Origin: Bacillales bacterium
GTDB lineage: Bacteria; Bacillota_I; Bacilli_A; RF39; UBA660
NCBI GenBank assembly: GCA_016292035.1
Contig: JAEEZR010000044.1
Coordinates: 7,760-71,759, forward strand
Direction: 5' to 3'
Length of the DNA stretch: 64,000 bases
In this document: positions 1-64,000 of the stretch, piece by piece
How the letters are laid out: each line of letters starts with the position of its first letter
How positions within the stretch are numbered: position 1 is the first letter of the stretch
Position numbers and translations under genes: made by a program
The notes under the pieces: model-generated
Seen by the model: only the letters and a program-made list of their open reading frames with translations
Database searches by the model: none
Told to the model about the DNA's origin: nothing

Positions 1-1143
1 ATGGAAGTAATGGAAATAAAGCTGCATGAAATAAAAATAAGAGATGTTGTTAACGGATATGTAGATAACCAGGAAGATGGTGTTGTTGGCTACGGTGGCC
101 ATCTTGACATAAGACCCCCATATCAAAGGGAGTTTATTTATGATGAGAAGGAAAGAAATGCGGTTATTGATACAATTAATAAGAACTTCCCATTAAATGT
201 TATGTACTGGGTAAAAAATGGTGATTCATATGAGTTGTTGGATGGCCAACAAAGAACATTAAGTGTGTGTCAATATGTTAATGGAGATTTTTCTTTAAAT
301 TACAGAGGCTTTAACAACTTAACTCAAGCAGAAAAAGATGCAATTCTAGATTACAAGTTAATGATTTATATTTGTGAGGGTACTGATAAAGAAAAACTGG
401 ATTGGTTTAAAATAATAAACATAGCTGGTGAAAAATTAACCGATCAAGAAATGAGAAATGCTATGTATACTGGACCCTGGTTATATGATGCTAAAAGACA
501 TTTCAGTAAAACAAATTGTGCGGCATATAATATGGCCAATAAGTATATGAGTGGTGACACATTAAGACAAGCTTATTTAGAAAGAGCGTTATATTGGATA
601 TCAAATGCACAGGGAATTGATATAGAGGATTATATGGCTAAGCATCAAAATGATCAAGATGCCGATAAGTTATGGCAATACTTTGTTAGTGTTATTAATT
701 GGGTTGAACAACTATACTTAGATACAAATAAGAATGCTATATATAAGAACAAAATGGATAATGTTCAATGGGGATTATTATATAATAAGTATCATAATAA
801 TCAATACAATAGTAACAATCTAAGATCTGAGGCAGAACAATTATTTAGCGATCCATATGTATCCGATAAAAAGGGAATATTTGAGTATGTTTTAACCAAT
901 CATCATCCTGAAGACTATAGAATGTTAAATATTAGAGTATTTGATGAAAAGACAAAACAAATCATATATAACAAACAAGGCGGAATTTGTCCTGACTGCA
1001 AAGCTCAAGGGATAGACAAGCATTATGAGATAAATGAGATGGAAGCTGATCACGTATCTGCTTGGAGTAAAGGTGGCGCTACTAATATAAAGAATTGCCA
1101 AATGCTTTGTCAACACCATAATAAGCTAAAGGGAAATAGATAA
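1..1143 (+). CDS. DUF262 (GmrSD/ParB-like) domain protein with C-terminal HNH endonuclease; candidate modification-dependent restriction nuclease
   Basis: DUF262 motifs PYQREF, LLDGQQR and FKIINIAG. C-terminal CPDC...EADHV...GG.T...NCQMLC..HN HNH signature. The ORF starts at base 1, so upstream context is unseen. Confidence 0.85.
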   Translation: MEVMEIKLHEIKIRDVVNGYVDNQEDGVVGYGGHLDIRPPYQREFIYDEKERNAVIDTINKNFPLNVMYWVKNGDSYELLDGQQRTLSVCQYVNGDFSLNYRGFNNLTQAEKDAILDYKLMIYICEGTDKEKLDWFKIINIAGEKLTDQEMRNAMYTGPWLYDAKRHFSKTNCAAYNMANKYMSGDTLRQAYLERALYWISNAQGIDIEDYMAKHQNDQDADKLWQYFVSVINWVEQLYLDTNKNAIYKNKMDNVQWGLLYNKYHNNQYNSNNLRSEAEQLFSDPYVSDKKGIFEYVLTNHHPEDYRMLNIRVFDEKTKQIIYNKQGGICPDCKAQGIDKHYEINEMEADHVSAWSKGGATNIKNCQMLCQHHNKLKGNR

Positions 1144-1145
1144 TT

Positions 1146-2078
1146 ATGAATATAGGAAAGTTAAGAGAAGTAGATATTAGAAACCTGTGGAAGAATGAAG
1201 AACGTGATTTTTCTGTTTGGCTAGCCAAAGAAGAAAACATTGAATATCTAAATGATATTTTAGGTTTAAATTTAACTGACATTAGAAGAGAAGAACATGT
1301 AGGTTCGTTTGAATGCGATATTTTTGCTAAAGATGAAACTAGTAATACTAATGTTATAATTGAGAACCAATTAGAAGCATCTAACCATGACCATTTAGGA
1401 AAAATAATCACTTATGCATCAGGCTTAAATGCTAATGTGGTAGTATGGATAGTAAAAAAAGCTAGAGAAGAGCATAGAAGTGCAATTGAATGGTTAAATA
1501 ATAATACTAATGATGATATTAATTTCTTTCTTATTGAACTTCATGCATATTGTATTGGTGATTCTGATCCTGCTCCAATGTTTGAAGTTATAGAAAAGCC
1601 TAATGAATTTATAAAAAATAATAAATATTCTAGTATTAATGGATTGGAAAAATCTTTAAATAGGGCAAGGACTGAATGCTTACAATTCTGGACTCAGTTC
1701 AATGAAATACTTGAAAGTAAGGGTAAACCATTTAATATACGAAAGGCAAGCCCTCATCATTGGTATAATGTTGCAATCGGATCTAGTAAGAGCCATATAG
1801 CAATAGAATTAGTTAATTCCGATAAATTAATAAGAATAGGGCTATATATGAAAGACGATTATACATTTTTTGATAAATTAGTCGATTATAAGGAAAACAT
1901 TGAAAAAGAATTGGAATTGAAATTAGACTGGGATAGAGAATGCTCTGGTTTAGTTAGCAGAATTAAGTATAGTTTAACCGGTCTAGATTATGATGATCAT
2001 TCTAATTATGATGAATTGATTAACAAAACTATTGATATAGCTGCGAAAATGCAGATGGTTTTTAAAAAATATTTATAA
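1146..2078 (+). CDS. DUF4268-family protein with N-terminal PD-(D/E)xK-like nuclease fold
   Basis: N-terminal LRNLW..E..DFS.WL, CDIFAKD...VIIENQL...HDHLGKIITYA pattern typical of this family. Starts 2 nt after the DUF262-HNH stop. Confidence 0.7.
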   Translation: MNIGKLREVDIRNLWKNEERDFSVWLAKEENIEYLNDILGLNLTDIRREEHVGSFECDIFAKDETSNTNVIIENQLEASNHDHLGKIITYASGLNANVVVWIVKKAREEHRSAIEWLNNNTNDDINFFLIELHAYCIGDSDPAPMFEVIEKPNEFIKNNKYSSINGLEKSLNRARTECLQFWTQFNEILESKGKPFNIRKASPHHWYNVAIGSSKSHIAIELVNSDKLIRIGLYMKDDYTFFDKLVDYKENIEKELELKLDWDRECSGLVSRIKYSLTGLDYDDHSNYDELINKTIDIAAKMQMVFKKYL

Positions 2079-2145
2079 AATATTTGTGTTAACGAGTTAA
2101 ATGTTGCTTTATTAGCAATTCGTTATTAATAATTGGGAGGTTAAT

Positions 2146-2961
2146 ATGAGTATTTCAGAACAGTTAACATATTGTACGACTAAAATTGTTTCGTATTTGC
2201 AAGATGGGAACCAATCCATTGGAACTGGCTTTTTTATGAATTTTAATGCGGATTATGAAAAGAAAACATGCCAACCTGTTGTTTTGACGAATAAACATGT
2301 TGTAGCAGGAGCGACTAAAATTCAAATATCTATTTGTAAAGCTGATGGTTATAATAATCCGTTAGATAAAGAAAAGTTTGTAATTACTATGGAAGACTAT
2401 AAAATAATAAACCATCCGGATAAAAGCGTGGATTTGTGTGCAATTGTGATTGCTGGAGTTGAGGATGTTATAAGGAACAGTAGTATAAAACTTTTCAAGG
2501 GTAGTTTTGATACTTCCTTAATAATAACAGATGCAGAAATTCTTGAATGTTCTGCAATGGAAGATGTAATTATGATAGGCTATCCAGATGGGCTTGAAGA
2601 TGCATATAATAACAAACCAATTATTAGAAAAGGAATTACTTCAACTCATATCAAAAATGATTACAATAATAAAAAAGAGTTTTTGATAGATATGGCTTGC
2701 TTCCCGGGATCAAGTGGATCACCCGTTTTCTTATGCAACGAGAATTCATACAGCAATAAAAATGGACTACATATTGGCTCTAGAGTAAGGTTGTTGGGAT
2801 TGTTATACGCTGGTCCTCAACATACAAGTGCCGGTGATATAGTATTCGATTATGTACCAACTAAGCCGAGGTCTATTATTCATATACCAAACAATTTGGG
2901 TCTTGTGATTAAGGCAAGTAGAATTATGGAATTAGAAGAAATATTTAAGGAGTTTACTTAA
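2146..2961 (+). CDS. Trypsin-like (S1/PA clan) serine protease, no signal peptide
   Basis: Catalytic triad motifs TNKHVV (His), VDLC (Asp), FPGSSGSP (Ser). RBS GGGAGG upstream. Confidence 0.85.
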   Translation: MSISEQLTYCTTKIVSYLQDGNQSIGTGFFMNFNADYEKKTCQPVVLTNKHVVAGATKIQISICKADGYNNPLDKEKFVITMEDYKIINHPDKSVDLCAIVIAGVEDVIRNSSIKLFKGSFDTSLIITDAEILECSAMEDVIMIGYPDGLEDAYNNKPIIRKGITSTHIKNDYNNKKEFLIDMACFPGSSGSPVFLCNENSYSNKNGLHIGSRVRLLGLLYAGPQHTSAGDIVFDYVPTKPRSIIHIPNNLGLVIKASRIMELEEIFKEFT

Positions 2962-2970
2962 CTTATATAT

Positions 2971-2999
2971 TTGACACTCAACTGTTTAAGTGATATTAT
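2971..2999 (+). promoter_or_regulatory. sigma-A promoter for the SAM riboswitch/metK
   Basis: TTGACA (2971-2976), 17 bp spacer, TATTAT (2994-2999), just upstream of the riboswitch P1. Confidence 0.75.
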
Positions 3000-3007
3000 T
3001 TAAATAC

Positions 3008-3127
3008 ATCTTATAAAGAGTGATGGAGGGACTAGCCCGATGAAGTCACACCAACCTATTAAGTTAGGTGGTAATGCTAGATCTATAAGATAACTTTTAT
3101 ACTCAAGGTTATCTTGAGTATTTTTTT
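3008..3127 (+). ncRNA. SAM-I (S-box) riboswitch lacking P4, with terminator/antiterminator platform
   Basis: P1 ATCTTATA(3008-3015)/TATAAGAT(3084-3091). Conserved AAGAG..GGAGGGACTAGCCCGATGAA core. P3 ACCAACC/GGTGGT. Pseudoknot CTAG/CTAG. Terminator ATACTCAAG-GTTAT-CTTGAGTAT plus T-tract (3099-3127). Antiterminator AAGATAAC/GTTATCTT. Lies upstream of metK. Confidence 0.93.
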
Positions 3128-3155
3128 GTTTATAAGATGTAGAAAGGAGGTAATT

Positions 3156-3938
3156 ATGATAGAAAAAGTTAATCCTTCTCATCCAGATAAACTTGCTGAT
3201 AGAATAGCTGGTGCTTTAGTTGATTTAGGTTATAAGAAGAGTAATAATCCTAAAGTAGCAGTAGAAGTTTTACTAGGACACGGCTATTGTCATATTATCA
3301 TAGAGACTAGTGAAGAATATAGTTTTGAAGAAGTAGATAGCATAGTTAAAAGAATAGCTGGTAATTTAAAACTAGATTTATTAGTTGTTAAGCAAGACGT
3401 TCATCTTGATGATAACCAAAATGGAAGTATTAGATGCGGGGATAATGGTATTTTTAAAGGAGTACCACTAAAAGATGAAGAGAAGAAGTTATCTAAGATA
3501 GCTAGGGCTATTTACGCCAAGTATCCTACTGATGGTAAATATATATTAGATGGAGAAAAGTTAGTAATATGCCAGAGTAATGCTCCTAGAGAAGAGCTAG
3601 AAAAAGACTATCCAGGAGCCATTATTAATCCACTAGGAGACTGGACTGGTGGAAGTGATGTAGATAGCGGTGCTACTAACAGGAAACTAGGCAGTGACAT
3701 GGCTTCTTCTGTTACTGGTGGAGGACTTCATGGAAAAGATTTATCTAAAGCAGATGTTAGTATTAATATATATGCATTTTTAAAAGCACAGGAAACTAAT
3801 AAAGAAGTTAAAATATCATGCGCTATAGGAGACGAAACAGTAGATGGAAAACCATATAGTGAAATAGTTGATATAGCTAGAAGCTATATTAACAATATTG
3901 GTGGCTTTGAAGAATTTGCTAAATGGGGATTATATTAA
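3156..3938 (+). CDS. metK: Compact S-adenosylmethionine synthetase (260 aa)
   Basis: EKVNPSHPDK, GDNG, DSGATNRK and GGGLHGKDLSKAD match MetK catalytic motifs. Start moved to ATG 3156 after AAGGAGG. Preceded by a SAM-I riboswitch. Confidence 0.85.
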   Translation: MIEKVNPSHPDKLADRIAGALVDLGYKKSNNPKVAVEVLLGHGYCHIIIETSEEYSFEEVDSIVKRIAGNLKLDLLVVKQDVHLDDNQNGSIRCGDNGIFKGVPLKDEEKKLSKIARAIYAKYPTDGKYILDGEKLVICQSNAPREELEKDYPGAIINPLGDWTGGSDVDSGATNRKLGSDMASSVTGGGLHGKDLSKADVSINIYAFLKAQETNKEVKISCAIGDETVDGKPYSEIVDIARSYINNIGGFEEFAKWGLY

Positions 3939-4022
3939 TATTATGCTTTTGAATTCTGCGGTAATTAATTGTTTAAAAAATAGATAATAAGTGTTATAAT
4001 AACACAAAAAAGAGGGGATTTT

Positions 4023-5510
4023 ATGTACGAAGAGGATTTAAAAGCAGATATTTCTTCCGTAGTTGACTTCATTAATATTAAAAGCTTGCCTGAGATGATT
4101 AGCGTTTTTTTGCATGACAATGGCTGTAAGAAATATAGCAATTTAAGGAAATTTTATTCAGGCATGCTTGATTCTTTTGGAGAAGATATTAAGAATTCAT
4201 ATTTGAATAGAATTCTTAAATATTTATCAAGTGATAAACCGTCAGATATTGCATTAATAGATGGTATTAATAATGGTGTTTATGATAAAGAACTTCTTGA
4301 TTTTACTAATAAATTAGTAAAAGAAATCAACAAGATAGAAAATTATGAATCCTTGTATGAACTATTAAATAAAAAAATTAATTTTGTATTTTTTAGTTCG
4401 GATGATGAGTTTATTGCTGTGAAAGATTATCATAATAATAAGGACTATGTTAGTTTTGTTTTTAATTTATTTAAGCATTCGTTTAGGACATATCAAAAAT
4501 CTTTACCAGCCATTATGGGTAGAAGTTTATATACTCAGTCTCGAACGATGTATAGCGGTTTATCTGGACATATTAGATTTTTAAATGCTAGCTCATCTAT
4601 TGGAAATGATGATGCTACTTTAGAGCTATATAGTATCTTATTCTATAAAGATCATGATACTGCTGTTAGAATTATAACTAGGTCAAAAGATAATGAAGCT
4701 GTATTATGGTCAGTGGCTTTTAATTTGGAGAACAATTTTTTAAATGAAGAAACTGTTCAGATAGTAAAAAACAGGTTTAACTATATATATAATATGAAGG
4801 ATGAATTTATTGATAAAATAACAGTTACTGATAAAGCCAAAAAAACTTTAAATGAGGAATCTTTATTATTCGCTTATAGAATGTATTATTACTGCTACAA
4901 TGAATATCATTTTACTAAATCTGGAAATAGTTTGGGTAAATTACTTATTTTTGGGGCAGTTAGTTATGATAACGATAAAGAGAAGAGTATTGCACTTGGA
5001 AAAGATTTTTTAAAAAAAGAAATCAAATTAGGAAACATTAATGCCATTACTAATTTGGCAGTCTTCTTATATGATAATCCAAGTGATAAAGACTATGATT
5101 ATAAAAAGATAAAGAAATGGTTTGAAATATCGGCGTCTTTTGGTGATATGGAAGGTAATTATTATTATGGAAGAATGCTTTATGATGAAGGTAAATATGA
5201 TAGATCATTTAAATATTTATTATATGCAAGTGAACGTAAGTGCCCTGAGGCTATGGAATTATTAGGTGAATATTATGAACTAAAAGATGATGTTGATAAT
5301 GCTATTAAATATTATAAAATGGCTATTATGAATAAATACTATGATGCGGCATATAAGGTTGCTCTACTATACTTTAATTTAAAAAATATTCAAACTGAAT
5401 CTTGTGAAGTCTTGGAGGAAATGGGAATCGATTATTTAAAAAAATATTATAATCTATTTAGTGATTGCGTAAAACAAAAAGCTGAATTATTGATTGAAAA
5501 AAAATTCTAG
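4023..5510 (+). CDS. Hypothetical protein with C-terminal Sel1/TPR-like repeats
   Basis: Repeated A...LG.Y......A..YY..A and GNYYYGRMLY helical motifs in the last ~170 aa. Confidence 0.65.
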   Translation: MYEEDLKADISSVVDFINIKSLPEMISVFLHDNGCKKYSNLRKFYSGMLDSFGEDIKNSYLNRILKYLSSDKPSDIALIDGINNGVYDKELLDFTNKLVKEINKIENYESLYELLNKKINFVFFSSDDEFIAVKDYHNNKDYVSFVFNLFKHSFRTYQKSLPAIMGRSLYTQSRTMYSGLSGHIRFLNASSSIGNDDATLELYSILFYKDHDTAVRIITRSKDNEAVLWSVAFNLENNFLNEETVQIVKNRFNYIYNMKDEFIDKITVTDKAKKTLNEESLLFAYRMYYYCYNEYHFTKSGNSLGKLLIFGAVSYDNDKEKSIALGKDFLKKEIKLGNINAITNLAVFLYDNPSDKDYDYKKIKKWFEISASFGDMEGNYYYGRMLYDEGKYDRSFKYLLYASERKCPEAMELLGEYYELKDDVDNAIKYYKMAIMNKYYDAAYKVALLYFNLKNIQTESCEVLEEMGIDYLKKYYNLFSDCVKQKAELLIEKKF

Positions 5511-5536
5511 GAATTTTTTAAAAATTCCTAGTTTTT
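5507..5536 (+). terminator. Intrinsic terminator
   Basis: CTAGGAATTTT-TTA-AAAATTCCTAG followed by TTTTT. Confidence 0.8.
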
Positions 5537-5595
5537 ATTTTACTATTTTTTTTATTTTTCATATTTTAATATATTTACAGAAAGGAGAGATATTA

Positions 5596-6780
5596 ATGGA
5601 TAATGTATTGATATATTATAACAATGATAGCTTGCTATATATTATAGAGGATTTAAAAAAGTTATATGGACTGCGTTGTTTTGAAATATTAAGATGTGGT
5701 GAAAGAGCAAGCCAAGAAATGTATGATTCTATTCCTATATTAAGTGATTATAGAAACGTTGCAAAAAATAAATATAGCTACGCATTTGTTATTAGTGAAG
5801 CACCTTTTGTAAATAAGATGGTGTATGAACTTCATTTGCTTGGAGTTAAAACTGTATATATTTTAAATGCTGAATACTTGCCAGTATTAAATAATGATGA
5901 GACGATTAATAAAATAATTACTAAATTTGATTTGTCTAGTAAACCACTTGTTGGTTATGTAGAAACTCATGTTTATAATCAATGTAATCTTAATTGCAAG
6001 GGTTGTACTCATTTTTCTAATATTGATAACAGCAAGGCAATCAGCTTAATGGATTTTGAAAAAAATATGTTTTTGCTTAGTAAGTTTTATAATGTTAATA
6101 CTTTGAGACTTATGGGTGGTGAACCTTTACTTAATAGAGATTTGGATAAATATATATTGATTGCTAGGAAGTACTTCCCATTTTCTAATATTGATATTGC
6201 AACTAATGGTCTTTTAATAACTAGATTACCTGAAGAAACTATTAAAGTTATTACAGAAAATAATATTGCTTTAAAAGTTTCACTTTATTTACCTGTTGAT
6301 AAGATTAAAGATAAGCTAGAGGCATTTTTTAGTAAACATGGTATAAGACATATATATGGAAACGGCTGCAAGCAAGTTGATGATAATGTTTTAATCAGAA
6401 GGTTTCATAAATGTTTAACATTGGAAAAACAATTTAATGCTAAGTATAACTGTGAAAATTGTTTCGCTAGGGAATGCTGGTTTCTAAAGAATGGGCTAAT
6501 AGCTAAATGTGTAACACCGCTTCAAATAGAAATATTAAATAGGAAATTTGGCACTTGTTTTGAGGTCACTGATAAAGACTTTATAAATCTTGAAACAATG
6601 TCTGAGTCTTCTTGGAATGATATTAATAAGTTATTATCCGAAAATGATTTTTGCAAATATTGTACTCCCGTGAAAGAAGAGTATGAGTGGGAGATTAAAA
6701 GTAGTAATCAAGAATTAGAAGATTACATAGTAGGAGGAAGAAAATATGAAAAAGATAAGCGTAATCGTACCGGTTTATAA
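5596..6780 (+). CDS. Radical SAM protein of unknown reaction, with extra C-terminal cysteines (possible auxiliary Fe-S cluster)
   Basis: CNLNCKGC (CxxxCxxC), LMGGEPLL, IATNGLL. Downstream CENC...C...KC...FCKYC. Start moved to ATG 5596 after AAGGAG. Confidence 0.9.
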   Translation: MDNVLIYYNNDSLLYIIEDLKKLYGLRCFEILRCGERASQEMYDSIPILSDYRNVAKNKYSYAFVISEAPFVNKMVYELHLLGVKTVYILNAEYLPVLNNDETINKIITKFDLSSKPLVGYVETHVYNQCNLNCKGCTHFSNIDNSKAISLMDFEKNMFLLSKFYNVNTLRLMGGEPLLNRDLDKYILIARKYFPFSNIDIATNGLLITRLPEETIKVITENNIALKVSLYLPVDKIKDKLEAFFSKHGIRHIYGNGCKQVDDNVLIRRFHKCLTLEKQFNAKYNCENCFARECWFLKNGLIAKCVTPLQIEILNRKFGTCFEVTDKDFINLETMSESSWNDINKLLSENDFCKYCTPVKEEYEWEIKSSNQELEDYIVGGRKYEKDKRNRTGL

Positions 6781-7714
6781 TACCGAAGAATATATTGAGA
6801 AATGCATAAGAAGTATTATGAATCAAACTTATAAAAATATGGAAATAATAATTGTCAATGATGGATGCACAGATAACAGTATTAAAGTGGTTGAAGAATT
6901 AAAAAAAAGTGATGATAGAATTATCATAGTTAATCAGGAAAATCAAGGAGTGTCTGCTGCTAGAAACGCCGGCTTAGAAAAAGCTTCGGGAGAATATGTG
7001 GCATTTGTTGATAGTGATGATTATTTAGATGAGAAGATGTATGAAAAATTAGTGAATTATATGGAAGATAATGATGCTGATTTAGTATCTGCAAGAGCTT
7101 TTATTGTTGAAAGAAATAGTATGCCAGGTGAAAATGATTATAACAATTATGTTGATTTGTTTACTTCTAAGAAGCAGGTTTTAAAGGCATATGCTGATGC
7201 TTTTTTAACAATAGCAGTATGGGATAAATTGTTTACTAGAAAAGTAATTGGCAATACTAGATTTGATTCTACTGTTTTTTGTGAAGATGCTAAATTTGTA
7301 TTAGATGTATGTGAAAATGCTAGGAGAATATTATGTACTTCTGAAAGACTATATTATCATTTAAAAAGAACTGGCAATTCATTAACAAACACTTCATTTA
7401 ATAAGTTTTATATGACTCTTTATACTTATATGAAAGATGAAAGAGATAAAATGATTAGAAAAAATAGTGAATATGAGGAATATGCTAAAAAAATATACTT
7501 CAACACACTACATCATCTAATAAAGGTGTATAAGAGAGACTGGGATCACAAAAAGCTGGATGATTATCATATTGAGGAAATTGATTTGCTACTTGGAGAA
7601 ATGAATGCATTCTTGATAGATAATGAGAGGTTTATTGATTCAAAATCATATATAAATGCCAAAGATATAGTTGAGTTATTAACATTTAGACTTAATGGTG
7701 TAAGGGGGAAATAG
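6746..7714 (+). CDS. Glycosyltransferase family 2
   Basis: ISVIVPVYN, IIIVNDGCTD, GVSAARNAGL, AFVDSDD (DxD). Overlaps the radical SAM stop. Confidence 0.92.
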   Translation: MKKISVIVPVYNTEEYIEKCIRSIMNQTYKNMEIIIVNDGCTDNSIKVVEELKKSDDRIIIVNQENQGVSAARNAGLEKASGEYVAFVDSDDYLDEKMYEKLVNYMEDNDADLVSARAFIVERNSMPGENDYNNYVDLFTSKKQVLKAYADAFLTIAVWDKLFTRKVIGNTRFDSTVFCEDAKFVLDVCENARRILCTSERLYYHLKRTGNSLTNTSFNKFYMTLYTYMKDERDKMIRKNSEYEEYAKKIYFNTLHHLIKVYKRDWDHKKLDDYHIEEIDLLLGEMNAFLIDNERFIDSKSYINAKDIVELLTFRLNGVRGK

Positions 7715-7716
7715 TT

Positions 7717-9261
7717 ATGATAATTGGTATAACAGGTAAAAGTGGATCTGGTAAGTCTACTGCAAGTAGCTACATTAATGCTAATCTTGAGAATGTGCTT
7801 TATATTTCAGTAGACAATATTGTAGAAGAGAATATAAAAGGTAATATAATCGAGAAGGTTAATAGAGAATTAAAAGAAAAATACAATATGGGTCCATATG
7901 GAAGAGTAGAAATTATTGATTCGTTTTATGCTGAGGATGATGAGCATAAATTCGTTTATGAAATTTTTAAGAAAAGATTAGTTGAAGATACTAGGGAGAG
8001 AATAAATTATTATAAAAAAACAGGCAAGGATATAATCGTGGATTGGTTTATGCTTGAAGTATCTGAACTTTTTGATGACTGCGATATAAAAATACTTTTT
8101 AAGGCTCCAATGGATGTAAGGAGAGTTAGAGTAATAAACAGAGGAAATTTTAAAGCTGGCTGTTTTGAAAAAAATGAAAAATCTCATGACGAGAAGAACG
8201 AAGGACTATATGATTATGTTTTAGATTCAACTACTGACTGGAAACCGACCATTAATAAGATTTTCAATATAGCTAATCCTAGTGATATAGTTTTAGGTCA
8301 GCGTGATACTATATCTGTTATAATTCCTGCTTATAACTGTGAAAAGTATATTAAGAGTTGTCTTGAAAGCTTAAAGCATCAAACTTATAGAAATTTGGAA
8401 ATAATTGTTGTTAATGATGGTTCAACTGATAATACTCTTAAAATATGTGAAGAAATGCAATACGATGATTATAGAATAAAGATTATTAATCAGGAGAACA
8501 AAGGTGTATCTGCTGCACGAAATAGAGGTCTAGAAGAAGTAACAGGTAAGTATATATCTTTTGTTGACGCTGATGATGTTTTAGAACCAGATATGTATGA
8601 AATAATGTATAAAGATATGTATTTAAATACAGCTGATGTTGTTAGAGTGGGTGCTTATGTTCACGATAGAAGCGGAAATATAAGGCATATATATAACGAT
8701 AATACGGTTTTAGTTATAGAAGATAAAGGTGATATTATACATAAATTTTCTAAAGGTGAGCTATCAATAGCTGTGTGGGATAAATTGTTTACAAAAAGAA
8801 TAATTGGCGACACTAGATTTAGAGAAAATGTATATCAGGAAGACACAATGTTTGTATGGGATATTTTAAAAAAATCTAATAAAGTAGTTTGTGATAAAAG
8901 ACAATTATATCACTATATAAAGAAAAGTGATGGCTCATTAACAAACAAAATATTTGATGAATGGAATTTTGAATTAGAAAAATATGCTGAAGATTTCTAT
9001 GATTATATTGTTAATAATTATCCTGACAATAAAGAAGATGCAGAGCTATTTTACTTTAATAGTTTATACTTTATTCTAAAAAGATACATGAGAGATTTAA
9101 TGTTTGTAAAAGATAATATGAACTATAAAGACAGAATAAACGTAATAATGAAGAAAGTTGAAGAAATGTTACCTTTAATGATAGAAAACAATAGTGTTTC
9201 TGAGAAAAACATAAATAATATCAGTGATATTAAAAGTAAATTACTTCAACTATGGAGATAA
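7717..9261 (+). CDS. Fusion: N-terminal P-loop kinase (dephospho-CoA/nucleotide-kinase-like) plus C-terminal GT2
   Basis: GITGKSGSGKST Walker A, IIVDW, and a lid-like R..R..NR in the first ~185 aa. Then ISVIIPAYN...VNDGSTD...FVDADD GT2 domain in the same frame. Confidence 0.85.
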   Translation: MIIGITGKSGSGKSTASSYINANLENVLYISVDNIVEENIKGNIIEKVNRELKEKYNMGPYGRVEIIDSFYAEDDEHKFVYEIFKKRLVEDTRERINYYKKTGKDIIVDWFMLEVSELFDDCDIKILFKAPMDVRRVRVINRGNFKAGCFEKNEKSHDEKNEGLYDYVLDSTTDWKPTINKIFNIANPSDIVLGQRDTISVIIPAYNCEKYIKSCLESLKHQTYRNLEIIVVNDGSTDNTLKICEEMQYDDYRIKIINQENKGVSAARNRGLEEVTGKYISFVDADDVLEPDMYEIMYKDMYLNTADVVRVGAYVHDRSGNIRHIYNDNTVLVIEDKGDIIHKFSKGELSIAVWDKLFTKRIIGDTRFRENVYQEDTMFVWDILKKSNKVVCDKRQLYHYIKKSDGSLTNKIFDEWNFELEKYAEDFYDYIVNNYPDNKEDAELFYFNSLYFILKRYMRDLMFVKDNMNYKDRINVIMKKVEEMLPLMIENNSVSEKNINNISDIKSKLLQLWR

Positions 9262-9263
9262 TT

Positions 9264-9737
9264 ATGAAATGCATAGGTATACTATGGAATCCTATGAATA
9301 GTTTAAGAGAAGAGGCAATTGAGGATATAAAAAGGTATGCAACAATAGAAGATACTATATGCGTTGATTTGAAAGATAGATACTTAGACTTTTTAGAGGA
9401 TATATATCCCTTTGATGGAATACATAAAGATATACATATTTTTAAAGCGAGCACAATGATAGATAAATATGAATCAAATGAGATATGTATACTATTTTTA
9501 GAATTAGAGGACTCTGAAAAGGAGTTTTGTGATAGGAAACACACATATATTTATAGGAATGTCGAAAATATTAAGTCTTTTATTAGAAATAAATATAAGA
9601 ATAGAATAAAAGGATATTCTTTTGATAACGTTTTTCATATGACGGATGATAAAAACGAATACTTATATACACTAGGTGTTATATATAAATATGTTAAAGT
9701 TGAATCTTTAAAATTAAAGAAAAGAGGTGAATTATGA
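9264..9737 (+). CDS. Hypothetical protein, possibly NDP-kinase-like fold
   Basis: Start moved to ATG 9264 after GGAG. KSFIRNKY and NVFHMTDD loosely parallel the NDK TIRxxy and N.xHxSD motifs. Confidence 0.55.
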   Translation: MKCIGILWNPMNSLREEAIEDIKRYATIEDTICVDLKDRYLDFLEDIYPFDGIHKDIHIFKASTMIDKYESNEICILFLELEDSEKEFCDRKHTYIYRNVENIKSFIRNKYKNRIKGYSFDNVFHMTDDKNEYLYTLGVIYKYVKVESLKLKKRGEL

Positions 9738-10243
9738 GTTATATATTAGCGCAGGTCTTTGCTCTAGTAGCATGCATTTTTTATACAATTAGTATGCAGT
9801 GCAAAGACAGAAAGAATATTTTATTATTATTTATAATTGGTAATGTGATAGGTGCTCTTGGATTATTTTTATTAAAAGCTTATGCTGGATCATTAATTCA
9901 GGTGGTTTTTGGAATAGAGACATTTATAAATTACATATTAGAAGTAAAAGGAAAGAAGAACAAGCCTTTTCTAGTAGCAATATATATAATGTTATCTGTT
10001 ATTATATCAATAATAACATTTAAAGGTCTTATAGACTTGCTACCACTTGTATGTGCATTATTACATACTATCACTATTATTCAAGAAAAAGAAAGAAATA
10101 TAAGATATACTAATTTAGCTAGTTTGGTGTTATGGATTCCATATTACATTATTTTTGCTGCGTGGGCTAATTTAGCTAGCACATTATGTATAATAGTTTC
10201 TAATATTATTTCTATAGTAAGATATGATATAAATAAAAGATAG
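9734..10243 (+). CDS. YgjV-family inner membrane protein
   Basis: Hydrophobic 169 aa with AQVFALVA...SMQCKDRK...IRYTNL...LWIPY pattern. ATGA overlap with the previous gene. Confidence 0.75.
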   Translation: MSYILAQVFALVACIFYTISMQCKDRKNILLLFIIGNVIGALGLFLLKAYAGSLIQVVFGIETFINYILEVKGKKNKPFLVAIYIMLSVIISIITFKGLIDLLPLVCALLHTITIIQEKERNIRYTNLASLVLWIPYYIIFAAWANLASTLCIIVSNIISIVRYDINKR

Positions 10244-10263
10244 TTTTGGGCTATCTTTTTTAT

Positions 10264-10292
10264 TTGACATATACTACCGATATCGGTATAAT
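10264..10292 (+). promoter_or_regulatory. Consensus sigma-A promoter with a palindromic operator in the spacer
   Basis: TTGACA (10264-10269), 17 bp, TATAAT (10287-10292). Perfect palindrome TACCGATATCGGTA at 10275-10288. Confidence 0.85.
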
Positions 10293-10311
10293 ACACTTAG
10301 AGGTGATAGGC

Positions 10312-11235
10312 ATGGAATATATGACTACTAAAGAAGCTACATTAAAATGGGGAATTAGTGAGAGAAGAATAAGACAGCTACTTAAAGAAGGTAGAATAGA
10401 AGGTGCTACTTTAGTAGGACATTCTTGGAATATTCCTACTACTGCTAATAAACCTATTGATAAAAGAAATATTAAGCTAGATGATTTTATTATTAATTTA
10501 AGCAACGATTATTTTAATGAAGTTGATAAATTAAAAAACGAATTAGATAGGAAAAGACCATTATCTAAAGATGCCATAGCTTCATTAATTGATGCTATTA
10601 ACTTAGAGTGGACTTATAATAGTAATGCTATTGAAGGAAACACTTTAACTCTTAGAGAAACACAAGTAGTACTAGAAGGTATAACAGTAGGTGGTAAAAC
10701 TTTAAGAGAACATTTTGAGGCTATTAATCATGCTGAAGCCATTTTATTCTTAAATGAACTTGTTGGTGATGATAATCCTATTAGTGAGTGGAATATCAAG
10801 AATATACATGGATTAGTTTTAAAAGAAATAGATAATAAGAATGCAGGTGCTTATAGAACTATTAATGTTAGTATAAAGGGTGCTAAACACACTCCTCCAG
10901 AGAGTGTGTTAGTTCCTGAGTTAATGGAAAAATTAATTATTAACTATAATAGTTGGAAGAAGTATCATCCTATTGTAAGAGCTGCTCTTCTTCATGGGGA
11001 ACTTGTTAAGATTCATCCATTTGTAGATGGTAATGGTAGAACTTCTAGATTAGTTATGAACTTATCTTTAATGAACAATGGATATGTTCCAGTTATTATT
11101 AAAAACAAAAATAAACTAGATTATTATAATGCTTTAGATAAAGCTCATACTACTGGAGATTATACTGACTTTATTAAAATAATAAATGAATTAGAAACAG
11201 AAATGCTTAATAAGTATTTAAGAGTGGTAAAATAA
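10312..11235 (+). CDS. Fic-domain protein with N-terminal excisionase-like HTH
   Basis: HPFVDGNGRTSR Fic motif, SNAIEGN inhibitory helix, YMTTKEA..KWGISERRIRQL HTH. Start moved to ATG 10312 after GAGGTG. Confidence 0.9.
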   Translation: MEYMTTKEATLKWGISERRIRQLLKEGRIEGATLVGHSWNIPTTANKPIDKRNIKLDDFIINLSNDYFNEVDKLKNELDRKRPLSKDAIASLIDAINLEWTYNSNAIEGNTLTLRETQVVLEGITVGGKTLREHFEAINHAEAILFLNELVGDDNPISEWNIKNIHGLVLKEIDNKNAGAYRTINVSIKGAKHTPPESVLVPELMEKLIINYNSWKKYHPIVRAALLHGELVKIHPFVDGNGRTSRLVMNLSLMNNGYVPVIIKNKNKLDYYNALDKAHTTGDYTDFIKIINELETEMLNKYLRVVK

Positions 11236-11237
11236 TA

Positions 11238-11277
11238 AAAAAACACAAAATAATATTTGCATTATTTTGTGTTTTTT
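11238..11277. terminator. Bidirectional intrinsic terminator overlapping a downstream promoter
   Basis: AAAAAACACAAAATAAT / ATTATTTTGTGTTTTTT inverted repeat. Confidence 0.75.
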
Positions 11278-11285
11278 GCTATAAT
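11257..11285 (+). promoter_or_regulatory. Predicted sigma-A promoter
   Basis: TTGCAT (11257-11262), 17 bp, TATAAT (11280-11285). Confidence 0.6.
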
Positions 11286-11472
11286 TCGAGGTGAAGTAGA
11301 AGAGTAGTATTTTACTTCAAAAAAAAGGCCAATCTTTTCGGCAAAAAAGAAAGGCAAATATGAGTTGTGCAAACTTTTACAAAAGCACAAGAACAAAGCA
11401 ATAAGTTTATTACATTAACCTATTACATTTTAATTATATAATAAATTCGAATTCTATTCAATAGGTTTTTGT

Positions 11473-11507
11473 AAGATTGCATTTGTTTACGTATTGCAAT
11501 CTTTTTT
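11473..11507 (+). terminator. Terminator-like hairpin upstream of the small basic ORF
   Basis: AAGATTGCA (11473-11481), 13-nt loop, TGCAATCTT (11495-11503), then a T-run to 11507. Confidence 0.5.
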
Positions 11508-11545
11508 CAATTGAAGAAATATAAGGCAGATAAGGAGATGATGTC

Positions 11546-11671
11546 ATGGCGAATAAAATAAGATCGTCTAAGGGAGTAGCTAGGAAAGCTAGCAAGACTC
11601 TTAAAAGTAAAAAAACCTCTAAGACAAGCAAATCTTTAGCAGGTAGTGTATTAAGCAATAGAAGAAAGTGA
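11546..11671 (+). CDS. Small basic protein, 41 aa (MANKIRSSKGVARKASKTLKSKKTSKTSKSLAGSVLSNRRK); absent from the ORF track
   Basis: AAGGAG RBS upstream and an open frame to TGA 11669-11671. Resembles small Lys/Ser-rich A..AS..L....SK..KS.AGS.L peptides recalled from mobile elements. Confidence 0.75.
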   Translation: MANKIRSSKGVARKASKTLKSKKTSKTSKSLAGSVLSNRRK

Positions 11672-11682
11672 GGAATGAAAAT

Positions 11683-12453
11683 ATGGAAATTAATCTTAAT
11701 GATAATGTAAAGGAAATTGCTCCTAAAATATACGATGACGGTGTTAAATCGGCAGTAAAGGAGGTTGGAATAACTTTGTCAGTTATTCCTAAAACTATTA
11801 ATGCAGCTTTGGTTCCGTTAAGAAAGTGGATTGTTGAAAAGGAATATAGTTTTAAGGAAACAGAAGCACTGTTAGCAAAAAAGTTGGAAAAAGTAAAAGT
11901 TGAAAATATAGTCGAGCCAGAAGCTTATATTGCTGTTCCAGCAATGGAGTCATTGTCATATTGCATGAATAATGATGAGTTGAGAAATCTTTATGCTAAC
12001 TTATTAGCAAATTCCATGAATAAGGAAACTAAAGGAAAAGTTCACCCGTCATTTGTAACTATAATAAAGCAAATGTCGCCTAATGATGCTATTATATTTA
12101 AGATAATATGTGAAGCTAAAATAAGGCCTTTAATAACTTTATTTTTCAAATATAATGACAATCATGGTCAGAACGATCATTTATATAATATTAGTTGGAT
12201 TAGTAATATTGATTATGAAAGTGTTTCTGTTTCGATTGATAATTTGATAAGGATGGGTTTGTTAAAGGTGCCTGAAGATAAGCACTATATGGATGATAGT
12301 AATTATAGTGCTGTTAGGAGTAATCCAGAATATCTTAAATATTGTAGTAAATATGCAAATGCTAATGTTGGTACAGTGTCTGAGGATAAGCAGATTATAA
12401 TAGTAACTGACTTGGGAGAGTTATTTTACAAAATCTGTGTGAAGGATGAATAA
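11683..12453 (+). CDS. DUF4393 / Abi-alpha family protein
   Basis: EP...IAVPAMESLSY...ELRNLYANLLANSM...VHPSFVTIIKQMSP.DA family pattern. Start moved to ATG 11683. Confidence 0.8.
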   Translation: MEINLNDNVKEIAPKIYDDGVKSAVKEVGITLSVIPKTINAALVPLRKWIVEKEYSFKETEALLAKKLEKVKVENIVEPEAYIAVPAMESLSYCMNNDELRNLYANLLANSMNKETKGKVHPSFVTIIKQMSPNDAIIFKIICEAKIRPLITLFFKYNDNHGQNDHLYNISWISNIDYESVSVSIDNLIRMGLLKVPEDKHYMDDSNYSAVRSNPEYLKYCSKYANANVGTVSEDKQIIIVTDLGELFYKICVKDE

Positions 12454-12467
12454 ATGTAAATAGATTA

Positions 12468-12499
12468 AAAAAACTACACGAGTAATCGTGCAGTTTTTT
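12468..12499. terminator. Bidirectional intrinsic terminator
   Basis: AAAAAACT-A-CACGA-GTAA-TCGTG-C-AGTTTTTT. Confidence 0.7.
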
Positions 12500-12576
12500 G
12501 ATTTAGAAATAGATATATAAGTAAATTGATTTAGTATATAAGTTAAGATATAATTAATTTGAGGTGCATTAGTGCT

Positions 12577-12873
12577 ATGAAGAATTTATTTAATGGAATA
12601 AAGAAAATATTTTTTGGATTTTTATTACTTATGGGATCTTTTATAATAGCTATGGAAATATTTAAATTAGTTATTGGTTTATTTATGTGCGGACCATTTA
12701 TGGTAGTGGGCGGTTCTGGAACAGGGCCATCTGATATATATGTTTCTTGCACTAGAATAGGTGATACTGATATAGTCACTGAAATTATAATAGGAGCTAT
12801 ATTATTTATACCTGGATTCTTAGGTTTAAAGAAGGATATAATTGATTTTATAAATAAGAAGTCAAATAAATAA
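12577..12873 (+). CDS. Small membrane protein (2 TM), hypothetical
   Basis: ATG 12577 after GAGGTG; two hydrophobic segments. Confidence 0.65.
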   Translation: MKNLFNGIKKIFFGFLLLMGSFIIAMEIFKLVIGLFMCGPFMVVGGSGTGPSDIYVSCTRIGDTDIVTEIIIGAILFIPGFLGLKKDIIDFINKKSNK

Positions 12874-12897
12874 AAAAGACACATAAGTGTCTTTTTT
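12872..12897. terminator. Bidirectional terminator between convergent genes
   Basis: AAAAAAGACAC-ATAA-GTGTCTTTTTT. Confidence 0.85.
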
Positions 12898-13676
12898 TAT
12901 GATCCCGCACCAGTGTAGTGCTTTAGTCCAATTTTAAATGACAATAAGCATGGTATTAAGAATACAAATACCATTAGTGGTGATAACATATATAGGATGT
13001 TGTTTGTTCTTCCTATGAAGAATAATAGAGGATAATAATTTATAAATGCGTATGGAATTATAAACGTGAATACAAATACTATACCTTTTTTATATATAGA
13101 TATAGGATACTGAGCCATGTGTTTACCTCCGTCTGTGAAGAGGTTTTTTACTTCTAGGCCTTGCACTGTTATAAAACAGTATGAAGCTGTTAATACAAAT
13201 ATTCCAAAGAATATCAGAGTAGAAGATATTAACATTAATAAGAGTACTATTACTTTTGTTATAGACCAGCTTATGTTTAGTTTTATTAGTGCTATTACTA
13301 GTATTATTATAGCTTGAAGTAATCTAAAAATTTTTATTAGATGCATTTTTTGGCACATTGTTTGAAATAGTATTCCTCTTGGTCTTACTAAGAATCTATC
13401 TAGTGAGCCATCTATTACTAAGTCTTCAAATCTATCTATACCTCTAAAAAATGTTTCATTAAATGCAAATCCAAATTGTATTATAGAGAAGCATAGTAGT
13501 ATTTCATAAACATTAAATCCTTTTATATTATTAAACTTATTAAATAGGGCTACTATAGTGAAATAGTAAGTAAAGAATACAAAGAATTGACTTATTGAAT
13601 TCATTATAAATGAAGCTTTATATTCTATTTCATTTTTTATACTTAGTTTTAAGCTTTCAATAAATAATTTAACCAC
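12897..13676 (-). CDS. ABC-2 family exporter permease (DUF990 type)
   Basis: EY+ASF, G.LDRFLVRP and YPISIY motifs; six hydrophobic segments. Confidence 0.88.
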   Translation of the reverse strand: MVKLFIESLKLSIKNEIEYKASFIMNSISQFFVFFTYYFTIVALFNKFNNIKGFNVYEILLCFSIIQFGFAFNETFFRGIDRFEDLVIDGSLDRFLVRPRGILFQTMCQKMHLIKIFRLLQAIIILVIALIKLNISWSITKVIVLLLMLISSTLIFFGIFVLTASYCFITVQGLEVKNLFTDGGKHMAQYPISIYKKGIVFVFTFIIPYAFINYYPLLFFIGRTNNILYMLSPLMVFVFLIPCLLSFKIGLKHYTGAGS

Positions 13677-14475
13677 CTTGTATCACCGCCTTTTTTAGAG
13701 CTTTTTTTGATAAAAGTAGTCCAATTAATATTGTTATTATTACCCAAGCTAAACTAAGTAGTAGAAGAGGTAATCCTTCTTTTAGAGGTATATCATTAGA
13801 GTATACTCTGTAAGGGAAGTCACTCATAAATCTAAAAGGAAGAAAGTTTCCTATAGTTATTAGTATTTTTGGTAAGAATGGTAAAGGTACAATTGAGCCC
13901 ATGAAAAGTTCTGCTACTACCATATACATACTTTGAATACCAGAAGCATCTATAGTAAACATGGCTACTATGTGCATTAGTAGAGCTAGTGATATTACTA
14001 ATAGTGAAGATAGAAATAGGGCTAATAAGAATACTATAAAGTTACCTAGCGAGTAAGGCATAGCCATTTTATATGGATGAGGTAAAACAAATGCTAATAC
14101 AATGATTGGTAGAAATCTTAACATGGTAGATACATATCTACTAGCTAAAAATTTTATATAGAATTTAAAGTAGAAGTTTTGAGGCCTTACTAGTTCATAA
14201 GCAAGATTTCCATTTTTTATCATATTAGTTAGTTCTATATTCTTAGAAAAAGGGAAAGTCATTGCAAAGAATGCTTGACCAAGCCAAAGGTATGTAATTA
14301 AGTTTTGCATATCCATTGGAGCATTTACTCCTTTATTAGATTCATAAAGTGCTAGGTATACCATTACATATACTAGTCCAAAAAATATTTGAGTAGTTAT
14401 TCCTGCTAGGGCTGCTGCTCTATATTGAAGATTAGTTATAAGGCTTAATTTAAAGTAATTTAAATATGATCTCAT
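13669..14475 (-). CDS. ABC-2 family exporter permease (DUF990 type)
   Basis: LQYRAAALAG, IKNGNLAYELVRP, GSIVPLPFLP; overlaps both neighbours. Confidence 0.88.
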   Translation of the reverse strand: MRSYLNYFKLSLITNLQYRAAALAGITTQIFFGLVYVMVYLALYESNKGVNAPMDMQNLITYLWLGQAFFAMTFPFSKNIELTNMIKNGNLAYELVRPQNFYFKFYIKFLASRYVSTMLRFLPIIVLAFVLPHPYKMAMPYSLGNFIVFLLALFLSSLLVISLALLMHIVAMFTIDASGIQSMYMVVAELFMGSIVPLPFLPKILITIGNFLPFRFMSDFPYRVYSNDIPLKEGLPLLLLSLAWVIITILIGLLLSKKALKKAVIQGG

Positions 14476-15455
14476 ATTTCATAATCTTGGTATAGTTTTA
14501 ATACAACATCATCAATATTCTCATTATCTACATCAATATCTATAATAGAGTATTTTGTAGATAAGTTATTAATAAATTTAGATATTGTAAGTACATTAGA
14601 GTCTATTATAAAACTATATCCACCATCAATTTTCTTTTTACTAATAAGACCTTTAACTTTAATATCTTTAATAGTATCTTTTGTTATTAATGTTATTTTT
14701 TTATAGCTTCCATATTTTTGCTTTAAGTCACTTAGTGATCCGTCATATAAGATTTGACCTTTACCGATAAGTATTATTCTTTTAGCAAGTTTATCGATAT
14801 CAGTCATGTCATGAGTAGTTAGCATGATTGTAACTTTTTTCTCTTTATTTATTTTTAGAATAAAGTCTCTAACTATCTTTTTACTCTTAGCATCAAGTCC
14901 AATTGTTGGTTCATCTAAAAATAGTATTTTAGGGTTATGTAGTAAGCTTGCAACTATCTCACATCTCATACGTTGCCCAAGGCTTAGTGATCTAACAGGT
15001 TTTTTAATAACGTCCTTTAAGTCTAGTAGGTTTATTAATTCCTCTTTTGTCTTTTGATATTCATTTTCTTCGATATTATAAATATCCCTTAACAAATCAA
15101 AAGTATCCTCCGCAGGTATATCCCAGGCAAGTTGACTTCTTTGCCCGAATACAACACCTATATTAGAAACATATTTCTTTCTATCAGTAAACGGATTCAT
15201 ATTGTTTACTTTAATGTTTCCAGCGGTTGGCAATAAAATTCCACATAGCATTTTTATTGTAGTACTTTTTCCAGCGCCATTAGGTCCAATATAACCAACA
15301 ATTTCACCTTTTTCAATAGTGAATGATACATTCTTAACTGCATCTATGTATGTATATTCTTTATTGAAAAATGACTTTAAAGCTGCTCTAAGACCACTAT
15401 TTCTTTTTGCAACTTTAAAGGTTTTGCTTATGCCATCAACAGTGATGTATGACAT
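14472..15455 (-). CDS. ABC exporter ATP-binding subunit (DrrA/NatA-like)
   Basis: Walker A GPNGAGKST, signature LSLGQ, Walker B LFLDE. Start moved to ATG 15455 after AAGGAG. Confidence 0.92.
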   Translation of the reverse strand: MSYITVDGISKTFKVAKRNSGLRAALKSFFNKEYTYIDAVKNVSFTIEKGEIVGYIGPNGAGKSTTIKMLCGILLPTAGNIKVNNMNPFTDRKKYVSNIGVVFGQRSQLAWDIPAEDTFDLLRDIYNIEENEYQKTKEELINLLDLKDVIKKPVRSLSLGQRMRCEIVASLLHNPKILFLDEPTIGLDAKSKKIVRDFILKINKEKKVTIMLTTHDMTDIDKLAKRIILIGKGQILYDGSLSDLKQKYGSYKKITLITKDTIKDIKVKGLISKKKIDGGYSFIIDSNVLTISKFINNLSTKYSIIDIDVDNENIDDVVLKLYQDYEI

Positions 15456-15467
15456 TTTCACTCCTTT

Positions 15468-15545
15468 CTTACAAGCAAAAAACCACACGTGTGATTTTTC
15501 CGAATGAGTAAAAAAATCCTTAACGTGCGTTTACGCGCTTGCAAG
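15468..15545 (-). promoter_or_regulatory. Structured 5' leader with mutually exclusive terminator and antiterminator (candidate attenuator)
   Basis: Terminator AAAAAUCAC-ACGU-GUGGUUUUU (15499-15477). Competing pairings GAUUUUU/AAAAAUC and CACGU/ACGUG. Closing stem CUUGCAAGC/GCUUGUAAG. Confidence 0.65.
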
Positions 15546-15549
15546 TCTC

Positions 15550-15578
15550 ATTATAGCAAATGTTTTTTTATGTGTAAA
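15550..15578 (-). promoter_or_regulatory. sigma-A promoter of the ABC operon
   Basis: Minus strand TTTACA (15578-15573), 17 bp, TATAAT (15555-15550). Confidence 0.75.
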
Positions 15579-15615
15579 TATTTTTTTCATGATATAATGA
15601 AAATGGAGGATATAT

Positions 15616-16653
15616 ATGAATAATAGTGTTACTAAGAAGAGATTAATGTCTTATGATTTAATGAGAATAATAGCTATGTTTGCTGTTATTATAATACATG
15701 TTAGTGCAGAGAATTGGTATGTTACTAATATTGATAAAAACTTTTTAACAAATAATTTTATTAATGGTTTAGTTCATCCTTGGGCAGTGCCAATATTTAT
15801 TGCTATTAGTGGGGCACTTTTACTTAAAAAGGATATAGATTATAAAACTATATTTAAAAAGTATATTCCTAAGTTTTTAATTTGTTTAGTAGTATGGCAT
15901 TTTATATATTATTTTTATACTAGTCCTACATTTAGTGTTAATAGTTTTATTAGATGTACTTTAGAGTTAATTAAAGGTAATTCTTATTCTCATTTATGGT
16001 ATGTATATTTTATGTTAGGTCTTTATGTAGCACTTCCATTTATTAGTAGATTAGTTAAATCATTAGATAAGAAGTATTTATTAATTCTTATATTAATATC
16101 TATTATAGTAGGAATAGTTATACCTAATATACAAGCATTTACTACTAGAGACTTATATTCTTATACTAAGCATTATATGTTATTTAAGTTTGATAAGTTC
16201 TTTGCTTATTTATTAATTGGTTATTATTTAAGTATTTATAAGATTAAGAATAATAAAGTTATTATAGGTACTTCTATAGTAGGAGTTATTTTACTTGTTT
16301 TAAATGCACTTTTGGGAAATAGTGCATCACTTGCATTAAATGCTCCTAAGACATATGCAGATACTTATAGTATAGTAGCTCTTCCTGTTGTAATATCTAT
16401 TATATCTATAATATATAAATTAACTGATAATAAAGAATCTAAGTTTATTAATACTTTAGGAGAATTAACTTTTGGTACATATTTAGTTCACTTCTTAGTT
16501 ATTAAAATACTTACTAGTAATGGTATTCATGGTAATATTATTAACCCAGTATTTGGGGTAATACTTGTTAGTTTATTAGTATTTATTTGTTCATATATTA
16601 TATCTTATATTATTTCTAAAATACCTGTTGTTAAGAAAATAATAGGAATATAA
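15616..16653 (+). CDS. Acyltransferase family 3 (membrane O-acyltransferase, WecH/YiaH-like)
   Basis: DLMRIIAMFAVIIIH, AVPIFIAISG, HLWYVY, TFGTYLVH; about 10 TM. Confidence 0.88.
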   Translation: MNNSVTKKRLMSYDLMRIIAMFAVIIIHVSAENWYVTNIDKNFLTNNFINGLVHPWAVPIFIAISGALLLKKDIDYKTIFKKYIPKFLICLVVWHFIYYFYTSPTFSVNSFIRCTLELIKGNSYSHLWYVYFMLGLYVALPFISRLVKSLDKKYLLILILISIIVGIVIPNIQAFTTRDLYSYTKHYMLFKFDKFFAYLLIGYYLSIYKIKNNKVIIGTSIVGVILLVLNALLGNSASLALNAPKTYADTYSIVALPVVISIISIIYKLTDNKESKFINTLGELTFGTYLVHFLVIKILTSNGIHGNIINPVFGVILVSLLVFICSYIISYIISKIPVVKKIIGI

Positions 16654-16677
16654 AAAGAAGACTTATGTCTTCTTTTT
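16652..16677. terminator. Bidirectional terminator
   Basis: AAAAAGAAGAC-TTAT-GTCTTCTTTTT between convergent genes. Confidence 0.85.
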
Positions 16678-16692
16678 TTATAATTTCATTCT

Positions 16693-17238
16693 TTATTTAT
16701 TGCCTCTATGTCTTTTTGCTAGTTTTCTTTTTAATTCTTCTAGTTCTTCTTTTGCATATTTTTCTTGATGAACTCTTTTCAATTCTCTTTGATATCCTTC
16801 TTTTATAGCTTTTTCTAGTGTGTTTAATCTTTTACTATATCTTCTTATGTCACCTTTTCTTAAACTTCTTAATTTTTCTACTACTTCTAGATCAGATAAT
16901 TGTACTGCTTTTATAAAATAAAGAGTTTCATGATAATATTTAGTATCAAGTTCTCCAACTTCTTTATAGCTTATTATTTTTTCTCTGCAGCTTATTTTTT
17001 TACCTGTTACTAAGTCTATAAGATCATAACCATCGTCTTCACATATAATAGGGAAGTTTTCTAGTGAGCTGCTTCCTTTTCTAACACTAGTTAGTTCAAT
17101 GTATTCCTTATCATCTATATTTTCTTTTTTAATTAAATTCTTTGAATCGATTAGCTTTGCTGTTTCTGTATCATGGTCATACCATTCAATATCATGATAC
17201 TTCATTGCATTAGCTATATTTACGTACCAGTAAGCCAT
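16693..17238 (-). CDS. Hypothetical protein with basic coiled-coil C-terminus
   Basis: 181-aa ORF with AAGGAGG RBS and a terminator; no recognised family. Confidence 0.7.
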   Translation of the reverse strand: MAYWYVNIANAMKYHDIEWYDHDTETAKLIDSKNLIKKENIDDKEYIELTSVRKGSSSLENFPIICEDDGYDLIDLVTGKKISCREKIISYKEVGELDTKYYHETLYFIKAVQLSDLEVVEKLRSLRKGDIRRYSKRLNTLEKAIKEGYQRELKRVHQEKYAKEELEELKRKLAKRHRGNK

Positions 17239-17374
17239 TTTGTACCTCCTTTAAATTGGCTTCTATGATAAGATATAAACGCCATTTTGTCAATAATTTC
17301 GTGTATTAATAAATAAGCATGAATGCTTATTTTTTCTTTTTGTGTTATAATAATTTTAGAATAGGAAGGTATAT

Positions 17375-18532
17375 ATGGCTAAAGGATATAAAAAGAGTTA
17401 TTTGCTTATTAATACAGTATTATCTTTATTTATTATTATGCTTTTAATTAATATTATATTTTTTAAGTATAGTAGTTTTATAGTATTATTCTTATCTTGT
17501 TTTCTTCCTTTTTTAATTATTTATATAAGACTAGGATATGAAAAGAAGAAGAGACGTTTTACTTATGAAACTATGTTTTATACTTTTGTATTTGTAATAC
17601 TCTTTTTACTTATTACGTATATTATTGGCTTATTTACTGGATTTTATCATAATGTATATAGATTAAATTTAAATAATATTATTCGAAATGTTTTACCTTA
17701 TATTCTATGTATAGGAGTAGGAGAATTATTTAGATATGAAATTGTTAGAAAGGGAGAAGGGTCTAATCTTTCTTATGTTTTGATTACTTTATTATTTGTT
17801 ATATTAGATTCGACTTTGTTTATTAATACATATGATTTAGCTAGTTTTGATGGATTAGTTAAGTTTATATGCTCGATTTTATTTCCTAGTGTATTTAAGA
17901 ATTTACTTCTTTTATATCTTACTAAACATGGTGGGCCTTATCCTAGTATAGTTTATCGTTTAATTATGGATTTAAAGATATTTATTATGCCAATATTCCC
18001 TAATTTTGGTTTATATTTAGAGTGCATTATTAATACTAGTATACCTGTGTTAATTGGTGTTTTAACACATATTAGTTTAAAACAATTTAAAAATAATGAA
18101 GTAGAAGTTAGAAAAATTAAGTCTACTGGTATGTATAAGTATGCTCTTCTTATATTTTTACTTATATTAACTGTATCTATTAATATTTTAACTAGTGGTA
18201 AGTTTAAATATACTATGGTCGCTATTGGATCTAATAGTATGAATCCAGTGTTTTATAGGGGTGATGCAGTTATATATGCTAAAGTTAAGAAGCCAGAAGA
18301 TTATCAAATAAAAGATATTTTAGTTTTTAGAAAAGAAGATAAAATAGTAGTACATAGAATTATTAGTATTAAAAAAGTAGATAATGATTATATTTATTAC
18401 ACAAAAGGAGATAATAATATTGGGCCTGATGGATATCCTATTCTATTTAAGGATACACTAGGCGTTTATAAACTTAGAATAAAGTATATTGGCTTGTTTA
18501 GCGTATACTTGACAGAGCTATTTAATAATTAA
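17375..18532 (+). CDS. Signal peptidase I, SipW/S26B (Ser-His) type, with a large N-terminal multi-TM domain
   Basis: GSNSMNP (Ser), RGD, VVHRI (His), TKGDNN..D at the C-terminus; about 8 TM upstream. Confidence 0.85.
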   Translation: MAKGYKKSYLLINTVLSLFIIMLLINIIFFKYSSFIVLFLSCFLPFLIIYIRLGYEKKKRRFTYETMFYTFVFVILFLLITYIIGLFTGFYHNVYRLNLNNIIRNVLPYILCIGVGELFRYEIVRKGEGSNLSYVLITLLFVILDSTLFINTYDLASFDGLVKFICSILFPSVFKNLLLLYLTKHGGPYPSIVYRLIMDLKIFIMPIFPNFGLYLECIINTSIPVLIGVLTHISLKQFKNNEVEVRKIKSTGMYKYALLIFLLILTVSINILTSGKFKYTMVAIGSNSMNPVFYRGDAVIYAKVKKPEDYQIKDILVFRKEDKIVVHRIISIKKVDNDYIYYTKGDNNIGPDGYPILFKDTLGVYKLRIKYIGLFSVYLTELFNN

Positions 18533-18595
18533 TTTGTTATTATATAATTAATATGGTATACTTTAGTATATTATAAATAGTATAAAGAGGTAAAA

Positions 18596-19675
18596 ATGAA
18601 AAGAAGGGCTTTAGTAGTAGTGATATACTTAGTTCTTGCGTTGTTGGCAATAACTGGCCTGTTATTTGAAATACACCTATGCAAAGCTAAACTTAATAGC
18701 AGACAGATTGCTTATCATAAAGAAGCTAGTATAAATTATAATACATATTTAAAAGATGGTTCTTATTTAGAGGACAGTTTTAACTTTGTAGCAAATTTAA
18801 TAGATTACTTTAAAGTAGATTTTAATTATCTATATTCTTTGAGTGAGAAAGTAGATTATATTATTACTTATGATGTTAATGCTACTTTAGAAGTTTTTGA
18901 TAGTGATAATAAAACTAAGCCTATAGATAGAAGTGAATTTGTTATTCTACCTAAAACTACTACTTCTGGGTCTGGAGAAGCTATTAAACTAGATTTATAT
19001 AATCAAATAATTGAATATCAAACTTTTAATAAAGTAGTTCAAAATTGGAAAAAAGAAGTTACACCTGATGCTTTATTAAAGATTAATTTTAATGTTTCTT
19101 GGAGTGGACAAGCTTCTACATTTGTAAATCCAATTAAAGATAGTTATAAGGCTACTTTAAAGATACCTATTTCTTCTCAATCTAAGACTATTGAAATACA
19201 AAAACCTAGTGGTTTTAGTGAAGATAAGGTTTTAACTGAAAGAGAAAAACTTCATTATAGTTATTTAATTATAATGGGATCTACTGCTTTCTTTATTATT
19301 ACTGTTATTGCTAGATTATTTATAGTTTTATTAGAAGCTAATGAAGAAAAAGATCAGTATGAACAAAAGGTTAATAAAGTTTTAAGAGAATTTGATAGGG
19401 CTATTACTGAGGCTAAGGGTTCTTTTGTTAAGAATCCTAAAGATAATAATATTGAAGTAAATGATTTTTATGAACTTATGGATGTTCATGATAATTTAAA
19501 TGTACCTATAGTATTTTATAGAGACAGCTCTAGTAAATGTTCTTTTGTTGTTAGGAATGATAAAGATGTTTACTTTGCTACTATTAAGAGAGAAAAAATT
19601 AATAATATTCCTATAAAAGAAGAGAAGGTGGAAGAAAAAAAGAAAAAAGTTGTCAAAAAAACTGTAAAAAAATAA
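18596..19675 (+). CDS. DUF5305-like membrane protein
   Basis: N-terminal TM, beta-rich extracellular region (INYNTYLK, IDYFKVDFNY), second TM, and a cytoplasmic V.DF.EL.DV...LNVPI tail; next to a signal peptidase. Confidence 0.6.
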   Translation: MKRRALVVVIYLVLALLAITGLLFEIHLCKAKLNSRQIAYHKEASINYNTYLKDGSYLEDSFNFVANLIDYFKVDFNYLYSLSEKVDYIITYDVNATLEVFDSDNKTKPIDRSEFVILPKTTTSGSGEAIKLDLYNQIIEYQTFNKVVQNWKKEVTPDALLKINFNVSWSGQASTFVNPIKDSYKATLKIPISSQSKTIEIQKPSGFSEDKVLTEREKLHYSYLIIMGSTAFFIITVIARLFIVLLEANEEKDQYEQKVNKVLREFDRAITEAKGSFVKNPKDNNIEVNDFYELMDVHDNLNVPIVFYRDSSSKCSFVVRNDKDVYFATIKREKINNIPIKEEKVEEKKKKVVKKTVKK

Positions 19676-19734
19676 AAAAAACATTTACTTAATGGGATTA
19701 ATGAATTATTATTAAAATAGAAGGAGAAGATAAA

Positions 19735-20319
19735 ATGAAAGATAATAAGAAACTATTATATAGTATGGTTATAGTTGCATTAATATTATCAGTTGTTGGT
19801 ATTTCAATCGGTTTTGCCGCTATGAGTGCACAACTTACTGTTAATGGTACAACTACAGTTACACCAGCTACATGGAAAATTAAATTCCAAGAATTAGCAA
19901 AGGTTAGTGGAGATGATACTTTAATCGTTACAGCACCACAAATAACTTCTGATACACATATCGGAAATTATGCACTTAAACTAACTAAACCTGGAGATAA
20001 AGTTGTTTATAAATTCCAAGTTGCTAATACTGGTACACTTGATGCTATTCTAACTAGTTATACATTTGCAACACCTACTATAACAGGTACAGGTGCAACT
20101 GCTACTGATGATGCTGCTATCGTAAGTAGAAATTTAATTTATACTTTAACTCATAACGATGCAACTAATTCAGCTATTCAAGTTGGTGAAACTCTAAATG
20201 TTAATCAAAGCACTGAGTTCTTACTTACTGTTGAATATGATGCTAATGCAGATGAACTTCCAACAGATGATGTAACTATCTCTGGTATGGATATTACATT
20301 TACATACGGACAAAATTAA
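19735..20319 (+). CDS. Secreted pilin/TasA-camelysin-like subunit with SipW-type signal
   Basis: KK + hydrophobic + SIGFA|AMSAQLTVNGTTTV N-terminus; Thr-rich beta-sandwich with PGD..Y.F.V.N.GT.DA motif. Confidence 0.65.
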   Translation: MKDNKKLLYSMVIVALILSVVGISIGFAAMSAQLTVNGTTTVTPATWKIKFQELAKVSGDDTLIVTAPQITSDTHIGNYALKLTKPGDKVVYKFQVANTGTLDAILTSYTFATPTITGTGATATDDAAIVSRNLIYTLTHNDATNSAIQVGETLNVNQSTEFLLTVEYDANADELPTDDVTISGMDITFTYGQN

Positions 20320-20327
20320 TTATAAAG

Positions 20328-20356
20328 AAGTAGATAATAGATTATCTACTTTTTTT
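20328..20356 (+). terminator. Intrinsic terminator after the pilin-like gene
   Basis: AAGTAGATAAT-AG-ATTATCTACTT followed by a T-run. Confidence 0.8.
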
Positions 20357-20390
20357 ATGTTATAATTTTATTATTATAGGAGAACATATT

Positions 20391-22340
20391 ATGAGAAGAG
20401 TAATATATAACAAAGTATTTTTTTCAGTAATTGTATTTTTGTTTTTATCTTTACTAACTATTTCTATTGGATTTAGTTCTCTTTCTACATCTTTAACTGT
20501 TAATGGTACTACTACATTTGCACCAGTGGATATGCTTAGAGTTACTAAGATAACTAATACTGGTTATTCAGATGCAGATTTAATAAGTGCTACTCACACT
20601 ATAGATACTATAAGTGCTCTTCTTGATATTAACAGCACTAGTGGGTATGCTACATATGATGTTACTATTAGTAATCTAGGGCAAGTAGATAAAGTATTAA
20701 CTAGCATTAGTGAAGATGTGTTTTCTAATAGCGATATGAAATATGAAATACTAGGAATAAATCCTGGTACTGTTATAAAATCTAAAGAAACATTAAAGTT
20801 TAAAGTAACTTTTAAATATAGAAACGGTGTAAACACTATTAACGAGGAAAGATTAAATTGTACATTAAAATTTATCTTCGATGATTATGTTTATGTTCCT
20901 CAAAGTTATACTATTAATTTTGATCCTAATGGTGGAGTAGGTGAAATGAATCCTATGCAAGCATGGGAAGATGAAATCTATCAATTAAGTTTCAATAGTT
21001 TTACTAAAGAAGATTATGTATTTAAACATTGGAATACAAGCGCTGATGGTAGTGGAACTAGTTATAGAAATGGTCAAAGTATTAAGAATATTAATAATGG
21101 TGAAGAAAGTATAACATTATATGCTCAGTGGAGACCTATGTCTGATACAGTTGATTATCCTGGTGAATGTATTTTTGGAGGAGAGGGTGTTGATATTGTA
21201 GGAGACTGCGCTGAAGGAGAAAGTAAAGATTATATCATGACTGATATAAAACCATTTAGTGAAGAAAATTACTTGAAGAACTTTGAGTTTAAATTTACTG
21301 TTAGCGAGTTAAATAACCAAGGTAATAGAGATACTGTGTTTAATATGCTTTATGAAAACAGTGATAATATAAAGGGTATATATCCAGGAATACTTCTTCG
21401 TGTAGAAAATGGTAAATGGTTATTCCAAGTAGGTGCTGGTAATAACGACAGAGTCAAGCTAAACTTTGCTTTAAATGATTTAGTTGGAAAAGAGTTTAAA
21501 GTAATAAGACATAATGATAATGGCACTATTAATGTTTATTACTCTATAGATGGGGCTGATCCAGTATTTGTAAAAGATATTACTAATTTATATGCTACTT
21601 TTGATACTCCTCTTACTATAGGAGCAAATCTAGAAATAGATAATGTTACAGCTAATAGACATGCTAATGCTACTTTAAGTGATATATATTTTTCATTCTT
21701 AGATGATGGTGTAACATTAGATGAAATAATGGGAAGAACTCCAATAGAAGAAACTCATGAATTTAAGACGGTATTTTTAGTAGAAGGACCATGTACATTT
21801 AATGGAAATTCAGGATTTATTACTGGAGATAACTGCACAGAATACGCTAATAAGAAATTAATAGATAGTGAAGTATATTTATTCAATAATGATAACTATG
21901 AGAAAGATTTTGAAGTAGGATTTGATATAGATGCTCTTACTTATAGTGGTCAAGATGAAGCTCAAGTAACACTATTTAATGCATTTAGAGAAAGATCTGG
22001 ACTAGGATATGGTGTACTTGTTAGAAGAACTTCTACTAATAATACTTATGAATTAATAGCCAGAGATGGTAATGGTGTTGCTAAAACTACTAAGCTTTCT
22101 TTAAATGCACCATTAAATATTAAAATAGTTAGAGTAGGTGGAAAGGTATGCTATAGCCTTAATAATGCTAACTATAAGCTTGCAGTAGATGTTAGTGGAC
22201 TTACTCTTCCATTTGATGTACCTGCTACATTCGGAGGAAGTACTAATTCTAGTGATCAACCATTTAGATTTATTAAAGGTACTTTTTCTAATATGTATAT
22301 TAAACTAGGAACTATAGATGAAGAAATAACATGTAGTTAA
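20391..22340 (+). CDS. Secreted adhesin-like protein: pilin-like N-domain, InlB-B (Listeria-Bacteroides) repeat, two tandem ConA/LamG-like domains
   Basis: SIGFS|SLSTSLTVNGTTT signal. YTINFDPNGG...F..WNT.ADGSG..Y...TLYAQW repeat. Duplicated C.F.G...I.G.C...D...F..+NY.K.FE..F domains. Confidence 0.65.
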   Translation: MRRVIYNKVFFSVIVFLFLSLLTISIGFSSLSTSLTVNGTTTFAPVDMLRVTKITNTGYSDADLISATHTIDTISALLDINSTSGYATYDVTISNLGQVDKVLTSISEDVFSNSDMKYEILGINPGTVIKSKETLKFKVTFKYRNGVNTINEERLNCTLKFIFDDYVYVPQSYTINFDPNGGVGEMNPMQAWEDEIYQLSFNSFTKEDYVFKHWNTSADGSGTSYRNGQSIKNINNGEESITLYAQWRPMSDTVDYPGECIFGGEGVDIVGDCAEGESKDYIMTDIKPFSEENYLKNFEFKFTVSELNNQGNRDTVFNMLYENSDNIKGIYPGILLRVENGKWLFQVGAGNNDRVKLNFALNDLVGKEFKVIRHNDNGTINVYYSIDGADPVFVKDITNLYATFDTPLTIGANLEIDNVTANRHANATLSDIYFSFLDDGVTLDEIMGRTPIEETHEFKTVFLVEGPCTFNGNSGFITGDNCTEYANKKLIDSEVYLFNNDNYEKDFEVGFDIDALTYSGQDEAQVTLFNAFRERSGLGYGVLVRRTSTNNTYELIARDGNGVAKTTKLSLNAPLNIKIVRVGGKVCYSLNNANYKLAVDVSGLTLPFDVPATFGGSTNSSDQPFRFIKGTFSNMYIKLGTIDEEITCS

Positions 22341-22353
22341 GGAAGGTGATAAT

Positions 22354-22761
22354 ATGAAAAAGATGTTAGTGCCAATACTTACACTTATAAGTGTAATTTT
22401 GTGTGCAGTTATGGTTATTATTCTATGTAATAAAAAAGAAGTATGGAATAACACTGATTCTAATCAAATAGAATTTACTTATACTATAAATGGTGGTGTT
22501 CCATATAAATGGGAATATGAAATAGAAGACGAGAGCATCGTATCTTTTGTTAAAGATTATATACTAGAAGATAAAAATGTTGATGGATTAGTAGGCGCTC
22601 CTGTTAGTACTAATTATGTATTTAAAGGAGTTGAAGAAGGAGTTACTACTGTTACATTTAAATATATTGATTTAACTAAGAGTGATACTCCTGTAATTAA
22701 AAAAGAAGTTCATAAACTTAAAGTAGATAAAGATAAGAATATATCTTTACTAGCTTTATAA
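22354..22761 (+). CDS. Chagasin-like protease inhibitor (I42) family, membrane-anchored
   Basis: NGGVPYKW...GAP...YVFKG...G..TVTFKY Ig-like pattern; N-terminal TM. Confidence 0.65.
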   Translation: MKKMLVPILTLISVILCAVMVIILCNKKEVWNNTDSNQIEFTYTINGGVPYKWEYEIEDESIVSFVKDYILEDKNVDGLVGAPVSTNYVFKGVEEGVTTVTFKYIDLTKSDTPVIKKEVHKLKVDKDKNISLLAL

Positions 22762-22830
22762 GAAAGCTTATGCTTTCTTTTTTTTATTGTTTGATGTATA
22801 ATATACTTCATTAAAAAAAAGGGGGATTAT

Positions 22831-23943
22831 ATGATACTTTATAGGGCTATTAATGATAAAGATTATCAAAATGTTGTTTTAAATTGTAAAAATATATACG
22901 CAATTAGAACTAGAAGTAAAGAAGACTTTGAAACGGTTTTAGATTATTACTCTGGCACTAATATGCAAAACTCATTTAATTTTATTATGAATCATATTAA
23001 TGGTAAATGGGCAGAAAAAAAAGCTACTTCTCCTTGGATTTCATTAAGTAAAGATCTTTTTTATACAATTGAAGCTTATTCTATGCCACAAGCTATAAAG
23101 AAAGGTAATGATACTAGAAGAAGCATAGTAGTTGTAGATCAAAAGAGAGTTTTAAGTGCAAAAGAAGAAATAGAAAACGCTAAAGGGTTATTTGCAATTG
23201 ATTTAAGTGATGATAATATTCTTAATTTAGTTAGAGATGGAATTATAAAAATAGAAGAGTATGATAAAACAAGATTAGATTTTAGACTTAATAATTCACT
23301 TTATAGAGATTGTCTTAAAAGTAGAAAATCTGAAAGAGTAATTAGTTCTAAAGCATCTGTTTCTTCAGAAGTTCTGGCTTATTTAAAAGTTAATTATACC
23401 GATATTAAAGCAATTCTTTATCCAATTATTATAGATTTAATGTATTCATATAATTTAAATATTGATATGGATAATGCTTCATCTATTCAGTCACTTGATA
23501 ATATGTATAGTAAACTTCAATCATTATATGATAGTATGGATCCACTTTATTTAGACTTATATCCAGATGTCATTAGTGGGGTAGATTTAACAAGTTATTT
23601 GATTGAACACTATAATACGATTGAAGGCGATAATGTAGAAGAAAAATATGAAAATTTAAAAGAAAGAAAAAGAGAATTACTATTTGAACTTGCTACTCAA
23701 TTATTTGGTAGTAAGGGTGTTTATAAACCTCAAAGATTAGTTGATGACTTAGCACTAGTTTATGAATATAATCATTTAATGCAAGTCATTAATAATAGAA
23801 GTAGAAAACTATCTAAAAGCTTCTTTGATAATATTTTAATTATTGAAAAAGATGGAGAACTATTTGTATACAATAATGATAAAGATACATATGAAAGTAG
23901 GACTAAAACAATAGATAGAAAACTTATTTTAAATAATAAATAG
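22831..23943 (+). CDS. Hypothetical protein with predicted N-terminal R-S-E ADP-ribosyltransferase fold
   Basis: LYRA (R5), H55-I-N-G, SPWISLS (S71-x-S73), SSEVLAY (E180). No signal peptide; own terminator. Confidence 0.55.
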   Translation: MILYRAINDKDYQNVVLNCKNIYAIRTRSKEDFETVLDYYSGTNMQNSFNFIMNHINGKWAEKKATSPWISLSKDLFYTIEAYSMPQAIKKGNDTRRSIVVVDQKRVLSAKEEIENAKGLFAIDLSDDNILNLVRDGIIKIEEYDKTRLDFRLNNSLYRDCLKSRKSERVISSKASVSSEVLAYLKVNYTDIKAILYPIIIDLMYSYNLNIDMDNASSIQSLDNMYSKLQSLYDSMDPLYLDLYPDVISGVDLTSYLIEHYNTIEGDNVEEKYENLKERKRELLFELATQLFGSKGVYKPQRLVDDLALVYEYNHLMQVINNRSRKLSKSFFDNILIIEKDGELFVYNNDKDTYESRTKTIDRKLILNNK

Positions 23944-24034
23944 CTTAGTGATAAGCTATTTTTATTTGACTAGATTTTATTTCTAGGGTTATAATGAAGT
24001 TAGTAAAATAAAAGCTTAGAAAGGATGAACTGCT

Positions 24035-24170
24035 TTTATTAGCGCCTGGACCAATAAAGGTTGACGAGGATGATAATTATCGAAATACTCGGCGGATGTT
24101 ATCACGGTTAATATAAATCGTTAGGTATATTTAAAAAGCAAAATCAAGATTGTAACAGAGGATATACCAC
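24035..24170 (+). ncRNA. glmS ribozyme (GlcN6P-activated self-cleaving riboswitch)
   Basis: A^GCGCCTGGACC...GGTTGACGAGGATGATAATTATCGAA...TCGGCGGATGTTATCACGG core. Predicted cleavage between 24041 and 24042. Peripheral GGTATAT/ATATACC stem. Directly upstream of glmS. Confidence 0.95.
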
Positions 24171-24202
24171 TATATATATTTTTTGCATGGAGGAATTTAT
24201 AT

Positions 24203-26035
24203 ATGTGTGGCATCGTTGGTTATAACGGTAACAATAAGGCCAGTGAAATATTACTTGATGGTCTTTCAAAATTAGAATATAGGGGTTATGATTCAGCAGG
24301 TATTGCTGTTTTAGAAGATAATGAGATTAAAGTTTTTAAAGCTAAAGGTAAAATATCAGCTTTAAGAGAAAAAATAGAAAATGAAGAATTAAATGGCACT
24401 GTTGGAATAGGGCATACAAGATGGGCTACTCATGGAGAACCATCTGAAACAAATGCTCATCCACATGTTACTTTTAAAGGACAAGTAACTCTTGTTCATA
24501 ATGGTATTATAGAGAACTATCAGGAGATTATAGAGAAACTTAAAAGACATGATTATACTTTCTATAGTCAAACTGATACTGAAATACTAGGTAACTTAAT
24601 AGAGTATTATTACTATAAATATAACATGGGTCCTATAGACGCTATTAATAGAACTATGGTTAGGGTAAGAGGATCTTACGCTATTGCTGTTATGTTTAAA
24701 GATTTTCCAGGAGAATTATATGTAGCTAGAAAAGATTCACCTATGATTATAGGTGTTAGTAAAGATGCTACTTATGTAGCGTCAGATGCTGCTGCTATTC
24801 TAAAATATACTAGAAATGTTTATTATATAGATAACTTAGAAGCAGCAAGACTTACTAATAATGAAGTAACATTTTATGATTTAAATGGAGATGTTATAGA
24901 AAAAGAATTAAAAGAAATAAAGTGGGATTTATCTGCAGCTGAAAAAGAAGGATATGAACACTTTATGATTAAAGAAATACATGAACAAAGTGATGTAATA
25001 TCTAAAACTATTAATTCTTTTGTTCAAGAAGGTAAAATAGACTTTTCAAATGCAGGTGTTAGTGACGAAGTACTATCTAAAGTAAAAGAAATTTATATTG
25101 TAGCTTGTGGTAGTGCATATCATGCAGGAGTAACATCTTCTTACGTAATAGAAGATTTAGCTAGAATACCAGTTAAAACTGATATTGCTTCTGAATTTAG
25201 ATATAGAAAACCTATTTTAAATAAAGATGGACTAGTAATTATTATTAGTCAATCTGGTGAAACAGCTGACTCTTTAGCAGCTTTAAGAGAAGCTAAGAAT
25301 GCAGGAGTTAAAACACTTGCTATAGTAAATGTAGTAGGATCATCTATTGCAAGGGAAGCAGATTACTGTTTATATACACTAGCAGGACCAGAAATATCTG
25401 TTGCTACTACAAAGGCTTATAGTACTCAGTTAATAGTAGGTTATTTACTTGCTATAAAAATGGCTTATTTAAATAATCAAATAGACGATAAAAAGTATGA
25501 AGAATTAATTAATGATTTATTATTAATACCTTCTAAAGTAAAAGAAACTACAGAAAATACTATTAATGAAATACAAAAAATAGCTAGTAAACATTCTTCT
25601 ATAAAAGATGCTTTCTTTATCGGAAGAAGTTTAGACTATGCTACATGTCTAGAAGGTAGCTTAAAACTTAAAGAAGTAAGCTATATACATAGTGAAGCTT
25701 ATGCAGCTGGAGAACTTAAACATGGCACTATTAGTTTAATAGAAGATAATACTTTAGTAATAGGTGTTGTTACGCAAGAAGAGATAGCAGAAAAAACTAT
25801 TAGTAATTTAGTAGAAGTTAAGAGTAGAGGAGCATACGTAGCAACAGTATGTACTCCTAATATAGATACTTCTAAAGTAGCAGAAGAAGTAATAACTATT
25901 AGTGAAACTAATAAATACTTTTATCCATCACTTTCAGTCATACCACTTCAACTTCTAGGATATTATGTATCTGTTTCTAGAGGACTTGATGTAGATAAGC
26001 CTAGAAATTTAGCAAAATCAGTTACAGTTGAATAA
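24203..26035 (+). CDS. glmS: Glutamine-fructose-6-phosphate transaminase (isomerizing)
   Basis: MCGIVG, EYRGYDSAG, GHTRWATHG, SQSGETADS, PRNLAKSVTVE. Confidence 0.98.
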   Translation: MCGIVGYNGNNKASEILLDGLSKLEYRGYDSAGIAVLEDNEIKVFKAKGKISALREKIENEELNGTVGIGHTRWATHGEPSETNAHPHVTFKGQVTLVHNGIIENYQEIIEKLKRHDYTFYSQTDTEILGNLIEYYYYKYNMGPIDAINRTMVRVRGSYAIAVMFKDFPGELYVARKDSPMIIGVSKDATYVASDAAAILKYTRNVYYIDNLEAARLTNNEVTFYDLNGDVIEKELKEIKWDLSAAEKEGYEHFMIKEIHEQSDVISKTINSFVQEGKIDFSNAGVSDEVLSKVKEIYIVACGSAYHAGVTSSYVIEDLARIPVKTDIASEFRYRKPILNKDGLVIIISQSGETADSLAALREAKNAGVKTLAIVNVVGSSIAREADYCLYTLAGPEISVATTKAYSTQLIVGYLLAIKMAYLNNQIDDKKYEELINDLLLIPSKVKETTENTINEIQKIASKHSSIKDAFFIGRSLDYATCLEGSLKLKEVSYIHSEAYAAGELKHGTISLIEDNTLVIGVVTQEEIAEKTISNLVEVKSRGAYVATVCTPNIDTSKVAEEVITISETNKYFYPSLSVIPLQLLGYYVSVSRGLDVDKPRNLAKSVTVE

Positions 26036-26086
26036 GAAAGCCTGGCTTTCTTATTTTTATGTGGTACAATATAGGCGGTGAAACGT

Positions 26087-27820
26087 ATGAGCAGAAAAAA
26101 ATTTATTATTGTTTTAACGTTATCATTAATAGCTTTGTTTGTTTTAGTGATCTTAAATATTTGTAAAACTTATGATATTGAATATACTCCCTCTGCTATT
26201 TATAAAGCGTTTAAGAGTTATTTTAATAAACAAGAAGCTGTAGAAGATGATATTATCATAAATAATGATAAAGAAATAAAAGAAAAAGTTAAAGAAGAAG
26301 TTAAAGAAGAAGTTAAAGAAGAAGTTAAAGAAGAAAGTGTTAAACCAAGTAGTACACCTTCAACTATAAAAGAAACTCCTAAACAAACAGAAACTAAAAA
26401 AGAAGAAAAAAATTATGATTATTCTTTTGATAATGTTTCAGAAATGAAAAAATTGACTATTCTTAAAGTAGGGCAGAAAGTTCAAACTAATGGTTTTTAT
26501 TCAGTTGGTGATGGAGGGAAATCTTTATACGAAATAGTTGATAAAGATTATTTAAGTACTAATAAAAAAAGCGCTGATGAATTCTTTATTATTTCCTTAG
26601 ATAATGGTTTATATGCTAAACTTATATTAGAAGATAAAGTAAATTTAAAACAGTTTGGCGCTAAGGGAGATGGAAAAACTCTTGATACTCTAGCTGTTAA
26701 CAGTGCATTTAAGAATTCTAGTGGACATACACTTTATGTTCCAAGTGGCACATATGCTATAGAAAAAGTTTATACTTCTAATAATTTAACTATAGTGGGA
26801 GATGGTAAATCATCATTATTTATTGCTAAGGATGGCGCTAAAGTATCAAGTGATATGTTTGTTACTAGTTCTAAATCTAATGTTACTGTTAAAAATATAG
26901 CAATAAGTGGCAACAGTGCTGTTAATAGTAGAGAACAAGGTCATAGTGCGCAAGATGGTATTCATATATTTGATATATGGCATTCTTCCAATATAAATGT
27001 TGATAATGTTTATTTTATTGACAATGTATATGCCGCTATTAGAATAATAGAAGGAAATAGTATTCATGTTACTAATAGTAATTTCCTTAATGTAGACTGC
27101 GGGGTTATTACTTTAGGAAGCTATGATAATGATGATTTGTTAATAGAGAATAACTTATTTGATGGTCATCAAAATTCTGAACCTATTTCTATTTATGGAA
27201 CAGGTAAAACTACTAATGTAGTTATTAATAATAATACTATTAAGAATAAGAGATATGGTAGTGCTATATATGCTGCTAGAGGGGTAATTGATAATATAAG
27301 TATTACTAATAATAAAATATATAATGTGGCTGCTGGTATTATTGTTAATGCTAATAATGCTACTGTAAAGAATAATACTATTGATAACACTGAAGCTCTT
27401 AATTATTCAGATGGATGTGGTGGAGGAGGTATTAGCATTACAAAAACCACTAATGCTGATGTATCTGGTAATACTCTTAAAAATATATGTCAAAATTCTA
27501 TAAGAGTGGCTTCTAGTTCTAACACAAATATTCATGATAACTATATAGAAGATGGTGGATATGCTAATGATAACTTCTTCTTTGTAAATATTAGAGAAAA
27601 TAACACTAATCTTAAGTTTTATAATAATACTCTTGTTAGAAAAAATGAAAGTTTATCTAAGAATCTAATAATGGGTATGGGAGAGCAGGTAAGCGTAGAA
27701 ATATATGATAATAATATTCAAAATGGAATAATATATTTATATCCAGGCGCAACTAATTTTACAGTAAGAAATAATGGAGTGTCTACTTTTAATAGAGGAA
27801 GCAATAATATAGTAGAATAG
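26087..27820 (+). CDS. Membrane-anchored right-handed parallel beta-helix protein (pectin-lyase/tailspike-like)
   Basis: N-terminal TM, KEEV linker, T.GFYS.GDGG motif, VNLKQFGAKGDG..LD..A, Asn-rich beta-helix turns. Start moved to ATG 26087. Confidence 0.8.
   Translation: MSRKKFIIVLTLSLIALFVLVILNICKTYDIEYTPSAIYKAFKSYFNKQEAVEDDIIINNDKEIKEKVKEEVKEEVKEEVKEESVKPSSTPSTIKETPKQTETKKEEKNYDYSFDNVSEMKKLTILKVGQKVQTNGFYSVGDGGKSLYEIVDKDYLSTNKKSADEFFIISLDNGLYAKLILEDKVNLKQFGAKGDGKTLDTLAVNSAFKNSSGHTLYVPSGTYAIEKVYTSNNLTIVGDGKSSLFIAKDGAKVSSDMFVTSSKSNVTVKNIAISGNSAVNSREQGHSAQDGIHIFDIWHSSNINVDNVYFIDNVYAAIRIIEGNSIHVTNSNFLNVDCGVITLGSYDNDDLLIENNLFDGHQNSEPISIYGTGKTTNVVINNNTIKNKRYGSAIYAARGVIDNISITNNKIYNVAAGIIVNANNATVKNNTIDNTEALNYSDGCGGGGISITKTTNADVSGNTLKNICQNSIRVASSSNTNIHDNYIEDGGYANDNFFFVNIRENNTNLKFYNNTLVRKNESLSKNLIMGMGEQVSVEIYDNNIQNGIIYLYPGATNFTVRNNGVSTFNRGSNNIVE
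26279..26338 (+). repeat. In-frame 12-bp tandem repeat (AAAGAAGAAGTT, about 5 copies; KEEV)
   Basis: Three perfect units at 26291-26326 with degenerate units on each side. Confidence 0.9.
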
Positions 27821-27886
27821 CTTTAGTAAAAACTAAAGCTTTTTCTATGGACAAAATAAGTCTCTTGTGTTATATTATTTACACAT

Positions 27887-27961
27887 GCAGCTGTAGTACA
27901 ACGGCTAGTACACGGCCTTGCCAAGGCTGGGACGTGGGTTCGATTCCCATCAGTTGCTCCA
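27887..27961 (+). tRNA. trnG: tRNA-Gly (anticodon GCC), CCA encoded
   Basis: Acceptor GCAGCTG/CAGTTGC, D stem GTAC/GTAC, anticodon arm CGGCC-TTGCCAA-GGCTG, T arm GTGGG-TTCGATT-CCCAT, U73 plus CCA. Confidence 0.97.
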
Positions 27962-28117
27962 ATTAAAAAATAACGCCGAATTATTCGACGTTTTTTATTT
28001 CTCCATTTTGTTCGTATGTACATTAAATTCTGAACTATAGCGCACTTAGTTAAAATGTGTAGTTATTTTGACTTAAAGATAAATTAATAATATAATTATA
28101 TATAGAGGGAGATAAGT

Positions 28118-28333
28118 ATGGATAAAAGATTTGATTATTTAGATGATAAAACAGTAGAAGAACTTGAAAAGATTAAAAGTGAAACTGAACAAAGTTTAGA
28201 ATTTTCTATGAAGATAGTTAATGATAAAAGTAATAAAGAGAACGTATCAGAAGCATATAACGATATTAAATATGAAAGAGAAAAACTTGAATATATAGAA
28301 GAGTTACTTTCTAGTAAATTAAGTAGACATTAG
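28118..28333 (+). CDS. Hypothetical protein (71 aa, coiled-coil)
   Basis: RBS GAGGGAG; terminator AAGTAGAC/GTCTACTT at the end. Confidence 0.65.
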   Translation: MDKRFDYLDDKTVEELEKIKSETEQSLEFSMKIVNDKSNKENVSEAYNDIKYEREKLEYIEELLSSKLSRH

Positions 28334-28407
28334 TCTACTTTTATTATTTCCTTGTTATTATAATGAATTTATGTTATTATAAATAGCCATAAAGGAAGGG
28401 TTATATA

Positions 28408-29067
28408 ATGAATAAATATGTTGCTGCGATGCTTAGAAAAGCTAAGAAAAATATTATAGAGGCTCAAGAAGAAAAAAGAAAAATTCAAATGGCTAAGGAA
28501 GAAAAGGAAGACATAAAGAATAAGGTGTTAGCACTTTTAAGTAGTAAAAGTTCTGAACTTATTGACACTGTAATGGATACTGTTATTAATGATAGAGTTA
28601 ATGAAGAGAATGATTCCGTTGATAAAGTTCGCACTAATAGTTTTGTATATATCAGTGCTTCATTCTTTAAACATTTTGATTATGATGTACTTAATAAATC
28701 ATATTTTACTCAATTTATTGATGTTAGTGCAGAAGATCAAAATTGTAATGCGGAGCTTCAAAGACAACTTGATAATGAATATCAAAAACACTTACATACA
28801 GCGCTTGAATTAGTAAGAAATAATTATTATCAATCTTTAACTTATAATATGGTTGCTGCACTTCTAATATATGTTGGTTATTCAGGTAAAGTGTTATCAA
28901 GTGACGGTAAAATATACATACTTGATGATAAGACAGTGAAAGAAGCTGCAGAGGAGTATAAATTAAATGTTGAGATTAATCCTTCTACTGTTGTGTTTAT
29001 CATTAGAAGAGAAGATTTAGACGACATGATAATGAAGTCTGATAATATTCTTAGTAAAACAAAATAA
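28408..29067 (+). CDS. Hypothetical protein (219 aa)
   Basis: RBS AAGGAAGG; long open frame followed by a terminator. Confidence 0.7.
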   Translation: MNKYVAAMLRKAKKNIIEAQEEKRKIQMAKEEKEDIKNKVLALLSSKSSELIDTVMDTVINDRVNEENDSVDKVRTNSFVYISASFFKHFDYDVLNKSYFTQFIDVSAEDQNCNAELQRQLDNEYQKHLHTALELVRNNYYQSLTYNMVAALLIYVGYSGKVLSSDGKIYILDDKTVKEAAEEYKLNVEINPSTVVFIIRREDLDDMIMKSDNILSKTK

Positions 29068-29088
29068 AACTAGTCTATGACTAGTTTT
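29066..29088. terminator. Bidirectional terminator, ACTAGT-type copy 1
   Basis: AAAACTAGTC-TAT-GACTAGTTTT. Confidence 0.8.
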
Positions 29089-29092
29089 TTGT

Positions 29093-29383
29093 TTATAAAG
29101 TTGGATGAGTAAGTCTATATACTTCTAAATCAAACTCTAATTTTTCTTTGGTTTGTATTGGCCATGATCCTATACCGTTTTGTTTTTCATATTCTCTTAT
29201 TGTATTTTCTGCTTTATTTAGTAAGATTACTCTAGTATATTCAGGTGCTTTAAGAGATACTATTTCATTTTTTAATGCTTCATGACAAATTCCTGCTTTA
29301 ATAAGTCTATCTTTTTGTATTGAATCTAATGTCATGTATAGTAGATCTGCTATTTTATCTAAATCTATTTCTTTATTTTCCAT
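29093..29383 (-). CDS. Hypothetical protein (96 aa)
   Basis: Starts 1 nt after the upstream stop; RBS AAGGGG. Confidence 0.6.
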   Translation of the reverse strand: MENKEIDLDKIADLLYMTLDSIQKDRLIKAGICHEALKNEIVSLKAPEYTRVILLNKAENTIREYEKQNGIGSWPIQTKEKLEFDLEVYRLTHPTL

Positions 29384-29384
29384 T

Positions 29385-29786
29385 TTAATTTCCCCTTTTA
29401 TTTTTTAATGATAATGACATTTCTCTTAGAGACATTGGTTTTTCTTCGATAGGATATCCTTTTTTAGAATATTTATTTACTAAATCTCTTATTCCGTTGC
29501 TTGTCATTTCTGTTTGATTTTGATTTTCTTCAATTTCTTTTATTTCTTCTAGAGTTTTTCCTTCTTCAATAGCCATCATTATTTCAAGAGCGCACTCCGT
29601 AATATATCCAAAAAAACATCCATTAGTATCTCTAATGACATATTCTTCCCAGCTTTGATGTTTAGATGGGTCTATGATTTCTTTACCCTTTTCTATTTTA
29701 TATTGCATGGTTTCTAATCCATGCTTTCTTTTTTCTTCTTTGATACGTAATAAGTCATTATATAACTTTTCCATTTCTTCTTTCAT
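29385..29786 (-). CDS. Hypothetical protein (133 aa)
   Basis: RBS AAAGGGGG; helical acidic/basic ORF, family not confidently recognised. Confidence 0.7.
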   Translation of the reverse strand: MKEEMEKLYNDLLRIKEEKRKHGLETMQYKIEKGKEIIDPSKHQSWEEYVIRDTNGCFFGYITECALEIMMAIEEGKTLEEIKEIEENQNQTEMTSNGIRDLVNKYSKKGYPIEEKPMSLREMSLSLKNKRGN

Positions 29787-29863
29787 TTTAGTCCCCCTTT
29801 TTAATTGTATTTTATTTTACTACATTTTATTATAAAAATCAATAATTATTACTTAAAAAAAGA

Positions 29864-30910
29864 TTAGTTAATTGACTGATCTTTTTGATGGGGCATTAGT
29901 CTTTTTCTAAATCTATCACTTACTGGTTGATGATCAAAATGTGATGCTAGTGTATCTAACATTTTCTCATAAAGTTCTTTTGCTTGTTTTTCTTTTCTAC
30001 TCATCATTCTTTTTTCGTTTAAGTATTCAACCTTACATTCTGCGTCTAGTATATTTTTAAATGTTTCTATAGCCTTATTATAAGACATTTCACTTATGTC
30101 AATTGATGAAAACTTATTTTTAGATCTATAGTATACTGGACCTATAGGTTTTCCAAAAATATTTAGAAACGTAAATATATCAGCTTTCTTTTCTATGTGC
30201 TTATAATTACTTTTGATTACGTTGTGAGCCCATAGTACATCATTTGTTTTTATAGTTTTTACTATATGATCTGATGCCCATAGAGTTTCGTTAGTTCCAA
30301 AACTGCTTGGTGACACGTATTGGAAGAATTGTTCACAGCTAGATCCCACTATGTTTTCAAATGTATTTGGATTTAAGTATTTTGCTTCTTCTATTCCATA
30401 TAGTCTATTTCTAGTTATTATAAAATCCTTACCACTTACAGATGATATTCTATATCCATTTAGTGTATCAATTTGAACATATTTATTATTTTCTAATTGA
30501 TAGATATAGAAATATGAGTATAGAGAGCTATCTTCATTTACTTCAATGCATACTTTGTTTTTATAGAATATGTTTTTTGAATCTATTTCTTTATATGTTT
30601 CTTCTTCTCCAGTTAAAGTTAATCCTGTGTATTTTTCTTTTACACAGTCTAATAAAACATTTCCTTCAGTGTCATATATTATTTGACCAAATTTAGAAGT
30701 GAATGGATCTATTCTATAGCTGTCTGATTCGACTGTATCTACTATTGCAAATGCTAAATATATAAGATTTTTATTTCTTGCAACAGTGTAGTTTATTTCT
30801 ATTCCTGGGTGTTTTTCTAAATCATATCCTTTACTTTTTAAATAAGGCTTAATAATTTCTACATCTTCTTTTATATCAGAAATGCTTCTTGACATATATG
30901 TTTTTTTCAT
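29864..30910 (-). CDS. Hypothetical protein (348 aa, beta-rich core)
   Basis: RBS AAGGAG; long ORF with no recognised motif. Confidence 0.7.
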   Translation of the reverse strand: MKKTYMSRSISDIKEDVEIIKPYLKSKGYDLEKHPGIEINYTVARNKNLIYLAFAIVDTVESDSYRIDPFTSKFGQIIYDTEGNVLLDCVKEKYTGLTLTGEEETYKEIDSKNIFYKNKVCIEVNEDSSLYSYFYIYQLENNKYVQIDTLNGYRISSVSGKDFIITRNRLYGIEEAKYLNPNTFENIVGSSCEQFFQYVSPSSFGTNETLWASDHIVKTIKTNDVLWAHNVIKSNYKHIEKKADIFTFLNIFGKPIGPVYYRSKNKFSSIDISEMSYNKAIETFKNILDAECKVEYLNEKRMMSRKEKQAKELYEKMLDTLASHFDHQPVSDRFRKRLMPHQKDQSIN

Positions 30911-30988
30911 TTAGTTCTCCTTTTTAAATATGGGTTTTATTTTATCATTTGATAGCTTGTAATTCAATGGTATTTACTATAAATATAA

Positions 30989-31013
30989 AAAAACTAGTAA
31001 TGGACTAGTTTTT
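30989..31013. terminator. Terminator, ACTAGT-type copy 2
   Basis: AAAAACTAGT-AATGG-ACTAGTTTTT. Confidence 0.75.
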
Positions 31014-31027
31014 ATTAATTATTATTT

Positions 31028-31366
31028 TTAGAATTTCATATTAAGTTTATTGCTGAAATCTACTATTGTTCCTTCTTTATCTACTTTTTCATTTTGTATA
31101 CTTTTAATGTAGTTTAGTAGTCTAATGTACTTATTTAGTCTTTTTTCTGAATCAGCTATCATAGCTTCAGATATTTCACTATTTAATAATTTTTTAAATA
31201 AATTATTAGCTTGAACTGTGTAATGTCTTGATAGCGCATATAACTGATGAGTATTTAGACTAGACACTGATTTTTTAATTTCTTCTACATTGTCTTCATA
31301 TGAAAAGTATTCTTCATCAATCATTTCTTTTACTGCAATTGTTTTGCTTACATTATTAAATGCCAT
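31028..31366 (-). CDS. Hypothetical protein (112 aa)
   Basis: Start moved to ATG 31366 after AAGGAGGGG. Confidence 0.65.
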   Translation of the reverse strand: MAFNNVSKTIAVKEMIDEEYFSYEDNVEEIKKSVSSLNTHQLYALSRHYTVQANNLFKKLLNSEISEAMIADSEKRLNKYIRLLNYIKSIQNEKVDKEGTIVDFSNKLNMKF

Positions 31367-31482
31367 ATTCCCCTCCTTGCACAACGGAGAGTATAGTACC
31401 ATATTTATAACAATTAATCAATAGTTAAATTATTAATTTTTTAATTTTTTTTGTTATGGTATACTTATAGTAGGTGAATGAT

Positions 31483-31881
31483 ATGAATAAGAAAGAATTA
31501 ATAAGAGCAGGTAAGTTTACTTTATTTTCTTTATCGGCTGGTTTAATAGAAATAGGGGCATTTTCTGTTCTTAATCATTTTAAGTTTCAATATTGGGTGT
31601 GTTATTTAGTAGCCTTAGTACTTTCTGTTTTATGGAATTTTACTTTAAATAGAGAGTTTACTTTTAGATCTAGTAATAATGTTCCTGTAGCTATGATGAA
31701 GGTAGCACTGTTTTATTTAGTGTTTACTCCTGTTTCTACTCTTATAGGTGATTATTTAGTAGAAACTCTTAAATGGAATGAGTTTTTAGTAACTCTTATT
31801 AATATGACAGCTAATTTTATTTTAGAATTTATTTATGATAAATATGTTGTTTTTAGAGGAAGTATAGATACAAAAAACTAG
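31483..31881 (+). CDS. GtrA family membrane protein
   Basis: KFTLFSLSAGLIE...WNFTLNREFTF...DKYVVF; 4 TM. Start moved to ATG 31483. Confidence 0.85.
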   Translation: MNKKELIRAGKFTLFSLSAGLIEIGAFSVLNHFKFQYWVCYLVALVLSVLWNFTLNREFTFRSSNNVPVAMMKVALFYLVFTPVSTLIGDYLVETLKWNEFLVTLINMTANFILEFIYDKYVVFRGSIDTKN

Positions 31882-31898
31882 TCTTAGACTAGTTTTTT
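31872..31898. terminator. Bidirectional terminator, ACTAGT-type copy 3
   Basis: AAAAAACTAGTC-TTA-GACTAGTTTTTT. Confidence 0.85.
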
Positions 31899-31946
31899 AA
31901 TACTTTTTTATTTATTATATTTGATGTATTAGTTATTATTTATAGC

Positions 31947-32924
31947 TTATTTAATTGTTCTTATATATATTTTTTGATCTAGTGTTGTAACTGTTGTTAG
32001 AGTAGGGTCGAATGTAGTACTTGTGAATAGTGATATTATTTTTGGAGCAAAAGTTTTATATGCTTTTGAAGGAACTAATGTGCATTTGCATATCTTACTA
32101 TTATCTTTTTTACATTCACTGTCTGTTATTTCTTCAAAGTATACATTTTTATCTGTTATTATGTAGGCTCTTCCGTTTTCTCCTTCATTACCCATGATTC
32201 TTACTTTTTCATTTTCTAGTTTTAGTACTAATTCTTCATCAACATATTTGTATTTACTAGTTTCTTTAGTATTTATATCAGTATTTCTTCTATAGTGCAT
32301 TCTATATATGTTGCCATCTGGTTTTAGTACTAGTGTATACATATGCTGTATATCACTGTTTTCTGGATCAGTGAATATTTTATATGTTGTATCAAGTAAA
32401 ACATCTTTATTACTCCAGAATTCTCCATAAACGTATTTTCCAAATGAGCCTGGAGTGTCTAATTTTAAGTAATCATAGTCATTTCCATCGTTTATTAGTG
32501 TAGCACTATCGTATAGATTGTTATTAGTGTCTGCTACTAAACCAGCTACTATTCTTTCTATTCTTACATCATCTGCATAGTGTAAGCAATTTTGAGAATT
32601 ATCTTGATACTTAGTTTTTGATAGTCTATATAGTTTTCCATCATTTGTTATGAAAAAGCCATCATAAATATCCCCATATATATACTTAGCATCCTTTAGT
32701 TCATCACATTTATAAGGCTCATCTAAATCTTCATATAATATTTGATAGTTGTCACCATATTCAATTTTGCCATTTATTTTGTCTTGATTATCTATATTAT
32801 TTGGTTTTCTATATTCATCAAATAGTCCTGAATTATATATAATATAACCTGAAACTACTAATATTAGAATTGTTACTATTACAGTTAATACTGTAATTAG
32901 ATTAGCTTTTTTATTCTCACTCAT
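31947..32924 (-). CDS. Hypothetical membrane-anchored extracellular protein
   Basis: Single N-terminal TM, beta-rich body with paired cysteines. Start at ATG 32924 after GGTGA (alternative 32936). Confidence 0.7.
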   Translation of the reverse strand: MSENKKANLITVLTVIVTILILVVSGYIIYNSGLFDEYRKPNNIDNQDKINGKIEYGDNYQILYEDLDEPYKCDELKDAKYIYGDIYDGFFITNDGKLYRLSKTKYQDNSQNCLHYADDVRIERIVAGLVADTNNNLYDSATLINDGNDYDYLKLDTPGSFGKYVYGEFWSNKDVLLDTTYKIFTDPENSDIQHMYTLVLKPDGNIYRMHYRRNTDINTKETSKYKYVDEELVLKLENEKVRIMGNEGENGRAYIITDKNVYFEEITDSECKKDNSKICKCTLVPSKAYKTFAPKIISLFTSTTFDPTLTTVTTLDQKIYIRTIK

Positions 32925-32972
32925 TTTATTCACCATACAAATTATATCATATATAAAAAAGATGAGCTATAA

Positions 32973-33767
32973 TTAATAACTCATTTTTATTAGCTTTGCG
33001 TGAAGTACAACTCTTTCATTATTTGAATAACATGATGATAGTGTTAATATTTTGTCTTCTGTTGATACAGTAGTATCAAATATATATGCACTTCTTCCTT
33101 TTATTTTATTTAAAAATTTAGCGTAGTCTTCATCTGATCTATAATCTACTTGTAAGTAGTCATTTGTTTCTTTTATATGATATACACTAAATACTTGCCA
33201 TAGATAATTATATTTTTCTGTAGATACTTTTATAATGTGATTATTCTTATTATTAAACCATGTATTTCTTAGTATATTTTTAAGTGTTCCAAACATTGAG
33301 CCATTAAGCATTGAATGACCATATATAATGTTATTTTTATCTGTTAGGTTTTCATCATTTCTATAGTCTAAGAATATCCATCCTGCTTCATTATAAGTTT
33401 TATCAAAAGAATGAGACATGTAGTAATCATTATCTTTATATTTTACTATTGGATAGTTTATGTCTGTTCCTTCAACTATTATCCATCCGATTGAATCTGT
33501 ATTTTTTTCTTTTAAAGTTTTTATATCTACTTCTACTAGTTTAGTATTTATTTTATCTTCTGTTGGAGATATTTCTTGTACCTGTGTTTTAGTTTCATCT
33601 ATTTCAATAGGCTTTACTTCTTCTTGTATTTCCTTTATTTGTTTTTCTCCTTTAGAAGTAAATGTTTTCCATCTTATTATTTTATAAGATGAGAAAACTA
33701 TGCCAATTATAAATATTAGCATTGATATAAATAGTATAAATTTTTTAATATTTATTTTTCTTTTCAT
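32973..33767 (-). CDS. srtB: Class B sortase
   Basis: GWI...GTDINYPI, IFLDYRN, IYGHSM..GSMFG.L, LTLSSC...R; N-terminal TM. Confidence 0.88.
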   Translation of the reverse strand: MKRKINIKKFILFISMLIFIIGIVFSSYKIIRWKTFTSKGEKQIKEIQEEVKPIEIDETKTQVQEISPTEDKINTKLVEVDIKTLKEKNTDSIGWIIVEGTDINYPIVKYKDNDYYMSHSFDKTYNEAGWIFLDYRNDENLTDKNNIIYGHSMLNGSMFGTLKNILRNTWFNNKNNHIIKVSTEKYNYLWQVFSVYHIKETNDYLQVDYRSDEDYAKFLNKIKGRSAYIFDTTVSTEDKILTLSSCYSNNERVVLHAKLIKMSY

Positions 33768-33779
33768 ATTTTTATTTTA

Positions 33780-34310
33780 TCATAAATATATATTTATACC
33801 ATATTTATTGTTTGTTTTATCATAAAATAGATTATTATGTATTGGTTTATATGTAAGATATGAAAAAAGTAGAAGTATTAATACTATTACATATGGACTT
33901 GTTTTGTTTATTATTAGTTTTTCTTTTGTTAATAACCAATAACTTATTAACTGTGACAAGGATATAGTTATAAACATAAGTGATATATTTATAAACATAC
34001 TTTCAGTAAATGTATTATTGATAGGAATATATAGTGTTAAATAAAATATTATGCTAAATAGAATAGATACTACAGTGGATAGTAGTAGATTATTATTATT
34101 TATTTTAAATATTTTAAAAGTATTATAGTCTATTAGTGTTATTAATAAATATGGAGTTAAGAATAGTTTCATATGTTCCCATATACTTTCATTAACTGGG
34201 AAAAATAAACTTGTAAATATATTAGGAAATTTTTGGTATATAAAATGAAATAGAAAACAAAGTGAAAAGATTATAAATACATCTATTATTTTTACTTTCT
34301 TAATTGTCAT
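33780..34310 (-). CDS. DUF6512-like membrane protein
   Basis: LFHFIY...FFPVNESIWEHMKL pattern; 5-6 TM. Confidence 0.7.
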   Translation of the reverse strand: MTIKKVKIIDVFIIFSLCFLFHFIYQKFPNIFTSLFFPVNESIWEHMKLFLTPYLLITLIDYNTFKIFKINNNNLLLSTVVSILFSIIFYLTLYIPINNTFTESMFINISLMFITISLSQLISYWLLTKEKLIINKTSPYVIVLILLLFSYLTYKPIHNNLFYDKTNNKYGINIYL

Positions 34311-34398
34311 AATACCACCATTAATATTATTCTTTTATTATTTTGATTTATTCTTTTATATTTTAGTAATTATTGGGAATAGTATAGATGGTGGTTTT

Positions 34399-34803
34399 AT
34401 GAAGAAGCTTTTATTAATAGTTATTTTTATTTTATTATTTAGCACTACTTATGTAAGTGCTTCTACTTCTAATGATTTATATGAAGAAAGAGAGTATAGT
34501 ATAGATTTTGATAGTTTAAGTAATAAAAGTTTAAATTATGTTTTTTCTAATTTAGATGTTTTTATGGTAAGTATTACTATTAATGTAGGAAATTATACTA
34601 ATACTTATATGATTAATACTTATTTAGATAGTGATATTGAAAGAGAGATAACTAGAAGAATAGTAAGTGATTTAATTAGTGATAATAAAAGAGAAATTGC
34701 TACTACTGTGGAATACAAGGGATATACTATTAGTAATGCTAAGTTATTGATTACTAAGTATACTTATAATAAAATAGTGGAAAGAGTTAAAAGTATTAAT
34801 TAA
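34399..34803 (+). CDS. Hypothetical secreted protein
   Basis: MKK + hydrophobic + VSA signal peptide. Confidence 0.7.
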   Translation: MKKLLLIVIFILLFSTTYVSASTSNDLYEEREYSIDFDSLSNKSLNYVFSNLDVFMVSITINVGNYTNTYMINTYLDSDIEREITRRIVSDLISDNKREIATTVEYKGYTISNAKLLITKYTYNKIVERVKSIN

Positions 34804-34842
34804 TTCTTTTAAAAATAATAGGTATGTGCTATAATACATTCA

Positions 34843-35050
34843 TAAAGCAAGGAAGTTTAGGAGTAAAAAACTAATTATTTATAGAGAGTTAACGTTTGGT
34901 GAAAGTTAATAGTAATTGTTTTTGAAGGTAGAAACTGAGTGATTATCTGAAATTAAGTAAGATAAAACGAGTTATGTGCGTTAAACATAAAGAGAATAAA
35001 TTAAGGTGGTACCACGAAAGATTCGTCCTTTGGGGTACTGCTTTTATTTT
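34843..35050 (+). ncRNA. T-box riboswitch (Val)
   Basis: AGAGAG and GGTGAAA stem-I motifs, specifier GTA (34928-34930), T-box AAGGTGGTACCACG (35003-35016), antiterminator AAGG/CCTT plus ACGAA/TTCGT; upstream of valS. Confidence 0.9.
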
Positions 35051-35062
35051 GGAGGGATTTAA

Positions 35063-37588
35063 ATGTTAGATACTAAATATGATTCTAAAAAAGTAGAAGA
35101 AGGAAAGTATGAAGAATGGAAGAATAGGGGTTATTTTACATGTGGAGATACTAGTAAGAAACCTTATAGTATAGTTATTCCACCACCTAATGTTACAGGT
35201 AAACTTCATATAGGGCATGCTTATAATGTATCTATTCAAGATGCTATTATAAGATATAAAAGAATGATGGGATTTGATACACTTTGGCTTCCTGGTATGG
35301 ATCATGCCGCTATTGCAACTGAAGCTAAGGTTGTTAAAAAACTAAAAGATCAAGGTATTAATAAGTATGAATATGGAAGAGGAAAGTTCTTAGAAGCTTG
35401 CTGGGACTGGACAAGAGAATACGGAGGAGCTATTAGAGATCAATGGGCTGCAATGGGAGTATCTGTTGATTATTCTAAAGAAAGATTCACACTAGACGAA
35501 GGACTAAATAAAGCAGTTACTAAAGTATTTGTTGATTATTATAAAAAAGGACTTATTTATAGAGGAGAAAAGATAATTAACTGGGATCCAGCTGCTAAGA
35601 CAGCTCTTTCTAATGAAGAAGTTATTTATAGTGAAGAGAAAAGTGCTTTTTATCATTTAAAATATATTATTGATGGAACAGATGAATTTTTAGATGTTGC
35701 TACAACTCGTCCAGAAACTTTATTTGGAGATACTGCTGTAGCAGTTAATGAAAATGATCCTAGATATCAAAAATATATAGGAAAGAATGTTATTCTTCCT
35801 ATTATGAACAAATTAATTCCTATTATAGCTGATGAACACGCTGATATGGAAAAGGGAACTGGATGTGTTAAGATTACTCCAGCACATGATCCTAACGACT
35901 TTGAAGTAGGAAATAGACATAACTTAGAGAGAATATGCATTATGAATGATGATGCTACAATGAATGAGAACGTTCCTTCAAAATATCAAGGTATGAGTAG
36001 AGAAGAGTGTAGAGAAGTACTTTTAAATGATTTAAAAGAAGAAGGATTACTTCTAGAAATAGAGCCTTTAGTTCATGAAGTAGGACACTCAGAGAGAACT
36101 GGCGTTATGGTAGAGCCTATGGTTAAAGAGCAATGGTTTGTTAAGATGGATTCTTTAGCTAAGAATTTACTTGATATTCAAAAATCTAAAGATGATAAAG
36201 TTAATTTTATACCTGAAAGATTTGAAAACCTTTTAAATTCTTGGATGAGCGATTGTCATGACTGGTGTATTTCTCGTCAACTTTGGTGGGGACACAGAAT
36301 TCCTGCTTGGTATAAGGACGGAGAAATCTATGTTGGAGAAGAAGCTCCTAAGGAAGAAGGATGGATGCAAGACGAGGACGTACTAGATACATGGTTTAGT
36401 AGTGCTTTATGGCCATTTAGCACTTTAGGATGGCCAGAAAAAACATCTGATTTAGAAAGATATTATCCAAATGACTGCTTAGTTACTGCATATGATATTA
36501 TTTTCTTCTGGGTAGCTAGAATGATGTTCCAAAGTGAAGAGTTAAATGGTATTCGTCCATTTAAAGACTGCATTATTCATGGACTAATTCGTGATAAAGA
36601 AGGAAGAAAGATGAGTAAGAGTCTAGGTAACGGAGTAGACCCATTTGAAATGATAGATAAATATGGAGTAGATGCTTTAAGATACTACTTAAATACTGAT
36701 GTTGCTTTTGGTACCGATTTAAGATTTGATGAAGATAAGATGAGTAGTACTTGGAACTATATTAATAAAATATGGAATGCTTCTAGATTCGTTTTAATGA
36801 ATATAGAAGGTCTTGAAAAATTAGATTTCTCTAATTTAACAGAGCTTGATAAATGGATTTTAACTAAATATGAAAATATAGTTAAATCAAGTATTAAACA
36901 TATGGATAACTATGAATTTAATTTATTTGGAGCTGAAACATATTCATTTATATATGATGATTTTTGTTCTAACTATATTGAATTTAGTAAATTTAATAGT
37001 GAATCTGCTACTACTAAATCAGTTTTATGTTATGTTTTAACTGGTATACTTAAGATGCTTCATCCATTTATGCCTTTTGTAACAGAAGAAATTTATCAAA
37101 TGCTTCCAATTAAGGATAGCGAGTCTATTATGATTAGTGATTATCCTAAATATGAAGAAGAATTTATATTTGATGAAGTTAAAGATAAAGTAGATGATTA
37201 TGTTTTATTTATTAAGACATTTAGAACTGTAAAAGCAGAGAATAATATTACTAAAGATATGAAAGTATTATTTGAAACTGAAGTTGATCCATTAATTATA
37301 AAAGTTCTTAGAATAGAAGATAATATTATTAATGAAAAATTATCTATTAAGTCTTATAAAGTTATTAGTAATAAGATAAAAGCCTTAATATTCTATCAGA
37401 AAGAAGAGAGTGAAGATGATAAGCTTCTTAAAGAAAAAGAAATAGAAGCATTAAAAGCATCTATTGAAAGAAGAGAAAAGCTTTTATCTAATGAAAATTA
37501 TGTTAATAAAGCTCCTGCTAATATAGTTGAGATGGACAAACAAAAATTAGCTGAAGAAAAGAACAAACTAAGTGAATTACTAAAGTAA
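35063..37588 (+). CDS. valS: Valine-tRNA ligase
   Basis: PPPNVTGKLHIGH, DWCISRQLWWGH, KMSKS, C-terminal coiled coil (LSNENYVNKAP). Confidence 0.98.
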   Translation: MLDTKYDSKKVEEGKYEEWKNRGYFTCGDTSKKPYSIVIPPPNVTGKLHIGHAYNVSIQDAIIRYKRMMGFDTLWLPGMDHAAIATEAKVVKKLKDQGINKYEYGRGKFLEACWDWTREYGGAIRDQWAAMGVSVDYSKERFTLDEGLNKAVTKVFVDYYKKGLIYRGEKIINWDPAAKTALSNEEVIYSEEKSAFYHLKYIIDGTDEFLDVATTRPETLFGDTAVAVNENDPRYQKYIGKNVILPIMNKLIPIIADEHADMEKGTGCVKITPAHDPNDFEVGNRHNLERICIMNDDATMNENVPSKYQGMSREECREVLLNDLKEEGLLLEIEPLVHEVGHSERTGVMVEPMVKEQWFVKMDSLAKNLLDIQKSKDDKVNFIPERFENLLNSWMSDCHDWCISRQLWWGHRIPAWYKDGEIYVGEEAPKEEGWMQDEDVLDTWFSSALWPFSTLGWPEKTSDLERYYPNDCLVTAYDIIFFWVARMMFQSEELNGIRPFKDCIIHGLIRDKEGRKMSKSLGNGVDPFEMIDKYGVDALRYYLNTDVAFGTDLRFDEDKMSSTWNYINKIWNASRFVLMNIEGLEKLDFSNLTELDKWILTKYENIVKSSIKHMDNYEFNLFGAETYSFIYDDFCSNYIEFSKFNSESATTKSVLCYVLTGILKMLHPFMPFVTEEIYQMLPIKDSESIMISDYPKYEEEFIFDEVKDKVDDYVLFIKTFRTVKAENNITKDMKVLFETEVDPLIIKVLRIEDNIINEKLSIKSYKVISNKIKALIFYQKEESEDDKLLKEKEIEALKASIERREKLLSNENYVNKAPANIVEMDKQKLAEEKNKLSELLK

Positions 37589-37589
37589 T

Positions 37590-37617
37590 TTGACAATAAC
37601 CTCCTTTGTGCTATAAT
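37590..37617 (+). promoter_or_regulatory. sigma-A promoter for the downstream secreted protein
   Basis: TTGACA (37590-37595), 16 bp, TATAAT (37612-37617). Confidence 0.7.
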
Positions 37618-37642
37618 ATAGCTGAATAAGGGAGGTTTTATT

Positions 37643-38770
37643 ATGAAAAATAATGAAAGATTAAAATATTTAATGCTTAAAAAAGCTGCACCTTTAGCTT
37701 TAGCTGGTATGTTAGTGTTTGGTTCTAATGGTGTAGAAGCTCAAGCTAAAAGTGTTGATTCAGAAAAAGTTTTTGAAGTAGACGGTTATTATACTATGAA
37801 TCCTGATACTAACCCATTATACATTTATTTAGGAAATGTTGTTCCTAACAAATATTTAAAGAAGAATGACGCTATTAGTTTAATGAGTCAATATTATGAG
37901 AAACTTTATGTACACCGTAGAATTGAAACTAGAGCAGTTAGAATTAATGGTAGAGAATCATATGAATCAGTTGATGTTTATGCTATCAGTCCTAATTATT
38001 TTGAAAAGGATTGGGGATGGTCTATTGATACATCTGATATTAAAGAAAATACTATGGTAGCTACTTCTATCGAGTTAGGTAATATTTTAATAGATGAAAA
38101 ATTAAATAGACAAAATAAATTTAAACTTATAGATTATGATTTAAATAACGATGGAGAGTATGAAAAAGTTGCTATTGTAAGTAAAGCAGAAGATTATAGA
38201 GAACTTCCTCTTAATGAAGCTCTTAATTATGCTAAGAGTAAGTGGCAACCATATTTCTTATTAAGAAGAATAGTTCTTCTTCCTAATGGAAAAAGAGTTT
38301 ATAAATATGCTGTAAGTAATCGTGGCTTCCTTAATGTAGAAAATGGATGGCTTATGGTAAATGAAGATTCTGTTCCTAGTGATACTATCGTTGCTACTGA
38401 TACTTATGTATATGATGCAATGTATGATATGGTAGATACTCTTCCAACTTTAAAAGTTATTGGAGAAAATTTACATGATATTGATCCAGATGACTATTAT
38501 TATAGTTATAAATCTAAGAATAAAGCTTTAAAGTATGCTTATAAAAACTTTAAATCTTTCTGTATAGTAACTAAAGAAGTTTTATTTGAAGGTAATTATG
38601 TTGATGTATATGCATTTACTCAGGATGTAAATTCGTATAATAAAGATGGATGGAAATTAGCTTATAATGATGAAATACCATCTAATGCTTATATCTTCCT
38701 AGATACAGAGTATGCTGAAAATTATTTAATATTAGCTAAACACGGATATGCTAAGAAGTTATTAAAATAA
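37643..38770 (+). CDS. Hypothetical secreted protein with three internal ~70-aa repeats
   Basis: Signal-like N-terminus (AEA/AQA-type cleavage). Three copies of K/N.A+.Y...V.(V/K)YA...GW...+P.+. DLNNDG motif. Confidence 0.7.
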   Translation: MKNNERLKYLMLKKAAPLALAGMLVFGSNGVEAQAKSVDSEKVFEVDGYYTMNPDTNPLYIYLGNVVPNKYLKKNDAISLMSQYYEKLYVHRRIETRAVRINGRESYESVDVYAISPNYFEKDWGWSIDTSDIKENTMVATSIELGNILIDEKLNRQNKFKLIDYDLNNDGEYEKVAIVSKAEDYRELPLNEALNYAKSKWQPYFLLRRIVLLPNGKRVYKYAVSNRGFLNVENGWLMVNEDSVPSDTIVATDTYVYDAMYDMVDTLPTLKVIGENLHDIDPDDYYYSYKSKNKALKYAYKNFKSFCIVTKEVLFEGNYVDVYAFTQDVNSYNKDGWKLAYNDEIPSNAYIFLDTEYAENYLILAKHGYAKKLLK

Positions 38771-38826
38771 ATAAAGTATAAGGAAAAGAAGTTTCTTTTC
38801 CTTATTTTTTTTGCTATAATCTTATT

Positions 38827-39807
38827 ATGAGAATAGTGAGTAGAATAAAAATATTATGTGAAAAAGATGCACGTAATATTATAGATAAAATTAGTAAAAA
38901 AACAGGTAAGTCTAAAATATGTTTATTTTTAGATATTTTTAAGTCATATAAAAATTATAAGTGTGATTATATGGAATACTATTATTATGAGTTTTATATG
39001 CTTAGTGATAAAGAGAGAAGAACTTTTGTTACTAATAAAATGAATGATTATATTATTAATAAATATAATAATAAAGATGAGTCTATAAAGTTAGATGATA
39101 AAGGTTCTTTTGATTTAATGTTTAAAGATTATATTCATAGGGACTTTATTGATTTAAGAAGCTCTTCTTTTAAGGATTTTAAAGATTTTATTTCTGATAA
39201 AGATAAAGTTCTTGTTTCAACAACAGATTATAAGAATTTTGAAATAATTAGGGTTGTTAAAGATTTACTTAAGAATGAATATAATGTTCTTAAAATTTAT
39301 AATTCTATTATGAAAAGAAATGAAGTTATTGTAGAAGAGTTATTAGTTGAGAATAAAGAAGTTTCTAGATTATATAGCGAAGGCATTAATTATTTGAGAC
39401 TTAACACTTTTAATGATGGAAAGGATGTCCATGTTATTAGTAGAGTATTTAAGATTAATAAGAGTAAAGATGAAAAACTATACGCTATTTTAAATGAAAA
39501 TGGCACTATTATATATCCTGCTGTTAATAATAATTCTCAAACATTTATGAAACATCCTGATACTAAAGAAGATATTATTGATTATCAAGTTCCTTTCTAT
39601 AAAGAAGCTGAAAAGATGGTTATAGATGCAGCTAAAAAGATTAATGATGTTAAGTATATAGGATGGGATGTGTTTATTGGAGAAGATCATCCTTCAATAT
39701 TAAAAGCTACATCTAAACCTCTTGCATTTGAACTTAAACCTAGTGTAAGTGGAAATAGAGAAGGTTTAAAGAAAGAATATGAAAAATATATAGGTGAAAA
39801 ATTATGA
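38827..39807 (+). CDS. Sugar-transfer-associated ATP-grasp domain protein
   Basis: EY..YEFY..S..ER.TF, DK..F..MF, YLRLNT, HPDT, YIGWDV. Confidence 0.75.
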   Translation: MRIVSRIKILCEKDARNIIDKISKKTGKSKICLFLDIFKSYKNYKCDYMEYYYYEFYMLSDKERRTFVTNKMNDYIINKYNNKDESIKLDDKGSFDLMFKDYIHRDFIDLRSSSFKDFKDFISDKDKVLVSTTDYKNFEIIRVVKDLLKNEYNVLKIYNSIMKRNEVIVEELLVENKEVSRLYSEGINYLRLNTFNDGKDVHVISRVFKINKSKDEKLYAILNENGTIIYPAVNNNSQTFMKHPDTKEDIIDYQVPFYKEAEKMVIDAAKKINDVKYIGWDVFIGEDHPSILKATSKPLAFELKPSVSGNREGLKKEYEKYIGEKL

Positions 39808-40655
39808 AAGAGTTTATAACACTATTTGTTAAAGGTATGATACTAGGAATTGCATTCATAATACCAGGAGTGAGTGGGGGAAGTCTTGCAGTACTTCTTG
39901 GTATCTATGAAGAATTACTAGAAGCTATATCTAATTTTTATAAAAGTTTTAAAAACTTTAAAAAGTATTTTATGTATATACTTCCAATAGGAGTAGGTGC
40001 TTTATTTTCATTAGTAGTATTTGCTAGAATAATTAAATATGGTTTAAGTAGTGCTCCTATAATAACTATATTAATATTCTTAGGATTAATACTTGGTGGT
40101 ATTCCTAAATTATTTGAAAATGTTAATAAGAAAATTGATCTTAAACATTTTAGTTTGATGTTAATAGGCATAATTATAGTTCTTCTTATGTTAATAGTTG
40201 ACAAGAAAGATGCTAGTGTTAGTTTAGTTAATTTAAATTTTATAGGCTATATTAAATTATTTTTTGTAGGAATACTTGCTTCCGCTACTATGGTTATTCC
40301 TGGTATAAGTGGATCTTTTACATTGATGCTTATTGGTTATTATGAACCTGTTTTAGAGGTTATAAATAATCTTACATCTTTTAATAATGTTGGTTCTAAT
40401 TTAATAATTATTGCTGTTTTAGCAGCGGGTGCTGTTATAGGTATAATCCTTATTGCTAAGTTAATTAATTATTTAATTAATAAATATAGAACTAATACTT
40501 ATTATGTTATTATTGGTTTTGTTCTTGCGAGTGTAGTTAGCATATTATTTGAAGTATTTAAGTTTGAGTTAAATCCTTATCATTTAGCTATTGGCAGTAT
40601 TCTTTTAGTAGTTAATACTTATTTGATATATAAGGTTTCTTATAAAATAAAGTAG
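39804..40655 (+). CDS. DUF368 family undecaprenyl-phosphate translocase
   Basis: Duplicated IPGVSGG and IPGISGS motifs, G..LG.Y; ATGA overlap with the upstream gene. Confidence 0.9.
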   Translation: MKEFITLFVKGMILGIAFIIPGVSGGSLAVLLGIYEELLEAISNFYKSFKNFKKYFMYILPIGVGALFSLVVFARIIKYGLSSAPIITILIFLGLILGGIPKLFENVNKKIDLKHFSLMLIGIIIVLLMLIVDKKDASVSLVNLNFIGYIKLFFVGILASATMVIPGISGSFTLMLIGYYEPVLEVINNLTSFNNVGSNLIIIAVLAAGAVIGIILIAKLINYLINKYRTNTYYVIIGFVLASVVSILFEVFKFELNPYHLAIGSILLVVNTYLIYKVSYKIK

Positions 40656-40662
40656 GTGCTTC

Positions 40663-41844
40663 ATGAATAAGGATATTAAAAAGATATTAGGGGTTTTGGC
40701 AATATTCTCATTAGCAGGCGCTTTTATGTACAGTTATCAAGAAATGTGGCTATTATCCAATGGACTTTCTGTTAGTACTATTAGTACTATATTTGCAATT
40801 GCTTCTTTTATCACTATATCAGTTTTATATATTTGTTCTGCTTTAGTTAGAAGAGATAAATTAAAAACGTTTATTGAAGGATTACTACTTAGTAAAGTAG
40901 TTACTTCATTAATATTGTTTTTTTACTATAAAACTAACTTTTTAATGCTTATTAAGTTTATTACTATAGTTGAATTTGTTTTAGACGTAGAAATATTTGT
41001 TAGTATATATCCTCTTATGACTTATATTAATAAAAATAATAAAGAATTTGCTCTTAGGGATATTATATATGATGCTTGTTATTTTGGTGGAGGACTTATT
41101 TGTTTAATACTTCTTAAATATGGTTTCTATGGAATACAAGTTAGTTATAATACTTATGTTTTAATAGCTAGTTTTCTTTATTTAGTAGGTTTCTTATTTC
41201 TTAGAAGTATTGATATAGAAGGAAAGAAATTAAATGAAAAGCATCAAATTACTTCTTATGGTAAGTTAATACCTGTTTTAAGAAAAGATAAGACATCTAT
41301 TTATTATCTATTATTTCATTTATTCAGTAATATATCATATTATTCTATAAGTGGCACTATTATGATTCTTTTAGTTGAAGGTCTTGGAGTAAAAGTAACT
41401 ACTTCATCATTAATATTAATTATATTTGGACTTATGTCTGCTGTTTTAGGGCATTTTACTTTAAGTAAGCATTTTAAGAATGATAAAGTTAATGTAGGTA
41501 TTAAGTATATTGGTAGATGTATTTTATATTTCTTAGCATTTTTATCTGGTAATAGAATTATCATTATACTTGCTGTTATCTTTTGTAAGCTTACAGTAGA
41601 TTCATTTATTCAGATGAGTGATGCTCCATTTACTAATAGATTAGATAATAAATATCAATTTAGTTTTTCTAATTTTAGAAATAGTGTAGGTTATTTAGGA
41701 AGAAGTATTGGTACACTTATATGTGGCTTATTAATAGTTATTGATGCTAGACTTAATTTCTTATCTGCATTTATATTTGTATTTATATCTATTGTTTTCA
41801 TTTTTATGGCAATGAATGGAATTGAAAAAGAAAAGCATAATTAA
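40663..41844 (+). CDS. MFS-type membrane transporter (divergent)
   Basis: About 12 hydrophobic segments in two halves. Confidence 0.65.
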   Translation: MNKDIKKILGVLAIFSLAGAFMYSYQEMWLLSNGLSVSTISTIFAIASFITISVLYICSALVRRDKLKTFIEGLLLSKVVTSLILFFYYKTNFLMLIKFITIVEFVLDVEIFVSIYPLMTYINKNNKEFALRDIIYDACYFGGGLICLILLKYGFYGIQVSYNTYVLIASFLYLVGFLFLRSIDIEGKKLNEKHQITSYGKLIPVLRKDKTSIYYLLFHLFSNISYYSISGTIMILLVEGLGVKVTTSSLILIIFGLMSAVLGHFTLSKHFKNDKVNVGIKYIGRCILYFLAFLSGNRIIIILAVIFCKLTVDSFIQMSDAPFTNRLDNKYQFSFSNFRNSVGYLGRSIGTLICGLLIVIDARLNFLSAFIFVFISIVFIFMAMNGIEKEKHN

Positions 41845-41901
41845 TATGCTTTTTTTGTATAAATAAATAATTTACTTACATAATAATCGTGGGAGGATTA
41901 T

Positions 41902-42093
41902 ATGAGTGAAAAAGAACTACTTTATTTAGAAGATGCGATTAGTCATGAAAGAATTGTTTCTAAGTTTTTAGAAGAAAATTCAGCTTATTTAGAAAATGAA
42001 GAGGTTAGTGATTTCTTTTTAAAAGAGAAAAAGAAACATGATAGTTTTAAAGAAAAAATATTTAAGTGTTTAAAGGAGAAAGCTAATGAGTGA
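41902..42093 (+). CDS. Small ferritin-like/spore-coat (CotF-associated) protein
   Basis: KELLYLEDAISHE pattern; RBS GGGAGG; overlaps the next gene. Confidence 0.55.
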   Translation: MSEKELLYLEDAISHERIVSKFLEENSAYLENEEVSDFFLKEKKKHDSFKEKIFKCLKEKANE

Positions 42094-42334
42094 TATAGAT
42101 CTTTTAGAAGAGTATTTACTTATGATTAAGAGTAATGTAGAAGTTTATGTCCATGGCACTATTGAGAGTTCTAATGAATATATAAAAGAATTACTTTGGG
42201 ATGGACTAGATGAAACTCTTAAACATCAAGAAAATACATTTTTAATGCTTAATAGTTTGGGCTCTTATTTAACAGAGGATACTAAGCATGATAATATTAA
42301 TAAAGTTATTAAGAAACTGGAAAAAGACATGTAG
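42086..42334 (+). CDS. Coat F domain protein
   Basis: D+DLL...L...K.....Y..G.+E.SN..+..L.....E....Q...F..+...G.Y pattern. Confidence 0.65.
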   Translation: MSDIDLLEEYLLMIKSNVEVYVHGTIESSNEYIKELLWDGLDETLKHQENTFLMLNSLGSYLTEDTKHDNINKVIKKLEKDM

Positions 42335-42382
42335 TCTTTTTCTTTTTGTTTAATTGTATTATAATTAAAATGGTGAGAACGT

Positions 42383-43405
42383 ATGAATATGTATGACTAT
42401 ATAAAATATTATAAAGATATGGATTTAAAAAGAGTGCCTTTTAATTATATAGATGGGCTTATATTTGCTACACTTGCTTATGCACCTTATGATAGTTTTA
42501 AAAGTAAAACATTTAGTGAGTTTGTTAGTGGGTGTAAGAAAATAAGAGTTAGAAAGAATTCTAATAGCATTATTCCTATTGTTAAAGAGTTATCTGTTTA
42601 TTTAGAAAATGCTAGCAGATATAAAGACGTTGTTATTAATAATTTTATTGATATGAATAATAAGAATACACAGTTTGGTGCCCTTTGCATTACTTTTGGA
42701 GATAATAAAATTATTTGTTTTGAAGGTACTGATGGATCTAGTATAGGATGGCTTGAAAACTTTAGATGTATGTATGAATATCCTACATTTACACAGAAAC
42801 TTGCCAGTGAATATTTAAATGATAATATTACTTCTAGTGATAAAAAAGTTTATGTTTTAGGTCATTCTAAAGGCGGCAATATGGCTATGTCTGCTGCTAT
42901 GGAAACAAGTGATAAGTTATTTAAGAAAATAGAAAAAGTTATTAATTATGATGGCCCAGGTTTTAGAAAAGAAGAATATAAATCTAAGAAGTATGAAAGA
43001 CTTAGTGAGAAGTTAGTTAATATTATGCCTAGTGCTTCTATGGTTGGAGCACTTCTTTATAATAATAAGTATTCTATTATTAAGCCTTTAACAATTGGTG
43101 TTAGTTCTCATTTTCCAAGCAATTGGAATGTGTTTGGTGAATTCTTTGTAAGAGATAGTATAAGTGCTTTTAGTATTAAATTACATGAGAAGACTACTAA
43201 AGGACTTGAAAATATTAATATGGAAAGTGCTGCATACGCTATTGAATTATTATTTGATGAAATATTAAAAGAGAAGAAAAATATTCATGATATTAAAGCT
43301 TCGGATTTGATATCTATATATAGAAATGTTAAGACTATTGATAGTAAGACATTTGATTATATATTTTCATTAATTGCTTCAACTGTGTTTGAGAGTAAAA
43401 AATAA
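42383..43405 (+). CDS. DUF2974 (Mbeg1-like) alpha/beta hydrolase
   Basis: FEGTDGS..GW.EN, GHSKGGNMA (GxSxG), YDGPGF. Confidence 0.88.
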   Translation: MNMYDYIKYYKDMDLKRVPFNYIDGLIFATLAYAPYDSFKSKTFSEFVSGCKKIRVRKNSNSIIPIVKELSVYLENASRYKDVVINNFIDMNNKNTQFGALCITFGDNKIICFEGTDGSSIGWLENFRCMYEYPTFTQKLASEYLNDNITSSDKKVYVLGHSKGGNMAMSAAMETSDKLFKKIEKVINYDGPGFRKEEYKSKKYERLSEKLVNIMPSASMVGALLYNNKYSIIKPLTIGVSSHFPSNWNVFGEFFVRDSISAFSIKLHEKTTKGLENINMESAAYAIELLFDEILKEKKNIHDIKASDLISIYRNVKTIDSKTFDYIFSLIASTVFESKK

Positions 43406-43471
43406 TAAAGATTATTTCTTTATTATTTTTATTTTGCTATAATGATTATAGTAATAATAGGAGGCAAAAGT

Positions 43472-44107
43472 ATGGCTTCATTCATGATACATGCTGCTAT
43501 TGCCAGTGAGATTAATAAGCAGCTAAGAAGAGATAATGATAAACTTCTTTTAGGTACAATCGCACCTGATATTAGTAAAGTAGTAGGCGAAGATAAAACC
43601 TATACTCATTTTTTAGGTACTCATAAGGATGTGCCTAGTTTAGATAAGTTTTTAAACTTATATTCTAAGTATTTTTATGATGACTTTGTTTTAGGATACT
43701 ATATTCATTTATATGTTGATTATTTGTGGTTTAAATATTTTATTCCTGAGATATATGATGAAAGTAAGAATCTTATTACTAAGTTAGATGGCACTGTTGT
43801 GCCTTGTCATGGTTTTATGGCTACTCAGTATATTTATAATGATTATACTAATATTAATAAGAGGATTATTGATGAATATAAGATAAATATGGACTTTCTA
43901 TATGGAAATATTCCGCATATCGATAGAATAATTGTAGAAGCACATGTTGATAAATTAGATGTTTTAGTTAGTAAATCTAGAGAAATATTAAGTAAAGTAA
44001 ACTCTGTTAAAGATATGACTTTCAATATGGAAAACATAGATAATTTTATTTCTTTATCTGTTAGGATTATTAGTTCAAATTTAATGGAGCTTGGCATTTT
44101 ATATTAA
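43472..44107 (+). CDS. Zinc-dependent phospholipase C-like family protein
   Basis: IH..IA, LGTIAPD, THF, GYYIHL..D metal-binding pattern. Start moved to ATG 43472 after GGAGG. Confidence 0.7.
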   Translation: MASFMIHAAIASEINKQLRRDNDKLLLGTIAPDISKVVGEDKTYTHFLGTHKDVPSLDKFLNLYSKYFYDDFVLGYYIHLYVDYLWFKYFIPEIYDESKNLITKLDGTVVPCHGFMATQYIYNDYTNINKRIIDEYKINMDFLYGNIPHIDRIIVEAHVDKLDVLVSKSREILSKVNSVKDMTFNMENIDNFISLSVRIISSNLMELGILY

Positions 44108-44166
44108 TTTGACAAATTAGCCTTTTTAAAGTATATTTATAATAGAAGAGGGTAGGGTAAGAGAAT

Positions 44167-44976
44167 ATGAGTATGACTGATGAAGAAATAATTAGATATT
44201 TAGAAAAACATCATTTTCATGACACAGCAAAGGAAGAAAGTTTTGATAGAAGCAAAGCTGCTAGCTGCATTAATCTTTCTTATGTTAATTCAAGAAAAGA
44301 GAGAGTGGCTGCACAGAGAAAACAAGTTGCTAAAAGAGTAGGTATTTTTGCTGGACTTGCACTTTCTGTACTTGTTTGTGTTAATGGTGTTAAAAGCTAT
44401 GTTTCTGCAACTGATGATAAAGAAGTAGCTGCTAGTGAAGATAAAAATATATTTGAAGGTATTAGTGATTTTCTATCTACTGCTATTAATGGTGGAGAGT
44501 TAAATATGAATACCTTAGGTAGAAAACTAGGAGCCTTAGCTAGAAAACCAAATAATGAAGGAGAACTAGTTTATATGGAGCAATCCATTCTTAGTCAATG
44601 CATAATTGATTTAGGTAATGGTAAATATGGCTATGATTTTGATAAAATAGGTCAATCTATTGCAAGACTAGACCGTGATTTACAAGATTATGCTGTATGT
44701 ACAGTTCTTTATGATGAAAAAATGAGAGGAACACTTGATAATCAAATATATGTTGATGAAAATAAAACCGAAAGCAATGCTGATTTAACTATTAAAGCTG
44801 TTGCAAAGTGGTCTAACGATGAAGATATTAAGGCTAAATATAATAAATCATTTGAGCAGTTTTTAAAAGATGCTAAATATGAATCTTTTGATCCATATAA
44901 AAAATCACAGGATGATAATGCTCCAACTATTAAAGCTATAGTTGATTCGCTAATTGAAAGGGGTTATAAAAGATGA
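44167..44976 (+). CDS. Hypothetical type II membrane protein
   Basis: Cytoplasmic N-terminus, basic stretch, then one TM (VGIFAGLALSVLVCV). Confidence 0.7.
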   Translation: MSMTDEEIIRYLEKHHFHDTAKEESFDRSKAASCINLSYVNSRKERVAAQRKQVAKRVGIFAGLALSVLVCVNGVKSYVSATDDKEVAASEDKNIFEGISDFLSTAINGGELNMNTLGRKLGALARKPNNEGELVYMEQSILSQCIIDLGNGKYGYDFDKIGQSIARLDRDLQDYAVCTVLYDEKMRGTLDNQIYVDENKTESNADLTIKAVAKWSNDEDIKAKYNKSFEQFLKDAKYESFDPYKKSQDDNAPTIKAIVDSLIERGYKR

Positions 44977-45221
44977 TAGATGTTAATTGCTGCACTTTTA
45001 ATGGAAAAGATTATATAGAAGTAGAAAGAATAGAGAATAAAGATAAAGTATATGCTTATTTAGTTAATGAGAAAGATGAGTATGACTTCATGATTAGAGT
45101 TGTTAATAAAGAAGATGATAAAGAATTTTATGATCCACTTTCTTCTCAAACTGAATTTGAAAAAGCAATGGCTTTGTTTCTAAAGAAAAACTTAAAAGCT
45201 ACTGAAGATAAAGCTGCATAA
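44973..45221 (+). CDS. DUF1292-like small acidic protein
   Basis: F+G.DY........Y.YL......+.........+...+....EF..A...F pattern. Confidence 0.6.
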   Translation: MIDVNCCTFNGKDYIEVERIENKDKVYAYLVNEKDEYDFMIRVVNKEDDKEFYDPLSSQTEFEKAMALFLKKNLKATEDKAA

Positions 45222-45247
45222 TAAAAGAATGGCTAAGCCATTCTTTT

Positions 45248-46648
45248 TTATTTTACTAATTCAAATGTTGTTCCTTCTCTAGTATCTTTAAGAATAATTC
45301 CTTTTTCTTCTAGTTCATTTCTTATTTGATCTGCTAGTGGGAAGTCTTTATTTGCTTTAGCTTCTTTTCTTTCTTCAATCTTTTTATTTATGTAAGAAAG
45401 TAGTTCACTATCTATTTCTTTTTCTTCTTTTTTAAGTAAGTCTAAAGATAGTACAGTATCCCATGATTTAATTAGTTCTATTTTAGTTGTGTTATTTACT
45501 TGTTCATCTTTTAATAAGTCATATACTAGTGTTATACAGTTACTTGTTCCAATATCGTTACTTAAATATTCTTTAAATTGATTATCATATTTATCAAATA
45601 AGTCTTTATCTAAATCACCACTTGGAGTTAATGAAGTTGTTTTATTAAGTAATTTTAAGTATGCTGCTTCATTTTGATCAAGTGTTTCATAAGTAAAGTT
45701 AACTTGTTTATGATAATAAGAAGATAATATAAAGTATCTATAAGATAATGGATTATATCCTTCTTCTTTTAGTGTTTTAATTGTAGTTACGTGACCTAAA
45801 CTTTTACTCATCTTAATATTGTCTGTTAAAAGCCATGATAGATGTACCCAGTAATTGCACCATTTGTGTCCTAGGTAAGCTTCTGACTGCGCAATTTCGT
45901 TAGTGTGATGAGGAAATACTGCATCTTCTGCTCCAAAGTGAATATCTAAGTGTTCACCTAAATGTTTGATAGCAATTCCAGAGCATTCTATATGCCATCC
46001 TGGGAATCCTCTTCCAAATGGGCTATCCCACTGTAGTTCTTGATTACCAAATTTAGAATTAGTAAACCAAAGAACGAAGTCTGCAGGATTTCTTTTATTT
46101 TTATCTTCTTCTACATCGTCTCTACTAGCTAGTATTAATTCATCTTCTTTTCTTCCTGATAATTCATAGTAGTTAGGGAATTTTGATGTATCATAATAGA
46201 TATTTCCATTACTTTCATAAGCATATCCTGTTTCTAATAGCTTAGTTATTATTTTAATATACATATCAATTTCTGTAGTAGCTGGAACAACTGTATCAGG
46301 CCATTTGATGTTTACTAGTGCACAGTTTTCCATGAAGTCATCAGTATAAAACTTAGCTATTTCTTTAGATGATTTATGCTCTCTTTCCATAGCAATAACC
46401 ATTTTATCTTCGCCTTCATCTGCATCACTTTTAAGGTGACCTACATCAGTTATGTTCATAACTCTATTTACTTTATATCCAAGATATTTGAAAGCTTTTT
46501 CAAAAACATCTTCTGTTATATATGTACGCATATTACCTAAATGTTGATAGTGATATACTGTGGGACCACATGTATACATTTTTATTACTCCTTCTTCATT
46601 TGGAATAAACTCTTCTATCTTTTTAGTTAATGTGTTAAAAAATCTCAT
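45248..46648 (-). CDS. cysS: Cysteine-tRNA ligase
   Basis: CGPTVY..HLGN, DFVLW, GFPGWHIECS, FPHHTNE, KMSKS. Confidence 0.97.
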   Translation of the reverse strand: MRFFNTLTKKIEEFIPNEEGVIKMYTCGPTVYHYQHLGNMRTYITEDVFEKAFKYLGYKVNRVMNITDVGHLKSDADEGEDKMVIAMEREHKSSKEIAKFYTDDFMENCALVNIKWPDTVVPATTEIDMYIKIITKLLETGYAYESNGNIYYDTSKFPNYYELSGRKEDELILASRDDVEEDKNKRNPADFVLWFTNSKFGNQELQWDSPFGRGFPGWHIECSGIAIKHLGEHLDIHFGAEDAVFPHHTNEIAQSEAYLGHKWCNYWVHLSWLLTDNIKMSKSLGHVTTIKTLKEEGYNPLSYRYFILSSYYHKQVNFTYETLDQNEAAYLKLLNKTTSLTPSGDLDKDLFDKYDNQFKEYLSNDIGTSNCITLVYDLLKDEQVNNTTKIELIKSWDTVLSLDLLKKEEKEIDSELLSYINKKIEERKEAKANKDFPLADQIRNELEEKGIILKDTREGTTFELVK

Positions 46649-46749
46649 ATTTTCACTTCCTTTTTTTAATTTATTTAATTATATCACGAGTTATTTATTT
46701 TTAGTATAAAAAGTTAATATGTGATAAAATATGTTTACGAGGGATACTT

Positions 46750-47583
46750 ATGAAGATAAGAAAAGGTAATATTAATCTATATGATACTTTGTTTAGTGGA
46801 CAATGTTTTAGGATGAATTTAGAAGAAGATAATTCTATTACAGTTGTTATTAAAGATAGGGTTATTAACATAAAAGAAGAAGATGACTTCTTAGTTATTG
46901 ACAGTAGTAATATGGATAATATTGAAAACATTGTTAGAGAGTATTTAGATTTAGATAGAGACTATGATTTAATTAATGAAGAATTATCTAAGAAGAGTAT
47001 TCTTATTAAAAATAATTTAAAACTAATAGATGGATATAAAATATTAAAACAAGATCCTTTTGAAATGTATATAAGTTATATTATAAGTCAAAATAATGAA
47101 GTAGAGAGAATATCTAATAGCATTGATATTATTTGTAAGAAGTTTGGAAAGAAAGTTACTTTTAGAAATAAAGATTATTATTTATTTCCTACATATGAAG
47201 AAATAAAAGATATTACTTATGATGATTTAAAAGAAGCTAAAGTAGGCTTTAGAGATGAATATATCATTAATGCATTAAATGCTATTAAACAAGATAAATG
47301 TTTCTTAGAAGATATTAATAATATGTCTAGTGAGGACGCTATTAATAAACTATGTTCTATAAAGGGAATAGGACTTAAAGTAGCTAGCTGTATACTTTTA
47401 TTTGGGTATTCCAAAATGGATGTATATCCAATAGATACATGGGTTAAAAAGTTTGCCATAGATAATTATAAAACTAAGGATAACATTAATGTTATTAAGA
47501 ATATCATGAAAGAAGAGTTTGGTAGTTATAGCGCTCTTGCTATTCAATATTTTTTTCATATTAATAGAAATAAAAAGAGCTAA
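46750..47583 (+). CDS. ogg: 8-oxoguanine DNA glycosylase (HhH-GPD)
   Basis: TLFSGQCFR, SQNN...I, GFR.EYI, LCSIKGIGLKVASC, YPIDTW. Confidence 0.88.
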   Translation: MKIRKGNINLYDTLFSGQCFRMNLEEDNSITVVIKDRVINIKEEDDFLVIDSSNMDNIENIVREYLDLDRDYDLINEELSKKSILIKNNLKLIDGYKILKQDPFEMYISYIISQNNEVERISNSIDIICKKFGKKVTFRNKDYYLFPTYEEIKDITYDDLKEAKVGFRDEYIINALNAIKQDKCFLEDINNMSSEDAINKLCSIKGIGLKVASCILLFGYSKMDVYPIDTWVKKFAIDNYKTKDNINVIKNIMKEEFGSYSALAIQYFFHINRNKKS

Positions 47584-48650
47584 GCAGTTTTGCTTGGCTC
47601 TTTTTGTAATGCCTCGTCTATGTATCTTTTTATGTTTGATTTAATAGTAGATAAGAAGTGTTCTCCTGCTAATAAATCCATGTCTGAATTTACTTCCTCA
47701 TGGGGGCTATTTATTAAGTGCAATACTTGATAAATATACATTGAATCATTATTAAACATTTCTGCAATTCTTTCTTTAAGTTCACTGTCTTGCAGTATGG
47801 TGTAGTATATAGTTGGTGCTAGGCATAGTCCAATAAAGTATTGCAGTGTACTAGCAGTATTTCTTCTACTATATCTTCTTAATCTTAAAAGTCTTTCATC
47901 ATATTCATCATCACTTTTGTATAGAGTTTTATAGTTTTCTCTACTTATTTTCCCTAATTTGAGTTTCATCTCCATGAAACGAAATACTTTGATTAGATAA
48001 TCTGCGGCTATTAGTAAATCACTTAGTCTTTCTTTTCTCATTATATCTATTTCTTCTTTATGAGAATTTTCATAGTATTTAAAGAATAATAATTCCATCG
48101 TTATTGCTTTTGTTTCAATTAGCATATTATGAAGAGGGTAATGATAGTCGTGACCATCTTTATCCATATAATGCGCTAATTCGTGAGCTAATCTACTAGA
48201 ATCAAAAAAGTATCCTGTGTTAGAAAGCACTATTTTATCATTTGAGTGAGACTTTGAACTTTCACAGTGTGCTATTAAATCATTTAAGTCGGCTTCATTT
48301 TCTTTATTGTCAGCATAAATGTCACCTACTAGTTCAATTACTCCACTATTTAATTTATCGTTTATTTGTAGGTCTATATTTAAACTTTTATAGAAATCAT
48401 CTGTAAATCTCATTCTTTCTTCAATTGTATATATTCTTTGGCCTTTTAGTTTATTAAAATTATATTCGTTTAAATCAAAACCAATATAATCGTTCATACC
48501 ATCTAAAACATAAGTTGTAAATAAATATATGTAGTCTAATATTTCATATATATTATCATTATCACCCAAAGTCTTGGCTTCTTCTTCGGCTATTTCGTTT
48601 ATTATTTCTTCGAAAGCTTTTAATTCTTCTTCACTCATATTATTTTTCAT
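47580..48650 (-). CDS. Putative zinc metallopeptidase (HExxH, M3-like)
   Basis: AHELAHY followed ~14 residues later by LIETKAITMELL. TAATG-coupled to the Crp/Fnr gene. Confidence 0.5.
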   Translation of the reverse strand: MKNNMSEEELKAFEEIINEIAEEEAKTLGDNDNIYEILDYIYLFTTYVLDGMNDYIGFDLNEYNFNKLKGQRIYTIEERMRFTDDFYKSLNIDLQINDKLNSGVIELVGDIYADNKENEADLNDLIAHCESSKSHSNDKIVLSNTGYFFDSSRLAHELAHYMDKDGHDYHYPLHNMLIETKAITMELLFFKYYENSHKEEIDIMRKERLSDLLIAADYLIKVFRFMEMKLKLGKISRENYKTLYKSDDEYDERLLRLRRYSRRNTASTLQYFIGLCLAPTIYYTILQDSELKERIAEMFNNDSMYIYQVLHLINSPHEEVNSDMDLLAGEHFLSTIKSNIKRYIDEALQKEPSKTA

Positions 48651-49285
48651 TAACCTACATAGTAATGTAGTTTTATTTTCCTTCCACTTGTTTCTATTAT
48701 ACCTTCTTCTTTTAAATTGTTCAATTCTCTTGTCATAGCGCTTCTATTAACACCTATATAATTTGCTAGATCAGAGTAACTATAAGGAAGATATATGGTC
48801 TTGATAGTACCACCATTTGATAAAATATTGAAGTAAGAAAGTAGCTTATCTCTTATAGTTTTATTAGTTAATACTTCTATTCTTTCATTGTTCTTTTTTA
48901 TTTTATCTTGATATATATTAAGTATGTTTTTTATAAATTGTGAATAGTAGTTAGATTTATTATCTAGCGATAATATTCTTCCTATATCTAGAATAATAAT
49001 TGTTGTTTCTTCTTTAGTTATTACATCATATTCTGGATTAGATATATTTGATATAGTGCTTCCGAACACCTGATTATCGGTGATTTCTTCTACTACTGCG
49101 AAGTTTCCTTTTTCATCATTTTTTATTATATTTATTAATCCGTTAAGGACTATACAAAGACTATCAGAGTCCTTTACACTTACTGAAATATTTTTATTTT
49201 TAGGAAATTTTACTTGGTGAGCGTTCAAAATCTCCATAATTTTGGACACTTCTTTGAATGAAATATTTTCAAAAATATTGTTCAT
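48650..49285 (-). CDS. Crp/Fnr family transcriptional regulator
   Basis: cNMP-fold beta-barrel (VFG) and C-terminal IRDKLL.Y...DLANYIGVNRSAMTREL wHTH. Start moved to ATG 49285 after GAAGGTG. Confidence 0.9.
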   Translation of the reverse strand: MNNIFENISFKEVSKIMEILNAHQVKFPKNKNISVSVKDSDSLCIVLNGLINIIKNDEKGNFAVVEEITDNQVFGSTISNISNPEYDVITKEETTIIILDIGRILSLDNKSNYYSQFIKNILNIYQDKIKKNNERIEVLTNKTIRDKLLSYFNILSNGGTIKTIYLPYSYSDLANYIGVNRSAMTRELNNLKEEGIIETSGRKIKLHYYVG

Positions 49286-49323
49286 AAAATCACCTTCTAA
49301 AAATATTTTATCAAAATGTGTAA

Positions 49324-49343
49324 ATTGTTGCAACTGCAACAAT
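49324..49343. promoter_or_regulatory. Perfect inverted repeat; candidate Crp/Fnr-type operator
   Basis: ATTGTTGCA-AC-TGCAACAAT in the divergent crp/nrdD spacer. Confidence 0.55.
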
Positions 49344-49393
49344 ACATATTTTTTTGATGTGATATGATTGTTGTAGAGTAGGAGAGGTAAAAC

Positions 49394-51583
49394 ATGAAAG
49401 TAATTAAACGTGATGGACACATGGTGGATTGGTGTCCAGAAAAGATTGAAGAAGCCGTAACGAAGGCTAATAAGGAGGTTGAGGACGAAGAACAAGCTAG
49501 TAATGCTCAGATTAAAAACATTATCAAGTATATTGAAAAACTTGGTAAGAAGAGAATACTAGTTGAAGACATCCAAGATATCATCGAGATGAAACTTATG
49601 TCTATGGGTAAATATGAACTTGCTAAAAAATATATTACTTATAGATATACAAGAGAGTTAGTAAGAAGAAGTAATACTACAGATAAGGCTATTAAGGAAC
49701 TTATTGATGGAGAAAACGAATATTGGAATACTGAAAACTCTAATAAAAATGCTAGAGTAGTCACTACTCAAAGAGACTACTTAGCAGGTATTACATCAAC
49801 AGATATTACTAAGAGATTCTTACTTCCAGAAGATATAGTTGAAGCTCATGAAGCTGGTATTATCCACTTCCATGATGCAGACTATTTTGCACAAAATGCA
49901 CTTCACAACTGTGATTTAATTAACCTAGAAGATATGCTTCAAAATGGTACTAATTTAAATGGTGTAATGATTGAAAAACCACATAAATTTTTAACTGCTA
50001 TGACTATTGCAACTCAAATTATTACTGCAGTTACATCTAGTCAATATGGTGGTGCTACTATTTCACTTACACATTTAGCGCCTTTTGTTAGAGATAGTTA
50101 TAAAAGATATTTAGATAAATATAAGAAACGTAAATGTTCTAAAGAAGACTGTGAAAAGTTTGCTAAAGAAGATTTACATAAAGAGATAGTAGATGGAGTT
50201 CAAACTTTCCAATATCAAATTAACTCTATGACTACTACTAATGGGCAAGCTCCATTCCTTTCAGTTGCTATGTATTTAGGTGAAACTAAGGAATATAAAG
50301 AAGAACTTGCTATGATTATAGAAGAATTCTTAAAACAAAGAATACAAGGAATGAAGAATGAAAAAGGTGTTTATATAACTCCTGCTTTCCCTAAACTTCT
50401 ATATGTACTTGAAGAAGATAACATTCATAAGAAGAGTAAATATTATTATTTAACTAAACTTGCAGCAGAATGTACTGCTAAAAGAATGGTTCCTGATTAT
50501 ATCAGTGAAAAGATCATGCTCGAATGTAAGATTAATGAAAAAGGAGAAGGAGACTGCTATCCATGTATGGGATGCAGAAGTTTCCTAACTCCTGATAGAA
50601 CTATTAGTCTTGGTAATATTGCTAAAGCTAAGAACTATGTTCCTGGTAAAGGTAAATACTATGGTAGATTTAACCAAGGTGTTGTTACTATTAACTTAGT
50701 AGACGTTGCTTTAACTGCTGATAAAGATATGGATTTATTCTGGCAAGTATTTGAAGAAAGACTAGAACTATGTCATAGAGCACTTCAACTTAGACATAAA
50801 CGTTTATCTAAAGCTACTAGCGATGTTGCTCCAATTTTATGGCAACATGGTGCTCTTGCTAGATTAGATAAAGGTGAAAGTATTCATGAACTTTTACATA
50901 ACGGATATTCAACAATAAGCCTTGGTTATGCTGGACTATATGAATGTGTTAAATTTATGACAGGACACTCTCATACTGATAATGGTAAAGGTAAAGAGTT
51001 TGCTCTTGAAGTTATGAAAAAGATGAATGATAAGTGTAAGGAATGGAAGGCTGCTGAGAATATAGACTACTCAGTATACGGTACACCTATTGAATCTACT
51101 ACTTATAAATTTGCTAAAGCACTTAAAGAAAGATTTGGTGTTGTTAAAGGAATTACTGATAGAGATTATATTACTAACTCATATCATGTTCCTGTATTTG
51201 AAGAGATTGATGCATTTACTAAGTTAAAACTTGAAAGTGAATTTCAAAAACTTTCTCCAGGTGGCGCTATTAGTTATATAGAAACACCTAATTTAACTAA
51301 TAACCTAGATGTTGTTCTTGAAATAATTGATTTCATCTATAACAATATCATGTATGCTGAACTTAATACTAAGAGTGATTACTGCCAAGCATGTGGATAT
51401 GATGGAGAAATACTACTAGATGATAATCTAGAGTGGTATTGCCCTAACTGTGGTAACAGAGATCATGATAAATTAAATGTTGCTAGAAGAACTTGCGGAT
51501 ATATTGGTACTAACTTCTGGAATAAAGGAAGAACACAAGAAATAAAAGAAAGAGTAATACATATAGATAATAAGGATGCGTAA
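49394..51583 (+). CDS. nrdD: Anaerobic (class III) ribonucleoside-triphosphate reductase with ATP cone
   Basis: MKVIKRDG ATP cone, GIIHFHD, PCMGCRSFL, RFNQGVVTINL, CQAC/CPNC zinc site, RRTCGYIG glycyl-radical loop. Confidence 0.97.
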   Translation: MKVIKRDGHMVDWCPEKIEEAVTKANKEVEDEEQASNAQIKNIIKYIEKLGKKRILVEDIQDIIEMKLMSMGKYELAKKYITYRYTRELVRRSNTTDKAIKELIDGENEYWNTENSNKNARVVTTQRDYLAGITSTDITKRFLLPEDIVEAHEAGIIHFHDADYFAQNALHNCDLINLEDMLQNGTNLNGVMIEKPHKFLTAMTIATQIITAVTSSQYGGATISLTHLAPFVRDSYKRYLDKYKKRKCSKEDCEKFAKEDLHKEIVDGVQTFQYQINSMTTTNGQAPFLSVAMYLGETKEYKEELAMIIEEFLKQRIQGMKNEKGVYITPAFPKLLYVLEEDNIHKKSKYYYLTKLAAECTAKRMVPDYISEKIMLECKINEKGEGDCYPCMGCRSFLTPDRTISLGNIAKAKNYVPGKGKYYGRFNQGVVTINLVDVALTADKDMDLFWQVFEERLELCHRALQLRHKRLSKATSDVAPILWQHGALARLDKGESIHELLHNGYSTISLGYAGLYECVKFMTGHSHTDNGKGKEFALEVMKKMNDKCKEWKAAENIDYSVYGTPIESTTYKFAKALKERFGVVKGITDRDYITNSYHVPVFEEIDAFTKLKLESEFQKLSPGGAISYIETPNLTNNLDVVLEIIDFIYNNIMYAELNTKSDYCQACGYDGEILLDDNLEWYCPNCGNRDHDKLNVARRTCGYIGTNFWNKGRTQEIKERVIHIDNKDA

Positions 51584-51586
51584 GTT

Positions 51587-52081
51587 ATGAGATACAACAA
51601 GATTAGAAAGATGGACATATCAAATGGTCCGGGTGTTAGGGTTTCAATTTTCATGCAAGGATGTGCTTTCCACTGCGAAAACTGTTTTAACCCTGATACA
51701 TGGGACTTTAATGGTGGAGAAGAGTTCACTGATGAAACAATTGAAAAAGTATTAGATTTATGTTCACAGGAACATATAGTAGGTTTATCTATTTTAGGTG
51801 GAGAACCTATGCATCCTAAGAACATAGAAGGTACTACACGTCTTGCTAAGGCTTTTAAAGAAAGATTTCCTAAGAAAAGTCTTTGGGCTTGGAGTGGATT
51901 TCTATTTGATAGAGATTTAAAAGATAAAGAAGTTATGAAGTACTTAGATGTACTAGTAGACGGACAATATGTTGATGCTCTTCATGATTTTAGACTTGCT
52001 TGGAGAGGAAGTTCTAATCAAAGAGTTATTGATGTTCAAAAATCATTAAAGAAAAAAGATATAGTTTTATTTGAGGAATAG
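51587..52081 (+). CDS. nrdG: Class III RNR activating enzyme
   Basis: NGPGVRVSIF..GC..HC..CFN, GLSILGGEP, GSSNQRVI. Confidence 0.96.
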   Translation: MRYNKIRKMDISNGPGVRVSIFMQGCAFHCENCFNPDTWDFNGGEEFTDETIEKVLDLCSQEHIVGLSILGGEPMHPKNIEGTTRLAKAFKERFPKKSLWAWSGFLFDRDLKDKEVMKYLDVLVDGQYVDALHDFRLAWRGSSNQRVIDVQKSLKKKDIVLFEE

Positions 52082-52089
52082 GAGACAAA

Positions 52090-52551
52090 ATGGAAAGATT
52101 AAGAGGATTTGAAGTAGCAAAAGGATGGGAAGACAAAGATATACACATTCCTATTCGTAAAACAAAACATGCTGCTGGATACGATGTAGAAGCAGCAGAA
52201 GATACTGTAGTTCCAGTATTTAAACAAGGTGATAAACCGACATTAATTCACACAGGATTAAAGGCATATTGCCAAGATGATGAGTGGTATATGCTTGCTA
52301 ATAGAAGTTCTAATCCTGGTAAAAAGAAATTGGTTTTAGCAAATGGTATTGGAATTATTGATGCAGACTATTATGGTAATCCAGATAACGATGGTGAATT
52401 CATGTATGCATATTATAATTTTGGAACTGAACCTTTAGAAATCAAAAAAGGTGAAGTAATAGGACAAGTTGTATTCATGAAATACCTTATAACTGATGAT
52501 GATAGCGCTACTGGTGAAAGAATGGGTGGCTTTGGATCTACAAGCAAATAA
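52090..52551 (+). CDS. dut: Trimeric dUTP diphosphatase
   Basis: AAGYD, RSS, GIIDADY, GQ.VF, RMGGFGST motifs. Confidence 0.93.
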   Translation: MERLRGFEVAKGWEDKDIHIPIRKTKHAAGYDVEAAEDTVVPVFKQGDKPTLIHTGLKAYCQDDEWYMLANRSSNPGKKKLVLANGIGIIDADYYGNPDNDGEFMYAYYNFGTEPLEIKKGEVIGQVVFMKYLITDDDSATGERMGGFGSTSK

Positions 52552-52576
52552 AAAAGTTAGCAATTGCTAACTTTTT

Positions 52577-53764
52577 TTATTGATTGTTTATTTCTTGATT
52601 ATTAACTTCTTGTGTATTTATTTCTTGGTTGCTTACTTCTTGGTTGTTTACTTCTTGGTTGTTTTCACTTGGAACACTTATATTATTAAATGAGATTCTT
52701 GGATCTGCATTTATGTCTTCGTTAATAGGTGACATTTCTGGTTCCTTATTAACTATAGGTTGTTCCATTGATGGTGTTATGAATTCTATTTCTGGTTTTG
52801 TTTCTGGTTCTGTAGAACTCATTGCAGGTTCTGGTATTGAATCACTTTTGATTAATACTGGCTCAGAAGATACGGCATTTTCATCTACTGGAGCTGCCAT
52901 TGGTACTGATGTTTTTCTTTTTCTATTTATAATAGCTATTACTATTATTATTAGTACTAATAGTCCTGCGCCTAATACTATATAAATATTAGTCATATTA
53001 TATAGTTCAAATTTAAATTCAATTGTATTTTCACCATCTGAAATTAAATCCCAACTTAGTGTTTTGTTTTCATCTTTTACTGATGTAGCATTATTGCTTA
53101 GAGCACTATATGGAAGAGTTACATTGAACTTTAAGTCCATAGCGCTTGATAAACCAGATAAATCAAAATCTGAATCACTTTCATCATCTTCTGTTTCATT
53201 TGGATTTGAAGTGATATCTAAATCATCTTCTCCAGTTGTTAATAGTGGTGCTTCATTTTCATTTGCTGTTATTACCATTGGCACTTCTTCATCGTCTGCT
53301 AGTGCTAGTAAGTCACTATTACTATTATAAGATGTTAGATTAGAATCATTTGAGTCAAAAGTAAATTTAGCAGTATAAGTATTCTTTAAGAATGTTTTTT
53401 CTACTTTGAACATCTTATTATCTGTTGTTTCGCTATTCATCATTCCAGATAAATCAAATACTGATTCTTCTTCAGAACTATAATTATCTATGTTACTGTA
53501 TTTCTTTGAAATAGTGTAACCTTTCATTTTTCCGTCTGAATATTCTTCAAATTTGAATCCTGCTTTTTCAAGTTTTTCTTTTTGCTCAGCATCTACTGCA
53601 TTTTTGTCACCAAAGTAAGTAGTATCAACGGCATATATTATTTTAAATTCCATTGATTTATCTTTCTTGATATCCATATTTGCATTGTATTTAACACATC
53701 CAGTTAATAGTAATGACGCTGTTAAAAGCAATAATATAGTTTTTAATTTTTTCAAATTTCGCAC
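52577..53764 (-). CDS. LppM/DUF3153-like lipoprotein with C-terminal TM and acidic low-complexity tail
   Basis: Lipobox LTGC, then V......I.KD.S, F.VTLP...SNNA...LSW, TM, and a Pro/Glu/Asn-rich tail. Confidence 0.65.
   Translation of the reverse strand: MRNLKKLKTILLLLTASLLLTGCVKYNANMDIKKDKSMEFKIIYAVDTTYFGDKNAVDAEQKEKLEKAGFKFEEYSDGKMKGYTISKKYSNIDNYSSEEESVFDLSGMMNSETTDNKMFKVEKTFLKNTYTAKFTFDSNDSNLTSYNSNSDLLALADDEEVPMVITANENEAPLLTTGEDDLDITSNPNETEDDESDSDFDLSGLSSAMDLKFNVTLPYSALSNNATSVKDENKTLSWDLISDGENTIEFKFELYNMTNIYIVLGAGLLVLIIIVIAIINRKRKTSVPMAAPVDENAVSSEPVLIKSDSIPEPAMSSTEPETKPEIEFITPSMEQPIVNKEPEMSPINEDINADPRISFNNISVPSENNQEVNNQEVSNQEINTQEVNNQEINNQ
52580..52665 (-). repeat. Degenerate 15-bp tandem repeat (NNQEV/NQEI pentapeptide, about 6 copies)
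   Basis: C-terminus reads NNQEVNNQEVSNQEINTQEVNNQEINNQ. Confidence 0.85.
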
Positions 53765-53852
53765 TCCTTTCGTATTAATTATATAATAGTTATTAACAAA
53801 AGTATTAATAAAATCTATTACTTTACGTAAAAAAGATAGTTTTCACTATCTT

Positions 53853-55364
53853 TTATAAGCTACGATTGTTAGAATATTTTGCATTTAGAATATCAGCAAA
53901 GTATCTTGTCATATCATTATCAAGCGGTATTGTCCAGCTTAATTCTTTTGCTAGTTTGTCTATTAACTGATCTCTGTAAGTAATTATTTCTTCTTTTGTA
54001 TAATGCGCTTTTAAGTCTACACGATATTTATGACCATGTTCTGAATCATTAGTTATGAATCCAAAGTTGTTACTATGTATGATTTGATTTATAGCAACTG
54101 TTAACTGAGTTTTATCATATTTACGTAGTGTAGCAATGCAAGCTTCAAGGAAGTATTCGCATTTTTGATCTACAGTAACATTTGAATTAGCCTGCGCTTC
54201 CACTTTCTGCTTTTCTATTAGTTCTTCTATATACTTTGTAGCAACAAATATGTCTTTTGGTAAAACTTGGCTCATAAATAAGCTTCTATAATTATTATCT
54301 CTTGTTATAGTTTCAACTTTTCCATTAGCAAATCCATTTAGTTGAAGTGATATTTGCTCAAGTGACATTTTTTTATTTTGAAGGCAATAATTAACATAAC
54401 TATTAATTAATTCCATTGCATTGCTTCTTTGCTCATTGTATTCCATTATTTGTTTATTTCTTATTGAATCATTATAGTATTTTACCATTGAGAGTGTTGT
54501 TCCAAGGTCATTACACTTTGCATAGAATTGTTCAAATCCTTGTAAATCGAAATTAGGGGATAATTGTTTTAGTAGAAGAGAGTATACTTGTTCATAGTTT
54601 AGCATTAAGTCTCCTTTTGTACCAAAACGTTCTTCTCTTTCTTCAAATCCACTTATATCTATTATGTGGTCTATTCTATTAAGATTATTAAATGTTTCTT
54701 CATATGTGTATGCTACAAAGTTTGCAAATTTTTGAATATTAACATCATCAAGTTCGTTTCTTTGTCTTTTTATTTCTAGATATTCTTTTATTAATTGAGA
54801 TGTTTCTTTGTTGAAGCTTAGATATTTATCATATGCTACTGCAACTACACCTTGTCTCATTAAGAAAGGGTTTGTTCTTCTAGCATATCTTGTTATTTGT
54901 GGGTTACTATTAATAAAGTCAATTACTTTTTTAGCATCTTCCATACGTGGAAGTCTTATTACTACATCATCTGATCTTTCTCTATTTGCTACTTTAGAGT
55001 AAGTAGGCATGTTGTTTTGTGATATGAAGTCAAATATGGTATTAACACATTCGTATATGTGATCAGAATCTATTGATAAATATAATTTTACATCGGTTGC
55101 TTTGTCTATTACTGTGTCATTTCTAAATTGTAAAAAACTAGGTTGTCTACTATCTCTATATACACTTATATTTGGATTATTCATGAATCTTGTTTGCCAG
55201 TTATCAAAGTTACGTTCTACTTCTTTTATTTTATCACTTTGTTCGTAACCGTAGTTCATTAGAACATAATAAATTGTGTCTAGTTCTATTTGTAACTCTG
55301 GATTTTGCTTATATAACTGCGCTAGCCATTTTAGTATTGCATCTGCTTCTTCTAATCTATTCAT
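53853..55364 (-). CDS. Hypothetical protein (503 aa)
   Basis: Long ORF coupled to the nucleoside hydrolase (8-nt overlap). N-terminal KLYLS...SKV...R.D.VVIR motif. Confidence 0.7.
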   Translation of the reverse strand: MNRLEEADAILKWLAQLYKQNPELQIELDTIYYVLMNYGYEQSDKIKEVERNFDNWQTRFMNNPNISVYRDSRQPSFLQFRNDTVIDKATDVKLYLSIDSDHIYECVNTIFDFISQNNMPTYSKVANRERSDDVVIRLPRMEDAKKVIDFINSNPQITRYARRTNPFLMRQGVVAVAYDKYLSFNKETSQLIKEYLEIKRQRNELDDVNIQKFANFVAYTYEETFNNLNRIDHIIDISGFEEREERFGTKGDLMLNYEQVYSLLLKQLSPNFDLQGFEQFYAKCNDLGTTLSMVKYYNDSIRNKQIMEYNEQRSNAMELINSYVNYCLQNKKMSLEQISLQLNGFANGKVETITRDNNYRSLFMSQVLPKDIFVATKYIEELIEKQKVEAQANSNVTVDQKCEYFLEACIATLRKYDKTQLTVAINQIIHSNNFGFITNDSEHGHKYRVDLKAHYTKEEIITYRDQLIDKLAKELSWTIPLDNDMTRYFADILNAKYSNNRSL

Positions 55365-56409
55365 TTATATCCCCCATATTAATTCTCATAGTACTTTCAA
55401 TTACCTTTGATAAGTCTGCAGTGTTTTCTAAATTGGAAGGTAAGTCATAATCCATATCAGTGTCTGATAGCTTAGTAACTATTTCTATTTCTTTTCCATT
55501 AATCATTACTTTTTTAGTTTGTTGTTCTTTTAGTTTAAATGTATTTTTAAATAATTGTCTAAATTTTTCTAAATCAAAATTAGTTGATACATAAATGTTA
55601 GAGTTATCTGTTTTGCTTACATCAAATGAATTATCATCTGTTTTAACTGTGCAAGGCATAAATGAGACGATTGATGGATCTAGTATAGAAGCAATTGTTG
55701 TAGGATCTGGTGTTGATAAGCCTATTATATTATTATGTTCTTTACTAAATTCTATATATTTTTTAGCTATTTTATATACAAAGTTTGTTACTTTATCAGT
55801 AGAAGCATATAAGCTATCCATATAATCTTTTTCAATAAATGATAGAGCTCCAACTTCATGTGTTACCATTTTAATTTTTCTGAATGGTGCGTTTAATACA
55901 ACTTTAGTACTTTCAACATCCACATTGAAGTTAAATTCTTTATACGTACTAGGAGCTGTTTCGTCATAACTTGCTCCCATTATTACAACTTCACTTATTT
56001 TATTTGCTATAGATGGATCTGTTTTATAGGCACTTGCTAGATTAGTTAATGGCCCTAGGCATACAACTGTTAAATCGTTTTGATAAGTGTTTGCACTTTC
56101 TATAATAAAATCTTCTGCAGATATTTTTTCAAATTCTCTATTTGATTTTGGAAAGAAGTTATTGCCAAGTCCATCTTCTCCATGAGCAAAATGCGCAAAT
56201 CCATTGGATGGATTAATATTTTTTCCTTCATACATTTTGGCAGTAGAAGATAGAGTGTCTAATATAACTTTTAAGTTTTCTTTAGAAGATTCTTTTTTTA
56301 CATTACCAGTAGCTAGAGTGAAACCTATTACATCTAGGTGATTTTTTATAGCTAAACATATTGCTATAGCGTCATCTATTCCTGGATCAGTGTCTATTAT
56401 ATACTTCAT
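55357..56409 (-). CDS. Inosine-uridine-preferring nucleoside hydrolase family, with C-terminal extension
   Basis: DTDPGIDDA, HG.DGLG, LGPLTNLA, IMG, EFN...D, PDP. Confidence 0.92.
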   Translation of the reverse strand: MKYIIDTDPGIDDAIAICLAIKNHLDVIGFTLATGNVKKESSKENLKVILDTLSSTAKMYEGKNINPSNGFAHFAHGEDGLGNNFFPKSNREFEKISAEDFIIESANTYQNDLTVVCLGPLTNLASAYKTDPSIANKISEVVIMGASYDETAPSTYKEFNFNVDVESTKVVLNAPFRKIKMVTHEVGALSFIEKDYMDSLYASTDKVTNFVYKIAKKYIEFSKEHNNIIGLSTPDPTTIASILDPSIVSFMPCTVKTDDNSFDVSKTDNSNIYVSTNFDLEKFRQLFKNTFKLKEQQTKKVMINGKEIEIVTKLSDTDMDYDLPSNLENTADLSKVIESTMRINMGDINE

Positions 56410-56446
56410 CTATTATCACCTATTATTAATTATATAATAAAAGAGC

Positions 56447-57610
56447 TTATTTTTCAAAGCTCTTTATATCATTTATGATAGTTTTATGTTCATTATTATT
56501 TAAGTAAGAATTATCTAGTGTTTTATAGTCTTCTAGATATTTATATTTAAACAATAATATTTTTCTTACTGATTCATTTATTCTTTCTTCAGATATGTTT
56601 TCTTTTATTATGCTTATAGCTGATTTGCTGGATGTTGGCATTAGTAATATATCGCATCCTGCTTCTATAGATTTTATATATATATCTTTTTCACTATATA
56701 TGTTAGTTATTGCACCCATGTTTAAAGCGTCTGTTATAACTAATCCTTTATATCCTAGTTTATCTTTTAATAAATCTGTTACTATTTCTTTTGAGAGAGT
56801 AGCAGGTTCTTTTGATAAACTTGGTATATTTATGTGTCCAACCATTATTAATTTTGCATTGTTGTTAATAGCATTTTTAAATGGCACTAATTCATTGTCC
56901 ATTAATTCTTCTAATGTTTTATTAATAACTGGCATTTCTGTATGTGAATCGGTGCTTGTGTCTCCGTGCCCTGGAAAGTGTTTGTAGGTTGCTATTACAT
57001 TATTATCTTCTAATGCACTAGCAAATTTGATTCCTAGTTTAGATACTATTTCTTTATCAGAACTAAGACTTCTATATTTCATGAAACTATCTTCTTTTGC
57101 ATTATCTATATCTAGAACTGGTGCAAAGTTAACATTAACTCCAATAACTCTTAATTCTTCAGCTATTGCTTTTCCTAACTTATATGCTAGTTCTTCGTTT
57201 TTTGTGTTTCCTAAGTCTTTCATATCAGGAAAAGTTGATGCTTCATTTAAAGAGCTTATTCTATCTACTGTTCCACCTTCTTCATCTATTGCTATTATAG
57301 GAGTTATTTTGCTTAGTTTTTTAATATCGCTTACATACTTTTTTGCACCTTCTAGTGATGAAAGGTTAGTAGTATTTATAATAAAGCCTCCAGGAGAGTA
57401 TGTTTTAATTATATTTTCTAAAGTTTCATCTACTATTTCATCGTCATAATAAAGTACTAACATCTGCGCTATTTTTTCTTCTAATGACATATTTTTTAGT
57501 GTTTTTTCAACTTTATCTTCTATAGTTTCTGCTTTATTAAATTTAATTACTGCAAATATTGCTAATAAAATTATTATAGAAGAAACTACTATAATTATAG
57601 CTTTTTTCAT
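56447..57610 (-). CDS. nagZ: GH3 beta-N-acetylhexosaminidase (NagZ-like), membrane-anchored
   Basis: IDEEGG.V.R, NFAPVLD, KHFPGHG....DSH, IMVGH, ITDALNM. Confidence 0.85.
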   Translation of the reverse strand: MKKAIIIVVSSIIILLAIFAVIKFNKAETIEDKVEKTLKNMSLEEKIAQMLVLYYDDEIVDETLENIIKTYSPGGFIINTTNLSSLEGAKKYVSDIKKLSKITPIIAIDEEGGTVDRISSLNEASTFPDMKDLGNTKNEELAYKLGKAIAEELRVIGVNVNFAPVLDIDNAKEDSFMKYRSLSSDKEIVSKLGIKFASALEDNNVIATYKHFPGHGDTSTDSHTEMPVINKTLEELMDNELVPFKNAINNNAKLIMVGHINIPSLSKEPATLSKEIVTDLLKDKLGYKGLVITDALNMGAITNIYSEKDIYIKSIEAGCDILLMPTSSKSAISIIKENISEERINESVRKILLFKYKYLEDYKTLDNSYLNNNEHKTIINDIKSFEK

Positions 57611-57634
57611 AAGATATCACCTAAAAACATTATA

Positions 57635-58621
57635 TCATTTTTTAATTTTTATAGCTATAAATGATAGAATTATAAAAATAAAATTAAGAGTGAATGGTAT
57701 ATATACATATAGATTATTTACTTTGTTTATATAGTTATCATTTATTATAAATATATATGATAGAATAAATATCATTATTAATACTGGAATAATATACATT
57801 TTATTAATCTTTTCTTTTATATACATCATATTAAAAGATGAAGTAAATGTAGAGAACATAATCCAAAATACTACTGATAGGTTTTGAACATTTTTTATAA
57901 AGTTTAATATGTTTATATTTTTAAGTGTTATATAGGAAGGATATTTATATATAGACGCTATATGGATTCCTAGAACACCTATTATATTAAGAAAAATAAT
58001 AATCATTACTAAGTAAGATAATATATATGAAATAATAATATTCTTATTTTCTATTTTTAGATATTCTTTATCTAGAAAGAGAGTAGTAAATATTGGAGAA
58101 GTATTAAGTACACTAATTATTAGAGCATCTTTAAAAATATTACTACTATATATTAATGGTTTAAAATTATTTATATCTATTTTTGATATAAGTGATATTT
58201 TACTAAATAAGAGTAGCATAAAAGCTATTATTATAATGCTACTAGAACACCTTATTATTACATCTTTATTTTTAAATGAAGCTATTACTGTAGGTAAATA
58301 TAGTAATGATAGTATTAAAATAGTGGGTGTTTCTGGTAAATATTCATTTGATATAAATATAGTTATTCTATAAATGATAAAAGCTGTTATTATTATGTTA
58401 ATTATTTTTAATAGCACTGTTATTAGTGGTTTAGTATTAAATATATTAGTACTTATTTTATTTAATACTTTTGTGTATATTAGTATTATTATTAATCCAA
58501 AAATAAAACTTAAAATAAGTGTATAAATATATGAAGGATTAACTAAGTATGGAAATATTAAGCCTAGTAGATTAGATAACATTAAAGAAATATTTATGTA
58601 TATTAGGTGTTTATCTTTTAT
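57635..58621 (-). CDS. gerKB: Spore germination receptor B subunit (GerKB/GerAB-like APC permease); probable start ATA 58621, first ATG 58582
   Basis: About 10 TM, ETP..++, D+.NFKP, YP.Y..L+.I....FI..+. RBS GAGGTG lies 7 nt before an in-frame ATA that overlaps the gerKC stop. Confidence 0.7.
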   Translation of the reverse strand: MKDKHLIYINISLMLSNLLGLIFPYLVNPSYIYTLILSFIFGLIIILIYTKVLNKISTNIFNTKPLITVLLKIINIIITAFIIYRITIFISNEYLPETPTILILSLLYLPTVIASFKNKDVIIRCSSSIIIIAFMLLLFSKISLISKIDINNFKPLIYSSNIFKDALIISVLNTSPIFTTLFLDKEYLKIENKNIIISYILSYLVMIIIFLNIIGVLGIHIASIYKYPSYITLKNINILNFIKNVQNLSVVFWIMFSTFTSSFNMMYIKEKINKMYIIPVLIMIFILSYIFIINDNYINKVNNLYVYIPFTLNFIFIILSFIAIKIKK

Positions 58622-59574
58622 AGTAAATCACCTCTTAGAGTACCTTCTTTAGTAATCTTTATATTAGTTTCTATATTCTTTATTTTAGTAGCTATATAGT
58701 CTTTTTTCATATTATTGATAGTATAATAAAGATTATCTTTTATTTCTTTGGATGCTAGGTTTTCTAATAGTTTTATAGTATTAATATTATTTAAATCATA
58801 ATCACATTCATAGCTAACTAACTTAGTTTCTATGTATGTTTTTAAATTATTGTTTTTTATTTTACTCTTACTTTTTAATGCTTCTAAAGAAAAGTATTTA
58901 TTGCCACATTTAATAGTAATTAAATTATTTTTAATATTATTACTAATTATATTGAATGATAAAGCTTCTTCTTTAGATAGTTTTATTTCTTCTTTATTAT
59001 TAAAGTATATTAGATTGCCTATAGTGATTTTATCTTTTTCTATATTAACAGTAGGGTATACTGTTTCTTTTTCTTTACTTAGATAATTATGAAGAAGAGT
59101 TTTAAAATCTAAAAGGTAGGTGTATCCGTTTTTATTAGAGCTTATTTTTAGTAAGTTTTCTAAAGATGTTTTTGTTAGATAATTATTAATAGTATCTATG
59201 TTGTCATCTGTAGTTACTATTAAGAAATTAAATGGTAAACGTGTATCTCTTGATAAATAATCTATTACTTCATTTAAGTCATTCTTTATTATTTCTTTAG
59301 AGATTAAAACATATTCTAAGTTTGAATTTAATAAATTAAGGTCTAGGGAATTATTTATATTTCTTGCTGAAGCCATGATGGTTTTTCCTTTTCCTGTGTT
59401 TGTTATTATTTTATTTTTTTCTTCACCTGGTTTTATAGTGTTAACATATAAAATATATTCATTTTCTTTTTTATCTATACTAAAAGAATAAACTATAGAT
59501 AAATCTTTTAGTTCTTTATAGTTATAACATCCTGGCAATAATAGAATAATGAGTATTATTAATAACTTTTTCAT
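58618..59574 (-). CDS. gerKC: Spore germination receptor C subunit lipoprotein (Ger(x)C)
   Basis: Lipobox LPGC, then YNYKELKDL.IV...SIDK; G.GKT+..A; +D...RD. Confidence 0.85.
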   Translation of the reverse strand: MKKLLIILIILLLPGCYNYKELKDLSIVYSFSIDKKENEYILYVNTIKPGEEKNKIITNTGKGKTIMASARNINNSLDLNLLNSNLEYVLISKEIIKNDLNEVIDYLSRDTRLPFNFLIVTTDDNIDTINNYLTKTSLENLLKISSNKNGYTYLLDFKTLLHNYLSKEKETVYPTVNIEKDKITIGNLIYFNNKEEIKLSKEEALSFNIISNNIKNNLITIKCGNKYFSLEALKSKSKIKNNNLKTYIETKLVSYECDYDLNNINTIKLLENLASKEIKDNLYYTINNMKKDYIATKIKNIETNIKITKEGTLRGDLL

Positions 59575-60893
59575 TTATCCTCCTTTTTTATTAGGCTTAG
59601 ATTTGAAGAAATATATGGTTTATTAAAAAGAGTTATTGATGATATGTCTAATAGTAGAAGCTCTATTCCTATGATTAAACCTATTATTCCAAATAACGAA
59701 GATATTATCATTAAAAAGTATCTATAAAACCTTATTACTCCTTGAATGTCATGATAAGTAAATATTAAACTAGCAATAGAACTAATACTAACTACGATAA
59801 CCATTATTGGTGAGATTAAACCTGCTTTTACTGATGATTCACCAAGCACTAGAGCTCCTAGAACTGAAAGAGATGTTCCTCTTCCTTCAGGTGTTTTTGA
59901 GTCACCCTCATATAGAAGTTCGAATGTAATCATTAAAAGAAACGCTTCTATTATAAGAGGAAATGGAGAGTTTATTCTTTGGGAAGAGAAATTTATTAAC
60001 AAAGGAAAGGGTATCATTTCTGGATCATAATTAATAATAGATATAAAAAAAGATGGAAGAGTTATTGATAAAATGAAAGCCATAAATCTTATGAACCTCA
60101 TGAAAGAAGAGAAAAACTTTTTATGATAGAAGTCTTCACTTGATATAAAGTAGTCCATAAAATATGTAGGAAGAACTGCTATACTTGGAGAGTTTTCACT
60201 TATTAAGATAACTCTATTATTTAGTAAAAATCTTGCTGCATCATCTGCTTTTTCTGTATATAAAACTGTTGGAAAAAGAGTATGATTATCTTTATCTATA
60301 AAGTCTTTTATGTAATTTATATCAACTATAGAATCTATATTTATATTATTTATTTTCTCTTTTACTTTAGAAGCTAGGTTGTTATTTTTTAGATAAATAA
60401 TTCCTATTTTTGTTTTTGATTTATTTCCTATATTTAGTTCATCTATTATTAGTTTTTCACTTTTAATTCTCTTTCTAATAAGGCCTATATTCTTTTGATA
60501 GTTTTCTATAAATGCTTCTTTAGGCCCTCTTAGGGAAGGCTCACTTTGTGGAGAAGCAATGCCTCTATCTAAATCTGCTCTTGTTTCAAAAGCAATTACT
60601 TCATTTTTATATATAATTATAGTAAAACCATTAAGTAAGTAATTAATAGTTTCATCTTTATTAATATCTACATAGTTTATTGATGGTATAAAGTTTTTAA
60701 TATCTTTTTTAGTATTTATTATTCTTTTACTTGATATATACTTTAATATAAAGTCATTTATTTTATCAGAAGAAGTTATTGTTTCAAAAGAAGCAACATA
60801 TAAATAAGAAAATAAATTTACTTTTATTTTCTTTATCATTAAATCAGGAGATGTTTCTTTAAGTTTATATAATTTATTAACAATTTTTTCCAT
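59571..60893 (-). CDS. gerKA: Spore germination receptor A subunit
   Basis: R.I..P.SE..LRGP+EAF.EN...N+.L+R+R, PF....E..L+...FE+L.E, G..+S++G.L+LG..+V.AG++SP. Confidence 0.9.
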   Translation of the reverse strand: MEKIVNKLYKLKETSPDLMIKKIKVNLFSYLYVASFETITSSDKINDFILKYISSKRIINTKKDIKNFIPSINYVDINKDETINYLLNGFTIIIYKNEVIAFETRADLDRGIASPQSEPSLRGPKEAFIENYQKNIGLIRKRIKSEKLIIDELNIGNKSKTKIGIIYLKNNNLASKVKEKINNINIDSIVDINYIKDFIDKDNHTLFPTVLYTEKADDAARFLLNNRVILISENSPSIAVLPTYFMDYFISSEDFYHKKFFSSFMRFIRFMAFILSITLPSFFISIINYDPEMIPFPLLINFSSQRINSPFPLIIEAFLLMITFELLYEGDSKTPEGRGTSLSVLGALVLGESSVKAGLISPIMVIVVSISSIASLIFTYHDIQGVIRFYRYFLMIISSLFGIIGLIIGIELLLLDISSITLFNKPYISSNLSLIKKEDK

Positions 60894-60992
60894 ATTTATA
60901 TTATTTTCTTTATAATAATAAATATACTTGTTTACTAATTGACCACTAGTACCTAATATGGTATAATACCTCTTCGTCAGGGGTGAATAAAA

Positions 60993-62567
60993 ATGAAAAA
61001 CAGATATGCTGATCCAAATTTTGATACTTTTAAATCATTGTTTGAAGAAGAATTTGGAAGTAATTATTTTAATTTACGTGAAGTTTTAACAAAGAAAGCT
61101 GCGGTTTTTTCAAGATTTTGTGATGAATTAATTAGTGGTAAAGAAAATGAAATTGGGCCATTGAATGAAATGGAAGTTAAAATTATAAGAAAAAGACTAA
61201 ATGGTTTTGGATTTGAGTACATAGCTGGCATATTGAATGTAAGTAAAGGAACTGTTACAAGAGCTAATAGGAAAGGACTTACTAAAATATTAGATAATTC
61301 TCATAAAGGTTTTATTGATGTTGTTAAAGACTATCAAACCGGATTACTTTCAGTAGATGACTTGTTAGAAATATCTCTTGATGAATTTGTTCCTGCGTTA
61401 CTAGAAAAAAGGGATGTTACATTCCTTAATAAAAGATTTAATGCTTATAATGTTAAAGATGTTGTTAGCTTAGATGTTGATAGTCTATCTAATATTTCAT
61501 CAGATAGAGAACACAATCGTGGACAAAAAATAATTAATTTTGTTCATGGCTTTGGTTTAGGATTTTCAAAAGAATCTGAAAGTAAACATGAGCATATTTT
61601 AAGAAATGTTATTGATATTATTTACTCTGATGAAAGGTTTAACTTTTGGGTTAATTCTGTAGAAAATATAGATAGTTTACAGGCAAAAATTGAAAACCAA
61701 ATTGCTCTTATAGTTAGTGAGCTGGAAAATAAATCTTTAGAGAAAGTACAGTGTTTAACAAACGTTCAGACTCAAGTGTTAAGAAGTTATTTAAGAATTG
61801 AAGGTAATTATTCTTCTAAAAAAGAAATGATTAAGGAATTTGGAAAAAATGAAATTAGCAGTAATATGTTTAATTCAAGACTTAATGAAGCACGTGATGC
61901 GATAGCTAGAAGAGCTGCTCGTGGGTGTGTTAGTTTAGAAAAAGCTGTTTCAAATGGTGAAATAACTAAGGAAGAATTACTTGCTATGCCTGTTCGTTTA
62001 GGTAGTAATTTAGAAGAAAGAGCATATCTCGGTCTTTATGCTGCTGGTAATCTAGATTCTGGTGTTTTCAATTATGGAGATGTTTTAAGTAATTGTTCTA
62101 TATCAAAAGTTGCAAAATATAGAGGTGTAGGTAAATCGACTATTGGTCATATAATTAATCATTTTAATTCTTTAGGTCTACATTTCAAGGACGAAAGTAA
62201 GTATGCTTCAGTAGCTTTAGAGTCTACTGTAGTTGAGGATAAAAAAGTTGCAACACTCGAGAAAAATGTTTCTACTGAACCTACGACTAGTTTGCCTGAA
62301 GAAGGTAATACAGAAGAAAATGTTTCAAAGAAAGTAGACAGTTTAGGTAAGTTAAGAGAGTTGGCACTAGAACTTGCAAAGTGTATTAACGAAATACATG
62401 CAAATGAAGAGCTTGTTAAAAGTACAACTACAGAGATTGAAAAACTTCAAAAAACAGTTAAAAGTACAAATATAGAGATTGAAAAACTTCAAAAAAGAAA
62501 AGAAGAAATTATTGAAATAATAGAAAACTCTAATGGAGAAGATATTAATAGATTGACTCTCTTTTAA
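60993..62567 (+). CDS. Putative transcription factor: two sigma-region-4-like HTH plus RNAP alpha-CTD-like units, then a coiled coil
   Basis: LNEME..II.KR...FEYIAGILNVSKGTV HTH. I.LDE...L..R....L...V.DV+ and L.ERAY..L...YGD+...V.KYRGVG..T..I...F..LGL.F alpha-CTD-like motifs. Confidence 0.55.
   Translation: MKNRYADPNFDTFKSLFEEEFGSNYFNLREVLTKKAAVFSRFCDELISGKENEIGPLNEMEVKIIRKRLNGFGFEYIAGILNVSKGTVTRANRKGLTKILDNSHKGFIDVVKDYQTGLLSVDDLLEISLDEFVPALLEKRDVTFLNKRFNAYNVKDVVSLDVDSLSNISSDREHNRGQKIINFVHGFGLGFSKESESKHEHILRNVIDIIYSDERFNFWVNSVENIDSLQAKIENQIALIVSELENKSLEKVQCLTNVQTQVLRSYLRIEGNYSSKKEMIKEFGKNEISSNMFNSRLNEARDAIARRAARGCVSLEKAVSNGEITKEELLAMPVRLGSNLEERAYLGLYAAGNLDSGVFNYGDVLSNCSISKVAKYRGVGKSTIGHIINHFNSLGLHFKDESKYASVALESTVVEDKKVATLEKNVSTEPTTSLPEEGNTEENVSKKVDSLGKLRELALELAKCINEIHANEELVKSTTTEIEKLQKTVKSTNIEIEKLQKRKEEIIEIIENSNGEDINRLTLF
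62415..62498 (+). repeat. 42-bp direct tandem duplication within the coiled coil
   Basis: GTTAAAAGTACAA...GAGATTGAAAAACTTCAAAAAA twice (VKSTTTEIEKLQKT / VKSTNIEIEKLQKR). Confidence 0.9.
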
Positions 62568-62692
62568 TAAATGCCTAGCAATGCTAGGCATTTTTTATGT
62601 AATGATAATAGTATATCGAAAATGTGTAAAGTAAGTATAAAATTTGTGTACTTTTTATGAAAATGGGTTATTATGTAAGTAGGAGGGACGAT

Positions 62693-63442
62693 ATGAGTAT
62701 AGAGGAATTAGCTAATATGAGACAATCAATTTCTAGTAATCCTAATTTAAGTGAACAAGAAAAGAATGCTAGAATTAAAGTTGTCCAAGCGCTTATGGAA
62801 AATATTATTGTTCAAGAAGAATATAACAATCAAATGAGTGAATTTATTAATAAATCTGTTGAACTTGGAAAACTAAGGGGTGAGTCTTTTAAAATAGACC
62901 CTGATATACGTTATAATGAAGTTATAATGAAAGACGTAATAAAAGATTCTGACTTATTAAAATATTTTGAACAGAAAGGCATAGATTCTTTTACGTTAGA
63001 TGATATAAAGATGCATATTCCTTTATATGAACAAGAACGTGGAACAAAACTAACTGAAACTTCTTTAGCTGTTGATTTACTTGATAAAGTAGAAATAGTT
63101 AAACAACTTGAAGGAAAACAAAAGAGTATAATATCAAGTAAACTTGGTGATATAATTGGAAAAGAATTAGTTACAGATTATGTTGAAAAAGGTACAGTTC
63201 AGCCTGATGGAAAGGTTGTTTTTGAACAAACCAAAAAAGATGAACAACAATTAGAACAAGATTATCGCAAGGCTTTGGAAAAAATAGAAGAAATGTATGT
63301 TAATGAAGGCCTTCTTGATTTACAATCTAAAAATATGGCTACGAATATGCTTAATCAATTATATGGTCAATATATAAAAGGCTTCCAAAGAGTCCCTGTA
63401 GAAAAATTTGAAGAAATGATGGCAGCAAATAAAGCATTATAA
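62693..63442 (+). CDS. Hypothetical helical protein
   Basis: Start moved to ATG 62693 after AGGAGGG; followed by terminator AAAGAAC-GTATA-GTTCTTT plus T-run. Confidence 0.7.
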   Translation: MSIEELANMRQSISSNPNLSEQEKNARIKVVQALMENIIVQEEYNNQMSEFINKSVELGKLRGESFKIDPDIRYNEVIMKDVIKDSDLLKYFEQKGIDSFTLDDIKMHIPLYEQERGTKLTETSLAVDLLDKVEIVKQLEGKQKSIISSKLGDIIGKELVTDYVEKGTVQPDGKVVFEQTKKDEQQLEQDYRKALEKIEEMYVNEGLLDLQSKNMATNMLNQLYGQYIKGFQRVPVEKFEEMMAANKAL

Positions 63443-63603
63443 AAAGAACGTATAGTTCTTTTTTTATTATATGATAGAAGAATTGCCCAGTTTTTGTTAA
63501 TAATGCTCTTCTTGTACTAAGTTTAATTATAAGTTAAAAGCTTTATAGAAAAGTTTGTAGTATTAAGTTTTTCTTTTTGTTATAATTATAGCAGGTGTTA
63601 ATT

Positions 63604-64000
63604 ATGAAAAATAAGAAGAGCTTAAAACTACTTTTTAAATATTTTAAAGGCAATAAAGGTAAACTATTTTTATATACACTTTTATTAGTTCCTGTTTATA
63701 TTGTAGGTACAATAGCTGCTTATATTTGGGGTCTTGCTATTGAGGCTACTATTAATAAAGATATTAATAGTCTTTTACTATATTTATTTATAGGTACTGT
63801 AGTGTATATTATTTGCTATGGAATACTTAAATATCCTAGAGATTATATATATAATAAATTAGAGTTTAGTTTTATTAAAAAAATGTCTACTGATTTATAT
63901 GGAAAAGTACTTAAAATGCCAGCTAAAGCATTTGAAGATATGGGAGTAGGAGAAATAACTAATAGATTGACTTCAGATACAGGTAATATAATGTCTTTAA
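63604..64000 (+). CDS. ABC transporter permease/ATP-binding protein (MsbA-like), 5' part; runs off the window and is not in the ORF track
   Basis: MKNKKSLKLLFKYFKG...two TM...LYGKVLKMPAKAFEDMGVGEITNRLTSDT, the typical ABC_membrane G++.+R+..D motif. No stop before 64000. Confidence 0.85.
   Translation, partial: MKNKKSLKLLFKYFKGNKGKLFLYTLLLVPVYIVGTIAAYIWGLAIEATINKDINSLLLYLFIGTVVYIICYGILKYPRDYIYNKLEFSFIKKMSTDLYGKVLKMPAKAFEDMGVGEITNRLTSDTGNIMSL

What the first reader, a model, noticed from the sequence alone, without database searches (positions are those of the whole stretch)
17375..22761. SipW-type peptidase / DUF5305 / pilin-like / adhesin / chagasin locus: candidate donor-strand fibre system
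Seen: a Ser-His signal peptidase precedes two secreted proteins sharing the signal and mature N-terminus SIGF(A/S)|xxSxxLTVNGTTT, plus a two-TM membrane protein. A terminator follows the small subunit. Established: SipW processes TasA/CalY, whose freed N-terminal strand polymerises fibres by donor-strand exchange. Inference: a major pilin (19735), a minor tip adhesin (20391), a membrane anchor or platform (DUF5305) and a dedicated peptidase form a sortase-independent surface fibre whose N-terminal strand differs from TasA's.
Basis: partly seen in the sequence, partly recalled or inferred. Interest (0 to 1): 0.65.

Follow-up and report, generated by a model that had tools for sequence, protein, structure and literature searches.

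The report
TasA/AbpX-type surface fibre operon
An uncultured small-genome gut or rumen bacterium carries an operon that most likely builds a self-assembling surface fibre of the TasA/AbpX biofilm-fibre kind; this layout was described in 2025-2026, so it is a new member of a known system.

Summary
Window 17375-22761 carries five co-directional genes:
- a signal peptidase I of the archaeal/ER type, fused behind nine membrane helices;
- a two-helix DUF5305-family protein;
- a 194-aa secreted beta-sandwich protein;
- a 649-aa paralogue with the same signal and mature N-terminus, plus binding-type domains;
- a chagasin-like inhibitor.

The peptidase, DUF5305 and small-subunit genes are syntenic in all six related genomes, and the large subunit follows in five. 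Small subunit and many-helix peptidase also sit side by side in at least 13 loci from other genera. The chagasin gene is not conserved.

The small subunit is a remote homologue of Pyrodictium abyssi AbpX (hhalign 91-93% as precursor, 61-70% as mature core; controls at most 2.6%). Its best fold match is the TasA fibre. Its most conserved stretch is the cleavage site plus an alternating hydrophobic strand, which the monomer model leaves unpaired.

The layout matches the AbpX-type loci of a 2026 preprint. The strand lacks AbpX's aromatic-2/acidic-4 calcium signature. Cleavage and polymerisation are inferred, not shown, because no multimer modelling or read data were available. I found no support for DUF5305 as an anchor.

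Verdict: new member of a known kind, in a very large unannotated subunit family (5,644 clusters).

The parts
17343..17351 (+). Extended -10 box TGTTATAAT, candidate promoter of the peptidase-DUF5305-subunit unit. The RBS AGGAAGG lies at 17364-17370.
   Evidence: Read from the sequence. The consensus scan does not list it because the -35 is poor. Inferred, with no transcript data.
17375..18532 (+). Dedicated signal peptidase I (385 aa). Residues 1-279 form nine membrane helices with invariant E117-x-x-R120-Y. The extracellular S26B catalytic domain follows, with S288, H327 and D346.
   Evidence: - TIGR02228 at 90.6 bits, over its cut-off.
- Family-averaged hydropathy and motif positions.
- The polytopic part occurs only in 373-395-aa peptidase fusions, apart from one 257-aa hit.
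18596..19675 (+). DUF5305-family protein (359 aa): membrane helix, extracellular beta-sandwich (37-214), second membrane helix (221-250), conserved cytoplasmic alpha/beta domain (254-336).
   Evidence: - Homologues hit PF17231.
- AF2 model with pLDDT 85.6.
- Invariant cytoplasmic residues.
- Syntenic in L001-L006.
19735..20319 (+). Major subunit (194 aa). The signal peptide is residues 1-28 and the predicted cut is GFA|AMS. The conserved N-terminal strand is residues 29-45 and the beta-sandwich core is 46-194.
   Evidence: - AF2 model: core pLDDT above 90, residues 24-39 below 50.
- hhalign to AbpX.
- Foldseek top hit is the TasA fibre 8aur.
- Information content is highest at residues 22-40.
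20324..20356 (+). Intrinsic-terminator-like hairpin plus a run of seven T, directly after the major-subunit gene.
   Evidence: - Fold of -15.7 kcal/mol, z = -2.98.
- A hairpin plus U-run is conserved in position, not in sequence, in L001-L006.
20358..20366 (+). Second extended -10 box TGTTATAAT, 25 nt before the large-subunit start. It is a possible internal promoter.
   Evidence: Read from the sequence. The same box occurs in L001, and -10-like boxes in L002-L006. Inferred.
20391..22340 (+). Minor subunit or adhesin (649 aa):
- the same signal and N-terminal strand as the major subunit;
- a complete subunit-like domain (about aa 30-165);
- a Flg_new repeat (aa 173-246);
- two unannotated repeats of about 200 aa (aa 250-450 and 451-649).
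It has no LPXTG motif.
   Evidence: - (subunit domain).
- (Flg_new, 39.2 bits).
- (internal repeat, E 1e-13).
- (no Pfam or PDB sequence match).
22354..22761 (+). Membrane-anchored chagasin-family (I42) cysteine-protease inhibitor. It starts 13 nt after the adhesin gene and is not conserved in related loci.
   Evidence: - PF09394 at 42.5 bits.
- Membrane helix at residues 5-23.
- No homologue in L001-L006.
22760..22787 (+). Intrinsic terminator that closes the locus.
   Evidence: Consensus scan: 8-bp stem with 3 G-C pairs, then a T-run.

Best explanation
The locus encodes a fibre of the TasA superfamily, AbpX type. The fibre is extracellular, needs no chaperone and assembles by donor-strand complementation.

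Proposed steps (all inferred unless marked):
1. The 194-aa major subunit and the 649-aa minor subunit are exported by Sec. Each carries a long N-terminal signal anchor.
2. The dedicated peptidase cuts them after [A/G]-[F/Y]-[A/S], that is GFA|AMS in the major subunit and GFS|SLS in the minor one. This peptidase is an archaeal/ER-type Ser-His enzyme placed outside the membrane behind nine helices. It probably works together with the DUF5305 protein.
3. Cleavage frees a conserved strand with alternating hydrophobic residues: A-[M/L/F]-S-x-x-L-x-[I/V]-x-G-x-A-x-V.
4. That strand inserts into the beta-sandwich of the next subunit and builds a fibre.
5. The minor subunit joins through the same strand and domain. 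It displays a Flg_new repeat and two unknown beta-rich repeats as binding modules.
6. A terminator directly after the major-subunit gene, with a possible internal promoter behind it, keeps the major subunit in excess.
7. The chagasin-like inhibitor is a lineage-specific passenger. It may protect the cell surface from cysteine proteases.

Shown here: gene content, homology, conservation, synteny, monomer fold and membrane topology.
Inferred: cleavage site, polymerisation, stoichiometry and adhesion.
For: Subunit homology:
1. Family profile against P. abyssi AbpX precursor: 91.2% probability, E 1e-6, 154 columns. The alignment places GISIGFA|AMSAQL on AIGLTYA|QWSETL, the start of AbpX's donor strand.
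2. Local reruns give 92.8-92.9% for precursors and 60.8-70.5% for the mature cores alone. Reversed and shuffled controls give at most 2.6%.
3. The best PDB fold match is the TasA fibre 8aur_A at probability 0.95.
4. 23 of 30 family members give weak Peptidase_M73 (TasA/camelysin) hits.

N-terminal strand:
5. In the AF2 monomer the core (46-194) is confident. The conserved residues 24-39 fall below pLDDT 50 and residues 30-48 form no secondary structure.
6. Across 150 cluster representatives, residues 22-40 are the most conserved block (2.59 bits). L34, I36, G38, A40 and V42 alternate.

Locus:
7. Peptidase, DUF5305 and subunit are syntenic in six related genomes, and a large subunit follows in five of them.
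8. Subunit genes sit next to the full-length many-helix peptidase in at least 13 loci of other genera, at 28-36% peptidase identity.
9. A Dehalogenimonas relative of the peptidase is flanked by DUF5305 and by small proteins that start GYA|AWTDE.
10. The preprint 10.64898/2026.01.04.697558 describes the same layout: a ten-helix signal peptidase I, DUF5305, minor subunits and tip proteins.

Modularity and expression signals:
11. 22 of the 150 best family representatives are long proteins with this domain at the N-terminus. Of the eight scanned, six carried LRR_5, DUF285 or DUF6273 domains, or a weak FGE-sulfatase-like match, behind it.
12. A terminator hairpin after the major-subunit gene is conserved in position in seven loci.
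Against: - No multimer prediction, no N-terminal sequencing and no transcript or microscopy data exist. Cleavage and polymerisation are therefore untested.
- The similarity of the mature core to AbpX is modest (61-70% probability, 87-89 columns). The Foldseek TM-score to TasA is low (0.34, E 0.011).
- No family member reaches the Peptidase_M73 cut-off. The profile finds no TasA or AbpX chain in a PDB sequence search, although 9SJ2 is present there.
- The donor-strand signature reported for AbpX homologues is absent. [quoted passage not shown] Here position 2 is M and position 4 is A in the window (T, Q or S in the family).
- No cell-wall or membrane anchor for the fibre is evident in the locus.
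Confidence: 0.7

Rival explanations
1. The two proteins are ordinary secreted or surface-bound monomers, such as a binding protein and an adhesin. They merely depend on a specialised signal peptidase for release, and the conserved N-terminus is a peptidase recognition element rather than a polymerising strand.
For: - Polymerisation is untested.
- The conserved block spans the cleavage site itself.
- The locus has no anchor or chaperone.
- Core similarity to AbpX and TasA is remote.
Against: - Conservation continues 14 residues past the predicted cut with an i, i+2 pattern (L34, I36, G38, A40, V42). That is more than signal peptidase I needs.
- This stretch aligns with the experimentally seen AbpX donor strand.
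- The monomer model leaves it unpaired.
- Tandem arrays of up to seven paralogous subunits occur in relatives, which is typical of fibre loci.
Confidence: 0.15
2. The N-terminal hydrophobic segment is not cut and serves as a membrane anchor. The proteins are then displayed as membrane-tethered monomers, and the peptidase fusion acts on other substrates.
For: - The hydrophobic region is long, about 19 residues.
- No experimental cleavage data exist.
Against: - The -3/-1 positions (G/A and A/S) fit signal peptidase I rules and are nearly invariant.
- The homologous site in AbpX is the predicted cut, and recombinant mature AbpX starting there forms the fibrils.
- The peptidase gene is tightly linked to subunit genes across genera.
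- The genome has other signal peptidases of this type for other substrates.
Confidence: 0.05
3. The subunits polymerise by strand donation but form a para-crystalline matrix or lattice between cells, as AbpX does, rather than a discrete cell-attached pilus with a tip adhesin.
For: - AbpX and TasA are matrix or bundling proteins.
- No anchor gene is in the locus.
- The minor subunit has a complete subunit domain, so it could sit anywhere in the polymer.
Against: - The calcium-binding acidic residue linked to AbpX lattice formation is missing.
- Acid content is lower: 10.8% D+E against about 15%.
- Adhesin-type C-terminal modules on minor subunits suggest attachment to external targets.
Confidence: 0.1

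Closest known systems
AbpX-type loci of the TasA superfamily (Pyrodictium abyssi AbpX, PDB 9SJ2 and 9RHP, and AbpX-like loci of archaea, Bacillota and Chloroflexota; bioRxiv 10.64898/2026.01.04.697558)
   Same: - A small acidic secreted beta-sandwich subunit with a conserved N-terminal strand directly after the signal peptidase I site.
- A dedicated signal peptidase I with about ten membrane helices.
- A DUF5305 protein with the same architecture: beta-sandwich, two membrane helices, cytoplasmic alpha/beta domain.
- Minor or tip subunits that share the strand.
- Profile similarity of 91-93% for precursors and 61-70% for mature cores.
   Different: - Mature position 2 is M (L, M or F in the family), not a conserved aromatic residue.
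- Position 4 is A (T, Q or S in the family), not an acid, so the calcium site is probably absent.
- There are no Cys in the window protein.
- D+E content is lower (10.8%).
- The locus has no SLH or LPXTG anchor, no sortase, no two-component system and no c-di-GMP genes.
- The host is a small-genome, host-associated member of the Bacilli.
Bacillus subtilis tapA-sipW-tasA (TasA fibre, PDB 8AUR; PMC9674648)
   Same: - An archaeal/ER-type Ser-His signal peptidase encoded beside its substrates.
- A signal ending aromatic-Ala|Ala.
- The freed N-terminal strand polymerises the fibre.
- The TasA fibre is the best fold match.
   Different: - The peptidase is not a SipW equivalog (58 bits against a cut-off of 190) and carries eight extra membrane helices.
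- There is no TapA.
- DUF5305 is present.
- The subunit misses the Peptidase_M73 cut-off (16.2 bits against 22.5).
- The minor subunit is a modular adhesin.
Haloarchaeal Tafi / Tat-dependent bundling pili (TafA/TafE pilins, TafD peptidase, TafG DUF5305; PMC11821415, PMC12337348)
   Same: A peptidase gene paired with a DUF5305 gene, next to donor-strand pilins and variable structural proteins.
   Different: - Tafi pilins use Tat signals.
- The TafD peptidase has four membrane helices.
- No sequence similarity to the Tafi pilins was tested here.

Membership tests
TasA superfamily of donor-strand fibre subunits | Beta-sandwich (jelly-roll) core homologous to TasA or AbpX | tested here: met
   - hhalign to AbpX: 91-93% for precursors, 61-70% for mature cores, controls at most 2.6%.
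- The Foldseek top hit is 8aur_A at probability 0.95, but with TM-score 0.34.
The relationship is remote but consistent.
TasA superfamily of donor-strand fibre subunits | Conserved amphipathic N-terminal strand directly after the signal-peptidase site | tested here: met
   - It is the most conserved block of the family and has alternating L34, I36, G38, A40 and V42.
- It is unpaired and of low confidence in the monomer model.
TasA superfamily of donor-strand fibre subunits | Polymerisation by donor-strand complementation | not testable with these tools
   The structure tool takes single window-encoded chains only, so no multimer model could be made. No experimental data exist.
AbpX-type locus | Dedicated signal peptidase I with about ten membrane helices | tested here: met
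   - Nine family-averaged hydrophobic segments lie before the catalytic domain, and there is a short hydrophobic C-terminal tail.
- TIGR02228 is over its cut-off.
AbpX-type locus | DUF5305 accessory protein (beta-sandwich, two membrane helices, cytoplasmic alpha/beta domain) | tested here: met
   - Homologues hit PF17231 at E 1e-11 to 1e-15. The window protein itself gives no hit.
- The AF2 architecture matches the published description.
AbpX-type locus | [quoted passage not shown] | tested here: not met
   - The window protein starts A-M-S-A-Q-L.
- In the family, position 2 is L (60), M (41) or F (33), and position 4 is T, Q or S.
- The Dehalogenimonas proteins do have A-W-T-D.
AbpX-type locus | Low pI (about 4) and about 15% Asp/Glu | tested here: inconclusive
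   The mature protein has pI 4.27 but only 10.8% D+E.
Pfam Peptidase_M73 (TasA/camelysin) | Score over the gathering cut-off (22.5 bits) | tested here: not met
   - The window protein scores 16.2 bits.
- 23 of 30 members give sub-threshold hits, with a best E-value of 5.7e-4.
SipW equivalog (NF046067) / archaeal-type signal peptidase I (TIGR02228) | Score over the curated cut-off | tested here: met
   - TIGR02228 is met at 90.6 bits against 51.85.
- The SipW equivalog model is NOT met at 58.4 bits against 190.
It is therefore an S26B peptidase of the SipW type, not SipW itself.
Chagasin inhibitor family I42 | Score over the Pfam cut-off | tested here: met
   PF09394 at 42.5 bits against 27.2, covering residues 38-115.
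Sortase-assembled Gram-positive pili | LPXTG sorting signal on the subunits and a pilin-specific sortase in the locus | tested here: not met
   - Both subunits end without LPXTG or a C-terminal anchor.
- The two sortase genes of the genome lie elsewhere.

The most novel reading that the evidence does not exclude
This subunit family is very large (5,644 clusters at 50% identity, 2,902 of them at E <= 1e-10) and has no Pfam or NCBIfam model. It may be a calcium-independent branch of donor-strand fibres.
- It is concentrated in small-genome, host-associated Bacilli.
- Its N-terminal polymerisation domain may serve as a universal plug for displaying interchangeable binding modules on one fibre. 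Examples seen are Flg_new, BspA-type LRR, DUF285, DUF6273 and the two unknown repeats here.
- A terminator-then-promoter junction after the major-subunit gene may set the stoichiometry.
Probability: 0.35. Interest if true: 0.55.

Novelty: new member of a known kind. Interest (0 to 1): 0.36.

Why it matters
If the fibre is real, many uncultured gut and rumen Bacilli with genomes near 1 Mb have a simple, chaperone-free way to build adhesive surface filaments. A single dedicated peptidase would switch the process on.

That would bear on three things:
- how these bacteria attach to hosts, feed particles or partner cells;
- annotation, because thousands of these proteins are currently 'hypothetical';
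- TasA/AbpX-based biomaterials, because a strand variant without the calcium site would be useful to compare.

The general design is already in the literature, so the gain is in breadth and detail, not in principle.

Tried and rejected
- PDB sequence searches with the subunit and with its family profile found nothing relevant. AbpX (9SJ2) is in that library.
- I looked for an SPC22/SPCS3-like fold in the DUF5305 model to test the 'peptidase accessory' idea. Foldseek returned only generic beta-sandwiches; the top hit was the TMEM106B luminal domain at E 1e-3 and TM-score 0.14. The result is inconclusive.
- hhalign of the subunit profile against the Dehalogenimonas small proteins aligned only the signal and strand (13-17% probability). 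DUF5305 against the 535-aa Dehalogenimonas DUF5305 gave only 32%.
- The adhesin C-terminal repeats gave no Pfam or PDB sequence match.
- The chagasin gene was checked as part of the module and rejected. It has no homologue in L001-L006.
- I considered that the peptidase's polytopic domain is a CPBP-type intramembrane protease. It has an invariant E-x-x-R-Y but no invariant His and no Pfam hit. An active CPBP protease is therefore not supported.
- The own genome has no Peptidase_M73 hit over the cut-off.
Full report
**What is there**

Window 17375-22761 holds five co-directional ORFs separated by 13-71 nt, each with a good ribosome-binding site. An extended -10 box, TGTTATAAT (17343-17351), precedes the first gene. 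A strong intrinsic terminator (22760-22779) follows the last. The DNA has 24-29% G+C. The assembly is 1.1 Mb at 76% completeness. The closest public loci come from uncultured rumen or gut 'Bacilli', 'Tenericutes' and 'Erysipelotrichaceae' MAGs.

**The peptidase (17375-18532, 385 aa)**

- Residues 256-380 match archaeal-type signal peptidase I, TIGR02228, at 90.6 bits against a cut-off of 51.85. The SipW equivalog model is missed (58 bits against 190).
- S288-M, H327-R and K-G-D346 are invariant in 18 homologues. This is a Ser-His enzyme of the S26B type.
- Nine family-averaged hydrophobic segments lie in front of the catalytic domain, with a Lys-rich N-terminus. The catalytic domain is therefore placed outside the cell.
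- The polytopic part has an invariant E117-x-x-R120-Y but no invariant His and no Pfam family.
- In a search of 5.8 billion proteins this part occurs, apart from one 257-aa hit, only in proteins of 373-395 aa, the size of the window's peptidase fusion. About half of them carry a precomputed signal-peptidase Pfam hit. The weakest hit is a Dehalogenimonas (Chloroflexota) 'signal peptidase I'.
- The four other peptidases of this type in the same genome are short and keep a C-terminal anchor instead.

**The two-helix protein (18596-19675, 359 aa)**

- Its own sequence does not reach Pfam DUF5305. Its homologues at 44-66% identity do, at E 1e-11 to 1e-15.
- The AF2 model (pLDDT 85.6) shows four parts: a membrane helix, an extracellular beta-sandwich (37-214), a second membrane helix (221-250) and a cytoplasmic alpha/beta domain.
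- This is the architecture published for DUF5305.
- The invariant residues cluster in the cytoplasmic domain: R264, D267, E293, D296, H298, D299 and N300.
- A fold search found only generic beta-sandwiches and no SPC22/SPCS3-like match. Its role stays inferred from linkage and from the peptidase-DUF5305 fusions reported in the literature.

**The small subunit (19735-20319, 194 aa)**

- The AF2 model (pLDDT 85.5) has an N-terminal helix (3-29) and a confident beta-sandwich (46-194). Residues 24-39 fall below pLDDT 50 and residues 30-48 form no secondary structure.
- The mature protein is acidic (pI 4.27) and has no Cys.
- The family is very large. It has 140 hits in the word-indexed search. A full scan of cluster representatives found 5,644 clusters at E <= 1e-3.
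- No curated model covers the family. 23 of 30 members give only sub-threshold Peptidase_M73 (TasA/camelysin) hits.
- Across 150 representatives the most conserved block is residues 22-40 (2.59 bits). The consensus is G-L-S-V-A-[F/Y]-A-A-[L/M/F]-S-x-x-L-x-I-x-G-x-A-x-V.
- The -3/-1 positions fit signal peptidase I, which gives the cut GFA|AMS. The following L34, I36, G38, A40 and V42 alternate as one face of a beta-strand.

**Relation to known fibres**

- The best PDB fold match is the TasA fibre 8aur_A, at probability 0.95, E 0.011 and TM-score 0.34.
- I took the P. abyssi AbpX sequence from the preprint's supplement. hhalign of the family profile against it gives 91.2% over 154 columns. It superposes GISIGFA|AMSAQL on AIGLTYA|QWSETL, the start of AbpX's cryo-EM donor strand.
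- Local reruns give 92.8-92.9% for precursors and 60.8-70.5% for mature cores alone. Reversed and shuffled AbpX controls stay at or below 2.6%.
- The subunit is thus a remote member of the TasA superfamily, nearest to AbpX among those I could test.
- It lacks the aromatic-2/acidic-4 signature that the preprint links to calcium-mediated strand complementation.
- The small proteins beside the Dehalogenimonas peptidase do carry that signature (A-W-T-D-E).

**The large subunit (20391-22340, 649 aa)**

- It shares the signal and strand with the small subunit (35% identity over 103 aa, E 3e-10).
- Its first 180 residues align to the family profile over 145 columns at 95.8%. Only the helix-containing insert (about residues 112-133 of the small subunit) is missing. 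It is therefore a complete subunit domain.
- Behind it come a Flg_new repeat and two divergent repeats of about 200 aa (27% identity, E 1e-13). The repeats have no Pfam or PDB sequence match.
- There is no LPXTG motif.
- In the family at large, 22 of the best 150 representatives are long proteins with this domain at the N-terminus. Of the eight scanned, six carried LRR_5, DUF285 or DUF6273 domains, or a weak FGE-sulfatase-like match, behind it.

**Synteny**

- Peptidase, DUF5305 and small subunit occur in that order in all six GTDB loci found. A large subunit follows in five of them and is absent in L004.
- In a sample of 300 genomes of the class, 17 of about 36 genomes of the same family have homologues, against 1 of about 264 genomes from other families. 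Homologues often form tandem arrays of up to seven copies.
- In at least 13 loci of other genera a subunit gene adjoins the full-length many-helix peptidase, at 28-36% peptidase identity.
- The chagasin-like gene (PF09394 over its cut-off) has no counterpart in any related locus. I treat it as a passenger.

**Transcription signals**

- The hairpin plus seven T after the small-subunit gene (20324-20356; fold of -15.7 kcal/mol, z = -2.98) is conserved in position but not in sequence in all six related loci. This argues for function.
- A -10-like box follows it: TGTTATAAT here and in L001.

**Comparison with the literature**

- TasA, AbpA, Tafi, cannulae and AbpX all polymerise by donor-strand complementation. 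They are often encoded beside a signal peptidase I (PMC9674648, PMC9245690, PMC12337348, PMC12518558).
- The 2026 AbpX preprint describes bacterial and archaeal loci with a ten-helix signal peptidase I, a DUF5305 'accessory' protein, AbpX-like minor subunits and tip proteins.
- The present locus fits that description feature by feature, except for the strand signature and the lack of anchor and regulator genes.
- After I had reached this reading, the scan's own notes showed that other agents filed similar loci the same way in many genomes. I treat that as a sign that the locus type recurs, not as evidence.

**Verdict**

The key step, strand-mediated polymerisation after cleavage, remains an inference from homology, conservation and the monomer model. 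I rate it a new member of a known kind, of moderate interest. The interest lies mainly in the size and lack of annotation of the subunit family and in its variant strand.

Noticed in passing
own genome, contigs C28:13873-16159 and C22:9100-21591 (outside the window): At least four more archaeal-type signal peptidase I genes lie beside small secreted proteins whose signals end in TasA-style motifs (SYAAFT, TYAWFT, NTFAWF). This small genome therefore holds several independent SipW-type modules. None reaches the Peptidase_M73 cut-off.
   Followed up: partly
window about 32991-33479 (-): There is a sortase gene (PF04203, 52 bits) inside the window, about 10 kb downstream of the locus. A second sortase lies on contig C22. 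The organism therefore does have sortase-dependent surface display as well.
   Followed up: no
window 17311-17335 (+): A hairpin, AATAAGCAT-GAA-TGCTTATT, followed by a T-run lies between the divergently transcribed 181-aa gene and the peptidase promoter. Its purpose is unknown; it could be a terminator, a leader or a regulatory site.
   Followed up: no
window 18596-19675 (residues 254-336 of the DUF5305 protein): The most conserved part of the DUF5305 protein is its cytoplasmic alpha/beta domain (R264, D267, E293, D296, H298, D299 and N300 are invariant), not the extracellular sandwich. This hints at a conserved partner or activity on the cytoplasmic side.
   Followed up: partly
window 21138-22337 (adhesin residues 250-649): Two divergent repeats of about 200 aa, each starting G-x-C-x-F-x-G...GD-x-C-x-E, have no Pfam or PDB sequence match. 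They form an unannotated, probably binding, domain.
   Followed up: partly
family alignment of 150 representatives against window 19735-20319: The wider family consensus carries two Cys (C-t-G-t-G ... V-c-x-N-l). The second aligns with a Cys of AbpX, which is disulfide-bonded. The window's subunit has lost both.
   Followed up: no
window 22831-23943 (+): A 370-aa ORF lies after the terminator. It has only a weak DUF7587 match (22.7 bits, below the cut-off), and its function is unknown.
   Followed up: no
L047 (Dehalogenimonas, CP146612.1:195166-210332), positions 2747-9855: A histidine kinase and a response regulator are followed by three small proteins (two start GYA|AWTDE or TAA|WTDE), a 388-aa many-helix signal peptidase and a 535-aa DUF5305 protein. 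This is a canonical AbpX-type locus in Chloroflexota, linked to the window's peptidase by its polytopic domain (E 2e-4).
   Followed up: partly
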